64,000 nucleotides of DNA from Hypomesus transpacificus. Its lineage: Eukaryota. The notes under the pieces are model-generated. The model saw only the letters and a list, made by a program, of their open reading frames with translations, made no database searches and was not told the origin of the DNA. The translations under genes and the position numbers were made by a program. Where the stretch lies: NCBI RefSeq assembly GCF_021917145.1, contig NC_061076.1, positions 12,968,768 through 13,032,767 of the forward strand, read 5' to 3'. Positions 1 through 64,000 of this stretch are shown here, one piece after another; position 1 is the stretch's first letter; the number at the start of each line of letters is the position of its first letter.

Positions 1-110
1 AATAGGTTTCCTCCTGACGGAGGAATCCTAATAATAATAATAAAACTAACAATAACAATAGGTTTCCTCCTGACGGAGGAATCCTAAATATAACTGCAAG
101 CAGTAATGGC
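1..110 (+). repeat. 57-bp tandem repeat (about 2 copies; window starts inside the array) at the 5' end of LINE copy 1
   Basis: Unit 'aataggtttcctcctgacggaggaatcctaataataataataaaactaacaataacaat' repeats directly. The same array is found at 4641-4860. Confidence 0.8.
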
Positions 111-545
111 AGATTCCTCCAAACATTGCGAACCATTGAAAAATGTATATTCTTGACAAATTGGAACTGTATAGAAAAATCTATGCTGCAGAATTACCAA
201 TGGGATACCAAATCTGAAATATAATACCACCAGGATCCACAAGGGCCTTTATTTCAACTCAAGGAGTGAAGGGAGGGGGCTTGGTTAGCCTATCCATTCC
301 AGAAAGCCTTTGTGCTTTAGGGCGTGGAATGTAGCGCCACATATGGGTAATGGTGGGACAGTTGTGGTTTGGTAATTACCCTTGGTCTATACTTTCAAAA
401 AAGCTCGACCAGAGAATACCCCCCGCTCTCAGGGTACCGAGCTTCAGCTCAGTCATGATGCTGGGATGAATGTAGGCCTATATGTAGAGACCAGGGAGAC
501 AGACACACCGGCCAGCTGCCCTGATGGGTCCGTGGTAGATCATTA

Positions 546-1112
546 ATGCGGGTTGTATCCTACAACGCTCGTGGCCTCCGAGTAGGACATACTGCTGCTG
601 ATAGATCAAGACATTTGGTGGTGGACACATTGCTGGACGAGAGTGACATTGTCTGCCTTCAAGAAACCTGGATGACCAAGCAAGATCTGGACAAATTGAA
701 CTCCCTACACAAGAACTTTCATGGTGCTGGAGAGTCCACTACCGATCTCAGCATGAGAATGGTTTGTGGGAGGATAGCTGGTGGTGTAGCTATACTGTGG
801 AACATAAAATATGACCCAACGGTAAAGGTGGTGTGGCTTAACGTTGACTGGGCTATTGGGTTGGAGTTTAATCACAATGAAAATAAATGTACTATTGTAA
901 ATGTGTACACACCATATGAATCCTATGACCATGAGGATGAATTTCAGAACAGGTTAGCTTTTATTCAGTCCTTCATAGAGGACAATAGTTCATGTTGTGT
1001 CTATGTCATGGGTGATTTTAATGCTGACATGTCAGATAAGCGTTTATTCGCACAACATCTGCAGCAGTTCTGTAATGAAACTAAATTAATTATATCAAGC
1101 GTTATTGCCTGA
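546..1112 (+). pseudogene. Endonuclease (APE-like) domain of LINE copy 1; the ORF then breaks into frames 1105-1323, 1320-1541 and 1435-1698
   Basis: 188-aa ORF with EEP catalytic motifs. Downstream frames are continuous in sequence but frameshifted. Confidence 0.6.
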
Positions 1113-1694
1113 TACAAGTTTTACCTATATAAGTGAAACGTGGCACACAACTTCCTGGCTAGACCATATTGTAACCACAGCCGATGCTCATGACTCACTG
1201 GAAAGTATAGAGATGTGTTATGGGCTGGCCACCACTGATCACATACCAGTTGCTATGCTGCTAAATGTTGAGAGTGTACCCTTGTTGCTGGCCCCCCAAG
1301 AAAACTGGACTGGTCAAAATTGACCAAAGAGGTTCGGCACAGATATTCTCTATTAACTGACAGCTTACATAGTGATGTTGCATTTTCTAGGGATGCCCTA
1401 ATGTGCACGGATATGAACTGCAAGGATAAACATCATGCTGAAAAGCTCTGTGCCATGTATGATGATATTGTCAAATGTCTTTATGCTTCCAGTGAACCTT
1501 TTATTAATCACAAGAGTAAACACACGGCCTGTCTGGAATGAGTTTGTGTCTGAGCAACATGCTGCTGCTAGAGAAGCCTTTAGAGTCTGGTCAGAGGCAG
1601 GCAGACCCAGACAGGGAGTGCTGCTTGATAACAAAAACCTCACAAATGCTAGATTTAAATATGCACTCGTTTCATTAAGAGAAATGAAAACACA

Positions 1695-2878
1695 ATGAGA
1701 GCAGACTCGCTGGCCAGAAAGATGCAGAATAACAATCTTACTGACTTCTGGAAGGAGGTCAAGATCATCAATAATAACAGAACTCCCCTCCCTTCTGATA
1801 TCAAAGGGGTTAGTTGTCCAGAGAAGATTGCTGATCTATGGAATGAGCACTACAGTAAACTATTTAATTGTGTTCAAAGTAACACAGTGAGAATTGATAA
1901 TGAATATAAAGGTATCTCTGCAGACTTGATAGTTAGATCAGTAGATATTTATGATGCCATCCACATGCTAGACAACAACAAAGCTTGTGGTATGGATTGC
2001 ATTTCTGCAGAGCATCTAAAAAATGCCAGTTATAGACTCAGTCCATTTCTAGCCATGTGTCTCACTGGACTTATGGTTCATGGTGTTCTACCGAACTCTA
2101 TTATGTCAGTACTGTTAGTGCCTGTTGTTAAAGATAAGGCTGGTAAACTGAACAGCATAGACAACTATCGACCCCTTGCATTGGCCAGTATCTTGTCTAA
2201 AGTGTTTGAGAGAATTATTTGATTGAAATTGGAAATGTATATTCTGACTGCAGAAAATCAGTTTGGTTTTAAAAGAAAACATGGTACTGATCTCTGTATC
2301 TATGCTCTGAAGGAGATTGTCTCAGGTACACAAGTCTTAATTCATCTGTATTTTTATGCTTTATTGATGCTTACAAAGCTTTCGATCGAATTTGTCATGA
2401 AAAACTGTTTATGAAGCTAATAGCGAGAGGTGTCCCTAAACCTCTTGTGAGGATTTTGGTGTTCTGGTATGCCAATCAAACTTTTCATGTTAAATGGGAC
2501 AATGTTGTATCAGCTGCTTTCCATGTTGGTAACGGAGTTCGACAAGGAGGAATTTGATTTCCCTTTTTGTTTAATATGGATATGGACGACTTATCAAGCC
2601 AGCTGAATAAGACAAATACAGGCTGTCTTGTTGGTGAATCTATTGTCAATCATCTGATGTACGCAGATTATCTGGTTCCACTCAGCCTGTTGCAACAGAT
2701 GCTATGGGTGTGCTCTCAGTATGGCTTAGATCATGATATAAAATATAATGCAAAGAAAAGCCACATAATGATAGTCAGAAGTAATCAGGACAGGAAATTA
2801 ACCTTCCCTACCTTTTATTTATCTGGCAGTCCCCTTGGTGTTTGTGAGGAAATAAAATATCTGCCATGTCATTTCTGA
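1695..2878 (+). pseudogene. Reverse-transcriptase domain fragments of LINE copy 1 (ORFs 1695-2222, 2223-2414, 2567-2878)
   Basis: RT motifs: YRPLALASILSKVFERII, FGFKRKHGTDLCIYAL, NHLMYADYLVPLS. Confidence 0.65.
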
Positions 2879-3084
2879 TGATTGGACAGATGACAACGAT
2901 ATGTATCAACGGCGCTGTCAAATATATTCTCAGGCCAGTATGTTATTAAGGACGTTTTCTATGTGCTCAGATTCAGTTAAATGTTCCCTGTTTAGAACCT
3001 ACATAACACCATTGTACACTGCTCATTTGTGGTCTATGTACAGGTAAAGGAGTATACAGATACTGAAAGTAGCCTACAATGATG

Positions 3085-3306
3085 CTTTTAGATTGCTACT
3101 TAATGTGCCAAGGTGGCATAGTGCTAGTCAGTTGTTTGTGTCTAAGCACGTACTAACCTGTAAGGCAATCCTGAGACAACTGATGTATGGTTTCAATGAT
3201 GCTTTTAGATTGCTACTTAATGTGCCTAGGTGGCATAGTGCTGGTCAGTTGTTTCTGTCTAAGCACGTACCAACCTGTAAGGCACTCCTGAGACAACTGA
3301 TGTATG
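3085..3306 (+). repeat. Internal ~111-bp tandem duplication in the 3' part of LINE copy 1
   Basis: ORF 3093-3341 shows the duplicated peptide LLNVPRWHSA.QLF.SKHV.TCKA.LRQLMYGF twice. Confidence 0.7.
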
Positions 3307-3527
3307 GTTTCATGTGTCGACTGGACAAGTCTGAGAACTGAATAGTAGAGGCCCTGGTCAACCCTCTAAAGAGCTGCTATCGATTACTTGGAACTTAAGA
3401 CTACATTGGCACAAAAGTCTTCATACTTTTTATGCACTGTATTATCTATGTTTTATGTTTTTGTTTTACTCTCTTTTTTATAGCTCTATGTCTGTTATTT
3501 TATGTGGAACTTGGCGTCTGAAATAAA

Positions 3528-3578
3528 GATTTATATATATATATAAATACAAATATATATATATATATATATATCAAT
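3528..3578. repeat. (TA)n/(AT)n microsatellite forming the LINE 3' tail
   Basis: 'atatatatatataaatacaaatatatatatatatatatat' lies immediately after AATAAA. Confidence 0.85.
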
Positions 3579-4640
3579 GTTTAAGGATTTGTATAACTTT
3601 TTACCATTGCATACAAAATCGGAAATGCAATACCAAAAAGATCAGCTTTTGTTAAGAGATCCAAGATTACAAGATCCACAAGGCCTTTGCTAGAGACTAA
3701 GGAATGAGTGGGGGCTTGGTCAGCCCACACTCTCCTGAAATGTTGCGTGTGCGTCTTGCCAAGCCCGTGCGTGTGTAAGTTAAGGCTGAGTGTGTGAGGA
3801 TGTGGAGCACGCGCGGGCAGGAGGAGGGGAGACATTCATTGGAAATTTGGCTAGAAATTAGCCAAGCAAGCATGTTTCAAATGTTCACCAAAAATCGACC
3901 TTTGATCTTACAGTCAACTTTTTCACAGATTTGTGTTATAAACATTCTCAAGAGTCTTCATATGAACTTGTGATTGAATCAGAGTATCAGTTTTTGACTG
4001 GCTGATGTGTAAAGCATTATTTTAGCGTTAGCGATAAGTTCAATTTGCTTTATATCAATCATTTTTGGAGATATGAAGTTGCCTTTGCACACGGTAACAT
4101 GTTGTAGTGTCTTCCATCGATATACCAAGTTTCGTGTTGATATCTCAAAGATTTGCTGAGACATTACTTCACATCCTGTTTGGCGGCTTTTCTGATGAAT
4201 TTGATTGGCTGTAACGGACAAACGGTTGTGAGGATCAAAATTCTTTTCGATAACTTTTGTGAGGCTTGGTCTGAAGATCATCTCTGGTAACTTTGAAAAA
4301 GATATGACAAAAATTGTAGGAGGAGTAGGCTTTCAAAGGTTTTTGATAAAACCGGAAATAGCGGAAAATCTATATAACCGGAAATTGACGCCATGGTGTG
4401 CATTGAACTCGGCTTGATCCAGGGAATCCAAAGGTACCTCATTTTTGAAAATCGGTCATACGGTTCAAAAGTTGCGTGTGTAAACACAAGTCCAACTTTG
4501 ACCCGTTGGTGGCGCTGGAGTGGTCTAATGGGAGACATGAAACTTGGTGTAGGTATAGAATAAACTGTCCTTAATGAGTGTGCCAAATTTCACAAAAAGT
4601 TGTCGAAGGGTTCTAGGGGCTGCCATTGACTTCCATGGAA

Positions 4641-4860
4641 CAAGAATAATAATAATAATAAAACTAACAATAACAATAGGTTTCCTCCTGACGGAGGAAT
4701 CCTAATAAAACTAACAATAACAATAGGTTTCCTCCTGACGGAGGAATCCTAATAATAAAACTAACAATAACAATAGGTTTCCTCCTGACGGAGGAATCCT
4801 AATAATAATAATAAAACTAACAATAACAATAGGTTTCCTCCTGACGGAGGAATCCTAAAT
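4641..4860 (+). repeat. 57-bp tandem repeat array (about 4 copies) at the 5' end of LINE copy 2
   Basis: Same unit as 1-110, with unit lengths varying by an (aat)n expansion. Confidence 0.85.
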
Positions 4861-7800
4861 ATAACTGCAAGCAGTAATGGCGGATTCCTCCAAACATTGC
4901 GAACCATTGAAAAATGTATATTCTTGACAAATTGGAACTGTATAGAAAAATCTATGCTGCAGAATTACCAATGGGATACCAAATCTGAAATATAATACCA
5001 CCAGGATCCACAAGGGCCTTTATTTCAACTCAAGGAGTGAAGGGAGGGGGCTTGGTTAGCCTATCCATTCCAGAAAGCCTTTGTGCTTTAGGGCGTGGAA
5101 TGTAGCGCCACATATGGGTAATGGTGGGACAGTTGTGGTTTGGTAATTACCCTTGGTCTATACTTTCAAAAAAGCTCGACCAGAGAATACCCCCCGCTCT
5201 CAGGGTACCGAGCTTCAGCTCAGTCATGATGCTGGGATGAATGTAGGCCTATATGTAGAGACCAGGGAGACAGACACACCGGCCAGCTGCCCTGATGGGT
5301 CCGTGGTAGATCATTAATGCGGGTTGTATCCTACAACGCTCGTGGCCTCCGAGTAGGACATACTGCTGCTGATAGATCAAGACGTTTGGTGGTGGACACA
5401 TTGCTGGACGAGAGTGACATTGTCTGCCTTCAAGAAACCTGGATGACCAAGCAAGATCTGGACAAATTGAACTCCCTACACAAGAACTTTCATGGTGCTG
5501 GAGAGTCCACTACCGATCTCAGCATGAGAATGGTTTGTGGGAGGATAGCTGGTGGTGTAGCTATACTGTGGAACATAAAATATGACCCAACGGTAAAGGT
5601 GGTGTGGCTTAACGTTGACTGGGCTATTGGGTTGGAGTTTAATCACAATTAAAATAAATGTACTATTGTAAATGTGTACACACCATATGAATCCTATGAC
5701 CATGAGGATGAATTTCAGAACAGGTTAGCTTTTATTCAGTCCTTCATAGAGGACAATAGTTCATGTTGTGTCTATGTCATGGGTGATTTTAATGCTGACA
5801 TGTCAGATAAGCGTTTATTCGCACAACATCTGCAGCAGTTCTGTAATGAAACTAAATTAATTATATCAAGCGTTATTGCCTGATACAAGTTTTACCTATA
5901 TAAGTGAAACGTGGCACACAACTTCCTGGCTAGACCATATTGTAACCACAGCCGATGCTCATGACTCACTGGAAAGTATAGAGATGTGTTATGGGCTGGC
6001 CACCACTGATCACATACCAGTTGCTATGCTGCTAAATGTTGAGAGTGTACCCTTGTTGCTGGCCCCCCAAGAAAACTGGACTGGTCAAAATTGACCAAAG
6101 AGGTTATGCACAGATATTCTCTATTAACTGACAGCTTACATAGTGATGTTGCATTTTCTAGGGATGCCCTAATGTGCACGGATATGAACTGCAAGGATAA
6201 ACATCATGCTGAAAAGCTCTGTGCCATGTATGATGATATTGTCAAATGTCTTTATGCTTTCAGTGAAGGTTTTATTAATCACAAGAGTAAGGTCCCTAAC
6301 GCACGGCCTGTCTGGAATGAGTTTGTGTCTGAGCAACATGCTGCTGCTAGAGAAGCCTTTAGAGTCTGGTCAGAGGCAGGCAGACCCAGACAGAGAGTGC
6401 TGCTTGATAACAAAAACCTCACAAATGCTAGATTTAAATATGCACTCGTTTCATTAAGAGAAATGAAAACACAATGAGAGCAGACTCGCTGGCCAGAAAG
6501 ATGCAGAATAACAATCTTACTGACTTCTGGAAGGAGGTCAAGATCATAAATAATAACAGAACTCCCCTCCCTTCTGATATCAAAGGGGTTAGTTGTCCAG
6601 AGAAGATTGCTGATCTATGGCATGAGCACTACAGTAAACTATTTAATTGTGTTCAAAGTAACACAGTGAGAATTGATAATCAATATAAAGGTATCTCTGC
6701 AGACTTGATAGTTAGATCAGTAGATATTTATGATGCCATCCACATGCTAGACAACAACAAAGCTTGTGGTATGGATTCCATTTCTGCAGAGCATCTAAAA
6801 AATGCCAGTTATAGACTCAGTCCATTTCTAGCCATGTGTCTCACTGGAATTATGGTTCATGGTGTTCTACCGAACTCTATTATGTCAGTACTGTTAGTGC
6901 CTGTTGTTAAAGATAAGGCTGGTAAACTGAACAGCATAGACAACTGTAGCGCCTCTCTAGTTTGGTGGATTTGTAATGAGAGGTGGCTAACCTGAGTTCG
7001 TTAGTAATTGTTACTAACTTAAACCAATTTAACATATGAAAAAAACAATACAACCAACTGTTAAACAAAAACAGGAAAGATTTACTTCAGACAAAAAATC
7101 AGTTCTTCAGTTATTGGTTCAACATTTACATGACATCGTAATGCACATGGACACACAATACAAACTAGCCGGCAATGCTAACTACACGAATACCTTAATT
7201 CAGTACAGTTCTACGGTGCAGGCCTGAGTGTAGCTCGTGTGCGTTGTAGCCGTAAACAAAATGGCTGTTTCGCCAGGATGGCACAAAATAACAAGGAGCT
7301 GGTACCTCGGATCAGCAGTGCGGTAGCACACGCACTGCGGCAGAAGGGCGGCAGCAGGTGAAGGAGAGACCGACCAAATACTCTCGTGGATTTACGAGAC
7401 GAACCAACTCAGGAAGAAGACTGAGGACGACGACAATCCCGACCTCCACCGGCTCCAACCTGGCACTCGCTGTCGCTAGTCTGGCGGCAAAGCCCGTGCT
7501 TAATCCAAAACCGCCAACAGCCAAACTCCTCTTTCTGGGTTATTGTTGTTGGTTGAGATATTCACCCAACAATATAAACATAACACCACTAATGATAATA
7601 TAAAATCTTCACTCTTGGTATTTTACCGTACGCTACAATTTTCTTCTCCCTCCAACTCCTCCGCTCGCTCTGTCTTTTTCTACTCCAACCTCATCTACCC
7701 CAACTTCCCGTGTTACCCTGCCCTTTGACCTCAAACCGGATTGGCTTAACATCATAATCAAAATTAAAGCAACAACATAGATTCACAAAACATTCATCTT

Positions 7801-8820
7801 ACTCTCTTCATATTTGTAACCGGTACATTTTAACATGCGTTTTTTAAACAACAGATATACATTTCCAAATGCTGTATTCAGTAAAACATGAACAATATGC
7901 ATTTCTCATCAAATCAAAATCATAGTCTCAAACCTTAAAGTCTATTTATTAAACTATGAACTTAAGTATTATGTATTCAAACTTTTATATTTATGTAATA
8001 GGATTGTTTCAACAGAAATGTTTACCACCCGGGCTACACAACTATCGACCCATTGCATTGGCCAGTATCTTGTCTAAAGTGTTTGAGAGAATTATTTGAT
8101 TGAAATTGGAAATGTATATTCTGACTGCAGAAAATCAGTTTGGTTTTAAAAGAAAACATGGTACTGATCTCTGTATCTATGCTCTGAAGGAGATTGTCTC
8201 AGGTACACAAGTCTTAATTCATCTGTATTTTTATGCTTTATTGATGCTTACAAAGCTTTCGATCGAATTTGTCATGAAAAACTGTTTATGAAGCTAATAG
8301 CGAGAGGTGTCCCTAAACCTCTTGTGAGGATTTTGGTGTTCTGGTATGCCAATCAAACTTTTCATGTTAAATGGGACAATGTTGTATCAGCTGCTTTCCA
8401 TGTTGGTAACGGAGTTCGACAAGGAGGAATTTGATTTCCCTTTTTGTTTAATATGGATATGGACGACTTATCAAGCCAGCTGAATAAGACAAATACAGGC
8501 TGTCTTGTTGGTGAATCTATTGTCAATCATCTGATGTACGCAGATGATCTGGTTCCACTCAGCCTGTTGCAACAGATGCTATGGGTGTGCTCTCAGTATG
8601 GCTTAGATCATGATATAAAATATAATGCAAAGAAAAGCCACATAATGATAGTCAGAAGTAATCAGGACAGGAAATTAACCTTCCCTACCTTTTATTTATC
8701 TGGCAGTCCCCTTGGTGTTTGTGAGGAAATAAAAGATCTGCCATGTCATTTCTGATGATTGGACAGATGACAACGATATGTATCAACAGCGCTGTCAAAT
8801 ATATTCTCAGGCCAGTATGT
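4861..8820 (+). mobile_element. RTE/Rex3-like non-LTR retrotransposon, copy 2
   Basis: About 99% identical to copy 1, at an offset of 4770 bp. It has an in-frame TAA at ~5650 where copy 1 has GAA. It carries a 1084-bp insertion at 6945-8028. Homology to copy 1 is lost at ~8820 (copy 1 position ~2943), so the 3' end is replaced or deleted. Confidence 0.7.
6945..8028. mobile_element. Nested ~1.08 kb TIR-bearing insertion inside the RT region of LINE copy 2 (unknown DNA-transposon or MITE family)
   Basis: The segment is absent from copy 1 at the exactly corresponding site (gacaac|tatcgacc). Its termini are 'tgtagcgcc...gggctaca', an inverted repeat of about 8 bp. The short flanking direct repeat 'caac' or 'acaac' is duplicated. 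Confidence 0.55.
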
Positions 8821-8989
8821 TATTAAATACGATGGGAACACATCACATTAACAATTCTAAAACGCTTGACACGCCAAATGTTGTCTTTTTTTGTCAAGCG
8901 TCCCTGAAGCTCAGATTCCGAGTCGAGTTCCATGAAGCTATTTCGTTGCAGTGAATGGGTGCAGGCACTAATCGGACTTCACCTCAAAT

Positions 8990-9200
8990 ATCTCAAAAGT
9001 GCGAACTGGGAAATGTTAGCGGTTTCACAGTCCTGTAGAGGACATTTTCCTGAACAGATTGACATCAAGTTGAGGTTGTGGCATTAACGTTCAGGTTAGT
9101 AGCCAAGGGTGTAAAGACCACTCGGCTAATTACAGACATCTTAAACTGTTAAAACTTCAGTGCCACATTCGGTAGGGTATTCACACAGGCATTGGCTCAA
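8990..9200 (+). repeat. Dispersed repeat family A, copy 1 (~210 bp)
   Basis: 'gggaaatgtt.gcggttt(t)cacagtcctgtagagga...gaggttgtggcattaa.gttcaggttagtag...ggtattcacacagg.attggctc' recurs at 10068-10270. Confidence 0.6.
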
Positions 9201-9650
9201 TCCTAGTTTTCGGGACTACTAGCTTGAATGTTTTTAGATGTTTATCTGCTACAAATGAATGAGTTGTCTAAAAAATGAGTTGGAACAAAATACCACTATT
9301 AAGTGTGCCCTTTGCGCCCCTCCCCCCACCTGTCACAGGGCTAGGCTGCTGCTGTAACTTGCTAGCCAACCTTTACTGAGGGGACTGTTTGAACGCGCTG
9401 GAATAAAAAAAATGTAATCTTTATGTATATTTGAGACCATCCGTAGATTCGTAGATGTACGTTTCCACTATATGTTAACCAATTTTAAGGGCGATCCGAT
9501 TAAATGAGCGAAAACAAGGCACATCTGTCCATATTTTGTTAGTGAAGCAGGGAGAGGAATGCTCGTGGCAAGCTAACTAGCTGGGTAGAGCGATGGGGAG
9601 TTTGTTAGCACTCAAAATGTAGCTCTAAAACAGGGGCACTCCTAGGACAT

Positions 9651-10032
9651 TAGCCTGACGTTGTCATACTCATAATTCTAGTCAGAATATGAGTCTGAAA
9701 ACTCTCCGTTGGGCTGTGACTACGGGGAGTGTTTCAACTGAACTCGTAAAACAAATGCCTCTTCGCTCAATTGGATAGACCTACAACCAATCAGAGCAAT
9801 GTAATATGTTGTTTGTTGAAAACAAATTCAACCCAAGCGCTCTTTCGTGACGTTGTTGATTACGTTACTGTTGATCATCTGTCCATCATCGTATAAAGCC
9901 CGCCCTGGCAATTTCATTGGTCCGTCCCGATTCTGGTTTTCTGTAGTTGTCCCCAATACGAGACCCTCCAGACCCAACTTCCCGACCAAATTTTTTTGTG
10001 GGGGGGGAGAAGTTGGGCTGGCAGCCAGGCTA
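9651..10032 (+). mobile_element. MITE family B (~385 bp; TIR 'tagcctg...caggcta') with a 9-bp TSD
   Basis: Flanked by 'ctaggacat' (9642-9650) and 'ctagtacat' (10033-10041). A second copy at 30834-31235 has a perfect 9-bp TSD. The termini are inverted (tagcctgacg / rc tagcctggct). Confidence 0.65.
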
Positions 10033-10067
10033 CTAGTACATAAGCTCAATTATAAAAAATCCCCCAG

Positions 10068-10270
10068 CTGGGAAATGTTCGCGGTTTTCACAGTCCTGTA
10101 GAGGAGACCTTCATGAACACAATGACATCAAATTGAGGCTGTGGCATTGAAGTTCAGGTTAGTAGGCAATGGCTCAAAGTACTCTCAGCCATTTACAGAC
10201 CTCTTAAAATGGGAAAACCTCTGTGCCACATACGGGATGGTATTCACACAGGGATTGGCTCTAATTTGAG
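10068..10270 (+). repeat. Dispersed repeat family A, copy 2
   Basis: About 85% identical to 8990-9200. Confidence 0.6.
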
Positions 10271-10779
10271 TGACAGGTTGATTCACCAATTGAAAAACTC
10301 ATCTGGGAATTTTGATTTTTGTAATGGGAGTGCTGAGATTTTACTGTCGCCGTTTGGCTTCCTAAAGCAGAAGAATTAGAGAATGAAAGAATTCCAAATG
10401 TTTCTAAACCATGTCTCGTACAGCATTACAGTGAGCTACACTGGTTTAAAACTACAGGTATATAAGAACAATTGTACCCATGAATTGTTTACTTGTAATA
10501 AAATGTCATAATAAAACATAAAAGGTTCATTGATATGTGAGGCATGTTCATTTTTTTAACGATTGAATACGGATGTATCACAGACCGCTCGAAAGTAAAT
10601 GTACTGATAATATCAGCGTACATCGCATTGTACATTAAATATCACAATTGTGTTTTTTATCACAATGTTAAATGAGCAATAAGTTCAGTTTGGCATTTGT
10701 TGATGCTTGGAACTCTCCGTTGTGATTACATTGAGAGCAGAACGTTTGTGCTCCCTACTGTCATGTACCAACGGAGGCA

Positions 10780-10917
10780 CTGGTATGTACCACTAGCTAC
10801 TGGCATGTACCACTAGCTACTGTCACATACCACTAGCTCCACTGGCATGTACCACTAGGTGCCAGTAGAGGCACTGGCATGTACCACTATCTACTGTCAC
10901 ATACCAGTGGAGTCACT
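10780..10917 (+). repeat. Minisatellite (~26-bp unit 'cactggcatgtaccactagctactg') abutting the MITE C 5' end
   Basis: Tandem degenerate units. A second array at 12465-12600 has no adjacent MITE. Confidence 0.7.
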
Positions 10918-10920
10918 GGC

Positions 10921-11766
10921 AGAGCCTGTTTAAGGAGAGCCTGCCCACTCCCTATTAAGCCCCATTGTACCGAATTTTGTTGCAGTTCCACCAGAGTTCC
11001 ACTGGGAGTGATCGTGGTCGAGTGCAAAATGAATGGGAGTCTATGGAGCTAAACGGCTAAATTTGTCTCTTTCGCCTGATTGTTGTTGATAAATCTCAGA
11101 TTTGATTGTAGTTTTTGCATGTTCAACATAGATTACAAGTCAAAAGTTGAATGAACGAGTACTTATGTCCTTTCGATTTCTTACATGGTAAGTCGTTGTG
11201 GCCCATAACACGCTAGCATTCTGCTAACGAATGCTGATTGGTTAGTGAAGGACTGACTACGACCAGAGATCCCGCTTGATGGCATCCGAAGCAAAAGCAG
11301 AACCAGAATGTCAGAGCATTAGCAACATTAGCAACAACATTAGCAAGCCAAAACTATTTCTAGCATGTGTATTGACAGGGAGAGCCTAACCTGTCAGCTG
11401 TGTTGTCGATGCCTCGAGAGAAAAGTGGAAGTAACCAGAGCTTGCCGTCAAGCAGTAGCTCTGATTGTACGTTGTGTATGACGTCAATGCCATTTTCAAA
11501 GGTTTTTTTAGAACAGAAAGGCGACTTTAAAAAATCCAACACCCCGCGGTGTGTATTTTTTTTGCCTCCCCTTTCGATTTCAGAATTCAAATTATTAGAC
11601 AAAAAATTATATCCTGAGAAAAGTGGATTTTGAGGGGTATAGCTCCATAGACCTCCATTCATTTTGCACTCGACCGTTGCGCCCTCATATGGAACTTGAG
11701 TGGAACTGCAACCAGTTCAGAACCCGGAAGTTTCCCGAGAGTGGGAGTTCTCTCTTTATTAGACAT
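10921..11766 (+). mobile_element. MITE family C (~850 bp, non-autonomous, ~80-bp subterminal inverted repeats), full copy
   Basis: The 5' end '...gttgcagttccaccagagttccactgggagtgatcgtggtcgagtgcaaaatgaatgggagtctatggagc' is the reverse complement of the 3' end 'gctccatagacctccattcattttgcactcgacc...gaacttgagtggaactgcaac'. Copies at 25884-26705, 29468-30290, 32439-32913 (-) and 43055-43519 (-). Confidence 0.7.
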
Positions 11767-12464
11767 GTTATTAGACAGGCTGTTTATCAATCCGAAGAAC
11801 GCTGAGAATGCAAGTACATTCTTTTGAAGAACCTTCTTGCTAGCGTCCTTACAAGAATTGTCTTGCAAGGACGGAGAATGAATTGAGATGGTTAGGGTTT
11901 TCCTGGACTCGCAGCATTATGATAACACTGACTAACTACAAAGACTAGATAACAAAGCAAAACAATGGTCCGTCTACCTGTAATTTTACGTTTTCTGTAG
12001 CCCTTGCTAACTTACAGTACCTAGTGTCTGCACTGCACTGAGATGCTAGCTAGGTTATCGACAAGTCGGAGCAAATTTACAAATGAGCCGTTTCATCAAT
12101 AAAATAAGAATATTTTCAGCGACTGAACTGCTTGTTTCTCGTCACATTTTAATTCAGATGCTGATTTACACGTACCGTTTAGCTGAAATATGAAAAGTAA
12201 AAAATTACAGTTGTGAGGTTTGTCTGCCTCGCTTGACATCTTGCAATGACTTCGGGAAATCAGAAGCATTCTTTCTGGTCAAGTCACCATCCGATGCATC
12301 ATCGATAAAAGGGGCGGATCAGGAACATTTCCGGGTATTTTTGGTGTTCTTGGTGACTTGTGTTCTTTGGATTGGAACCGTACTTGGGCAATAAAATACG
12401 ACGTCAAACGAGTTCGCAAGAACTCAAGAACGGAAAAAACGTGGATTGATAAACAGCCATTCTC

Positions 12465-12600
12465 TGGCACTGGCACGTACCACCATATATCTATGCGTAC
12501 CACTAGCCACTGTCACATGCCAGTGGAGGCACTGGCATGTACCACTAGCTACTGTCGCATACCACTCGCTCCACTGTCACGTACCACTCGCTACAGTACA
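12465..12600 (+). repeat. Minisatellite, same ~26-bp unit
   Basis: Produces the overlapping ORFs 12358-12646 with the peptide periodicity 'HVPLATV'. Confidence 0.7.
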
Positions 12601-12837
12601 GTACAGTTTCGGTTCTAACCGCTACTGCCTGACATTTCTGGTGTAGAATGGAGAGAAATTCAACATTGTGCACACTGCCAGTGAGCGAGTCTGACTGAGG
12701 CTAACGTCAAAACAGTGTAACGGGGACGCAGTCTCACTCAGATTGCCAGTTTAAACAAATCAGAAAAATTATCGGACTAGCTGTATGGGGTTCCATTTGT
12801 GCCAAAAAAGTTGAAGCTTTTGTACAATGGATCTTGG

Positions 12838-13135
12838 CGATTGCTTTGCCCTCAGTCGTTTACTTCGCAGCAGTTCTTGTGATTTGCAGCGTACCATTTG
12901 TGCCAAAAATAAGTAAACAAGATAATAAAAATAAGATGTTGCGTTTACGATGTGCCACTTCACCTGTCGTTTGCTGTGGTCGTTGCTTTTTTCTTTGGCT
13001 ATTGCTTTGCTCTCAGTCGTTTACTTTGCAGCGTTGCGTTTACAATGTTCCACTTCACCTGTCGTTTGCTGTGGTCGTTGCGTTTGTCTTTGCATCTTGA
13101 CAATCACGTGGATCTTTGCAGTTACTTGCAGTTAC
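12838..13135 (+). repeat. ~115-bp tandem repeat (about 2.5 copies), forming the outer part of the left palindrome arm
   Basis: 'attgctttgc.ctcagtcgtttact.cgcagc...ccacttcacctgtcgtttgctgtggtcgttgc' repeats. The reverse complement appears at 16590-16745. Confidence 0.7.
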
Positions 13136-13143
13136 GTAGTTAC

Positions 13144-13888
13144 TAGTGCTGTCAAACGATTAAAATATTTAATCGCGATTAATCGCATTAATGTCATAGT
13201 TAACTCGCGATTAATCAATTAATCGCACATTTTTATCTATTCTAAATGTCCCTTGATTTCTTTTTGTCCCATTCTTTTTTCAAATTTTAAAGCTCTTATC
13301 AACATGGAAAAGTGGTTCGGATTGCTTCGTGCAAATGTTTTTTTTTTAAAACAACATTGCAATCACCTGGCTTTGACGAGGGGGCGGAGAATTCGCATGA
13401 ATCGCATCAGCTGTGTGCTTGGCCATCAAGTGGTATTTCAGACTGGACGTGCTGCAATGATAGCTCAGTTAACAACGACAAAACACACAGATCACTTTGG
13501 TCTTGTCAATGGAACCATTTGGCAACTTTTTAAAAGTAAACTTTCCATTCAGAATCTTATTGGCATCCATTTCGGCGTCTCGCGCTCGCCATCCACTCAA
13601 AACGTAACGTTAGCCTACTACCAGAGAAAACGGGCTCTGCTACTACTCTTTAGCCGGCTCGCAAGCCAAACAAGTGTGTGTGGCGTGCCTGTTGTTTTAT
13701 TTCCGGTCTAGCTAGATCCAGTGTGGTGTTGTAGTCTTTCTAACGTCGGTAATTGTTGCAACAGTATGTGAAAAAAACTACAAAGTTTGTTAGGCCAAAA
13801 AGAGCGTTAATCGCGCGATAAAAAAATGTACGCCGTTAATTTGGGTTTGCGTTAACGCCGTTAATAACGCGTTAAACTGACAGCACTA
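13144..13888. mobile_element. hAT-like non-autonomous element (745 bp) with a perfect 8-bp TSD 'gtagttac'
   Basis: TSD at 13136-13143 and 13889-13896. The termini 'tagtgctgtcaaacgattaa...ttaaactgacagcacta' are inverted and carry subterminal 'taatcgcgattaatcg' repeats. The element is absent from the opposite palindrome arm (16545-16575). Confidence 0.75.
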
Positions 13889-14739
13889 GTAGTTACGTAC
13901 ATTTGTTTGCAGCGCAAAAACTATTTTTTATGTAGATTTTATTTGTCTAAGCCTCCAATCATCAAAACGAATTTTAGGGTATAATATAACCACCCCAAAA
14001 TAACCAGACGGCTGATGGATAATGTATGTGTTATGTATCATGTTACGTTGTTAGGTTCACACAGCCTACAGTCCTTATGTCAAGTTTTCAAAATGTCATG
14101 TTTCAGACTCATCTTAATATACCCTCAATTCATTTGTGAATATTTCAACAATTACACACAATACACAACAATAAACTATAAAAAAAACATGACTTAAAAA
14201 AATATACAGACAGAATATAAAGACAACCTGCCAGCTCCTAACACATAAATGATCCTTACCTTTGTATTTGATATTAGTTTTATTTTATACTCAAGAGGTA
14301 ACTGCATAATTGAAACACTATTTGACTCAACAGTCAAAGTTTTTATTACAGCAAAACCATCCAAATCTAAACAGCTTTCAAATACTATGTTACATACTCA
14401 CTTAACATACCTTTTTTTATTATAATAAAATATGTTAAAAACAACAAAATTGTGACCCTAACTAAAAAAAATCCACAACTGTGGATTGAAGGGCAAATAA
14501 TGGGTTGTAATCCAGTTTGTGTACCCACAAATAATGCTGGTAATGCTGAAAATTATATAATTTTTTCTGCATCCTTTGTTGATCTTTAGAAGCAAGATGG
14601 AATTAGACATAATTATCTAGACTTTGGACAAAAGTGTGTGGCCATTAATACAGAGCTGAAGTGAAACAACACTACTGGCCTGCACAGAGCCCCAACCTCA
14701 ACACCACAACCTTTGGGATGAATATGGCAGGTCTCATCA

Positions 14740-15530
14740 GTGCACGACTACACTAATGCTGTTCTGGCTGAATGAAAGCATATCCCATAGGGAGGGAGCT
14801 GATGTTCAGTTCCCTCTAAAGGTCCTGGGAAAGGATAGTGCCCAGGAAGCGGAAAGACTCCACAGTGGTGACTAGGGAGTCGGACAGGGTGATGGGGGTG
14901 AGTGGGGCTATATTCTTCTGAAGTCCACAACCATCTCGACTGCCTTAAGAGCATTGAGCTCTAAGTTGTTCGGGCTACACCAGGTCACCAAGTTGTCAGC
15001 TTCCCACCTATAATCAGACTTGTCCCCACCAGAGATGAGCCCAATGAGGGTGGTGTCGTACGCAAACTTCAGGAGTTTGACGGACGGATGACTGGAGGTG
15101 CAGCTGTTGGTGTACAGGGAGAAGAACAGAAGGGAGAGGACGCAGCCCTGAGGAGATCCGGTGCCGATGGACCGGGAGTCAAAGACTTGTGTTCCCAGCT
15201 TAACGCACTGCTTCCTGTCAGACAGGAAGTCTGTGATCCACCTGCAGGTGGAGTCGGTCACTTTCAGCTGGGAGAGCTTGTCCTGAAGCAGGGCGGGGAT
15301 GATGATGTTGAAGGCAGAGCTGAAGTCCACAAACAGGATCCTGGCGTAGGATACTGGGGAGTCCAGATGTTGGAGGGTGAAGTGGAGGGCCATGTTGACT
15401 GCGTTGTCTACAACACTGTTGGCTCTATAGGCAAACTTCAGGGGGTCCAGTAGAGGGTCTGTGATGGATTTGAGGTGTGCCAGCACCAGGCGCTCGAAAG
15501 ACTTCATTGCCACAGTAGTGGCAATGGAGG
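14740..15530 (-). pseudogene. L2/CR1-type LINE reverse-transcriptase fragment
   Basis: ORF 14908-15513 (-) contains FAYRANSVVDNAVNMAL...ILFVDFSSAFNII...GSPQGCVLSLLFFSLYTN...FAYDTTLIG, which are RT motifs. Confidence 0.65.
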
Positions 15531-16074
15531 AAACCAGAACTATAGTTTATAAATCTGCAATGATTCTGTGTTCTAGAAGCAACCAGGGCAAGTGCTGCTC
15601 CCCCCAAGACAATGACACAGTCAGCCAAAAAGAGCCACAGAACCTGGACTTCCAGTTCCTTCTCTCCTGCCACAGGATTATTTGACAATAATCAAATTGT
15701 TATTCAAAACATGTATTTGAATCATTGTTTACCTCAAATACTGTTAATGGAATGTTTCAGTAAAGCCGAACTACCAAGTAAAGCAGGCGATCAGGATGAA
15801 TACTGACCGTCATCCTCTTATAGTTTATTAACAGATTTTATTAAAATAAAAAAGGTATGTTAAGTGAGTGTGTTGTATGTTTAACATAAAATCAACTGAC
15901 TGTTGAGTCAAATAGTGTTTCAATTATGCAGTTACCTTTGAATATAAAATAAAACTAATATCAGATATCAACTAATAAAATGGTAAGGATCATTTATGCG
16001 TTAGGAGCTGGCAGATTGTTTTATAATCTGTCGGGATACTTATGTAAATAGATTTTTCAGTCATATTTATATTT

Positions 16075-16255
16075 ATTAGACGCTCTTATGAGCGATTTAC
16101 AGTAAGTACAGGGACATTCCCCTGAGGAAAGTAGGGTGAAGTGCCTTGCCCTAGGACACAACGTCAAATGCCTGGCCAGGAATCGAACCAGCAACCTTCA
16201 GATTAATAACCAGACTCCCTAACCGCTCAGCCATCTGACCCCCACTATAGGCTAC
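16075..16255 (-). mobile_element. tRNA-derived SINE (HpaI-like tail), inserted in the right palindrome arm
   Basis: Reverse complement of 'gctgagcggttagggagtctggttattaatctgaaggttgctggttcgattcctggccaggcatttgacgttgtgtcctagggcaaggcacttcaccctactt...ctgtaaatcgctcataagagcgtc'. Homologous copies at 25065, 33810 and 44540. Confidence 0.7.
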
Positions 16256-16744
16256 TATTTATAAAACACTCCAAAATTTATTGTTCTGTATTGTGCGTAA
16301 TTGTTGAGGTATTCACAAATGAATTGAGTCAATTTTAAGATGAGTCTGAAACATAACATTTTGAAAACTTGACATAAGCACTGTAGCCTAGGTTGTGTGT
16401 AAGCCACATAACAATGTAACACATACATTATCCAGCTATCTGGTGATTTTATACTCTTAAAATTCGTTTTTTATGATTGGAGGCTAAGACAATTAAATCT
16501 AAATAAAAAAGTTTTAGCGCTGCAAACCAATGAAATCGGCAGCGGGAGAAATCTGATTTAAAGGCAGCAGTTAGGCTACGTAACTGCAAAGATCCACGTG
16601 ATCGTCAAGATGCAACGACCACAGCAAATGACAGGTGAAGTGGAACATTGTAAACGCAACGCTGCAAAGTAAACGACTGACACCAAAGCAATAGCCAAAG
16701 ACAAAAGCAACGACCACAGCAAACGACAGGTGAAGTGGCACTCA

Positions 16745-16880
16745 CTCCTCAAGTATGTAACAGGCCACCCGCGTCAACGAATTGCTAGCTTTTCATTGGC
16801 GTAGTTGGTAGTTGGTAGACTCCTGGTTCGAGCGGATAGTGCTTCTGACGGAACTTGCAAGAGTACGTCTGTTACAAGTG
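16745..16880 (+). repeat. Repeat family D ('cactcctcaagtatgtaacaggccacccgcgtcaa...ctgacggaacttgcaa...gtctgttacac')
   Basis: Homologous to 59580-59760, and to the palindromic pair at 59250-59510. Confidence 0.6.
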
Positions 16881-18474
16881 CGTAACACTACTTGCTTTGG
16901 AGATATCGATAAGTGCTAGATGACGTATCCGTAACCAAGTGGTGTCCCATTTCTTAGGGATATGTAGCCCATACTCCTCAGTTTCGAGGGCCAAGGGCTA
17001 GGGGTAAACTAAGGGCTGGGTGTAAGGGGGAGTATTGGGATTGGCCCTTATTCTTCTCCTCTCCTCTACTACCTCTACAAAGCTACTAAAGTGTACAACA
17101 TCAGTGAGATGAAACAAGTCCTGGGTAGTGTTCCCAGATGCTGTTTATTCACGCCTGATACAATTTCAGGCATTTTTTGTGTTGGCAAACAGACACCATT
17201 CCAGAAACTTATGAATGGTGAATCAACCATCCAGTTCTGTGCATGCAAATGTGTTTTCTCCTCACACATCAAGCAAGGAATGTCTTAGAGGACCATGGGA
17301 CCAAGGCAATGGCAGTGTTTGGCGGAAAGAGTACCGATTGACTTGCCTCTTTGCGCTTCAACCTTTTTAGAAAGAAAATCGGTACTGCCAAATCATTTGT
17401 TACCCCACAACGTCTGCCTCTAACTGAGTCCTCAACCAAATACCACTGCCAAAGAGTTTACTTCCAGATCATGGTGTGGATTGGAAAGATGGCAGCCCTG
17501 TTTTGTACTTACTTTCGCATAAATATGCTTGTAACTAATTGCTGTAATATATAATTGTACTTGTAATCACTTATTTATCATGCAAATATGATTGTAAGAG
17601 CCAATTCAATGTTTTGTGTAAATTGCCTGCTATTTTTGTTTCTTAATAATTACAGGTTTACAGTGTGATTGGTGTTTGTTTCTTGGATATGTACAAGGTG
17701 TATATTATTTGATTTATTCCATTTATTTTGTACTATTAAATGTTTTGTATGCATGCGGCGAGCCTGCGCAGTTCTGCCTGGCCACGCCCACAGGAGAAAG
17801 AGTAGTAAGAAAGTCCATGAGGCTGTAAGGTAATGGAGGCAAGCAGCATAAAAGAAGAAATATTTATTTTACCGTTTTTGAAAGCACTAAAAGATGTAAG
17901 TTTTTTGCATTTAAGTTTTGGGGCAATAAAACTTGTACTCTACGTTTTTAAGATTTTCTGGTTTAGTATTTTTTCTACGCATCCGATTCTTATCTTTTGC
18001 ACCTCCAAGGAATGCGAGTTTGGACTTTGCTCCTATATTTAGTAAAATAAATCTTCTTTTTTGTTGTTTATTGAAAATCTCGTTTTATTTTTATTTTTGG
18101 TAACACGAGAAAGATTAGCTAACTAGATGCTACGTATCCGTGGGGAGAATTTCTGGCCGCGGAGATATTTTCGATTTTTAAGCCTGGAACATGATCATCG
18201 GTCAATTTTGTTGAAGGACAATCTTTGAGTGGACTTTAGTAACTTTTCCATGCTTTTTGATGGATTTTCAACCATTTCAGACTTGTTTTGAGTTGGACAC
18301 GCTAGCTACGTGTAGTTAGCTTATGCTAACACAAGAGAATGTTTCTTGCGCCTGATTAGTTCAAGTCTTTTATTTGTCAGGTACACAGAACAACACAAGG
18401 TCAGACTGGGCACTGAAATTCTTAAGACAAGACAACGCAAGCATCTGGCTTAATTTACATCTATGCTGAGCTTA

Positions 18475-18620
18475 AATAAGTGAAACTTCCTAAATATACA
18501 GATAGCAATAAATAATCAACTATACTAACCCTAATACTAAAACTCCCTAAATATACAGACAACAATAAATAATACACTATACAAACCCTAAATGCACATA
18601 ACACCTATAACAACCCAATA
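18475..18620. repeat. Minisatellite tail of the L2 element ('ctaaatatacaga.a.caataaataat..actata..aaccctaat')
   Basis: Degenerate tandem units lie immediately 3' of the LINE ORF end (- strand). Confidence 0.6.
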
Positions 18621-19970
18621 ACCTATTCTAACCTAGGTGGAGTACAGTACAATAGTGCAAAATTGCAGATCAGTGACCATGTCAATGACCATACAGGAGC
18701 CTGATGGCTAAGTACAGTGAGGTACAGTAGTGCAATGTTACTGATAGTGCAACCAGTACTGAAAGTGACAGTGTATAAGTGACTAGTGTGCAGTGAATCA
18801 ATGTCCATATCAGTGTCCATTCAGAAGCCTGATGGCCCTTGGGTAGAAACTGTTGTCCAGTCTGCGTGTGCATGACCGGATGCTGCGGTAACGGCTGCCA
18901 GACGGAAACGGGGTAAAGAGACTGAAGGATGGGTGGTAACAGTCTCTTAGAATCCTGCCGGCTTTCCTGAGGCAACGTGTGTGGTAGGTGTCCTGTAGGG
19001 CTGGGAGCTTCCTGCCGATGATGAACTCAGCAGAACGGACCACACTTCGTAGGGCCTTGCGGTCCCTGTCTATGGAGCTCCCATACCACACTGTAATAGA
19101 GCCAGTCAGAATGCTCTCTATAGTGCATCTGTAAAAGTTAGTGAGGATGGCTGATTCCATACCAAACTTCTTCAGTCTCCTCAGAGGCGTTTACGGGCCG
19201 CTTTGACCACCTTGTCCATGTGAACAGACCAGGTGAGGTCGTTGCTGATGTTCACCCCAAGGAACTTGAAGCAGCTGACCTTCTCCACTTCAGACCCGTA
19301 GATGAGTAGGGGTGCATGCTCCTCCTCCTGCCGCCTCCTATAGTCCACAATCATCTCCTTGGTCTTGCTGATGTTGAGAGAGAGGTTATTGTCCTGGCAC
19401 CTTGATGTCAGGGTGTCAACCTCCTCTCTGTAGGCTGACTCGTCACTGTCAGAGATGAGGCCCACGATGGTTGTGTCGTCAGCAAACTTAACAAGGAGGT
19501 TGGAGCTGTGCATTGCCGCACAGTTGTGAGTGAACAAGGCGAACAGGAGAGGGCTGAGCACACAGCCCTGGTGGGTGCCTGTGTTGGTGATCAGTACGGA
19601 TGAGGTGCGGTCACCGATCCTCACCACCTGTGGTCTCCCCGTCAGGAAGTGGAAGATCCACTTGCAGAGGGAGATGCTTAATCCCAGGTCCACAAGCTTG
19701 GAGGCCAGTCTGGAGGGGATGATGGTGTTGAATGCTGAGCTGTAGTCAATGAACAGCATCCTCACATACGTATTCCCTTTGTCCAGGTGGGAGAGAGTGG
19801 TGTGCATAGTCAGAGCGATGGCATCGTCTGTAGACCTGTTGGACCGGTATGCAAACTGCATAGGGTCCAGGGTGGGGGGCAGCGAGGAGCAGATGAATGA
19901 TTTGACTAGCCGCTCAAAGCTCTTCATGATGACAGAGGTCAGTGCTATCGGGCGATAGTCGTTCAAACAT
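18620..19970 (-). mobile_element. L2-clade LINE, 5'-truncated, carrying the RT domain and the ORF2 C-terminus
   Basis: ORF 19181-19966 (-) has [18 protein letters not shown]...[13 protein letters not shown]...[12 protein letters not shown]...[11 protein letters not shown]...[12 protein letters not shown] 18810-19160 (-) has the L2-typical C-terminal 'LRSVVRSAEFIIG..LP.LQD.Y..RC..KA.RI..D..HP...LF...PSG.RYRSI...T.RL.NSF.P.AIRLLN'. Confidence 0.8.
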
Positions 19971-19989
19971 GTGACCTTGATTAGGCACG

Positions 19990-22900
19990 CGCTGCAAGCA
20001 TGTACAATAATATGGAGCCAGAGAATGGGAAAGCTGCTTCAAAAAGAGTGCCAAAGATGACTGTCAAAGCCCAAGAGGAACGGCTAAACCAGTTAATAGG
20101 AACTCGGAGAGCCAAGTTGGGACATTTGACTAGGCAAATGCGCGAAATCGAAGCCTTATTAGGGGACTCTGGTAATGTGAGCAATGTCTATGAATGTATA
20201 ACTGGTGAGTTTGCACGGTCCTTTGTTGTGTTCCAAGACATTAATAGTGCGGCTAAAGATCTGATGTCTGAACATGACGTATATTTAGATCAGTTAAAGT
20301 GGTTCGAACCTAAAGCACAAGCAGTTGAGCATTTTGTGGATAAGTTTAAGGATTGGATCGAAAGAGTAAAGCTTCAACCTGGCGAAGCTGAACAATGTGA
20401 CGCTGAGATTGAATGCGACGATAGTGTTTCTAGGATACTCTTGTACTCTCAAATATCCCTCTGTAGGAAAGCATCCGTTAGTAGTCAAATAGGGTAAAAT
20501 GTTTCATCTACAACTTCCGCTAGACTAAAGGTTGAAACTGAAAGAGCGGACTTGTTAGCAAGAGCTAGTACTCTGAAGCAAAAACAAGAGCTTGAGTTAG
20601 AAGAAGCAGTGCCCAGTGCAAAGAGAGAAAACTTGGAGCTTCAAACAGCTATAGCCGCGGCCGAAGCCAAGCTTCAGGTGTTGTCAACGTATGAAACAGT
20701 AACAAGCGGTTCAGTTGTTGATCGTGCGTCAAACACTGCTGTAATCTTAGATACGCGCAGTAAAACAGAGAAAAAGGTCGAAACTGCATTGGGTGATGTA
20801 GTTATTCCAAAATCGTTTTATAGTGATGCTCCAACTGATGCTGGTATGTTTACAAAGCATGCTCGTGTTCAACAAGGGTTTGATAATGTTCAACAGTCTA
20901 TGTCTGATGCAAATGCCCCAACACAGGTTGAAGCAGGAAGTCTGTTCAGCATCATGCAACGTCAAAATGACATAGCTGAGTTTCTGATAAAACAACAGTC
21001 TTTATCTGCTCTCCCATCTATGAACATCCCAGTCTATAGTGGCGATCCGCTCTAATTTATCTTTTTTATCCGAGCATTTGAGCATGGGGTAGAGAGTAAA
21101 ACTCAGAATGACAGAGATAGGTTGTATTTCTTAAAGCAGTTTACTCAGGGGCAACCTAAACTACTTGTACGCAGTTGTCAGCACATGCCTTTTGACAGAG
21201 GCTACAAAGAGGCCCAGAAACTGCTCTACCAACATTTTGGTAACGAGTTCACCATAGCTACTGCATATAAAAACGCTTTTGCAACCAGTGCAATCGTGGT
21301 TCCAGAGTCTAAGAAACAAATAGCACAAAAGGGGACTGCAGTTCCCAGTAAGTTGTGTCCGTGCTGTAGCAATGAGCATAGCTTAGAATTTTGTGACATT
21401 CTGAAACATAAACCACACAATGATAAGCTCTTTCTCAAGAGTAAAGGGTTGTGCTATGGTTGCTTGGTACCAGGACATCTGAGCAAGGCTGTTTACAGAG
21501 ACTTACTTGTCAGACATGTACGCTGAAGCATCCAACTGTGCTTCATATAACAGATAAGAGCTCTTTAACCCCTCATAGTCATAAAAAGTTCTCAGCTGAT
21601 GCAGGTCAAATGTCACAAGTGATGAAACGTGTGGCATTACTGGGGCTGGTCAATTGACATGCGCTCTTGCCATTGTGCCAGTCAGAGTTTAGTCAAAAAA
21701 GAGTAGTCAAGAAGTGAAGACTTATGCATTCTTGGACACAGGTAGTTCAGCCACTTTCTGCACTGAGCAGTTAATGAATGAGCTGAAACTTACTGGCAAA
21801 AGGTCAAACATTGTGCTACGTACAATGGGTCAGGAGAGGTCTGTTGGTATGTGCGTTCTCACTGATCTCGAGATAAGTGGTCTGAACGGGAATCAGTTTG
21901 TTGATCTTCCTAAAGTTTTTTCTCAAAAAGAAATACCTGTTAGAAGAGAGAATATCCCGCAACAATGTGATGTCAAAAGGTGGAAATACTTCAAGGAGGT
22001 AAATCTCCCTCAAATTGATGCAGAAGTTGGGTTGTTAATAGGGACAAAAATACCCAAGGCACTTGAGCCATAGAGAATCATCAGTAGCCAAGGAGATGGG
22101 CCTTACACCGTCAAGACAATCTTAGTTTGGGTCGTTCACGGACCTTTGGTTAGAGAAGGCATTCAGAAGCGCCACTGGTGATGGCCAATAGAATTTCTGT
22201 TGTAATCTTAGAGAATCTCACCCAGCAGCAACTGAAGTATGACTTTCCTGAATGTCAGCAGGCTGAAAGATCGGAAATGTCCATAGAGGATAGACAGTTA
22301 ATAAAGTCTGTTATTCTCAGTTAATAAAGTCTCTCAATCCACAAAGCTTGATGGTCACTACTGCATTGACTTTCCACTAAAGAGAAAAGATGCAGTGTTT
22401 CCCAACAACCGTGAAGTTGCCGTGCAGCGTGCTCATTTTCTAATGAAGAAATTCAAAAGAAATTAGGGTTTCCATCAGGAGTATAGCAACTTCATAAATG
22501 ACATGTTAAAAAAGGGTCATGCAGAGAAAATTGATGATGGTGAGGTTAAAGGTATCCCTGGTAGAACCTGGTACCTTCCTCATCATGGGGTGTACCATCC
22601 CCAGAAGCACAAACTTTAAGTGGTGTTTGATTGTGCGGCTGCTTATCAAGGAAAATCTCTTAACTCTCAGCTGTTGCAGGGACCTGATTTGAACAACTCT
22701 TTTGTTGATGTGTTAATTAGGTTAAAACTAGAGCCGGTTGCTTTTGCAGCAGACGTAGAAGGGATGTTTCATCAGGTTAGGGTTCCAGCTAAAGACACAG
22801 ACCTGCTGAGATGTCTGTGGTGGCAGGAAGAGGCTGCACTGAATGTAGAGGAATATAGGATGACCGTTCATATTTTCGGTGCCACGTTGTCTCCAAGTTG

Positions 22901-25400
22901 CGCAATATATGCACTACAAAAGTGTGCAGAGTACAACAGTGACCTATACGAGTCTGAGGTAAATAGGACAGTGATGAGGAACTTTTTTTTGACGACTGTT
23001 TAAGGCTAGTGGCTACTGAGCAACAAGGCATCGATTGATTTGTGATCTGCGTGTTGTATATGCGTCTGGAGGGTTTACTCTAACCAAGTGGATTTCTAAC
23101 AGTCGCAGTGTGTTGGCATCTGTCCCCGAAGAGGATAGAGCTAAGGCAGTGAAATACTTGGATCTGGAGAAAGACAGGTTGCCTATGGAAAGGGCTTTCG
23201 GAGTGAGGTGGCGTATAGAGACAGACACGTTTAGGTTCAAGGTAAAATCTACAGGAAAACCGTTGACAAGGTGAGGGATTTTGTCTATGGTCAGCTCCAT
23301 TATATGATCCCCTTGGAATTCTGTCTCCAGTTGTTCTTCTTGCAAAACAGATATTGCAAGAGCTTTGTAGAATGAGACACAATTGGGATGACAGCATTTC
23401 TGAGACTCTCAGACATCAATGGGTTGAATGGTTGGCAGACCTACAAAAACTAAACGACTTTCAGGTTAAGAGATGTATGAAGTCAATTGACATTGACATT
23501 TCGCAGATGCCAGCGAACGAGGTTATGGCACCGTGTCACACATACTTATGGAGAACAAGGAAGGTAAACAGCATTGTGTTTTGTTATGGGTAAAGCGAGA
23601 TTAAAAAAAGTTAATGTGCCACATCTTGAGCTTACTGCTGCAGCAATGGCTGCAAAAATGGACAATATGTTGAAATCTGAGTTGGACATTGAGCTTCAGG
23701 AATCTGTGTTTTGGACGGACAGTACTACAGTCCTAAAGTATCTCAACAACGAAAGTACAAGGTTTCCAACCTTTGTAGCTAACAGAGTAACTTTGATTAG
23801 AGAGCTTTCAAACATCTCACAATGGCGATATGTAAACACGTCATTGAATCCAGCCGACAGTGCCTCAAGAAGTCTGCAGATGCTTTTCTTAAATCGCCGC
23901 TGTGGTTGTCAGGTCCACCTTTTTTTAGCAGAGCCAAACTTAGAGTGGCCAGAAATACCAGTTAAGTTAAGATGTTAAGGAAACCACAGTCAACTCCTCG
24001 TCTATCGAAGGTTTTGATGACACTTCTCAGTTTGTTTCGCACTACTCAGACTGGTACAGGTTGAGAAAAGCTATAGCATGGCTTCTTAAGGTTAAGAACG
24101 TACTTAGGTTGCTGGTCGAGAAAAGAATACAGCCGTCTCAATGTGTGGGACAAAACAACATGGCGGTCTCGGATGTTGAAAGGAGTATGAAGAACGTCAA
24201 AGCTTCTTTGCCAGAGGAAAAGGCCATAATGTGTCGAACCTGATCTTAAGATCTATACATGTTGAACTTGGTCATAGTGGTCGTAACCACATGCTGTCAA
24301 GGTTGCGAGAAAGTTATTGGATTCATAGAGCTCAAGCTGCCATACGAAAGATTTTGACTCAGTGTGTGAGATGCAAGCGCTTACATGGCAGTACCAACAA
24401 ACAGCTTATGGCATACCTCCCTCGTGACAGAATAATGCCAGATGAACCCCTGTTCACAAACGTAGGTCTTGATTATTTTGGCCCATTCAAAATCAAAAGA
24501 AGAAGAACTTTGATTAGAAGGTATGGGGTCATTTTTACTTGTCTTGCATAAAGAGCTATCCATATTGAAGTGGCGAGCTCCTTAGACACAGATTCATGTA
24601 TACATGCTCTTCGCAGATTCATTGCAAGACGGGGTCAAGTTCAGGTAATTAGGTCTGATAATGGTACAAATTTTGTTGGGGCAGAAAAAGAGTTGTGAGG
24701 CTATACAGGGGTTAGACGCATGCAAGATTCAGAGCATGTTGCTTTCAAAGGGCATTCAGTGGGTTTATAATCCTCCGGCTGTGTCTCATTTTGGAGGAGT
24801 TTGGGAATGCCAGATACCTACAATAAGTAAGGTTCTCAATTCTCTTGTAAAGCAGCAATCACTGGATGAAGAAGGTTTGCAAACGCTTGTATGTGAGGTT
24901 GAGGCAATCATTAACAGTTGACCCCTTACTAAGGTGTCAAATGACCCAAATGATCTTGAGGCTCTTACGCCGAATTATTTGTTGCTATTAAAAGGCAAGC
25001 TAGTGTTTGCTCCTGGAGTTTTTGACAAATCGGATCTATATTCCAAGCGTAGGTGGCGCAAAGTAGGGAGTCAGATGGCTGAGCGGTGAGGGAGTCGGGC
25101 TAGTAAACAGAAGGTTGCCGGATCGATTCCTTGCTGTGCCAAATTACGTTGTGTCCTTGGGCAAGGCACTTCACCCTACTTGCCTCGGGGGGAATGTCCC
25201 TGTACTTACTGTAAGTCGCTCTGGATGAGAGCGTCTGCTAAATGACTAAAATGTAAATGTAATGTAAGTACAAGATATGGCTGATTTGTTTTGGAGGCGC
25301 TTGGTGAAAGAGTACTTGCCAGATCTACAAGTAAGACAAAAGTGGCAAGGCATCACAAGTAATCTTAAGCACCAAGTCACGCTAAGCCTGACAGTTAGCC
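19990..25400 (+). mobile_element. BEL/Pao-like LTR-retrotransposon internal region (gag, protease, RT, RNase H, integrase); degenerate, no LTRs identified
   Basis: Gag-like coiled-coil ORFs at 20000-21055. CCHC-like knuckle 'CYGCLVPGHLSKA' at 21122-21526. Protease 'FLDTGSSATF' at 21714-22073. RT '[28 protein letters not shown]' at 22620-23003. RNase H 'VPHLELTAAAMAAKM...VFWTDSTTVLKYL...NPADSASR' at 23574-23978. Integrase zinc-binding 'HVELGHSGRNHMLSRLRESYWIHRAQAAIRKILTQCVRCKR' at 24231-24551, core at 24661-24921, and C-terminus continuing to ~25380 across a SINE insertion. Confidence 0.7.
25065..25270 (+). mobile_element. tRNA-derived SINE inserted into the BEL/Pao integrase region
   Basis: 'gggagtcagatggctgagcggtgagggagtcgggctagtaaacagaaggttgccggatcgattcc...gtaagtcgctctggatgagagcgtctgctaaatgactaaaatgtaaatgtaa'. 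The integrase-like reading frame resumes after the SINE. Confidence 0.75.
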
Positions 25401-25883
25401 TGACCCTGACCAGACTACTTTCGCAGCCTAAGTTGCCATAGTAACCGAGTTCGAACTACGTTGAGCTTGCTTTATGGAACCAAATGAACTAGAAATGAGT
25501 CCGACTAACTGACATAAGTCTGGCTTATTCGGTAAACTCGCTGCCAGACGAGGCTGCCACTGCAGTGCTTAAATATGCTAATGCTCAGCTGACGATGGCC
25601 CTAATTATAATGTCAACAGAGCTGGGTCTGCGGCGATGAGTACCCTGAAACTCAAATCTCTCGCTAGTTACCATAAACAGTTTGACATGATCATGTCAGG
25701 TAATGTGGGACTGCATTTTTCAGGTAAAGTGGAACATCTGTGTTTATGCTACAAAAGTAATTTAATTCGACAGTTCTCAAATGTTTAATACCAATGCATC
25801 TTAATTTACTGCACTTAATTTCCCAACTAAATAACAACTTACACTGTCATGGAACCAGCGCTCTCAGACTTGTAAGCGTGACC

Positions 25884-26705
25884 AGAGCCTGTTTAAGGAG
25901 AGCCTGCCCACTCCCTATTAAGCCCCATTGTACCGAATTTTGTTGCAGTTCCACAAGAGTTCCACTGGGAGTGATTGCGGTCGAGTGCAAAATGAATGGG
26001 AGTCTATGGAGCTAAACGGCTAAATTTGTCTCTTTCGCCTGGTTGTCGTTAATAAATCTCAGATTTGATTGTAGTTTTTGCATGTTCAACATGGATTACA
26101 GGTCAAAAGTTGAATGAACGAGTACTTGTGTCCTTTCTATTTCTTACAGGGTCAGTCGTTGTTGCCCATAACACGCTAGCATTCTGCTAACGAATGCTGA
26201 TTGTTTAGTGAAGGGCTGACTACGACCAGAGATCCCGCTTGATGGCATCCGAAGCAGAACCAGAATGTCAGAGCATTAGCAACATTAGCAACAACATTAG
26301 CAAGCCAAAACTCTTTCTAGCGTGTATTGACTAACCTGTCAGCTGTATTGTCGATGCCTCGAGAGAAAAGTGGAAGTAACCAGAGCTTGCCGTCAAGCAG
26401 TAGCTCTGGTCATACAATGTGTATGACGTCAATTACATTTTCAAAGGCTTTTTAGAACGGAAAGGCGACATATCTAACACCCAGCGGTGTGTAATTTTTT
26501 GCCTCCCCTTTTGAATTCAGAATTAAAATTACTAGACAAAAAATGATATCCTGAGAAAATTGGATTTTGAGGGTTACCGCTCCATAGACCTCCATTCATT
26601 CTGCATTCGACCGTTAGCGCCTTCATATGGAACTTGAGTGGAACTGCAACCAGTTCAGAACCCGGAAGTTTCCCGAGAGTGGGAGTTCTCCCTTTATTAG
26701 ACATT
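25884..26705 (+). mobile_element. MITE family C, copy 2
   Basis: Over 90% identical to 10921-11766 along its whole length. Confidence 0.7.
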
Positions 26706-27777
26706 CTCTGGCGTGACCACTAACGCTAGTCCAAAGAAATGCTAACGCAGCAGGACTAGCTAGCTAGCACAGACTGCAGATCACTAAGGTTTACATCAGT
26801 TACACTTAATGCCTATTGAACAAGTCAAACCCCACAACTAAATGAATCTTGCCACACCCTTGCACCTAGCATTGTTGTATATAAACTAATTATTATTATA
26901 TTAGCATTTAGCAGACTATAGGTTGACAGACAATGACTGTCCCACTTTCTCAGACAAGCTGTCCCACATTACCTGAAAATGCTGCCTGAGTGAGAGAGGG
27001 GATCATGTTATGTTTGAAATTGTGTAGCTTTTATAATATTGTGTACTCCCATTTCATTCCAACATGAAAATGTTCCTAAGCCCTAAAACGATTTACAAAA
27101 ACACCACTGGGGCGAGTTAAGAGTTATTTTGTAAGTCTACTGGAGCCTATACCAAAAAGTGTCCCACATTACCTGAAATCACCCTACGTAAAATTGAAAG
27201 CTAATTCGTTTGGAATTTCTAGGCTATACTTGATGTTATGTTGATGTTCAGCCTACTCAATTGAACAACTTCAGAAGGACAAGACAGGCACCATGTTATC
27301 CTTATTTATGTGGCTTGTCACTGCCTGAAGTGCCTACATATCTATCTATTCTTCTTATGAACCCGGTTGAACTTTAAACAAGTACCGGTTGGCTACACAC
27401 CTCATGCCGGGCTTATACAGATGTGTGTATTGGTACTTTGAAAGGTTTGAATTATTATATCCACATATCAACGTGTAATTATTAAATCCACTGCAACAAT
27501 AGGACAAAGGAACACCAACAAAATGTTAATAGCCTACAAACAGTAAGCATACTACTGTAGTATAACTGTAACAGGCTAGTGGCAATTCTAGAGGCGATTC
27601 TAGGTTTTAAAACTGGTCGTAGCACTCTCTATCTAACCACTCGTTCAGGTGCTTTCTCGAGTGTTTGAAACCAATTACCGCACACGTTGTTCTCGAACCA
27701 CTTTTCTTCATGTTGTACATTTTATATATCCTCTTTGTCACTGCGATATCAGTGCTTTGTCAGCACAAGGGAGCTAG

Positions 27778-28230
27778 CTAGCAAGACAAACCCAAAACAC
27801 TGAACCTCTGGTCTTTAGTTAGCATGTGGTGCAATATTTTCTGTCTCACTTTCTTTGCTGTGTGATCAATTATACCTTTTGCACTAAATCTGGAATGGAG
27901 AGTGGTGCCCATGTTAAGACAATTTTCTTGCTGGAGCACCACCAGATCCTGATAGTCTGTGTATGGCCTGTTGTTCTTTGCTAGGATGTATGCTGTTTGA
28001 AACAGTGAGGCTGTCTTCTCTGCTTCATCCTCCACCTGTTTTTGTGAGGTAACATCAATTGTGTTTTTTGTTTTCACTGTATTTTCTGCTCCATTGGTGA
28101 TTGCCATTGCGGCTGTACAAAACTTTAGTCTGCAACCATTCGTGTGAGAGAGACATGCCCGTCTCTTTAAACACTCAAAGGGATTTGACAGTTTGGCACG
28201 TACGACACCCAAGAAAATCACCTTTGACAA
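27778..28230 (-). pseudogene. hAT-superfamily transposase-like fragment (Charlie/ZBED-like)
   Basis: The 150-aa ORF contains '...ASLFQTAYILAKNNRPYTDYQDLVVLQQ...', resembling the conserved region of domesticated hAT transposases. This call rests on motif memory only. Confidence 0.35.
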
Positions 28231-28289
28231 CTAGCCAAGGGTTAGCTTTTTAAAACTGACTGTGTTGCTTTTCTGTCCAAATGTGTGGG

Positions 28290-28510
28290 TGGCATCTGCT
28301 CGCTGTCTCTCCTCTCTCTGTTCCTTCATCCTCAGCTTCTCCTCTTTCTGTCTCTCCTCTCTCTGTTCATTCATCCTCAGCTTCTCCTCTCTCTGTCTCT
28401 CCTCTCTCTGTTCCTTCATCCTCAGCCTGTCTTCTCTCGGTCTCTCCTTCTCTGTTCCTTCATCCTCAGCTTCTCCTCTCTCGGTCTCTCCTCTCTCTAT
28501 CTCCCTCCTC
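28290..28510. repeat. 60-bp tandem repeat (about 3.7 copies)
   Basis: 'ctcctctctctgttccttcatcctcagcttctcctctttctgtctc' units. They generate the repetitive ORFs 28231-28533 (-, RMKEQREERQ.EEKL) and 28262-28555 (+). Confidence 0.8.
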
Positions 28511-28954
28511 TCTATATCCCCTAAGATAACCATTTTGACACAGCAAGCTATGTAAGGGGGATGAGTTCATTACTGTATCGGTCCTTTCAGGGCAAAGGAA
28601 GACCCGTCCACTTTGCCTCGGGGTGCTGTTTGCCATGTCGGGTCTTATTTTCCCGATAACCGGCATTCTTTTCATTATCCCGCCTATTACACGGCTACTT
28701 GCCAAAACGAAAAAATTATTTAACACAGTATGTCTTTTACAAATTATTTGTTACCATTCGTAGTGTTGATCAGCAGAGAAATAGTTTGCCAAAGACTTTG
28801 AACTTCAGATCAGCTGACGTCGCTAAGCAACGGAATACGCTGTGGTTGAAAAGTTAGCAGACTACTTGTGGAGTGCTACGAAAGACGTGAATCCGAGGCA
28901 AAAAGGCCACTTCCCTTGACAGCGGTCAATTATGCATAGCAACGGTCAAATATA

Positions 28955-29100
28955 GAAAAATAGTTGACCACATTGGAAGCTCCATTCAAGTGAATGGATA
29001 AACGCTATTTAGAGGTGGATAAACGCCATTTAGAGGTGGATAAAAGCAATTTCGGCAATATTGAGGTGGATAAACGCTATTTCTGATTTTTGGGAGGTGC
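28955..29100. repeat. ~21-bp tandem repeat 'gaggtggataaacgc.atttag'
   Basis: About 5 degenerate units. Confidence 0.7.
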
Positions 29101-29467
29101 GTAAACGGCATTTACGTGCGTTTAGCCCCAACTACATCCCTGAATGTAATGCATTGCAGATGCGCACACCGCAAGATGGGTATCTCGGTCAGCAGGGAGC
29201 TGAAGAAGAGCGGATACTGACGTCACTGCTGCGCCGCTCAGATTGCTTTTTCGTTTTCAAATTATGGGCAGTACCAGAGAATGGCTGTTTATCAATCCGA
29301 AGAACGCTGAGAACGCAAGTACAATCTTTTGGTCTTGCAAGTCCACAAGGACTTCTGGGAAATCAGAAGCGTTCTCACTGGCCAAGTCACCATTCGATGC
29401 ATCCTCGATAAAAGGGGTGGATCAGGAACATTTCCGGGTATTTTTGGCGTTCTTGGTGACTTGTGTC

Positions 29468-30290
29468 AGAGCCTGTTTAAGGAGAGCCTTGCCACTCCCT
29501 ATTAAGCCCCATTGTACCGAATTTGGCTGCAGTTCCACCAGAGTTCCACTGGGATTGATCGCGAGCGAGTGCATGTTGAATGGGAGTCTATGGAGCTAAA
29601 CAGCTCAATTTGTCTCTTTCGTCTGGTTGTCGTTGAGAAATCTTCGATTTGATTGTAGTTTTTGCATGTTCAACATGGATTATAGGTCGAAAGTTGAATG
29701 AACTAGTACTTATGTCCTTTTGATTTCTTATAGGGTGAGTCGTTGTTGCCCATAACACGCTAGCATTCTGTTAATGAATGCTGATTGGTTGGTGAAGGAC
29801 CGATACGACCAGAGCTCCCGCTTGATGGCATCCGAAGCGGAATCAGAATGTCAGAGCATTAGCAACATAAGCAACAACATTAGCAATCCAAAAATCTTTC
29901 TAACTTGTGGATGTGACAGGGAGAACCTGTCAGCTGTGTTGTCGATGCCCTGAGAGAAAAAAGTAAGTGACCAGAGCTTGCCGTAAAGCAGTAGCTCTGG
30001 TCGTACGATGTGTATGACTTCAATGACATTTTCAAAGGCTTTTTAGAACAGACAGGCGACTTTAAAACAATCTAACAGCCAGCAGTGTGTATTTTTTTTT
30101 ACCTCCCCTTTTGAATTCAGAATTCAAATTACTAGTCTCATTTTATCCTAAGAAAAGTGGATTTTGAGGGGTACTGCTCCATAGACCTCCATTCATTCTG
30201 CACTCGCTTGTTAGCGCCCTCACATGGAACTTCAATCTGTTCAGAACCTGGAAGTTTCCCGAGAGTGGCAGTTCTCTCTATACTAGACAT
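29468..30290 (+). mobile_element. MITE family C, copy 3
   Basis: Homologous to 10921-11766. The upstream flank 29270-29465 is also shared with 11760-11880 and 12280-12360, indicating a rearranged composite repeat. Confidence 0.65.
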
Positions 30291-30833
30291 TCTCTGCTTG
30301 CAAAGGACAGCTGACAGGTGATGATCCCGGTCTGCAATTTAACTAGCAAACCATCAGCCCGCGCCCACTGAATCAGTCAAGTTCTTATTATGTCTGCATT
30401 AGTTTTTTTCTTTAGTCCCTTAGTGCCGATTCAAATTATAATCCATCAACACAGCGACCTTAGCGAACTAAGGACACAGCTTTGACTTTGACCTCAGTAA
30501 ACAGATACTTAGAAGTCCATGTCTTGTTAAAAACTCTACATTCTGTATCAACCTTTCGTCTTTCATTTTCGAGGGCTAACCAACAGCTAACTCTCCTGTC
30601 GGTGAGGTTGCGCAAGCCACATCTGTAAATCGCCTGATCACTAGTCTTTCAGGACTACATATTTACTAGCTCTCAGCACATTAATTATTTTTAATTTTTG
30701 ATTTACCTCACGCGGGCCGGGTTGGGACAGCCTGTTGGCCGGTTGTGGCCCGCGGGCCGTACAATGTTCAGGTCTGCCATAACTGATTCTCTGGTGCTCA
30801 GGTCGTAATTTCAATTACACTGCACTGAGCAGT

Positions 30834-31235
30834 TAGCCTGATGTTGTCATACTCATAATTCTAGTCAGAATATGAGTCTGAAAACTCTCCGTTGGGCTGT
30901 GACTATGGGGCGTGTGTCAACCTAGCTCGTAAAACAAATGCCTCTTTGCTCAATTGGATAGACCTACAACGAATCAGAGCAACGTAATATGTTGTTTGTT
31001 GAAAACGAATTCAACCCAAGCGCTCTTTGGTGACGTTGTTGATTACGATACTGTTGATCGTCTGTCCATCATCGTATAAAGCCCGCCCTGACAATTTAAT
31101 TGGTCCGCCCTGACAATTTAATTGGTCCGCCCAGATCCTGGTTTTCTGTAGTTGTCCCCAATACGAGACCCTACAGACCCAACTTTCCGACCAAATTTTT
31201 TGTGGGCGGGACGAAGTTGGGCTGGCAGCCAGGCT
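30834..31235 (+). mobile_element. MITE family B, copy 2, with a perfect 9-bp TSD 'ctgagcagt'
   Basis: TSD at 30825-30833 and 31236-31244. About 90% identical to 9651-10032. Confidence 0.7.
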
Positions 31236-31412
31236 ACTGAGCAGTGTAGGCCTACAGGAATATCTGGACCACAGCCAATCAAACACAAAGACCCGCCCCA
31301 TCTCTGATTATTTTAGACCACGATATGATCCAACCATGAGTGTGAGTTCCGTCAAAGAAGAAACAAACGCTTCGTTCCTGGAAAGGTAGCGGATGCGAGG
31401 TTAGGTGCACCG

Positions 31413-32445
31413 TTGCGACCTAGGAACATTTTTTGTCGCACCCTTTCAAATTTTGGTCGCACTCTAGAGCCCTGTAAATGCTTTTTTTTTTTACTGAAAC
31501 GTTGGTTTGATAATGGCATTGTATTGGTAGATCAGTTATTTAATGAAGATGGTTTACTTTACACTTATGAAGAGTTTCTGGCACATTATAAGATTCCTGT
31601 AACACCAGGGGACTATGCTACAGTTTTTGGTGCAATATCTTCGAAAGTTTGTATGCTGTTTAGACAGGGGAAAATAATAGACATTCAACACTGGTCCCCA
31701 CCTACTATAGTTAACTCTTATGTAGGTCATATTTGTTTCTCTTTTAACTCACGTAATAAATTTATAAGAGAGTTACTTAAAGGGACTCTGTATCTTTGCC
31801 TTATATTTATTCGTATTGGAATCGTTTAACAAACAATATTATTTGGAAACATTTTACACTAAAGATTTACCCAGTGAAACATTATTTTCTTAAATTTAAA
31901 AGTGACATTGATTATAGATGTACCTTTTGTGACAGTCACCCTGAAACTGTGGTTCATTTGTTTTGGCACTGCCCGTTTCTGAAAACATTTTGGCAGAATG
32001 TTTGTGATTTTATTTCAGTAAATATTGATGACCAATTTCTTTTGACGTGGAAACACTTAGTATTCTGTCTTTTAGAAGACTGTAGAGACAATCGTGATCA
32101 GGTTTATTTGATAAATGTTATTATATTAATGGCAAAATTCTATATTCACAAATGTAAGTTTTCATGTAAAAAGCCTTGTTTTAAGACAGAAATTGAGCAT
32201 TATTTTGTTTCAATAAGATTCTCAATGAAGCAAAAAGCTGTGATAACCATGAGGACCTGTAAACTTTTCAATATATTTTTTTAAAATTCTACATCAAGCA
32301 CCCCCTAGTGTACGTTTGTTGTCATACCTCTGTAATATGTGTATTCGAAGATATGTAATAATTGTGTTAATAATAATAAATACAGAAATAAAAATAATAA
32401 TAAAAAACACTATACCATAAAAAAACAAAAACAAAAAGCAAGCTC
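31413..32445 (+). mobile_element. LINE (L1/Tx1-like) ORF2 C-terminal fragment with an A-rich 3' tail
   Basis: ORFs 31413-31829 and 31796-32284 end with the zinc-knuckle 'CTFCDSHPETVVHLFWHCPFLKTFW' typical of non-LTR ORF2 C-termini. The A-rich tail is at 32370-32445. Confidence 0.6.
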
Positions 32446-32913
32446 TGGTTACTTCCACTTTTCTCTCGAGGCATCGACAACACAGCTGACAGGTTAGGCT
32501 CTTCCTATCACATGCTAGAAAGAGGTTTGGCTTGCTAATGTTGTTGCTAATGTTGCTAATGCTCTGACATTCTGGTTCTGCTTCGGATGCCATCAAGCGG
32601 GATCTCTGGTCGTAGTCAGTCCTTCACTAACCAATCAGCATTCGTTAGCAGAATGCTAGCGTGTTATGGGCAACAACGACTTACCCTGTGAGAAATCGAA
32701 AGGACATAAGTACTCGTTCATTCAACGTTTGACCTGTAATCCATGTTGAACATGCAAAAACTACAGTCAAATCTGAGATTTATCAACGACAATCAGGCGA
32801 AAGAGACACATTTAGTCGTTTAGCTCTATTGACTCCCATTCATTTTGCACTCGACCGCGATCACTCCCAGTGGAACTCTGGTGGAACTGCAACAGAATTC
32901 GGTACAATGGGGC
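32439..32913 (-). mobile_element. MITE family C, 5'-half copy, truncated by the adjacent LINE fragment
   Basis: Reverse complement of copy 1 from ~10921 to ~11450. It directly abuts the A-rich LINE tail at 32370-32440. Confidence 0.6.
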
Positions 32914-33809
32914 TTGGAGCAAGCCCCCATCCCTCGCCCCTCGGCTTGAAGCAACGGCCCCGGTGGATGTAGGTGGTATTGCATGTACGTTTAGGTTTCC
33001 GACTCTTCCGGTCGTTTTTATTCTATTAACTCCATTCAACATTTACAAAACCATCTCCCCCAATAATTTTTGTTTGATTCTCGAACCTGGATCATAGTAC
33101 TAGTTTTTTCATAGAATAATTTTTCCAGATTTTTGCTAAATTTGAAACCAATCCGAAACGGGGTAAACTAGCAACCCATTTATTTGCTTAGTCAATGAAA
33201 GTTGCCTGCAAATGTGCTCGCGAATACTAACAGGGCACAAGCACAAAAGTTCACATTGGCCGATAGCCGATTGATGAGCTCTCGGAGCTAGGGAAAAAAA
33301 GAGCCACTGTTTAAAGCTAGACAGGAAGACACGGAAGTGGAAAGATGGCCACGTCCAGTCTCGCGCTCTCGCTTGCCTCACTGCGCCACTGAGCACTTTT
33401 CATAGAAATGAATGGGGACGCCATCTTGGAAGACAAAAGTAGCTTACTCTAGTTATATTAACTCTATGTCTTGGAGTGGCAAGGCTCTCCTTAAACAGGA
33501 TCTAGCAGTAGCCTACTTTGCTTGCAGACCACGAAAAAGCAATGTCCGCTCTGTTTTCTCTTTGATTATGGCATAAAATATGTAGTCTTGAAGAAGAAAA
33601 TGCAAATGAAAATAGAATGATTGATTACTAATTTTATTTATGAGTCCAACAATGCACCCACATTCTTAAAATGAAAAAGCATTTCTGCAAATGCATTTTA
33701 ATTGTCTAATTTTACATTTCAAATTGAATTTTGGTATCTATTTGCTGGGGCGTTTTCTGAAAATTAAATCTCAAATGCCTATTTATTTTTCATTTCAATT
33801 AAGTGGGAG

Positions 33810-34012
33810 TCAGGTGGCTGAGCGGTGAGGGAGTCGGGCTAGTAATCTAAAGGTCGCCAGTTCGATTCCTGGCCACACCATGACGTTGTGTCCTTGGGCA
33901 AGGCACTTCACCCTACTTGCCTCGGGGGGAATGTCCCTGTACTTACTGTAAGTCGCTCTGGATAAGAGCGTCTGCTAAATGACTAAATGTAAATGTAAGT
34001 GAAAGATTGAGC
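33810..34012 (+). mobile_element. tRNA-derived SINE
   Basis: Same family as 25065 and 44540. It is flanked by a ~125-bp direct duplication (33560-33720 and 34015-34140). Confidence 0.75.
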
Positions 34013-34155
34013 ACTCTTGAAGAAGAAAATTAAAATGCAAATAGGATGATTGATTACTAATTTAATTTATGAGTCAAATAATGCAGCCACATTCTTAAAA
34101 TGAAAAAGCATTTCTGCAAATGCATGTAAATTTTGGTAAAAAAAAAAATCCATAG

Positions 34156-34163
<8 letters not shown>

Positions 34164-34187
<24 letters not shown>

Positions 34188-34193
34188 TCACAA
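34164..34193. repeat. Poly(C) homopolymer of ~30 nt
   Basis: Direct reading of the sequence. Confidence 0.95.
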
Positions 34194-34261
34194 ACTCAAA
34201 TTTGGTCACTCTATATGAACAGCACGCAAAATAGGACTTTGACGTATGTATGGCACACGAA

Positions 34262-35690
34262 ATACAAGTGTACACCCAGGGCCGTAACTACCATTGAGGA
34301 CACCGAGGTCGTGTCCTCGGTATTTTTTTTCGTATTTCTGTTTTTTTTTTTTGCTTAAATCGTGGTATATAAACTCAAAATAAAGTACACGTGAAACTGA
34401 CTGCAGGACGATGATCTTGGTATCCCACAAACCGTAACGTGATTTTATACTTGAAGAGCCGAGTAGCTCAAGAGTTTGGACATATGTGCTGCGCGTCATC
34501 AACAAAACGTACTGTCGTTATGGTAACCACCAAACACAAGTCGGACGCTGATGTTACCGCCATAGACATACCGCTACTGTTAGTGAATAGCCTATGTTAG
34601 TTACAGTCACTGGAAGAGGAGCGCAGCAAACTAAACATGTAGGTTAAGAGAAGTTTAAGTGGCAGATGGCTGTGAGAAGAAAGATTCATTTTCATGTGGA
34701 AATATTGTATTGCAGCAGCGTACTACTCAGATAAGGAAACATCAAATCAAAGTTTGGTTAACTCCGTCAGTACCGGTTGTCAATCAATTTCCACCGGTTG
34801 AATCAACATTCATTTTGCGATTGATATGATATGTCATTGATGTGATTGATTGAAAATGAAATTCAGTGGCAATTGGGAAATATCAAACTGACTCGCTATC
34901 GCTCGGTCGATACGTTCCAGCCTCAGTTTGATATTTCCCGGCATGACCGAACGGTCGAGGTTAGTAAGTAGTTTATTATATGGCAATTTTAGATTCTTTT
35001 CATTTTGTAAACGAAAATAAATGGTACCTTTAGGCTAATTGTAGCTAGCTCTTAAGTCTTCTCACGGTGTGTTTCATGTGTTGCCAAGCAACTCATTACT
35101 TTTGATAGAAAGCGGACAACATGGTTCTGCTAAAATGGCTTTAATTTCATCACAAAATAACGACACAAGTGATTCAAAGAGTCTGGTCTTCATCCTCACT
35201 TTCGATGACAAAGCTTTTCAGCATCATCTGGATAGTAAAACTCAGCAGCTGACTCGTCGATATCGCTCATTTTGAAGCTGACGTCAGAGGGCAATACGGA
35301 TCCGTATTGACCGGCGAGGAGGGCAACACGCTGGGGTGACTACCCGTTATCCAATCAAAACGCTCGTACCGTCGTTGCCATATAATAATAATTTAAAAAA
35401 AATTATGGTAACTTGCCCTTACTTCATGAGTCCCATAAAGGTCCTTCAAAAAGCCTCAGAATGCCCCATGTTTACCTCAAAATTTCAAAAGCTCCACACC
35501 GCCCCATATTCAAATGTCATAATGATGATGTTTTTGCTCCTTAAGACTCAATAAGAGAAAATGGCCATATTTAAATAATGTAATTTAAAAAAATTCCGGG
35601 GGAGCATGCCCCCGAACCCGCCTAGAAGTTCTGACTCATGACCTCAGTATTTTTTGGGGCCTGCGTACGGCCCTGTGTACACCTGTCTCA
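34262..35690. mobile_element. Putative TIR element (~1.4 kb) with termini 'gtgtacacccagggccgta...tacggccctgtgtacac'
   Basis: An inverted terminal match of ~20 bp. No coding capacity was recognised inside. Confidence 0.35.
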
Positions 35691-36049
35691 TAGATACGCA
35701 GAAGTATGAGACTGGTTACAACTGACATTTCGAGACCCAAAGAATGGCCACACGGGTACGCCGTAGACCCGGTCAGCAATTCCAAGTCTTTATCCTGGTC
35801 TATTGGGGCTAGCTGAGGAGACCGGAGACACATTCCGATTTTATCGCGAGAAAAAATGGGAACGAAGGACTAGGACAGGAGGCAGCAATATTCATATTTC
35901 AGGAACAACAACAACCGTTATAAAATGATGATTATAATGTAACTAAATGATAATCCAGTTATAACGCAATCGATGGATTGAAAATACTGGATTCTGAAAT
36001 ACAGGTAAAACATTCAAAATTACACATTGTCAATGCAACATTGCCAGTA

Positions 36050-36700
36050 CGCTGTTTTATTAATAGCTGGTTACACAGGCTAGCTAACGTTAGCTAGCGA
36101 ACAAACTATGGGTTGCTTGCAAATTATGGTAATTAGCAATGTATTGATCCTAAATCGTTAGCTAGCCAATGTACCGCTAGTTAGGTTTTTAGCTGGCTGT
36201 TTATAGTGCAGCCGATAACTCTGAATTATGATTATACCTGAGTAAAATGATGAAAGCTATTAATGCAGTTTATTAGTTGTACTGGTTAGCTAGTTTTTCT
36301 AGCTAATGTTAGCCTCTAGATTACGATATTATAAGGAAGGCGAGTGTTTTGGTAACGTCTAAGGTAAGGGCATCAGCGTACTGTAGAGCAACGTTAGCAA
36401 TAAAGCTTGTAATATCACACACTCTCCGGTCAGTTATCAAGCTTTTTTAACTAACCAACTAGCTAGCTATCAAACTGCTTGATAGCTAGCATTCCCCTAT
36501 GACTATGCGTAGTGCTAGTGCCTGAGTTGGCTATCGAGATACGCAGATAACCTGGCCTAGATTAAGCCTTCAAAATATGCATCGACAATATAGTTAGCTA
36601 GCACTAGAGAGCGTCCCACTTTCCTAACAAGCCAACTCAGCAATGATCAGCCTCTTTTCAATTAGCTTTAGCATTCATACTAACTAGCTTGCTGCGTGAT
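36050..36700. repeat. Low-complexity region dense in palindromic GCTAGC / GTTAGCTAAC motifs
   Basis: More than 15 occurrences of 'gctagc', 'ttagctagc' and 'gttagc' in 650 bp. It lies upstream of SH2B1 coding exon 1. Confidence 0.6.
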
Positions 36701-37348
36701 ACAATTATACAGATGCTATGATAACATTATAGGTAACTGACAAGAAAAGTGTCAGGTTTGCCAAAAATGTAGTACTGGTTGAATTGTAGACTGCCATTTA
36801 ACTGCTATTTAATTAACGACACCGAACTGATTAGTGTGCCACATTTTCTGCTCCTATTTCTAACTGTAGTTGTAATGTGTGGTAATTATTTTGATTTGCT
36901 TTACAGGCTGTGATCATGTCATCTCTTGGATGTTAATGAAGAGGAGGCGCACCTTTTCTGTTATACATATTTACCCTTGTCCTCCCTTTCTCCTTCCCAC
37001 TTGCATTTTCTAATGTTCAAGACATAAGATTTTGTGACTGTATGAAAATATGTAGCTCAGAGTTTAGTACTACTTTTATATTTGTAGTCCCTTTTTTCCA
37101 CCAGCACTCATGGGTGTTTGGTGCACAAGCCTTTATTTCTGTAGATTTTAAATGCGTCAGAGGTTACTCTGTGCCAAGCCTACTGGATTTCAGGAGTTCA
37201 CTCCTATTTTTTAATTAGTTGACCGATGTGTTTATCCCTGTTTTCCCTTACCCAGGCGTGCAATTACTCCTGGTTCCCTTTCTAACCCCTCCGTGGTCAA
37301 TCATCAGCCTCTTAGCTAGCTAAACACAGGTACTATCTATCTAGGAGA

Positions 37349-39079
37349 ATGAACGGCTCTCTTTTGACCCCACCTAGCCCACGGCCAGCAAACTCATCTC
37401 CCTTGCCCCCCTACCCCTCTCCTCCATCTCCCTCCTTGCTGCCTCTCTCTCTACGGCCACCGCAACTACCTCTTCTTGTCACCTCCCCAACCCAGCCTCA
37501 TCCCTCCTCCCTGTCGGACACACCCACACCATCCCCCTCACCCTGTTTAAGCTGGACAGAGTTCTGTGAACTGCACGCCCGTGTTGCAGCCGGGGACTTT
37601 GCCCGCCACTTCCGGGCTTTTCTGTTGGAGAACCCACACTACTCCCCAGATTCTGCTGCAGCCTTCTGCCGCCGATTCACTGACCGCTTCATCCGCCACT
37701 TCCAGAGTGAGCTTGAGGGAATGGTGCCTCCAAGTACTGCCACTGACAGAGAAGATACAGGGAGCTGGGCCCCCCAGTCTGATGCCACTTCATTGGAAGA
37801 GGATGCTGCCTCGCCACCACCGGTGTCTGAGGGAGTAATTCTCCCCACTGCTCCCATCAACCCAGTGCAAGCCCCGCCCAAGCACACGCCCACCCGTCTG
37901 GTGTTGGAGTACCGAGAAGGGGACAGGTTTCAAGACTCTTACGCTCACACACAGATCCTCCCCCCTTCCTCCTCCTCCTCCTGCTCCTCCTCAGTGGGAG
38001 GGCATAATGGAAGGCTGAATGACAGGGGCGCCACAGTCAGGTCCTTCCCTGCCGTAGTCCCAGGCAACGGAGAGGCAAGGGCTGAGGAGGAGGGAGACAG
38101 CTGGGTGGGGGTAGTGGCTGTTGGGGAAGAGGCAGAGATAGTGGATGGTGAGTTGGAGCCAACAGAGGCTTGCTTGGACAATACAGACCATCCTCTCCAA
38201 ACTGCCACATCCACCACCATGGCTCCTCCTCAAGGCTCGGGTTCCAGGAGCACCTGCGCACCCTCGTCAGGGGGAGGCAACCCCTCCAAAACCAAACTCA
38301 AGAAGCGCTTCTCATTACGGAGTGTGGGGCGCAGTGTGCGAGGCAGTGTTAGGGGTATCCTGCACTGGCGTAGCTCATCTAGTGACTCACCTCAAAGTCA
38401 GTCTCCACTGCCATCAAGCTACAGCTACACTATGGGCGTGCAGGATGCTGCCAAGAGGAACTCTGGTACTCAGCCCCCAATGCCAACCTCATCCATGCCT
38501 GTGTCTCTGTCGTTACCACTCTCCCTCCCCCACTCCTCATCCTCCTCCCTTCCTCCCTCATCCTCCAGCAGCGCCACCTCCCTTTCTCTGTCCGAAGCAG
38601 CACGTGACCGGCGCAGGAGCAATGGTGAGGGAGGTGGGGATAAAGAGAAGTGGAGCCTCCGGCTGGACAAGCTGCGACTGTCGCGCTCGCCGCCCCCAGT
38701 CCTATCGTCCGCCCCAGCATCTGCTGTGGTTTCACCCACGTCCTCCCTGCCTCCCAGTAGTGCTGTCGCCTCTGCCGGACATCCAAGGAAAGCTGGCCGC
38801 CTGGTACGGGAAGGCGGTGTGACTGTCTGCTCATCTATGGATGAGTTCGCTGGGAGCCACACCTTCTCAGGGTTCTCCTTCGGCTTGCTCCACCACAGCA
38901 CGGACAGTAACAACGCTGTCTCCACCGTTGGGCCTCCACAGCAGACGCTTGCCACCGGGGGCACTATGAGCTGGAGGGGCGGCCGCTGGCACAAGTGTCG
39001 GCTGGTCCTCAGAGAAAGAGACAAAGATGGTGGGGAGCGGGGAGAGGAGTACTACCTGGAGTTCTTCATTCCACCAAAA
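37349..39079 (+). CDS. sh2b1: SH2B adaptor protein (best match SH2B1), first coding exon: N-terminal dimerisation domain, Pro/Ser-rich linker and the start of the PH domain
   Basis: 'WTEFCELHARVAAGDFARHFRAFLLENPHYS...FCRRFTDRFIRHFQSELE', '...[28 protein letters not shown]...' and 'WHKCRLVLRE...EYYLEFFIPPK' match the SH2B1 hallmark motifs (as recalled from human SH2B1). The GTAAGT donor is at 39080. Confidence 0.8.
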
Positions 39080-39971
39080 GTAAGTTGAACCTGTTCCTAC
39101 TCATCGATTTTCGTTAGGACCAGACAGTTTTGGTGTTGCATTCATCTGCCTTGCTATCCTCTATATATATATATATATGTCTCTCAATATTGTGAAAAGA
39201 AAAAGAACATTGTCTATGCTTAGACTCACCTAATGCCTTTCAATGCAGGGTAAGTACAGTCCAGGAGAGTATTGAACGTTACGGAGTAACTGAAGTATGA
39301 GAAGTATAAGTCTCTGAAATTAAAGGCTGGGTTGTTTTTACTCAGTCCCATTCACGTTTCTGAATCCAGATAAGCAAGCCAACACACTTTAGTCTGTTCT
39401 GTCTGGCTTAAGTTTATGAGTAGGGTGGGATTTAAAAACGAATATATATTTAAATGCCAGATGAACAAGATTGGTGTAGTGGCATACTCGACACTGTATG
39501 ATTTGTATTTGAATTGTCAGTGAAGATCTGTTAATATAAATGTGAAAAAATAGATAGCACTACTTTCCTGGAGTCAAGATGAGTTGATGCCTGTTTGGGA
39601 CACAAAATTAAGTAAAACTGATAATGGACATTTTTTAAGGAAACTCTTTTTGCCAAATGGATGTGCAAAAAAGTAAATAAATCATGGTGTCTCACATTTA
39701 TTAGTATTACACTGGCTGCTAAGTGGTGTTAGATGGAGAAGATCATACCATGTAATTTTATTTCATTAATTTTGTTAGAGCTAGAGAGTTTGTCTGACCT
39801 ACAACTTTTTCTTAAGCTATCAACTGCAATGTGTGAATTTGAACAAAGTGGTTAGTGCATAGAATGTGTTGATAGTAGAGTGTTTACAGATGATCTTATG
39901 AAGACATTCTAAATATACATTTGACCGGTGTCTGGTGGTCATTCTTGACCTTTTTTGTGCCCACTTCCTAG

Positions 39972-40073
39972 TCCTCCAAGCCCAGGCTGACAGTCCAATG
40001 CTGCTCCATGGTAGACGTGAGAAGCACCACTGCTCTGGAGGTGCCTGACAAGGAGAACACCTTTCTCCTACAG
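39972..40073 (+). CDS. sh2b1: SH2B1 exon (PH domain)
   Basis: AG acceptor at 39970-71 and GT donor at 40074. Encodes '[34 protein letters not shown]', matching human '[34 protein letters not shown]'. Phase 0 is continuous with exon 1. Confidence 0.8.
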
Positions 40074-40360
40074 GTCAGGCATCATGCTTTTCTACCCTTA
40101 TCTTTCGTCTGCCACTCCCTCCTACTCTCTTTCTTTTTAAAATTTGTGTTCTTCTAAACAAAATGTCTTTAGTCCTCCCAAGTAAAAAAAACAAACAAAA
40201 AAAGGACAACCAAGTAGATTGCTGAAATTACACTTAAATTGTGTTAAATTGAAACCGCTTAATTTATACTTACTGTACTGACTGAGTTATATCTGAGATG
40301 TGCTTGAATACATTATAAATATATTTTACATGTATTTTTGATTACTTTTGTCTCCCTGTA

Positions 40361-42211
40361 GCAGCCACCGTTAATGTAATAACTGCCAATAATGTAATAC
40401 ATTTTCCATTCGTAATGTAATAAAGGTTGATCATGTAATAACTTATCAATAATGTAATAACATTTCTGAACCAATAACGTAATAACTTTTTGCCCATTAG
40501 GTAATAAGTTCTTACACTATTGGCTGGCTATTACATTATTGGCCGTGATAATAAAAAAGTATAGAAATTGTAATAATTGGAGCCGGTAATGTAAAACTAC
40601 ACATATCACTGCATGTTTACATTTGATCAAGTGTCAGACTTCCATAACACTTATCGTTACTGTTGCTTCTTTAAAATAGCTGCTAAAAACCTGACCAATT
40701 CTGACTCCTGAATCTTAGTCCTAACTCTGAGAAAACACACCCACTCTCTCTCTCCCTCTCTCTCTTTTTCTCTCTCTTGCTCTCTCTTTGAATTAAGACT
40801 GTGTATTTGTTTGTAGACTTAACACCAGCCTTGCCTTTTACTCCTTAACCATTTGAGTACTAAATTAAATATGAGCACACATGTTTGTAAACACAGACAA
40901 TTACTCTTATGTTGTGTAATATGAAATCTATGCCTCTTTGAAAAGGCTCTTCTCAAATAAAAAACACAACGTTTCTTTCCATGAAAGTGTATTTAAATAA
41001 CTAATTGATCAATGTAAGCAAATTGAATTGTCATCCTCACTGAGGGCGTAAAGTTGCCTATTCCACCACAGTCGAACAAGAGCAGCAGACTGGATCCTTG
41101 ATCTCTGTGCTACAGGGACATTCAATTCCCCCTTCAGTGCCTTGAGTATCACATCATAGGTTTCATCTGACATAGCTCTCTGTCAATGTCCTGCACATAC
41201 CCAAATGATACAGGACAGGATTAAGATTCTTTGCAAAATTCTCATTGTTACAGCTCTGACATATGAAGTGGGGTTAAATAGTAAGCCACATCCTTTATCA
41301 CTACTGAAGTGCTGCAGTGTCAAACCCTGGTCCTGAAAAACTACAGAAGGTACATGCACCCTTGTCAAATCAGACGTGAGTTTTATGGATTTAAAGAGAT
41401 ATCACGTTTGTATGGAATTGATGTGTACTGATTGGAAAGTGGCACCAAGCATTCTACAACCACATTATTTCCTTCTATAAACTCTAAACTGAGGACATTA
41501 CATAATGGAAAGGTAATTAGTGATCAATTTTAATGTGTGATAAGGACGACATAAGTTTGCAAACAACTGACGAAAGCCTATGGTCATAGTCACAGGATAA
41601 CCTGTCAATCAATTGCCTAGTGGTCAGTTATGAGTACTGCAAAATTAAATAGACATTTTCAAGAATGAACTGTGTTTGCAAATGTGTGCTCATACTTCAT
41701 TTGGTACTCAAATGTTAAGAAGTAGAAGGCCAGGTTGGAGATAAGTCTACAAACAAAGTCTTAATTTAAAGAGAGAAAGAAAGAGAGTGTGTCTGTGTTG
41801 TGTGTGTTTTCTCAGAGTTAGGACTATGGTTCAGGAGTCAGGATTGGTCAGGTTTTTGAGCAGCTATTTGGAAGAAGCAACAGTAAGGGTAAGTGTTATG
41901 GAAGTCTGACACTTAATATAACTTTAATACAGTGATATAAGTATATTGTTACATTACCAGCTCCAATCATAACAATAAAAACAGCCAATAATGTAATAGC
42001 CAGCCAATAATGTAAGGACATATTACATCATGGGCAAAAAGTAATTACGTTATTGGTTCAGACATTTTATTAAATTATTGGTTCAGACATTTTATTAAAT
42101 TGTTGGTAAGTTATTACGTTATCGAACTTTATTACATTAAGATAGGAAAATGTATTACATTATTGGCAGTCATTAATTTAATGGTAGTTATTACAATATT
42201 GGCTGCAACAG
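40361..42211. mobile_element. Foldback/TIR element (~1.85 kb) with ~550-bp inverted arms (40361-40910 and 41640-42211) and a 730-bp spacer
   Basis: The arms are reverse complements over their whole length. The outer termini are 'gcagccaccgttaatgtaataa' and rc 'gcagccaatattgtaataa'. The arms are rich in 'taatgtaata'/'ttattacatta' subrepeats. Confidence 0.65.
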
Positions 42212-43054
42212 TCCCAAAATGGTAAAAACAAAATAGGGTTCCTGTGGTAGGAAGGTTCCTCCGGTATAAATAAACAAAACATCATTTGACACAGTAGTTA
42301 GAGTGGTGTAGTGGATACGGCTGGTTGTATACCAGTGAGAGGGTTGTGTGTTTTGTCTCAGGTTCCTCCAATTCTGGGTTTTTCCTGCATTTAGGAATTT
42401 TTGGCGCCCCCAAAAGAGGTTTTAGCGACCGCCAAGATAAATCACCAACACCAAAATTATAAGAACAAATTTAAGAGCATTCACAAATCCTCCCCAAATG
42501 TGTTTTTAATAGCAACTGTACAACAAGCAGAACTTGAACTTAAATACGTTTTTGACTTCCAGCAGTCAACTCCCCTCCCATCCACAGCCGCTATATTTTA
42601 CACATGCAACTACATTTTTAACCAAGCTGCAATGTTTTGACTGTGCCTGAACGATTCACTCCCCTATGAAGCTAGCTCCCAAAAAGCCCATTCTGAGCAC
42701 CTGCCAACTGTTCTTTTTTATTATAATAATAATAATTTAAAAAAGAGCAATATAATATTATTAATACAACTTACACCTTGAAACATGCATACAAGAGCAA
42801 TTGACAATTGTTTTGACAAGAAAATTAATGCAACTTTAACCTTATGTACTTAGTATGTGCCACACAAAAGGAACATGCTGAATGAATGCCAAAGTTTGTT
42901 CTCTGGGATCTCAGAATGTATCATGCTGCCAATAAACCATCGAGTGTTTTCCGATTTCATGCTTTTTCTTCCACACTGTTGACTGCATTGTAAGGTAGTG
43001 TGTGCAAGAGTGACATCAGATCACATACTTTGAGATGACTTCTCTCTGTATTAC

Positions 43055-43519
43055 CAGAGAATGTCTAATAGGGGAGAACTCTAGTTCAATATGAGGGCGC
43101 TAACAGGCAAGTGCAGAATGAATGGAGGTCTATGGAGCCATACCCCTCAAAATCCACTTTTCTCAGGATATAATTTTTTGTCTAGTAATTTGAATGTTGA
43201 ATTCAAAAGGGGAGGAACAAATACACACTGCTAGGTGTTAGCCTTTTTTTAATCTTAAAAAGCCTTTTAAAATGTCAATGACGTCATACACATCGTACGA
43301 CCAGAGATACTGCTTTACGGCAAGCTCTGGTCACTTCCTTTTTTCTCTCGAGGCATCGACAACACAGCTGATAGGTTAGGCTCTCCCTGTCAATACACAT
43401 GCAAGAAAGAGTTTTGGCTTGCTAATGTGCAAGCATGTAATGCTCTGACATTCTGGTTCCGCTTCGGATGCCATCAAGTGGGATCTCTGGTCGTAGTCAG
43501 TCCTTCACTAACCAATCAG
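43055..43519 (-). mobile_element. MITE family C, 3'-half copy
   Basis: Reverse complement of copy 1 from ~11240 to ~11766. Confidence 0.6.
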
Positions 43520-44539
43520 GTGCTTGTTCATTGCAGTTGTGTTCCCCCCTTACAAGAAATTGCTTTAGAACATATATTGCACATTGCACATCGTAGCTAT
43601 TGCAACAAAAGGTTAAATGAAGCGAAGTAGCGTGTGAAGCAATTACATTCTTCTTTGTTTAGTTTAAAGGGGGTTGGCATGCCATTCAACTGAATATAGT
43701 CATTTTATTCGTCAAACGTTGTATGTTTGTGCACCAGTGATTTGATTTAAGTAACATTACTTATTTCTCAAGACTTAAGTCAACGTTACATTATATTACT
43801 TAGTCTCAATAGCGGTATCGATAAGCTTGGACCTTATTGATATTCGGGTTTTGAGAAATTTGGAACCGGGTCCTTACAGAACCGGTTCTCGATACCCATC
43901 CCTAGTTCTGGAGGAACTTTAAATATCGGTGAAATTCTATACTTCAAGTAAGCGATGTTAACGATTAATGACTAATCAATGAATTGCTGTTAAGAATTTA
44001 ACCAGTAAAAAATGTATCAACCGACAAAGTCTGCCTTGTTAGACTAGAAATGGCAGTCATTGCGCCCCAGTGTTTCCAATATATTCATCATCGCCGCTGC
44101 TTCAGAATTGTATGACATGCCATGAAGTTGCGACTACACTCCATGGAACTCAAATGAACGGGCTTCTGCTCTATCTCCACTTGAGAGGATGAGCAACTGG
44201 AACCTTGACAAGACATCAAATATGACAACCAAATAAATAACAGCGCAAGTACTGTAAAGCACTTTGTACTCGCTCCGTCAGGCAGTGACAAACAGGGCAG
44301 AGGATAGCTATGGCTAGTAATAAGCTACATTACCGAAGAACTATAAAAAACGTAGATTTAACTAGCTAACGTTGAGTTAGATACATTTAACAATTTAAAT
44401 TAACTTTTGCTATGTATTATTTATTGATGTTCATGGCCAACTAATTATTCTTATTTCTTATATAGTAAAATAATGTTCCAGCTAGCACTTACTCTAGCAA
44501 GCTACAGTGGTACTACTACTACTACTACTACTACAAAAA

Positions 44540-44745
44540 ATGGGAATCAGATGGCTGAGCGGTGAGGGAGTCGGGCTAGTAATCAGAAGGTTGCCGGATC
44601 GATTCCCCGCCGTGCCAAATGACATTGTGTCCTTGGCAAGGCACTTCACCCTACTTGCCTCGGGGGGAATGTCCCTGTACTAACTGTAAGTCGCTCTGGA
44701 TAAGAGCTTCTGCTAAATGACTAAATGTAAATGTAGTTAGCAAAC
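44540..44745 (+). mobile_element. tRNA-derived SINE, preceded by an (act)n microsatellite
   Basis: 'gggaatcagatggctgagcggtgagggagtcgggctagtaatcagaaggttgccggatcgattcc...ctgtaagtcgctctggataagagcttctgctaaatgactaaatgtaaatgtag'. Confidence 0.75.
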
Positions 44746-44804
44746 TTTTATACTGTTAGTTTAAATGTTTGTACTTCATTGTTTGAATCAAGGTTTATCA
44801 TAAT

Positions 44805-45818
44805 GCAGGGCTCAACGTTAAACTGTTTTGCCACTGGCCCCACTGAGCCAGTGGGTTTGAAACGTACTGGCCCCAAGACCATTTTTCCTGGCCCCCCCTC
44901 CAAAAGTTGTAATTTTTCATTTTTACAACAAAACCAAAGACTTATTCGTTATGTTATTATTTTAACATGTTTAACCATTTATTAAACACATCCTGGATAT
45001 AAAAAGAACAAAAACTAAATCACATTTCTAGTGATAAAAAGTTAATAGTCAGCAAAACAATTGAGTTTTAACCTCAAACATGACGTGCTCTCTCCCCTGC
45101 TGACAGCCATCTCTGCACAACTCTGGCTGAAACTGTGAAACCTCTAGTCCCTCAATGCTATATATAAAAGCTTTCATAGCATTTCATCAGTATGATACTG
45201 AGTATGCAAGTCGACACCATTCTTCTGCTGCAGTTCAATAGCCCAGGGGAACGAGGCGAAAGGCTGTCCCGTCTTAATTATGTGATATGCCGTTGTTATA
45301 AGTCGTGCAATAACACGATGGGCTTGGATTGTCAACCAGCCGCTTAGCTGTCACGCAAACCAGGTGCTGTCTGCTATCAGCATGACTGGTCAGGGATTTT
45401 TTTTGAAAATTGTCGGTGCCTGTGTAAAAAAATCCACTTTTGTCTGCTTTAGACGGGAACCTACCACAGACGACATAGTTCATCTTAGTTACATAAAAAA
45501 AGTTGCTTCCGTTTGAGCTCGTAGCTCTCCTTCACTTCAGTGTCTCGCACCAGTTGTCAAAATGTATTGAGATTAGAGAATTACAATTTGACAACCACTC
45601 GTCACTCACTACTCAACTCTTGATTGGCCAACTTTGCGCCCACAAACTGCGAAGTTATTTATGCATTTAGCAGATAGCAAAACATGCAGGAAGTTTTACA
45701 ATGCAATTTTTTTTCAATCATTGCTTTGCAGTGGCCCGATCGGGACAGTGAGTTGCTAGTTTAATTGTCCCGACGTTACTTTTTACTGGCCCCGGACCAT
45801 CGTTATTGTCGAGCCCTG
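44805..45818. mobile_element. Putative hAT-like element (~1 kb) with TIR 'cagggctcaacg...tgtcgagccctg'
   Basis: Inverted termini of ~12 bp plus the subterminal 'tggcccc'. The TSD is imperfect (tcataatg / taatgaat). Confidence 0.35.
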
Positions 45819-46839
45819 TAATGAATGTGCTGCAATATGTTGTACAACTGAGAAAATTAGTACATTTTCTATTGTTGTCCTTAATGATGAGTCAATTATT
45901 GATTGTTAAAATGTTCATCTTTCGGTGAAGGAAAATGCACAACATTTGCAATCCTACTTAAAGTATATTAATATGTGGTCACTAATACTTTTAGTGAATT
46001 ATTAATATTAATACATGAAACTACAGAGTACACTGTAATCTGATTTTTGTAAAAGTTGTATATATTTACCGATGATACACTTAAAATATGTTAAGCAGAA
46101 AAGAACAAACAGCAAATCCAGATACTTAACTTGAAGCCAGAAGAAACTTGGTTTGAAATAGTGAAAATGTATATATGATATCAAACTTGAAAGTGTCTTA
46201 TTAAGCATCCACAACAATCTGAGTAAAAACAAACATTCTAAACTATTAAAAAACCTAGTTCAAAACCAGCTCATTTTTCAGTTTAGACCATTTCTCAAGA
46301 CTGTGTAGGCATGTCTGATAATGCTTTGATTGGCATCTCGACAGCTCCACCTATGTCAAACAATCTCTCATAGCAACAGTCACACCCATAATGTCTATAT
46401 TACTCCTGAGTAAAATAGATAGATAGTGCAATGGAGATAGATGCCACTCTCAAAGCTAGCACAATGAATACAATGCAAAATGATGGTTAGCTAGTGCCAT
46501 ATTGTTATTATAATTATCTTTGACTTGAGGTTTTGTTGCAGTTGCGCTTGTTGGAGGTGTGACAACTGACATGGATTGTTTCATTATTGGTTTGCAATAA
46601 TAATAATAATAATAAAAAAAAAAAAAATAATAATAAATACCCTAGCATAACCCCGCCCAATTCAAACCCACTATCAGGAACCATAAACAACGTCCGTGTA
46701 GGAGTTTTCATCATTACACTTCTATTATTAGCTTTTTTTCCTGATTCCTTTTCAGTGGTGAACAATACCTCCACAGTTTCTGTAAGAAAATAATTGATAT
46801 AAGGATGTGCCCTTGATAGACGAAACTGACACTTTCTAC

Positions 46840-47798
46840 TAGGGCTGTCCCCATTTAGTCGACTAGTCGATTTTCTGGTCGATATGCTTTTGGTCGACTA
46901 CGATTCTTTTAGTCGAGCGGCCATATGGCAGTGTGAGATCTCATTCCCCCTTGTGTCATAATTGTTGAATTAACAAAATGTTCAACAGAAATTGTAGATT
47001 ATATTATTTAAAACAAATAAACCAACTCTAAAAATATATAATTTAAAAGAAAAGGTGTTACTGTTTTCCCTTTCGTTAATCTGTGCTTTGTTTTGGTTTT
47101 GGTATTTTGCACACGGCACGAGCACAATTGGTTGCAGAACAACAAACTGCCATAGCCTACTTTGTCGGTGTTATTAGTCAAAATGGCAAAGAAATCTGTG
47201 GTAGGCTATGGCAGCATTTAATTAAAGTACATTTACAAAGTACCGGGTGACTCGAAAAACGTTGAATGCAAACTCTGCTAACAACGGTTAATTTTTCATA
47301 ATTCGACGTCGAATAGGATGTAGCCTACCACCTGAAAAACATAAGTTGGTCTAGCCCTACTTCGCTCATGCTAACGCAATGGGTTGAAGAATGAAAATGC
47401 CTATTATAAGAATCACATCAAAATCAAATGACATTATCTTCTCCGGCCAAGACAACAAAATCTTTCTCTGTTCGCATGCAGCAAGTTTTCAGGCAGTGAT
47501 ATACACTCTGATGATTTGCATGTTAAACAAACACATTTTTTATTTGTAGTACATTGTAAGACATACTAAATACCATCGGCATTCGGTTACAACAGGACTG
47601 GTGATACGAGTCTTATTATTAATAGGCTATTAGCGGCTGAATCTGCCATGTCCAGCAGCCATTGAGTCAGATCGCAAAAATGTTTGTACGTTTTACATTT
47701 TTTTAATTTTTTGCGTTTCAAAGTTCGATTAGTCGATTTTCAGACGTTTTAGTCGAGTTTTGGTCAACCAAAGAAAATCTTAGTCGGGGACAGCCCTA
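46840..47798. mobile_element. TIR element (~960 bp) with termini 'tagggctgtcccc...ggggacagcccta' and subterminal 'tagtcga' repeats
   Basis: A 13-bp perfect TIR. The flanking 8-mers are imperfect (ctttctac / tgtcatac). Confidence 0.55.
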
Positions 47799-48112
47799 TG
47801 TCATACGCATCCATTGTCCTAGCAACGCGTCATGGTTACGGTTAACAAGTTAGCTAAATAGCAAGAGCTAACCTAGAGAGCCATCCTATCAACCAACGTA
47901 GAATAAACCCAGATTCTAACCTACCTAAACATTTATTCAATAGAAACTCAAAGGTAGCAGGCAGACGACTTTATAGCTTTAATAATGCGTGTGTTTAGCA
48001 GCTACAGTGACAACATATATTAAAAAGGCTCTCCCTAATAAACATGAATAGACAACACCAGACAACTGTGGTTTTGCTTTTTCTGGCAGTCAATCATCAG
48101 TATAGCGCCTGT

Positions 48113-49397
48113 TAGGGATGCACGATAATATCTGCACGTCATCGGTATCGGCAGATAAAAGCTTCAAAACTTAATTATCGGCATCTGCAGATATGAAACT
48201 TTCTGCCGATGTACCTGGCCGATACGGTGACGTGCAAATTATGCGCACGCGAAGCAAATGTTTAATTAAGCAATAAGCCCGTCGCGTTGTGCCCAACAAC
48301 TCCCCTTACCTGTTCTAAAATCAGCGCAAAACATGGACTTGCAGGCCTTAATTCTTTTCTAAAACTGTTACTACAAATATTTGATATGGTTTCATAAATA
48401 AAAAAAATCAAATTTGAGAAGTAAAATAGTTTAACAATAAACCATCATTCTTCCGCCACTACAAAGTATAGTTCCTACATAAATCGTTGCCACGAAACAA
48501 ATTGAAAACAGTGGACGCCCCATATCGTCTTTATAGTGCCGGCTTCATTCCTTGCCTTTGCTAACGCTTCGATTTCAGTCTCTGTCTTCTCTGCATGCCT
48601 GGTCTTTTTAAACTCTTTCTCCTCCATTCTGTCAATAGTCTCCCACCACTCGTCAAACGTCAGCACACCCAGCGAATCAAAATACACAACAAATGTTGCC
48701 ATTCTCTTTACTCTTTACGACTAGGTTCGCCTGCTACCGTGTAACTTTGTAACGTCTTTTTTTTTATTTATTTTTTTATATTCGATGCGCAGTATTATGG
48801 ATTTTTATGTTATGAGGACAACTTGAAAGGTTATGCTGGATTTTACAACGGCATGGAACGCGATATAGCCAATCAGAATCAAGGATTGGAACAATCAGTT
48901 TTAGAAGTTACTATGAGCGCCAACAACATGATTCAACATGTCGGCTGTGTGGCAGGACTTCACAGTATCAAAGGATGATGACAAAAAGGCTATTTGCGGA
49001 GTTTGTAAAGTGTCAGTGATGCGATATATTTTAAGTTTACAGAGTTACAGCTGCATTTCTGTGCTTATGTGTCAAGAATGTGTCATTGTCAACAACACAG
49101 TTTTAAGGAAACTGTAGTTGTTCAAGTTCATGGAGGTACTGTTCAAGTATGAAAATTGTGAAGTGAAAATATAAATAAATCTGCCATATTTGAAATCATT
49201 TCAATAGTTTTCATGAGTGAATGTCTATTTTCTAAAATGATACAAATCAAGTTTTTAATGTCCCGTATCTACAGCAAGTACCCCATCATAATAACAGATT
49301 AATTCTAGTACAGGAGACACTTTTCAATAATTAAAAAGCAGAGCTGTATATATCGGCATATCGAATATCGGCTAAAATTCAATATCTTGCATCCCTA
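48113..49397. mobile_element. hAT element (1285 bp, non-autonomous) with a perfect 8-bp TSD 'gcgcctgt' and a BED zinc-finger remnant
   Basis: TSD at 48105-48112 and 49398-49405. The TIR is 'tagggatgcacgata...tcttgcatcccta'. A BED-finger-like peptide '...VWQDFTVSKDDDKKAICGVCKVSV' is encoded at ~48930-49010 (+). Confidence 0.75.
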
Positions 49398-49599
49398 GCG
49401 CCTGTATGTTTTCTTTTCAGGCGCTCGTGCATAGCGCAAGTGCTGCTTTGGTATGCCATTGCAACTTTGCACAGTGTACAAACCACCTTATTGTTTGATG
49501 ATAGCGTTAAGTCGAAGTATTCCCATACTTTTGAAGCCTCAGGTATTTGGGGACTCGGGTTTCGGAACCAAGTCAGACTCTGCTGCAGCTGCCATGATA

Positions 49600-49800
49600 T
49601 TTGAGCGTTGACTGGAGCCGACCAATGACTTGAGCCAACAACGACTGACGTCATGCAAGCACCAACTACGACCAACGAGTCGAAGAGCAGACGAGGAACC
49701 GGGTGGCGACGGGGAGGTGGAGGGTCGCGCACTTGATAGCATGGGCAAACTACACAGGGAGAGATTCGTATTTAAAAGGCACGGGATCATGTGACAGCGT
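49600..49800 (+). promoter_or_regulatory. Promoter-like CpG-rich segment with a CCAAT box (~49615), a CRE 'tgacgtca' (~49648) and a TATA-like 'gtatttaaaagg' (~49770)
   Basis: Canonical element spacing (CCAAT/CRE about 120 bp upstream of the TATA). The local sequence shows no CpG depletion. Confidence 0.3.
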
Positions 49801-50331
49801 TAATTGATAGACGGGAGCGCAACTCGAAGTGAACCCAAATGAAAGCCCGACATAGGAACAGAGGAAGGAGAGTGCTCTTAGCGGGAGGAGTGAGTAGTTG
49901 ACATCATCGAGTATGCCCGAGTGCAGGGATCGGTCTTGCCTGACTGAACTTGCGCTATGCTTCATCAGAAATAGGGCTGTACAAAATTTTGGGCCGTCTA
50001 TCAGCAGTGATTGTTAGAAAAGATATCGGGACGATAGCACGGACATGCACTTCACAGCTGAAGTAGTTCTAATTAATAAATAGTGGGTATGTTGAATGCT
50101 TAGCCTATCAAGATCAAATGAAGCAGACAATGTACATGCTTCCGAGAGGCCCCTTAATCAATAGGCTAAGGCTACTGACCATTTACAATAAATTGTTACG
50201 TAAATTATTAATTGGCAGCATTTATGCCATTTAGAACATACTTTATGACTGTAAGGTGTCATTAAGTAGCCTAACTTTATATTTTTTAGGGGAAATAGGA
50301 CAAAAATACGTGCAATATTACATTAGCTCTT

Positions 50332-50332
<1 letters not shown>

Positions 50333-50389
<57 letters not shown>
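50333..50389. repeat. Poly(G) homopolymer of ~57 nt
   Basis: Direct reading of the sequence. It produces the artefactual poly-Gly ORF 50256-50465. Confidence 0.95.
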
Positions 50390-50390
<1 letters not shown>

Positions 50391-51349
50391 CGGACAGACC
50401 TGCCCCCACTGCTAAAAAAAATCCTAGAGGAAAAACTGGACTTCTGTTATGAACTGAATGTTTAGATGTTTGAAATTTAAACCGACGCACAGACCTAGTT
50501 GGCTTTAGAAGGCTGTCACAAACAAGGTGTCAATCGATAGGGCAGAGTGTAGCAGCCATCTTGACACTCCAATGAGCGATAATGCGTGAGACACTGCAAA
50601 AATTGAATTGGCAAAGGCAGAATGACAAAACAAGATCGTGGCTATGTGCGGAAGTAATACATTGTTTTGGACAAACTACTTGACATGGTTAGATAGTTTG
50701 GACCTTTGGGAATGTAACCAGTCCATTTTTGTTGGGATGTTGTGCATACCTGGACCACGCTGATCCTTTTAGGGTGAGTAAAATTGTTTGCATTGTTGTT
50801 TACAGATTTATGACTGGACAAAGACGTTAGTAAAACTTGCTGTTGCGACTTGATCTTGAAATGGTTTTCTCAAGCACAAGAATCGTAGCTTTCCAGCGAT
50901 GTATGGCATGTGTAGCGGTCTAAAAAATATATTTGTTAGAATTTAGAGCGTAGTAACTGGGGGAGGAGGGGGCAGGCGGGCCCGGACCATAAAAAGGAAT
51001 TTGTTCACTTCAGTTTCCGATTCCATTTTTGTTCATTTTTTGCAGGAGCTAATATCGGAAACTACTAATGCTTCTACCAGCAGAACCAGATGGAACACCA
51101 TTAATAAAAAATGGTCAATGCTTACTCACAGCACCATGGTTTGAGCCACCGGTTTCCCAAACTGTAACTGAATTGCTCATAACATCACATAGTCGGGGTC
51201 ACCAAAACTGTAGGGGATTTAATATTGGCCAGCAACCAAAACTATTCCGCTATGGTTTAAAGGAAGAGGGGAAACTTAACAGTGTATTAACATAATTCAG
51301 TCAAGACAATCACGTATTAGATTTGAGCATTTATTGTTACATGACATGG

Positions 51350-54300
51350 ACATGTAGATTTACTTTGGCGGAGTGGATGATCTAAGGGAAGCACTCCCTG
51401 CCTCCTTGATGCAACACATACATGACAGATGAGGCAGGGAACAATAGAGATATAATCCCCCAAACACACGCCACCACTCCGCCATGCAGACTATGTGTAG
51501 AGCGGAGCGCCACTGCTCCTGAGCCACAGGAGGACCCCCTGACATCCCACTACGTACGTACTAGTGGCAAAAACAAGCGTTTTCTGGATGCGGGGGTCAT
51601 GCTAACATTAACGATGACTAAGACTATGTGTGCATATCCATCGCGTTACATACCATCTGATGTGCGGTTTACCGAGCCGTCCCACGCGCACATCCCGTCC
51701 AGACCCGGTGCTGGACGGAAGGTGAACCTGCGACAAGCCAAATACACCGACCATCTCCCCGGTACCCTTCTCATCCGACATCGGGTAGATAGCTACCTCC
51801 AGAGAGCTGCCCCTCTTTGCGCCCGTCAGCGAACCCATCAGGATGTACACAAAGACAGCATGTACGCCGGAACACGAAGATATGCTTCTCTAGTGAGAAT
51901 GACTAGTGTCAGCAGAGCACCTGCTGTTCCCTGGCCGGTATTCAGGGTGTCTCCGCAGATATCTTGACTCGGACGCTGGATTCTGATCGATTGCTACCAA
52001 ATCAGAGCACGTCTGCGGATCACCAGTGCTGAGCCAAGATCTACAGAGACATTCTACAATGCTTGTGATCCGGTAACCTCTCATCCATACAGGGCAGAGT
52101 TACAGCTGTCTATAGAGACCCATTCCTCTAGCGCCCGTCGGCAACCCCAAAGATGTACGTGAGGCGCATGTTGTACCATCAGTGTTCCTATGTGAGAATG
52201 AGATAAACAAATGTGTCGGCAGAGCACCCGCCATTCCCTGGAGTCCAGGGCATCTCTAGAGATATCTCGATTCAGACACTATGGATTATGATTGATAGCT
52301 ACCAGATCAGAGCACGTCTGCGGATCACCACGCCTAAACCGAGATCTAAAGAGATATTCTACTGTTGTGGGTTAACAAGCCGACCCAGTCGCCATCTGTA
52401 ATGCAGGCTCGTGTATTGACACACTGCGATTAGTCCTTTGACCACATGGCCGCAAGCTCGTTCACGTCAAGCTCATAGATCTCTGGACTCCTACGATGTC
52501 CAGGGCATTGGGGCGTACATGGCGCTCGTAAGCCGAGGACGACCAGTCCCCATCATTCCAGCGTGGCTAGGCACTTGAAGATGCCCAGGTGGCAGCCCCA
52601 ATCCGGAAGCTTTGCGATGTATACCAATCCTGGGACAGCCCACAGCGAATCGTTGAGCGAACCAGGATTTCGTCATGGCCTTGCCGGCATCAGTGACAAC
52701 AGGGACTCGGAAGGCGGGACTCGGAAGGCGTCACCCCGGGCGACACGGCGTGACATAGGAGAGTGGACAAAACGCAGTTAGATCGAGAAATCACAATAGA
52801 GGCACCTTGCAAAGTATCAGGTTGGAATGTTCAGGACACTAAACGTTCACTGCACAATAGTGGTGAATTCCCCACACCGTGAAACATTAAAAGGTTGTGA
52901 AAACACTGACTCGAGTGTTATCGCGGTATAGGGCCCCAGTACCCTTGATCAGTCGGACACCAGTAATTTGAAGAGCATAGCCCTATGACAAGCAATGTCA
53001 CGGAAGGCTCACATAAGTGGCCCTCGACCAACATAACCCTCAGTGGCCTATGTGCAAGATGGGTAGATGATAGTAGACGTAATCTTGATCCGAATTCTGC
53101 TCTCTTGGCCCGTTCAGCAGCTTGCTGTGGGCTCCAAACACCTTAATTGAACACCCCAACCAGTGTGTAACACGTCTGCGCTGTGCGCTCATTGCCCCTG
53201 CTTAGACCACAAAGTTGCATCCTTCATCCATCAGTGTGGATTGAAAAACGTCCTCATGTATTCGCCGGCAGACAACATAGGCCTACATGTGCACCGCGCA
53301 CTCACCCCGGCCTAAGGTCTAGCACCGTCCGAGAAATGGCGGCATGCTTGCCTATCGGAACTCCTGAAATGAACAAGACAGTGCGCCACACCGTCTCTAT
53401 AGCCTGAAAGAATGCGGTGCGCAATGAGATTCCCACACTCTGGTCTGCAAGTGAGCAGTCTGACTAGATTGATATGCACAGACCTCCTTATGATGTGGAC
53501 CTTGCTTCGATATTATAACAGTAAACTTTTTCCTAAGCAATAACAAGCATCACGATGGAATGCAATTCATGTAAAGCCGTGAGATATGTCTCAAGAGCCA
53601 GGAAGTAACCCCGTGGCCACAAGGCCTTGTCCGGAGAGCTCGATAACCCCCACCAACCTAAAGAGGCGCAGGACGACTCCATGGAATCGTGATAAAATAC
53701 CCGAAGCCGCGCCAAAGGCCGCACAGCCCACCCAGAACGTATATCCGACCGCACCAGTCGTGTACACCATCATGAAAACTAGCACGGGTTGAGAAGTCCA
53801 ACAGACGGGACACGAACTCTGGGGCACGATGCATGCATAGAAGCGGTGCCCGAGCGGCCACCACGACGCAGAGGACACGCTCCGAGGGTAACGACGCCCG
53901 CATGAAACGCTATCAGGAAATGCCGAGACACCTAGAGGCAGCGCGGGTGGAGATCACGGAACATCTTGACAATCGTCCAGCAGGTGCACGATGCCGACTG
54001 GTGCTCATTACCAGGATCCAACATGGAGCCACCGACAGCATGTCGATGTGTGCGGGCCGCTGCGGCGGCCGATACCACCGAGAGTAGGCTACAGCTGCCG
54101 CCCACTGACGCCAATTAGGTGCCACTGAGAGGCATGCAGCAGAATGCGCGGACCACCGGTCGTTGACCTGCAGGCAGCCTGAGAAATAGCTGTCTACTTG
54201 AGATGTGAATGCCAGAGTTAAATCCAGTCCCTCAGAACAGAGACGGGAGGGACCGTTGCAATCGTTTGGTTTCTCGTAACTGATAACCTATGTACTCGCG

Positions 54301-56320
54301 GTGAATCTAAATATTGGCACTCGGAATAAAGCGTCTGCTAAATGACCAATGTACCGCAGTCACATTAACACTGATGATGTCAGTCATCCCAACCTGCAGA
54401 GACCCATTTCCGGGTGGCGGCTTCTCCCACCGGGAACTCCCGGGAGACGTGGAATGTCTGTATCGGAGTATATTGAGTACTATTGGATTCAGACACCTAA
54501 AATGATGGTTCGACTACAGTTTGTAAATTGAAATGTACAGTATATATGTTTTACCTCCCAAAAAATCCCAGACCTTATACAATGTATTTATGTATTATTT
54601 TCAGCACTACCACTAGTAACACTAAATCAACACTTGGTCCAAGGGTTCTTCCCAAACTACCTCAGAAAGGTGGGGTTAATCTCATTCAGTTTTTATATCA
54701 AATACAATTCAATATAGTAGTGCATTTGTACACGCGGTGAATCTGAATATTGGCTTCTCCCGCCCGGAACTCCCGGGAGACTTGGAATGTCTGTCTTGAC
54801 AGTTTCAAAGCATGTATGCAGATAGACGTACCTTCATGCGATGGTGCAACAGTACCCATCGACCCACTAGCCTATAGCCACAGCGTAGGGGCACTCTGAC
54901 GGCCCATCACACGTCAAATACACCCGCAACGATTTGCATAGCCACACTCCGCAAACTTAGATGCGTGAGTCCAATTATCCCCACGCTCCCACAGCATGAG
55001 TACGGTGGGGCCCACAGCTTGCTAGCTTGTTCCTTCCGGCAAGTACCTAGCATGACACTCGTAGCTAGCAACGCTAGACGCTGGTGTTTACCGTTACGGT
55101 ACCCTCTTGCCAGAGGCCCATATGTTTTGCCACACCAGCGTAGTGCATAGAGCTTGATAACCGTATGTCTATTGGACGTTCATTTGAAATGTCCGAAGTC
55201 ACTCATCCGAGATGGTAGTCTACGCTGTGGGCCCACACACGACGATAGACAGATACTGTGACGCTACTCAACTGGTTAACCGATAATATAGGGATACCAT
55301 ATTTCACCTTAGTATGTATTTGACGTTTGAAGTAATTTGGCTGCCTTAACATCTGCCCGGAGACAGCAGACGAATTTAGCGTCTCTGGCTAACTGCTCAA
55401 TACACTTTCTATTGATCAGTGCGCACCCCTGAAATAAAGAAAATTACAATGAACAATATTGGCAAGCTGTTACGTAAGCACCGGCTAATACATTCCCGAA
55501 ATCCGAGTATTCCGTTGCACAGCGTATACTACTGAATGCCATGGCAATCAAGCAATACAATCGATTTAAAGAGCCGCAGATACACAACCCTCTCATTCGG
55601 GTTCGCCATTCCTGATTACCAGCCGGTGGTGTCCTAAGACACGGTACCACGTCATTCCTCCCCTGAAGTCAATGCGAAGTCGAAGGCCACGGGAGCGCCT
55701 CCGAAGCAGTAACGGGGATCGGCGGATCCACCACTGTCGTCGACCCCTCCTCCAGCGCAACGACCCGAGCACTCGTTTCCGCCAGAGACCTCGACGTCCA
55801 GAGGGGCCAACAGCACCGGGTATTCCTCCCTGGACCAGAGCATTCTCAGCGGGCACCGTTCGGGAAGAGAAGGAAGAAGAAAGGAGCGGCCTTGCAGCAC
55901 TCCACAAACGTGCAGTTCATCATGATTACACTCAAGGAAAGAGACACGACCAAGACATAGTAGAGTCCAGGATGCGTTGAACCGCCAATCCTGGTAGTAG
56001 GCGATCTTTGAGCCGACGCGAGTTACGCCGGGCCTGGCTACCTGCATCGTCGCAACCGCTGTCGGGGTGGTTGTCAGAGGCTGCGAATCCAGGCGAATGC
56101 CCGAAACCTCCCGCAAACACCCCCAACAACAACAGGCCACCCCCGGATCGCAAGAGCCGGACACAGCAACACAGGCGAAAGCAACAACCGACAACGCAGG
56201 AATACAAACACATTGGCATGGGTGTGGTAGTGGGAGGAGTAAGGAAGGTGGAGTAAGACGCCTTACGTCCCCGATCACTGACTGACGCGCGCTGCCCGAT
56301 TGCCCTGCCAGAACTAGCTG
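51350..56320. other. ~5 kb non-coding block without CpG depletion and with internal subrepeats, of unknown identity
   Basis: A hand count in sampled stretches gives CpG o/e of about 1.3-1.5, against under 0.4 in flanking intron and exon sequence. There are no A/T homopolymers or microsatellites. All six frames have frequent stops and the longest ORF is 223 aa. The block contains a ~300-bp tandem duplication (51780-52080 / 52085-52390) and dispersed subrepeats (54290-54500 / 54730-54800). Confidence 0.5.
51780..52390 (+). repeat. ~300-bp subrepeat ×2 inside the CpG-rich block
   Basis: '...tgtgagaatga...gtc.gcagagcacc.gc..ttccctgg....cagg...tctc...gatatct.gattc.gacact..ggatt.tgattgat.gctacca.atcagagcacgtctgcggatcacca...' occurs twice. 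Confidence 0.65.
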
Positions 56321-59249
56321 CACTTATTTAAGACAATACAATGGAAATTGCAGGTAAATCATAGCAAAAATTTTCAAAATAAGGTTAAATGAAATAGATA
56401 TTATTTGAACATTGCAAATGAATGCAATCAATAACAAGGCACAAAATGAAGGTTGACTTGTACCTACTCTACCTTGATTATTGTTAACCAGAGAGAGAAA
56501 GCAAGAAGTGAGGAAGGAGTAGGACAAGCCAGAGCTGATGTGATGCCCTCAAGAGATGAAGAATCCAAAGAACAATGCTTTACAATTCCCTTTATACACA
56601 AGAACAACCAAATTAGACCACATCTTGACCCTTGATTATCAACATATGACTAGCAATGCCACAGTAAGTTACGCAATGAGGTTTGAAACCTATCAAGCAG
56701 AGACTCCGTCCAGAAACTACAGATTTGAGAATATGAGAGGTGGGAGTAGGGTGACACCCAGCCTTACAGTTCTAAAAAACATTAGCCCTTGATAGCAGTC
56801 TGTCGCTGGTCTGGCCTCCAATTCTTGCCTCCAACTCGATGTTGTGACTAGATCAAAAATAATTAATTAATGTTGGTCACATATTTCTTTCACCAAGACA
56901 ATTATGAATGCTTGTGTCAGTGAATTTTTCATATATGCTATATCTTCACCATCTTGTACGTTCAGAAGAGTCCACGTTGCCAGGTTGCTAGGCTTGAGCT
57001 GAACTATGGCAGCTGTTGGAGGTTGTTGGTCGGGCCTGTGAATACTCTGTTATGATTTTAATAAAATATTTAAAACCATCAATCAGCATGTCTTTATCAG
57101 TGTAATATTAACCTGTTTTTGGTCCTGTCGCGCCCGCAAGTCAGAAACGCTGCCCCTCCCTCCCTCAGTTACGACGCACTAAATTCTAACAAATATTTGT
57201 CTTAGACTGCTACACATGATACATAATTGGAAAGCTACGATTCTTGTGCCTCCATTGAAATAAACCATTTCAATATCAAGTCGCAACAGCAAATACAGTC
57301 AATGTCTTTGTCCGGTGACCAATATATAAACAAAGCCAAGGCAAAAAGTTGTACTCACCCTAAAAGGTTCATTTTGGTCCAGGTATGCAAACAACCCATC
57401 GAAACTTGATCTGCTTACATTCCCATGAGGTAAAATGGAATTTAAATATTATACAAGGCCGGAATTCCACACCGACACAAAAAAATGCCATCTGGACCGA
57501 AATTACAAATTCCAGTAAGTGTAACATTGCATGGCTGCTTAATCTAATGATTTTGTGTTCACTCAACTGAAAAAGTGAGATCCTTCTCTCAAAAATACTT
57601 TCTGCTCATCTCCTTGGCCTATGTCTTCGTCTTGCTCGGATTACTGCTGCCATTTCACCAAGAGGCATATGCGAGGATACCCGTATCCTGGTTTACACAT
57701 GCTTTTAAGACACGCAGAATTTAAAGGAAGTACAGGAGTAGCCTCATGACACCCAGGCAGACAAAGGTGCATGTAGTTCAAAGCTGTGTTTCTCAACTTG
57801 TGGGTCCTGACTAGGGATGGGGATAAATATTTTTTTATCAATATCAATACAATTTTCGAGACTGCCTAACGATCCGAGTCTTTATCGATACCACTATCGA
57901 TACTTTTCTGGGGTAAGCTTGAGCTAACCACCATCTAAATGAATGATTTTGGCAAATGTTAAACATATAGCAGCACCCACACAACCCACGCCACACTTTA
58001 TGTAAACAAGATTACTGAACAACATTTACAACAATAACTTAAGTAAAACAGATGTCAAATAGAAGAAGGGGAACGTGTTGCTCTCAGGAGGAGGCTGGAT
58101 AAAAGGATGGATCCTGGCTCTGGCTTAATCTACAATTGTCCACTACAGATGTACTATCCACAACCTGGATGAGTAACTAGTATAAATGACTGTGATTGGT
58201 TGGTTGACAAAAAGTGACATTGACAAGCCGTCATTGTTCAAGACTTTATGAAAACAAAAGGCACCTGATATAGCTAAATGACCAACTAACCACCCCCCAA
58301 ACCTTCCTTTTCCCATCCCTATTTTGTTCTGTCTGTGTTATTGTTTAACAAGATGTCTAAGCAGCCCACAGAGCCATGCTCCTGGTGACTATGTTTTGAA
58401 TGATCAGCAGCGGGGCGGGGGAGGCTAGTCTTAACTCACACAATGACTGTGCTTGTAAAAATCTGGTTCCCTCACACATCAAATTTTAGGGGCATATGTG
58501 AGTGAAATAGTTGCACTGTAGAACCCTGGCTCTTTTTATTGAGGCTTATTATTGTCAACGATGGATACTTGCTACGAAGTTGGGGCGCGCTGACTGCGCT
58601 CATCATGCATATCTTGGGTGGAGGAGGAGGATTGGCCGGCAGCTGGAGTTGGCACCTTTGCTTCTCAAAGACAGTCGAATGTATTTTACTTTTAGCTGAC
58701 GCACAACGTTGAGGAGTAGTGTTCCCCCCCTTACAAGAAATGATCTTCGAACGTATATTACACGTCGCTTCGTCCTTATCTTTGGCTTTATTAAAATGTA
58801 GCCAAGCCTTTGATCGCTTAGTACAGGGGTGGCTAACCAATCCAGCATAAACAGCCCACACAAACGCACCATAGCAAAGAGCCGCACATGCACGCCTGCA
58901 CTACAATAGCGGCTTACAGATCTAATGACAGTCATAATACAAAGCATAACAGTTTTTCTACGACCGCACAGTGCCTTGCGCCATTGGGGGCCTCGCGCCT
59001 GCCTGGTTTGCAATCACCAAAAAAAAATCTACTTTCAATATTTTTTTATTCCTGTTCTTGACTCGATGTGCTTTAAAATGAAATTCCTGTTTGTCTAAAA
59101 ATCTAATGTATTTTTTTCGTTCATGATTTACGTTACACCACAGGACGTTGGTGCACGCCTACGGGCGTTAGAGCAGCTGAATATTGGTTTTAAAAGCAAA
59201 TTTGCTTCTAAATAACTAAACAGAATTTTCGTATTTTCCGTACTATGCT

Positions 59250-59760
59250 TATGTAACAGACGTGGTATTGCAAGTTCCGTCAGAGGTATATGGGCCACTG
59301 TCCGCTCCGAACGGGAGTCGAACTCACCACCTCTGACTTCCCAAGCGCCACCACTACCAACTACGCCAACGAAAAGCTAGCAATTTGTTGACGCGGGTGG
59401 CCTGTTACATACTAGAGGTGGTGAGTTTGACTCCCGTTCGGAGCGGACAGTGGCCCGTATACCTCTGACGGAACTTGCAATACCACGTCTGTTACACTGG
59501 TGCCGTGACCCGGATCACTAGGTTAGCATCAGCTAGCTGGCCGGAGTAAGTTTGAGGGGTAAATGTAGCCGGTGTGTGGTGAAACTCACTCCTCAAGTAT
59601 GTAACAGGCCACCCGCGTCAATGAATTGCTAGCTTTTCGTTGGCGTAGTTGGTAGTGGTGGCGCTTGGGAAGTCAGAGGTGGTGAGTTCGACTCCCATTC
59701 GGAGCGGACAGTGGCCCGTATTCCTCTGACGGAACTTGCAATACCATGTCTGTTACACTT
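59250..59760. repeat. Repeat family D cluster: a palindromic pair (59250-59400 inverted, 59400-59512 direct) plus a direct copy (59580-59760)
   Basis: 59262-59400 is the reverse complement of 59590-59760. A further copy lies at 16745-16880. Each unit ends in 'cctctgacggaacttgcaataccacgtctgttacac'. Confidence 0.65.
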
Positions 59761-62700
59761 AGTTTCATTTCAATTCGCTGCAAACCAGAGGACCAATCAG
59801 AGTGAGGGGGCTGGGACGCGAAGAGAGCAAGCAAAACCTGCGGTGTCATTTTGTATTTGTAACATATTGGCTGACATGCATTGCACGCGTTTTTCTCTCC
59901 TTCATTGCTGACTTTTTTTTTGCCTTAGGCGCTAGGGATTTGTCATAGGCGCTTGGGAAAACGACTTTGGCGCACGCCAAAATTTTCTCTATGCAGGAAA
60001 AACCCTGCCTTCTAAACACCAAGAGCTCTGGATTTTCTTGGTGGTTGGTGACAATTTGAAGAGAGCGTGTCTCTTGAGTGCTGGTTGTGGTTGCAAGCGA
60101 GCAACTGGTGAGAGTGTTTATAATTTACGTTTCCAAACTTAGTTGTGAAGTTTTTAGCACAGACCTTACCTTACTCTGCCTTTGCATTGTTTGCAAAATG
60201 ATATGGGGTCATGCCAAGGCAAAAGGCATTAACCTCCATTTCATCGCTCACTTGGTTGTTGATCAATGGGGTTAAATGCTGCTAAATACAATGTTTGGGA
60301 CTATAGGTCGCAAATGACACGCTTTACCTTCTTCGATTAGACTACAATGGAAGTCTATGGAAGTGTCCCAACTCTCTTTTTATATGGCTCTGTGTCTACC
60401 TAGCTTTGACTACCAAGCCTTTTAATCCGTGGCATGCATACATAGTCTATAATGTCCCAGAATTTTTTGAAAATATTAACTATAACTAGATACATGTTTC
60501 TAAACTATTTGTTCTAGTTCTATCAGAGTGAAAGTTGCTAGTTGTCTAATATTAACTGTTTAGTCAGTGGCGTTTTTAGACATAAAACTGTACTGGGGCA
60601 CAGGCCCCTATATTATATTGCGCACAATGCACTATTAGGCTATAGAAACTCCCCTCGCTTAACCCACTATGTAACAGTAAGCAAGATTGATAATAAAAAT
60701 TAAAGATTAAAAATAAAAATTAATTGATAATTTAATATCAGCCTAAACTGTACAACAGAACGTTATATCGAATTCAACCAACACAATCGCTACCAAGACG
60801 AACACAGTCTAGTACTGTACTGAAGTAGTACAATTTACCGGGGCAGCTTCTCCATACAGGGCTATATCGCATTTTGCCTTGTTACTGACAATGATCGCTA
60901 CCACTGAGATTTTCATGAATGAGGGATTTTCCCCTATATAAATGTCAAGCTTATTTAAGTTTTTGGGGGCATATTTTCAGTTAGCAGATGGTACTATTTG
61001 AATCGCGATTCCATCTGAGATAGCTACTGCTGGTAACGTTGTTGTTAAAATAAGATTCAAAGGGGGTTCTTTATTAATGAATGAATGCAATATGATTAGG
61101 CTATATGCCTGAAAATATCACGAGAAGGGAAAAACTTAAAATGACGTGTAAGTCATAGAGATTAGGTCTATTTTTACACCGGTCTGCCAAATGTATTCCT
61201 TTTGATTCAATTGAGGCTGCTGATCACCATTCCCTCTTGCAGGGGAAATGAGAAAACAACTATTCCATTCTAGCCTACTCTTCACTCTTGAGTTGTAAAT
61301 GACCAGAAAAAAATCTACTTTTAAATCTATGTCATCTTTATAAATAACAAGTAGGCTATGCATTTTTTATGTAAAATATACAGAAATATCAGTTGTAAAA
61401 ATGTCATTTAAATACGGATCCCTCTGGAACCGAAGCAAGCAAGCACACCCTACAATTTCCCCAGAAATTGTACCCTCTCTAGTTATTATTATTATACATC
61501 TTCTTCTGCCATGGGAGTCTATGGCAGCCCCTAGAACCGTAGTTTCAGAAGTTGTGAAATTTGGCACACTCTTTGGGGCCAGTCCCCTCATCAATGTCAC
61601 CAAGTTTTTTGTCTCCACTTCAAACCGTCTAGCGCCACCAATGGGTCAAAGTTGGAGATGTGTTTACACATGTTACTTTTGACCCACTTGTCTCATTTTC
61701 GAAAATGAGGTATTGTTGTATTCCCTGAATCAAGACGAGTCCAAGACTATGACGTCATACCCAGTTATATAGATTTTCCTCCATTTCGAATGTTGAGGAA
61801 AAGCATTTTTTTAACTACTCCTACAATTTCTGTCGAATCTTCTTCAAAATTGCCACAGGATTGCCACACTATGGATTTCTGATTTTCGAAATCGTTTGTT
61901 AGTTACAGCCAATCAAATTGATGTGGCCGCCATTTTGATAAAGGGAATATTAAGTATTTTTCGCTACCCCTCCTATAAAGTTGGCACAGGCACTCTTCAG
62001 ACCAAGCCTCACAAAAGACATCACATGTTTTTTTGATTTTCTAAACCTTTTGACTGGAACAGCCAATCAAAGTTGTCAACCAAACCACCATAAAAGAAGT
62101 GAGGTCATATCTCAGCACCTCTTTACTGCATTGACACCAAACTTTGTATAAGGACGAGGGACCCTGTTCTAAAGAGGTCCAATAGGTCATGCCATTTCAC
62201 CTCTAGGTGGCAAAAATTTGCAGACTGCTATGACTTTTCAGCTTTCTATCTCCTATGTCTGAAACTGCAGAATTTTTTGATAGTTGAATGGTTTTAATAG
62301 CTGAAGTATTGAAGGCGCTTAAGGGTGTCACGGAAGAAATAGAAGAAGTTGAATAAAGATTCAAAGAATAATACTTAGAATGCTGAAGCAGTATTCCAAC
62401 AATAAACCAGTTTTTTGTATTTTTTCCTCCCCTTGCCCAATAAGAATCGATAAGACAATCAATAAGGAATCAAATTGATAAGCAGAAATTGATAAGAAAT
62501 CGGAATTGTTAAACTCTTATCTCATCCCTAATCCTCACACAAACTATCAAAATTATCTTAGATTTTCAAAACGGTTTGATCGGTAAAGCCAATCAAAATC
62601 CGGCAAACAGGAAGTTGGGTCGTATCTCAGCAAATCTTTGGTGAATCAAAGCTGCATTTACTCAGAACCCTGTTCTGAGGATGTCTAAAATGTTTTTCGT

Positions 62701-63120
62701 TCATGTTACCTGCTTTACTGGCTTGGACACCTCATTGCTGCTTGCAACTATATTTGACCATGATTTATTTTTTATGTTAGGGGAAGCTGAGCTTACCTTA
62801 CAGTCTTAAAGAAATTGCCACTGGTTGATAATATCAAACTATGTATTTATAGACCAACTGCAGTCTAAACACAATATGTGTGACATACTATAGGCTATAA
62901 AAAAGTTACATTTTGCTGAATGATTGAAGGGCTAGACAACAAACATTCTAATGAAATAATTACAGACTAACAACACAGAAATGAAAGACGCCATCTAATG
63001 ATCTTGACGTGTCAGGAACAATGTCCCTGTCTGAAGACTTGGAGGTAATTTGACCCCCTGTCGACGAGTAGGGTAAACCAGTTTAGCACTTCTAGTGTTG
63101 ATCATGTTTTCTGTTTGTCA

Positions 63121-63212
63121 GTTGGAAGGGCCGGCGCAGTACGTGATTGAGACGCGAGATGCTGTTCAGATGAGGGCATGGCTGAGTGACATCAGGAACG
63201 GCATCTGCCTGA
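63121..63212 (+). CDS. sh2b1: SH2B1 exon (end of the PH domain)
   Basis: Acceptor tcAG at 63119-20 and donor GTGAGC at 63213. Encodes 'LEGPAQYVIETRDAVQMRAWLSDIRNGICL', matching '[28 protein letters not shown]'. Confidence 0.75.
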
Positions 63213-63400
63213 GGTGAGCATGGAGACTAGACCCAGTCTGGGCACTAGACCCAGTCTGGAGATTAGACCCAGCCTGGAGACTAGACCAAACCTGCTGACC
63301 AGACCCAGCCTCACTGCCCATGCTGTGACATCCGAAAGGACTAGATCCAAATCAGACAGACTAGGACCATCTTGCTAAAATCCCTTTCTTTTCTCTACAG

Positions 63401-63477
63401 TGAACAGGATGAAGGTGTATGGGGGGGGCAGATGGACATCAGTGCAACGCCTGAGTTTGGGGACCGCCTCTCCCAAG
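63401..63477 (+). CDS. sh2b1: SH2B1 exon
   Basis: Acceptor ctacAG at 63399-400 and donor GTGTGT at 63478. Encodes '(S)EQDEGVWGGQMDISATPEFGDRLSQ(G)', matching the human '...NDRLSQG'. Confidence 0.7.
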
Positions 63478-63627
63478 GTGTGTATTGACACTAGAATCCC
63501 AGTAATGCTGTAGGATTGACAACTGCCCACCAAACACAACAAATCTCCCATGAAGGGCCTCTACTCACATTGACAGAATCTAATACTTGTCATGTATTTC
63601 CTCTCATCTGCTTGCGTCACGGTGCAG

Positions 63628-63774
63628 TGTGTTACGGAGGTGTCGGTGGCTCCTCCCCCTTGAAGGACCCTCTCCCACCAGAGTTACCGCCCCGAGCCCC
63701 TCTCGATGAATCAGAGAGCCGCGGTGGCGGGGCAAGTCTAGGTACACCTTTTGCAGAGACACCAGATGCCACAG
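63628..63774 (+). CDS. sh2b1: SH2B1 exon
   Basis: Acceptor gtgcAG at 63626-27 and donor GTGAGT at 63775. Encodes 'VCYGGVGGSSPLKDPLPPELPPRAPLDESE...TPFAETPDAT(G)', matching the human 'LLPPELPPRIPIEEG...DTPETATG'. Confidence 0.75.
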
Positions 63775-63962
63775 GTGAGTACTACTGCTCGTTTTTTGTG
63801 TGGAGGGGTGGGTTAGGGTTTGATTTTCTATTTTCAAAAGAGGGCCTGACATAAAGAACTTTGAGTTTGAGAGCCACTGACAAAACCATTGAGCTGGCCA
63901 AAGAGCTAGGATGAGTTAGCATGAAGAGCAAAGGGGTTAATCAGCAGCTTCCTCCTCCTCAG

Positions 63963-64000
63963 GCTCCTTCCTGTTCTCCGACGAGGCTGTGGCCGAGGCC
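63963..64000 (+). CDS. sh2b1: SH2B1 exon, partial (runs off the window)
   Basis: Acceptor cctcAG at 63961-62. Encodes '(G)SFLFSDEAVAEA', matching the human 'GSFLFQGE'. Confidence 0.65.

Follow-up and report, generated by a model that had tools for sequence, protein, structure and literature searches.

An old, decayed inverted repeat with arm-specific transposon insertions upstream of smelt SH2B1

The description of a 3.9-kb palindrome in the window (the whole 64-kb stretch of Hypomesus transpacificus DNA analysed here) raised the question of whether this structure constitutes an active palindrome, a mobile element or the remains of a local rearrangement. The earlier note had placed the palindrome at positions 12838-16745, and inverted homology was indeed detected close to these coordinates. 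The inverted repeat contained in 12952-16741 is real, but old and much decayed; it most likely represents an inverted duplication of ~0.74 kb in transposon-rich DNA, with the start codon of SH2B1 ~20 kb downstream.

Structure and boundaries of the inverted repeat

BLAST comparison of the left (12952-14441) and right (15825-16741) arms outlined four collinear inverted blocks, far above chance, pairing 12952-13125 with 16580-16741 (E 9e-65), 13900-14175 with 16277-16532 (E 2e-59), 14194-14336 with 15897-16047 (E 2e-42) and 14392-14441 with 15825-15873 (E 1e-11). Both arms had been reported to be ~1.4 kb long, a size that holds for the left arm, which spans 1,490 bp including a hAT-type element, but not for the right arm, which spans 917 bp including a SINE. 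Without these insertions each arm measures ~735 bp. The arm-to-arm distance was computed on a gap-aware alignment from which both arm-specific insertions had been taken out (736 versus 729 bp), yielding 92.2% identity over 656 aligned sites, a K2P distance of 0.082 and 153 gap columns. Arm identity is hence well above background.

The outer block of the left arm (12952-13143, forward strand) is in register with 16566-16741 and shows 96.5% identity over 170 aligned sites, whereas the middle and inner blocks (13898-14441, forward strand) present 90.4% identity to 16277-16540 and 91.4% identity to 15825-16059. On the reverse strand, the arm alignment delimited the right arm as an inner block at 15825-16064 and as middle and outer blocks, including the tandem units described below, at 16244-16741. 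Identity is therefore uneven along the arms, the outer block (96.5%) exceeding the inner ones (90-91%; Fisher p 0.019). The DNA of both arms is AT-rich and non-coding.

A tandem repeat at the outer ends of the arms had also been noted, with an assigned length of 115 bp. Its presence and location were borne out, but its period is 95 bp, with about two units in each arm. The left arm contains two tandem units at 12938-13121 (forward strand, defined by a repeat spacing of 95), and comparison of the repeats identified 1.85 units in the right arm at 16578-16741 (reverse strand). An additional partial unit, corresponding to unit positions 58-95 and 92% identical to the unit, is present only on the left, at 12834-12871 (forward strand), where 66 bp of unrelated sequence part it from the left arm. 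Further degenerate units, perceived by eye at ~12790 and ~12891, did not score above shuffled sequence. Units in register between the arms are 96-97% alike, whereas neighbouring units inside one arm are only 89-93% alike, indicating that the tandem repeat predates the duplication.

The right boundary of the palindrome is marked by a small tRNA-like repeat (16742-16878, forward strand) that abuts the right arm from outside and is 5'-truncated and internally deleted. Searches for homology past the outer ends of the arms, with or without skipping this small repeat, returned nothing better than shuffled sequence. Neither a target-site duplication (TSD) or direct repeat flanking the inverted repeat nor common outer termini were found, and the two outer ends differ in extent. 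The possibility that the right arm had inserted into the small tRNA-like repeat and split it, generating a TCA(C)TCCTC TSD, was rejected, since the flank alignment was no better than shuffles (it scored 21, whereas the shuffles averaged 17.9 with an sd of 2.8, and 45 of 300 of them scored as high). Furthermore, the missing 5' part of this repeat was not found at the left flank of the inverted repeat.

Insertions in the arms and contents of the spacer

The left arm, and only the left arm, is interrupted by a 746-bp non-autonomous hAT-type element (13144-13889, forward strand), identified through its terminal inverted repeat (TIR), its TSD and a paralogue in Osmerus mordax. Sequence inspection and the arm alignment define a perfect 8-bp TSD, GTAGTTAC, at 13136-13143 on the left and 13890-13897 on the right. 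The TIR is perfect over 11 bp (11/11), TAGTGCTGTCA, and fits the hAT criterion of a short TIR starting with YARNG. A whole-length paralogue with the same ends and 86% identity was detected in the O. mordax SH2B1 locus (L001, 28659-29370), where it carries an 8-bp TSD of its own, ATATAAAC, pointing to mobility of the hAT element. A weak zf-BED match was also observed on its minus strand (E 0.0017, 18.8 bits, under the 20.6-bit Pfam cutoff). The 8-bp TSD and the TIR hence assign the element to the hAT superfamily, as a non-autonomous derivative, in agreement with its initial description as a hAT MITE.

The SINE reported in the right arm was likewise confirmed as a 179-bp, tRNA-type insertion restricted to that arm (16065-16243, reverse strand), which the family alignment places at 10.6% divergence from the consensus. 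Three further copies of this family are present in the 64-kb window and at least 10 in the 102 kb of O. mordax L001. The UnaL2 3' element of Rfam was recognised in sibling copies; in the old copy at 16065-16243, with its decayed tail, the search for it returned nothing at E<=1. Rfam searches for RNA families over 12000-20500, including tRNA and UnaL2, returned none at E<=1, and ARAGORN called no tRNA.

The arms are separated by an asymmetric spacer of 1,383 bp (14442-15824), encompassing a reverse-transcriptase (RT) fragment and ~660 bp of other sequence, of which a weak Tc1-like remnant forms part and ~540 bp the rest. The two sides of the spacer are not inverted homologues of each other, and a reading of both as decayed continuations of the arms, into whose former centre the RT had inserted, was rejected. 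The RT fragment (14792-15515, reverse strand; Pfam RVT_1, E 5.8e-13) derives from a LINE, is truncated at both ends and has 1,786 teleost homologues. An exact-protein look-up of its ORF returned no record. Three LINE copies in O. mordax, each ~2.5 kb or longer and among them L001 3828-6760, show 91% identity to the fragment, which compared with them is short of ~690 bp at its 3' end and of at least 1,075 bp at its 5' end. Upstream ORFs in one longer copy read as endonuclease-like, without a Pfam hit, and the sole Pfam match in the C-terminal region of the LINE is ALKBH8_N. The spacer thus contains a LINE RT, as the earlier note had proposed, with L2 as a candidate label. Unlike the local SINEs, the three O. 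mordax relatives presented no Rfam UnaL2 3' element at their 3' ends, and we take the fragment to belong probably to the CR1/L2/Rex1 group. The O. mordax copies are not flanked by arm sequence, indicating that the RT and the arms are not parts of one element. Adjacent to the RT fragment lies a probable, weakly supported C-terminal remnant of a Tc1/mariner transposase (14672-14790, forward strand), for which the one line of support is the motif WPAQSPNLN, matching a DDE_3 transposase of O. mordax at 7/9 residues (E 2e-4); no Pfam or PDB match was obtained for this remnant.

Given that the hAT element and the SINE are each confined to one arm, the parsimonious order of events is that the palindrome formed before both insertions, as had been argued previously. 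The age of the SINE provides a caveat. Its divergence from the family consensus (10.6%, or 9.9% at non-CpG sites; K2P 0.114) contrasts with a divergence per arm since the split of 3.3-4.1% (distance 0.041), and the arm-specific SINE hence looks older than the arm split. Three of its 20 differences from the consensus are, however, shared sub-family variants, and the consensus was built from younger copies. Retaining the simple order would therefore require an older SINE subfamily, faster decay of the SINE or arm-to-arm gene conversion.

Origin of the inverted repeat

No other copy of the arm sequence was identified in 166 kb of smelt DNA, comprising the 64-kb window and 102 kb of O. mordax sequence from the SH2B1 locus, an extent of sequence with which an arm family of up to a few thousand genome copies would still be compatible. 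For comparison, the same 166 kb contain at least 13 copies of the SINE, three of the LINE and one of the hAT element. Synteny with O. mordax begins at window position 35789 (L001 8423), the preceding 8.4 kb of L001 being unrelated, and the orthologous palindrome site lies outside the 102-kb locus compared. Exact-pattern scans of viral contigs and JGI metagenome contigs with the most conserved arm segments returned no match, and a 754-aa concatenate of stop-free arm translations yielded nothing at E<=1 against 5.8 billion proteins. Orthologous non-coding divergence from O. mordax amounts to 0.052-0.072, against an arm-to-arm K2P of 0.082, dating the duplication roughly to the split between both species or slightly before it.

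Among the possible origins, a local inverted duplication, of which the inverted repeat would be the remains, is the likeliest, with about an even chance. A ~0.74-kb segment of locus-native, AT-rich non-coding DNA, already bearing the 95-bp tandem repeat at one end, would have been copied in inverted orientation 1.4 kb downstream. This could have occurred by fold-back priming, or by a nascent or resected 3' end switching template onto its own complementary strand and then rejoining, and either process would generate the order source, spacer, inverted copy. Decay alone would have followed, with ~8% substitutions, many indels and the entry of the hAT element into the left arm and of the SINE into the right. 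The left arm probably served as the source from which the right arm was copied, since only on the left does the repeat array extend past the duplicated segment, and the right arm stops abruptly at a truncated, unrelated repeat. The collinear, significant arms, the in-register tandem units and the lack of further copies in 166 kb all argue for a local duplication, as do the absence of homology past the outer ends and of shared termini. Junction microhomology was not demonstrable at the present level of decay.

The window contains another orphan inverted repeat at 40367-42185, similar in size but unrelated in sequence, which shows no TSD and is common to O. mordax. Its presence suggests that local inverted duplication recurs in this region. 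Several observations count against a local duplication. Paralogues within the hAT (0.076) and LINE (0.084-0.091) families lie as far apart as the two arms do (0.082), as in a single transposition burst, and tandem sub-repeats at the outer ends of long inverted arms resemble those of foldback-type transposons. In addition, the K2P of the SINE (0.114 versus 0.041 per arm) speaks against a simple sequence of duplication and insertion.

The earlier note had contemplated a large foldback transposon, and a low-copy, non-autonomous foldback or long-TIR DNA transposon is a possible, if doubtful, origin. The arms would then be TIRs with 95-bp sub-terminal repeats and the spacer a decayed interior, later entered by other transposons, while a deletion would have removed the right terminus together with part of the small repeat next to it. 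Long inverted arms (~735 bp, 92.2% identity) with tandem repeats at their outer ends are consistent with such an element, other transposon families active in this genome are of an age that fits the arm divergence, and a low-copy family would not be expected to show up in 166 kb. The proposed search for the same palindrome elsewhere nevertheless recovered no second copy in either the window or the 102 kb of O. mordax, the structure lacks a TSD and matching outer termini, with the left arm reaching further than the right, and the pattern scans and the search with translated arms were empty. Moreover, the absence of the missing 5' part of the small repeat from the left flank is contrary to an insertion into that repeat.

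Alternatively, two independent insertions of one medium-copy interspersed repeat, in opposite orientation and 1.4 kb apart, might have produced an accidental palindrome. We consider this unlikely. The region is saturated with transposons, the arm-to-arm distance equals the typical paralogue distances of other families, and a small, multi-copy repeat does form a tight inverted pair elsewhere in the window (59252-59757). The lack of any other arm-family copy in 166 kb, however, implies a low density that makes chance adjacency improbable, and the individual arms are devoid of flanking TSDs, the candidate at the right arm having failed against shuffles. A second, unrelated orphan inverted repeat within 64 kb would also require the coincidence to have happened twice.

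Whatever its origin, the inverted repeat could be older than the identity of its arms implies, with arms partly homogenised by gene conversion, an addition to any of these readings that we regard as improbable. Arms kept similar by gene conversion would account for a one-arm SINE that looks older than the arm split, and the uneven identity of the arms points in the same direction. Against this, the shared sub-family variants and the younger copies behind the SINE consensus weaken a contrast that involves small numbers, a 41-bp perfect run between the arms is expected by chance at ~10% differences, and the inverted repeat at 40367-42185 shows no concerted evolution since the species split. The joint proposition that the locus harbours an undescribed low-copy smelt transposon of foldback type, with long TIRs and 95-bp sub-terminal repeats, and/or a small autosomal palindrome under arm-to-arm gene conversion, is likewise doubtful. 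An assembly artefact has a negligible probability, be it a foldback read of chimeric origin or an inverted duplication that was collapsed or wrongly joined. Artefactual foldbacks yield near-identical arms without a spacer, whereas here 8% substitutions and 153 gap columns set the arms apart, each arm has its own transposon insertion, one of which retains an intact TSD, and the spacer between them is asymmetric and 1,383 bp long.

Cruciform potential and relation to known systems

The initial description had also raised the possibility of cruciform formation and instability. In duplex DNA, this potential drops steeply with spacer length and arm divergence, with a ~40-fold reduction between 12-bp and 20-bp spacers (PMC10164571). 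The 1,383-bp spacer, the 92% arm identity with 153 gap columns and the arm insertions of 746 and 179 bp make cruciform extrusion unlikely at the present inverted repeat, and the similar inverted repeat elsewhere in the window has been retained by two species.

Among known systems, spaced interstitial inverted duplications arising by fold-back priming or template switching (quasi-palindromes) share with the smelt repeat their inverted arms around a unique, asymmetric spacer, their locus-unique arms and one abrupt breakpoint against unrelated DNA. The smelt repeat differs in being old and decayed, at 92% identity, so that its junctions no longer preserve the signatures that would establish how it formed. 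The foldback-type and long-TIR transposons include the Drosophila FB elements and the Galileo/P-superfamily elements, whose TIRs have grown through tandem repeats. The smelt repeat recalls these elements in its inverted arms, several hundred bp long, in its outer tandem sub-repeats and in its heterogeneous middle, but it presents no TSD, unequal ends and only ~2 units. It also lacks a second copy in 166 kb and any transposase remnant that could be assigned to such an element. Inverted pairs of interspersed repeats, such as Alu, resemble it in an arm divergence typical of copies of similar age and in a transposon-rich setting, but the smelt arm sequence is not detectably repetitive beyond the locus (166 kb). 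Lastly, the gene-converting palindromes of sex chromosomes (human Y P1-P8 and X-linked inverted repeats) share the arm-spacer-arm layout, and there is a hint that the smelt arms are more alike than the age of a one-arm insertion predicts; the smelt repeat is, however, 100-1,000x smaller, its arms are 92% rather than >99.9% identical, and they carry no genes.

The inverted repeat is thus ordinary genome wear, and neither an active palindrome nor a proven new mobile element, with no demonstrated function. It carries little weight beyond annotation. Should the unit prove mobile, the teleost repertoire would gain a family of foldback type, and should its arms prove homogenised, it would offer a small model for palindrome gene conversion. 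As it stands, the locus provides a worked example of how a decayed inverted duplication can be dated through nested transposons and the locus of a sister species. It also illustrates that kb-scale, wide-spacer inverted repeats last for millions of years in a teleost genome, the second one in the window being common to O. mordax.

Architecture of the inverted repeat

The inverted structure described in the earlier note was borne out by a repeat search and by self-BLAST of the window, which returned four collinear inverted blocks relating a left arm (12952-14441) to a right arm (15825-16741) as its reverse complement. These blocks pair 12952-13125 with 16580-16741 (E 9e-65, identity 90% including gaps), 13900-14175 with 16277-16532 (E 2e-59), 14194-14336 with 15897-16047 (E 2e-42) and 14392-14441 with 15825-15873 (E 1e-11). 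Global alignment revealed that collinearity is broken by two large blocks, one per arm. Once these insertions are taken out, the arms measure 736 and 729 bp and present 92.2% identity over 656 aligned sites (19 transitions, 32 transversions; K2P 0.082), with 153 gap columns. Identity is uneven along the arms, reaching 96.5% in the outer block and 90-91% in the inner blocks (Fisher p 0.019). The left and right sides of the 1,383-bp spacer (14442-15824) are not inverted homologues of each other, and no homology was found past the outer arm ends.

The tandem repeat previously placed at these outer ends is present, with a period of 95 bp and not 115 bp. Two units lie in the left arm (12938-13032 and 13033-13121), with a detached partial unit on the same side (12834-12871), and 1.85 units lie in the right arm (16741-16578). 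Same-register units are 96-97% identical between arms, more alike than neighbours inside one arm (89-93%), indicating that the tandem repeat is older than the arm duplication. The inverted repeat itself is hence confirmed, with its coordinates and repeat period requiring correction.

The arms are diverged, indel-rich, interrupted differently and asymmetrically spaced, which excludes the assembly artefact contemplated earlier. The suggested potential for cruciform formation and instability is unsupported for arms of 92.2% identity separated by 1,383 bp. In duplex DNA, inverted-repeat instability declines sharply as the spacer lengthens and the arms diverge, being about 40-fold lower at a 20-bp than at a 12-bp spacer and gone at 75% identity, and distant, divergent inverted repeats interact only in long single-stranded regions (PMC10164571).

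Transposons nested in the arms and spacer

The left-arm insert (13144-13889, 746 bp) is a hAT-type element, as previously proposed. It starts with TAGTGCTGTCA, terminates in the exact complement of TAGTGCTGTCA and is flanked by a perfect 8-bp target-site duplication, GTAGTTAC (13136-13143 and 13890-13897). A whole-length copy in L001, the 102-kb Osmerus mordax SH2B1 locus (28659-29370, 86% identical), is bounded by an equally perfect 8-bp duplication of another sequence, ATATAAAC. The element retains a putative BED-finger remnant with a weak match (E 0.0017) under the Pfam cutoff, and hAT paralogues show a pairwise K2P of 0.076.

The SINE reported to interrupt only the right arm was likewise recovered (16065-16243, minus strand). 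Its family is represented by three other window copies and by at least ten copies in L001. Sibling copies carry the Rfam UnaL2 LINE 3' element, for which the right-arm copy, too decayed, gave no score. In the global alignment the left arm keeps CTAT-AAAAAAAAC-ATGACT at the equivalent place, and the SINE therefore took the place of a 9-bp A-run; this fits a SINE insertion that removed a few bases of the target site, and not a deletion in the left arm.

Copies of this abundant family were located at 25066-25262, 33805-33998 and 44542-44735 and at seven L001 sites, their 3' 54 nt matching UnaL2 above the gathering score. L001 also contains lone UnaL2-like tails without SINE bodies (e.g. 576-627, 1522-1569 and 3314-3353), one of which comes after an ORF (965-1513, minus strand) read as a putative LINE C-terminal region, with no Pfam match. 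One window copy is flanked by a 118-bp direct repeat (33586-33703 and 34015-34132, 91.5% identity), which may be a local duplication tied to the insertion of the bracketed SINE.

The spacer contains a frameshifted LINE reverse transcriptase (RT) fragment (14792-15515, minus strand; RVT_1 E 5.8e-13). The RT identification stands, and the L2 label was not confirmed: no UnaL2-type tail was found at the 3' ends of its O. mordax relatives, the C-terminus of which matched only ALKBH8_N in Pfam. The fragment has 1,786 teleost relatives, and the O. mordax locus harbors three copies, 91% identical to it and each about 2.5 kb or longer; that at L001 3828-6760 also presents upstream ORFs. LINE paralogues show pairwise K2P of 0.084-0.091. 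Compared with the O. mordax copies, the window fragment is missing at least 1,075 bp on the 5' side and about 690 bp at the 3' end, and is therefore no simple 5'-truncated LINE inserted into a pre-existing centre. Arm sequence does not flank the O. mordax RT copies, indicating that RT and arms are not one element.

Adjoining the RT is a probable Tc1-type transposase tail (14672-14790, plus strand), whose motif WPAQSPNLN has 7 of 9 residues in common with a DDE_3 transposase of O. mordax (E 2e-4); the tail had no match of its own in Pfam or PDB. About 540 bp of spacer lie outside both remnants. A second LINE RT ORF of 261 aa (19181-19966, minus strand; RVT_1 E 2.7e-28) shares the orientation of the central fragment at a distance of 3.7 kb, and its protein identity of only 48% to the central RT assigns it to a different family.

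Age and probable origin of the inverted repeat

The arm divergence corresponds to a K2P of 0.041 per lineage, and orthologous non-coding sequence of the window and O. mordax differs by 0.052-0.072 pairwise (about 0.03 per lineage). Judged from these distances, the arm split is similar in age to, or slightly older than, the split from O. mordax, and is coeval with the main transposon burst seen at the locus. The right-arm SINE differs from its family consensus by 10.6% (K2P 0.114; non-CpG 0.099), compared to 3.6-4.8% (K2P 0.037-0.048) for its siblings, and looks two to three times as old as the arm split. Part of this excess is explained by an older source sub-family, as shared sub-family variants account for 3 of the 20 differences; the remainder could reflect accelerated decay of this GC-rich SINE, or gene conversion between the arms.

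The structure is an inverted duplication of an ordinary kind, old and decaying, in which transposons are nested. The earlier reading is upheld as an observation and only partly as an interpretation. Three histories would account for a two-copy structure, and of these we regard a local inverted duplication as the likeliest and as reasonably plausible. Arm sequence occurs at a single locus in the 166 kb covered from two smelts. Scans of viral and JGI metagenome contigs with arm segments, a protein search with translated arm sequence and an exact-match look-up of the RT ORF returned no match. The 95-bp array runs past the duplicated segment on the left only, and the right arm stops abruptly at a 5'-truncated unrelated repeat. 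By the mechanism we infer, a 3' end would fold back to prime, or switch template, on its own complement, and subsequent rejoining would leave source, spacer and inverted copy in that order.

The large foldback transposon suggested earlier, here a low-copy foldback or long-TIR element, is unlikely. The outer tandem repeats speak for it, as does an arm-arm distance matching those of transposon families of the same age, but the arm-spacer-arm unit has neither target-site duplication nor common termini and is single-copy in the 166 kb. Two copies of a single interspersed repeat that landed by chance in inverted orientation are likewise unlikely, as their family would have to be dense enough to pair and yet be missing elsewhere in the same 166 kb.

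Local inverted duplication also draws support from a second, unrelated orphan inverted repeat 24 kb away (40367-40896 and 41670-42185), which has 88% identical arms, each about 520 bp long, around a spacer of some 770 bp, and at which no target-site duplication was seen either. It is kept at the orthologous O. mordax site (L001 about 13000-15730). Identity is 94-95% between orthologous arms and 88-89% between paralogous ones, within and across species, indicating that it is older than the species split and has since undergone neither concerted evolution nor loss. Its survival in both smelts is an example of stability in a similar inverted repeat.

The SH2B1 locus and neighbouring repeats

SH2B1 has its first coding exon in the large ORF at 37349-39088 (97% identical to the O. 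mordax protein). The palindrome lies about 20.6 kb upstream of this start codon, within a transposon-saturated region. Collinearity with L001 begins abruptly at 35789 (L001 8423), and the 8.4 kb of L001 upstream of this point are unrelated to the window. The comparison of both sequences indicates rapid transposon turnover or rearrangement upstream of SH2B1.

Among the neighbouring repeats, a young LINE with endonuclease and RT ORFs is present in two direct copies with 99% identity (1-2949 and 4772-8826), pairing 1-2166 with 4772-6945 and 2158-2949 with 8035-8826; the second is broken by about 1.1 kb (6946-8034). A satellite-like repeat (GTACCACT...GGCACTGGCA; 42-bp period, 20 to 22-bp sub-period) lies a little to the left of the palindrome (12466-12604) and again 1.7 kb further upstream (10757-10921). 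Between the second LINE and the 25-kb SINE, a run of plus-strand ORFs (20000-24000) looks like putative LTR-type gag and pol. Two copies of a small tRNA-like repeat are closely paired in inverted orientation (59252-59418 and 59591-59757, 96% identity, 172-bp spacer), with a nested partial direct copy (59414-59498). The right arm of the palindrome directly adjoins a truncated copy (16742-16878), and O. mordax has fragments of the repeat (L001 57962-58079 and 64173-64235).

Follow-up and report, generated by a model that had tools for sequence, protein, structure and literature searches.

A young, non-autonomous and probably Helentron-like transposon in an SH2B1 intron of Hypomesus transpacificus

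Introduction

Helitron2/Helentron-type elements (HLE2) insert at a T^T target without a target-site duplication (TSD) (PMC11417382, PMC4067079), and Helentrons are common in fish (PMC4067079, PMC11417382). HINEs contain internal repeats and code for no protein (PMC4067079). Tandem arrays and joined ends are known for Helitrons (PMC5148889, PMC4067079).

Here we describe a CpG-rich block in a 64,000-nucleotide stretch of the Hypomesus transpacificus genome (contig NC_061076.1; hereafter the window) that shares much with these elements. Like HINE and DINE-1-like elements, it is protein-free, lacks a TSD and has T^T-compatible junctions; its 5' terminus forms a short inverted repeat with a 3' subterminal sequence; and internal tandem repeats, ends-only deletion derivatives and head-to-tail copies are all found in its family. 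It differs from HINEs in the length of the window copy, which at 5 kb far exceeds that of typical HINEs, in having neither an evident 3' stem-loop nor terminal multi-T runs, and in the imperfection of its inverted repeat.

Results

The window carries SH2B1 exon 1, which is 100% identical to that of Hypomesus transpacificus SH2B1, and the block lies within a 23-kb SH2B1 intron bracketed by exons at ~40088 and 63119, where the initial annotation had placed it. The orthologous introns of Osmerus mordax (locus L001) and O. eperlanus (L002) contain an exact empty site, ACATAATT^ATGCC, across which both loci align with no base lost or duplicated. Therefore, window positions 51298-56329 are a 5032-bp insertion without TSD. 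This lineage-specific insertion has exact boundaries, its junctions being base-exact against two independent assemblies. The abrupt edges and the discrete block reported by the initial annotation are thus real, with the limits now refined; the comparison with relatives that it had called for shows the block to be absent from both Osmerus sites. The features of the window copy (W) are as follows.

51290-51297, no strand: left flank of the insertion site, ACATAATT, in Osmerus joined directly to the right flank at 56330.
51298-56329, plus strand: the mobile element copy W, 5032 bp, CAGTCAAGACAATCACG...CTAGCTGCACTTATTT, delimited by the Osmerus empty sites and by the same termini in the L001 and L002 copies.
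51297-51312, plus strand: 5' terminal inverted repeat TCAGTCAAGACAATCA, invariant in 4/4 copies and complementary to the 3' subterminal 16-mer at 11-14/16 positions.
51298-51470, plus strand: conserved 5' terminal region of ~170 nt, 93-95% identical across genera, its first 62 nt invariant.
51395-51440, plus strand: hairpin with a 10-bp stem, TCCCTGCCTC ... GAGGCAGGGA, within the 5' terminal region, both arms invariant in 4/4 copies.
51759-52362, plus strand: "central repeats", a tandem pair of diverged units of ~305 bp (~51759-52057 and 52070-52362), both present in the O. mordax copy.
53757-56216, plus strand: interior of ~2.5 kb confined to the window copy, non-coding and CpG-rich, with no counterpart across the three loci.
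54291-54794, plus strand: 68-bp direct repeat pair (54291-54318 plus 54419-54461 versus 54727-54794) that brackets an AT-rich 265-bp stretch.
56217-56329, plus strand: conserved 3' terminal region of ~115 nt, 86-89% identical to the Osmerus copies; the flanks are unrelated.
56297-56312, plus strand: 3' subterminal inverted repeat CGATTGCCCTGCCAGA (TGATTGCCTTGCCTGA in the copy that preserves it best), which pairs with the 5' terminus.
56313-56329, plus strand: 17-nt tail ACTAGCTGCACTTATTT after the 3' subterminal repeat.

Since one terminal T can be assigned to either end, a T^T model puts the unit at 51297-56328. The ~170-nt 5' region is kept even by a 434-bp deletion derivative described below; as a whole it folds no better than shuffled sequences (z = -0.9). 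Between orthologs, the ~305-bp units are ~85% identical, and between paralogs 69-78%; Tandem Repeats Finder (TRF) misses them because they are 22-30% diverged. The ~300-bp subrepeats noticed in the initial annotation correspond to 51906-52057 and 52213-52362, which match at 78% with a spacing of ~305 bp, and a second pair lies near 54291-54794. There, the first copy of the 68-bp repeat is split by a 100-bp insert that contains a UnaL2-type LINE/SINE tail fragment (54319-54346).

Related copies occur in both Osmerus genomes, in the same intron as the window copy, at a different site that is empty in the window. The O. mordax copy (L001 65754-68558, 2805 bp) and one O. eperlanus copy (L002 65893-67928, 2036 bp) have both termini in common with the window copy; another O. 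eperlanus copy (L002 65459-65892, 434 bp) consists of the two ends only. The two O. eperlanus copies form an exact head-to-tail dimer (L002 65459-67928), at whose junction ...CTTATTT is followed directly by CAGTCAAG... The ends, with 93-95% (5') and 86-89% (3') identity between copies, are better conserved than the interior (~85%) or the orthologous neutral flanks (88-90%). The copies thus share their ends, include one head-to-tail dimer and have a non-coding body, and the block is a non-autonomous transposon that is young rather than decayed. The family is seen in three osmerid genomes of the genera Hypomesus and Osmerus; it looks Helentron-like and, in both lineages, was active once Hypomesus and Osmerus had split. 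Our sample comprises four copies at two sites in one intron, very few events from which to judge copy number or target preference; a search for more osmerid sequence with a transposon reverse transcriptase gave no osmerid hit.

The oddity of the block is its GC content combined with its CpG density, not its CpG observed/expected ratio (o/e) alone. Its GC content is 0.515, where 5-kb windows elsewhere in the window average 0.41 and reach at most 0.47, and it has 5.6 CpGs per 100 bp against 2.45 elsewhere. The initial annotation had put CpG at or above expectation; with an o/e of 0.85 this was overstated, yet the value is higher than the 0.57 of the remaining window. Nor is CpG depletion uniform outside the block as had been supposed: the non-overlapping 5-kb window 45251-50282 also reaches 0.84, and several 1-kb bins lie at 0.9-1.3. 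The reported lack of simple repeats and runs held up, with homopolymer runs of >=5 at 2.2 per kb in the block versus 6.2 per kb and a single 14-bp x2.1 repeat found by TRF. The O. mordax copy is similar in composition (GC 0.51, CpG o/e 0.86, versus 0.60 for its locus). Between copies, CpG sites differ at 0.28 and other sites at 0.096, about three times less, and the flanking intron shows the same ratio (0.25-0.33 at CpG sites, 0.06-0.08 at others). Since this ratio is equal in copies and flanks, the CpG richness would be a residue of youth and not protection from methylation, which suggests that methylation is eroding the CpGs of the window copy at its usual rate. The CpG union of two aligned copies gives an o/e of ~1.1.

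The initial annotation's view that the block carries no coding signal was borne out. Its longest open frame has 222 codons (157 +/- 31 in Markov-shuffled sequence), and translation with the alternative code tables 2-27 did not reveal a long frame. Six-frame translation of 50600-57500 had zero Pfam matches at E<=1, and no frame of the window copy gave a Helitron_like_N or PIF1 signal. When all 39 open segments of at least 60 aa were concatenated and compared with 5.8 billion protein clusters, no homolog came up, and an exact-product look-up of the two longest ORFs found no record. For 50500-57500, Rfam returned no rRNA or other family, at the gathering threshold or at E<=1. The viral-database comparison that had been suggested yielded no viral, phage or plasmid match for the block: blastn against phages and plasmids found none, and exact scans of viral (IMG/VR) and metagenome contigs with conserved 23-30-mers were likewise empty, a weak test as these collections are poor in fish DNA. 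A literature search for Hypomesus and Helitron returned nothing specific.

The termini were compared with the features of HLE2. The empty site reads ACATAAT^TATGCC and the window ACATAAT[TCAGTC...CTTATT]TAAGAC, as expected for insertion at T^T without TSD; the Osmerus copy, CATCAGT[TCAGTC...CTTATT]TACGG, and the dimer junction, where CTTATT directly adjoins TCAGTC, are both T^T-compatible, in an assignment that uses the one-base ambiguity at the ends and covers two independent sites. A short inverted repeat between the 5' terminus and the 3' subterminal region, as in HLE2, is present: the 16-mer situated 17 nt from the 3' end, once reverse-complemented, matches TCAGTCAAGACAATCA at 14/16 positions in L002 B, 13/16 in L001, 12/16 in L002 A and 11/16 in the window copy. 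An anchored match of 14/16 has a probability of ~3.5e-5 by chance; the repeat of the window copy is imperfect and the weakest of the four, its 11/16 not being significant alone. As in HINEs, a non-coding body has central repeats (window and L001 copies) and head-to-tail tandem copies occur (the L002 dimer). The 3' stem-loop that follows the right repeat in HLE2 was not found, the 17-nt tail ACTAGCTGCACTTATTT containing no palindrome. Folding energies of the terminal 60 nt are only -1.6 to -6.2 kcal/mol, with structures that differ among copies, and the 130-nt 3' end folds no better than shuffles (z = -0.26).

Other transposon classes were examined as well. Canonical Helitrons (HLE1) resemble the element in the 5' TC (on the T^T reading), the absence of a TSD, the non-autonomous, non-coding state and the tandem arrays; they were rejected, as the smelt element ends in ...CTTATT(T) instead of CTRR, is flanked by T/T or T/A instead of sitting at an A^T target, and has no hairpin of 16-20 nt ~11 nt from the 3' end on either strand. 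TIR (cut-and-paste DDE) and LTR classes were rejected on the lack of a TSD at the exact empty site and of terminal direct repeats. A hAT-like 8-bp TSD, AAGACAAT, mismatches in the 3' flank of the Osmerus copy and is ruled out because every copy carries the 8-mer inside the element.

Discussion

Based on the ends, the inverted repeat, the T^T-compatible junctions, the ~305-bp repeats and the absence of ORFs, the best fit is a non-autonomous Helentron/Helitron2. We consider it somewhat probable that the element is a protein-free, HINE-like rolling-circle element of the HLE2 type, and we infer its rolling-circle class and a transposase acting in trans. Under this scheme, a Rep/helicase transposase whose gene lies at another genomic locus would recognise the conserved ends and peel off one strand; the peeled strand would then give a circular or concatemeric intermediate, which would be pasted between two T's with no target duplication. 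The GC and CpG richness could be explained if the source element was not CpG-depleted and the window copy is young, and the copy may simply reside passively in the SH2B1 intron. There is no indication of an effect of the insertion on SH2B1.

A tentative second reading, which we judge clearly less probable, is that the block is a young repeat copy of a non-autonomous element that is not rolling-circle and belongs to another or an unclassified class without TSD, for example a Crypton- or DIRS-like one that a tyrosine recombinase mobilises by way of a circular intermediate. An insertion with shared ends, no TSD and a head-to-tail junction is equally expected from a circle integrated by a recombinase, since Crypton and DIRS/Ngaro elements likewise lack a TSD and a circular intermediate could yield exact head-to-tail junctions; that the HLE2 3' hairpin is not evident also favors it. 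However, the 16-nt inverted repeat between the 5' terminus and the 3' subterminal region, together with T^T junctions, is HLE2-specific and unexpected for Cryptons or DIRS, which have no such terminal/subterminal repeat. The block showed none of the split direct repeats typical of DIRS/Ngaro elements, and the smelt element differs further in lacking a recombinase ORF and an internal complementary region. It is also unlikely that the family is an undescribed no-TSD mobile group of osmerid fishes whose ancestor was essentially not CpG-depleted; an ancestral o/e of ~1.1 would then suggest that it was acquired horizontally, and recently, from a donor genome with little CpG methylation. Less likely still, given the lack of the expected 3' hairpin, is a way of transposing that falls outside the Helitron-like classes described so far.

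Of the initial annotation's identification, the discrete, recent, non-coding insertion stands, its four proposed identities are not supported, and the transposon reading it had set aside is the supported one. The block formally passes the usual length, GC and CpG o/e thresholds of a vertebrate CpG island (GC 0.515, o/e 0.85); a large unmethylated island or non-coding RNA locus of the SH2B1 intron is nonetheless very improbable, as the block is lineage-specific and mobile, with the orthologous site empty in two Osmerus species and same-ended copies elsewhere, and its CpG divergence (0.28 versus 0.096 at other sites) stands in the ratio of the flanking intron, with no Rfam match. We give equally little credence to a transposed fragment resembling an rDNA intergenic spacer. 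Like such a spacer, the block is non-coding and CpG-rich with ~300-bp subrepeats, but Rfam detects neither rRNA nor another family in it or beside it at E<=1, and independent copies that agree in their conserved ends and carry a terminal inverted repeat are unlike a random piece of spacer. The sharp difference in composition between block and flanks might suggest foreign DNA (bacterial, viral or vector) or an assembly chimera, which we regard as the least probable reading of all: the block has no ORFs and no match among phages, plasmids, IMG/VR or metagenome contigs, it contains the host-type UnaL2-tail fragment, its family occurs in three osmerids including two independently assembled Osmerus genomes, and its junctions are base-exact against the empty sites there.

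An intronic 5-kb stretch of fish DNA that is rich in CpG and lacks ORFs does not have to be an island, contamination or of foreign origin. Set against two genomes of the sister genus, the block proved to be a recent transposon insertion, which cleared up the anomaly; the element is ordinary and young. The insertion could mark a lineage or population in delta smelt, an endangered species, and the annotation of smelt transposable elements gains a non-autonomous family represented by four copies and two empty sites, with its boundaries placed exactly.

Insertion in the SH2B1 intron

The large ORF at 37349-39076 of the window is SH2B1 exon 1; it encodes the Phe_ZIP domain and is 100% identical to H. 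transpacificus XP_046893502.1 and 97-98% identical to two Osmerus proteins. Further SH2B1 exons lie at:

~39942-40088
63119-63211
63336-63791

Therefore, the GC- and CpG-rich block lies inside a 23-kb intron, where the initial annotation had placed it. We compared this region with complete SH2B1 loci from O. mordax (L001) and O. eperlanus (L002). The left (window 50519-51297) and right (56330-57121) flanks are contiguous in both Osmerus loci, at 88-90% identity. The junction alignments are exact: The empty site in Osmerus reads ...GTATTAACATAATT/ATGCCAATACAATGG..., the filled site in the window reads ...GTATTAACATAATT[5032 bp]AAGACAATACAATGG..., and no bases are duplicated or lost relative to Osmerus. 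These alignments show that window 51298-56329 is an insertion in the Hypomesus lineage, without target-site duplication (TSD). Because the junctions are base-exact against two independent assemblies, the assembly chimera that had been suggested is excluded.

An 8-mer, AAGACAAT, occurs within the 5' end of the element (51303-51310) and again where the 3' flank begins (56330-56337), at which Osmerus has ATGCCAAT. We rejected it as an 8-bp TSD, since every copy carries this mimic within the element; its recurrence would reflect either chance or microhomology at integration.

Relatives in Osmerus

A relative of the block, 2805 bp long (L001 65754-68558), lies in the same intron of O. mordax, ~20 kb downstream. 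It is 93% identical to the window copy over the first ~190 nt, 85% across the following 1.3 kb, weakly similar in the middle (61-73%) and 86% identical in the final 114 nt. At the orthologous place, O. eperlanus has two copies (L002-A and L002-B):

L002 65459-65892, 434-bp derivative reduced to ~170 nt of the 5' end and ~213 nt of the 3' end
L002 65893-67928, 2036-bp copy directly abutting the 434-bp derivative

Their junction, ...GCGCTTATTT/CAGTCAAGAC..., joins the exact 3' end to the 5' end, making L002 65459-67928 an exact head-to-tail dimer. Since O. mordax carries the single 2805-bp copy at this site, the array was altered after O. mordax and O. eperlanus had diverged. The site is empty in the window: 60116-60168 replaces ~4.2 kb of L001 (~65491-69716) that consists of a 1.4-kb Osmerus-specific element (CACTT...AAGTG ends) with the family copy nested in it. 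This ~1.4-kb host element looks CACTA/CMC-like, with a possible 3-4-bp duplication, ACC/GACC. Copies with shared ends at different sites in each lineage show that the block belongs to a mobile family, and that the family was active in both the Hypomesus and Osmerus lineages after their split.

The insertion in the window is enclosed by a 279-bp inverted repeat, 80% complementary (arms 50707-50975 and 57150-57425), with AT-rich spacers of 322 and 820 bp between it and the arms. O. mordax has the left arm and the inter-arm sequence but no block there, and O. eperlanus has the left arm as well; the right arm was not located in Osmerus. The repeat is therefore an older element of foldback or TIR type that received the block; given the Osmerus copy inside the ~1.4-kb element, each of the two insertion sites known for the family lies within another repeat.

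Conserved ends

In alignments of the four 5' and four 3' ends, unrelated flanks switch sharply to near-invariant element sequence, and the first 62 nt are identical in 4/4 copies. Identity is 93-95% at the 5' ends, 86-89% at the 3' ends and ~85% in the interior; the ends are better conserved than the interior and neutral flanks, and the shortest derivative (434 bp) retains the ends only. This pattern is the signature of cis-acting transposition sequences. The 5'-terminal 16-mer, TCAGTCAAGACAATCA, is complementary to a 16-mer located 17 nt from the 3' end, at 14/16 positions in L002-B, 13/16 in L001, 12/16 in L002-A and 11/16 in the window copy (chance of 14/16, anchored, within 150 nt, ~3.5e-5). 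Two variable positions of the 3' 16-mer are C/T differences among copies, and one of them falls at a CpG. Such differences would be in keeping with the decay of dead copies.

The conserved 5' end also contains a perfect 10-bp inverted repeat, TCCCTGCCTC / GAGGCAGGGA (window 51395-51404 / 51431-51440), which may be a cis-acting hairpin. Both arms are invariant in all four copies and hence offer no variation for covariation.

Composition and coding content

The window is fish-like overall (GC ~0.41), with a CpG o/e of 0.57 outside the block. The block has a GC of 0.515, against a mean of 0.41 and a maximum of 0.47 for 5-kb windows elsewhere. Its CpG density is 5.6 per 100 bp, with 2.45 elsewhere, and it is poor in AA and TT dinucleotides and in homopolymer runs. 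Its CpG o/e is 0.85, i.e., below expectation, while the 5-kb window 45251-50282 (GC 0.39) reaches 0.84 and several 1-kb bins outside reach 0.9-1.3. The initial annotation, in which the block kept CpG at or above expectation and the rest was typically depleted, therefore overstated both points. Stretches with ordinary GC (0.37-0.47) and an o/e of 0.84-1.3 are 45251-50282, 13001-14000, 34001-36000, 47001-49000 and 59001-60000; at least one of these (13142-13891) is a repeat that recurs in the Osmerus loci at 85-86% identity. Among young repeats of this genome, CpG that is relatively undepleted seems to be common.

The reported absence of coding signal was borne out. At 222 codons, the longest open frame in the block compares with 157 +/- 31 for first-order Markov shuffles; none of the alternative genetic codes opened a frame. 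Pfam gave zero matches at E<=1 to the six-frame translation of 50600-57500, and all 39 open segments of at least 60 aa, concatenated, found no homolog among 5.8 billion protein clusters. The subrepeats noted earlier are real: 51906-52057 matches 52213-52362 at 78%, a spacing of ~305 bp. A 68-bp repeat pair lies around 54291-54794, one copy of which is interrupted by a 100-bp insert that holds a partial, host-type UnaL2-type tail (54319-54346). Three full UnaL2 LINE 3' elements (Rfam RF00436) occur in the window, at 25198-25251, 33935-33988 and 44673-44726.

CpG history of the family

The O. mordax copy has a GC of 0.51 and a CpG o/e of 0.86, in a locus at 0.60; this composition is therefore a property of the family, not of the site. 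Over the 1.44 kb in which the window copy can be aligned with that of O. mordax, differences amount to 0.28 at CpG-context sites and 0.096 at others, against 0.25-0.33 and 0.06-0.08 in the orthologous flanks. By this comparison, CpG sites have diverged between the copies just as in ordinary methylated intron, and nothing suggests protection. The same 1.44 kb holds 48 shared and 28 + 22 private CpGs; their union of 98 would imply an ancestral o/e of ~1.1, an upper bound. The source element would thus have been essentially not CpG-depleted, with 0.85 in the block a residual. Such a source could possibly reflect fast turnover of master copies or an origin by recent horizontal transfer.

Class assignment

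Of the identities first proposed, an unmethylated island or non-coding RNA locus is contradicted on two counts: The orthologous sites are empty, and the copies diverge at CpG sites. An rDNA spacer fits poorly: The block has no rRNA signal and nothing in Rfam at E<=1, and a spacer fragment would not be expected to recur as independent copies that share identical ends and an inverted repeat. Against foreign or viral DNA stand the lack of ORFs, the host UnaL2-tail fragment inside and the relatives in three osmerid genomes; phage, plasmid, IMG/VR and metagenome sequences gave no matches to the block. We are confident that the block is a young non-autonomous mobile element insertion, whatever its class.

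Neither LTRs nor a TSD was found in the block. A canonical Helitron was rejected, as the 3' CTRR, A^T target and subterminal hairpin are absent on both strands. Non-autonomous forms of Helitron2/Helentron (HLE2) are the HINE or DINE-1-like elements. By published definitions, HLE2 elements insert between T and T without a TSD; their inverted repeats span 12-16 nt, the right one is followed by a 3' stem-loop, central repeats are present, and copies form tandem arrays or have joined ends (PMC4067079, PMC11417382, PMC5148889). Similarly, the notation T[TCAGTC...CTTATT]T can accommodate the two independent insertions as well as the dimer junction, the terminal and subterminal 16-mers pair at 11-14/16, the body is protein-free with two ~305-bp internal repeats, which are older than the split of the copies, and the exact head-to-tail dimer fits. 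However, the 17-nt 3' tail lacks a palindrome, the termini fold no better than shuffled sequence, and the window copy exceeds the usual length of a HINE. On balance, we lean towards a non-autonomous HLE2 family, and the block is an ordinary biological feature, a young, non-autonomous transposon copy, probably of Helentron type, in an intron. That it belongs to another TSD-less or unclassified mobile class is a tentative alternative. We consider it unlikely that it represents an undescribed TSD-less family whose CpG-undepleted ancestry suggests horizontal transfer, or a variant mechanism without the 3' hairpin.

Other retroelements in the window

546-2222 and 6474-6995, LINE endonuclease and reverse-transcriptase ORFs
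14908-15513, 19181-19966 (-), 20000-21526 and 23574-23978 (+), PF00078-type reverse-transcriptase ORFs with a run of further + strand ORFs beside them

The near-identical 173-175-aa ORFs at 1695-2222 and 6474-6995, ~4.8 kb apart, point to two recent copies of one LINE. The 19181-19966 ORF has its best database matches at 83-87% identity. Retroelements are dense upstream of SH2B1.
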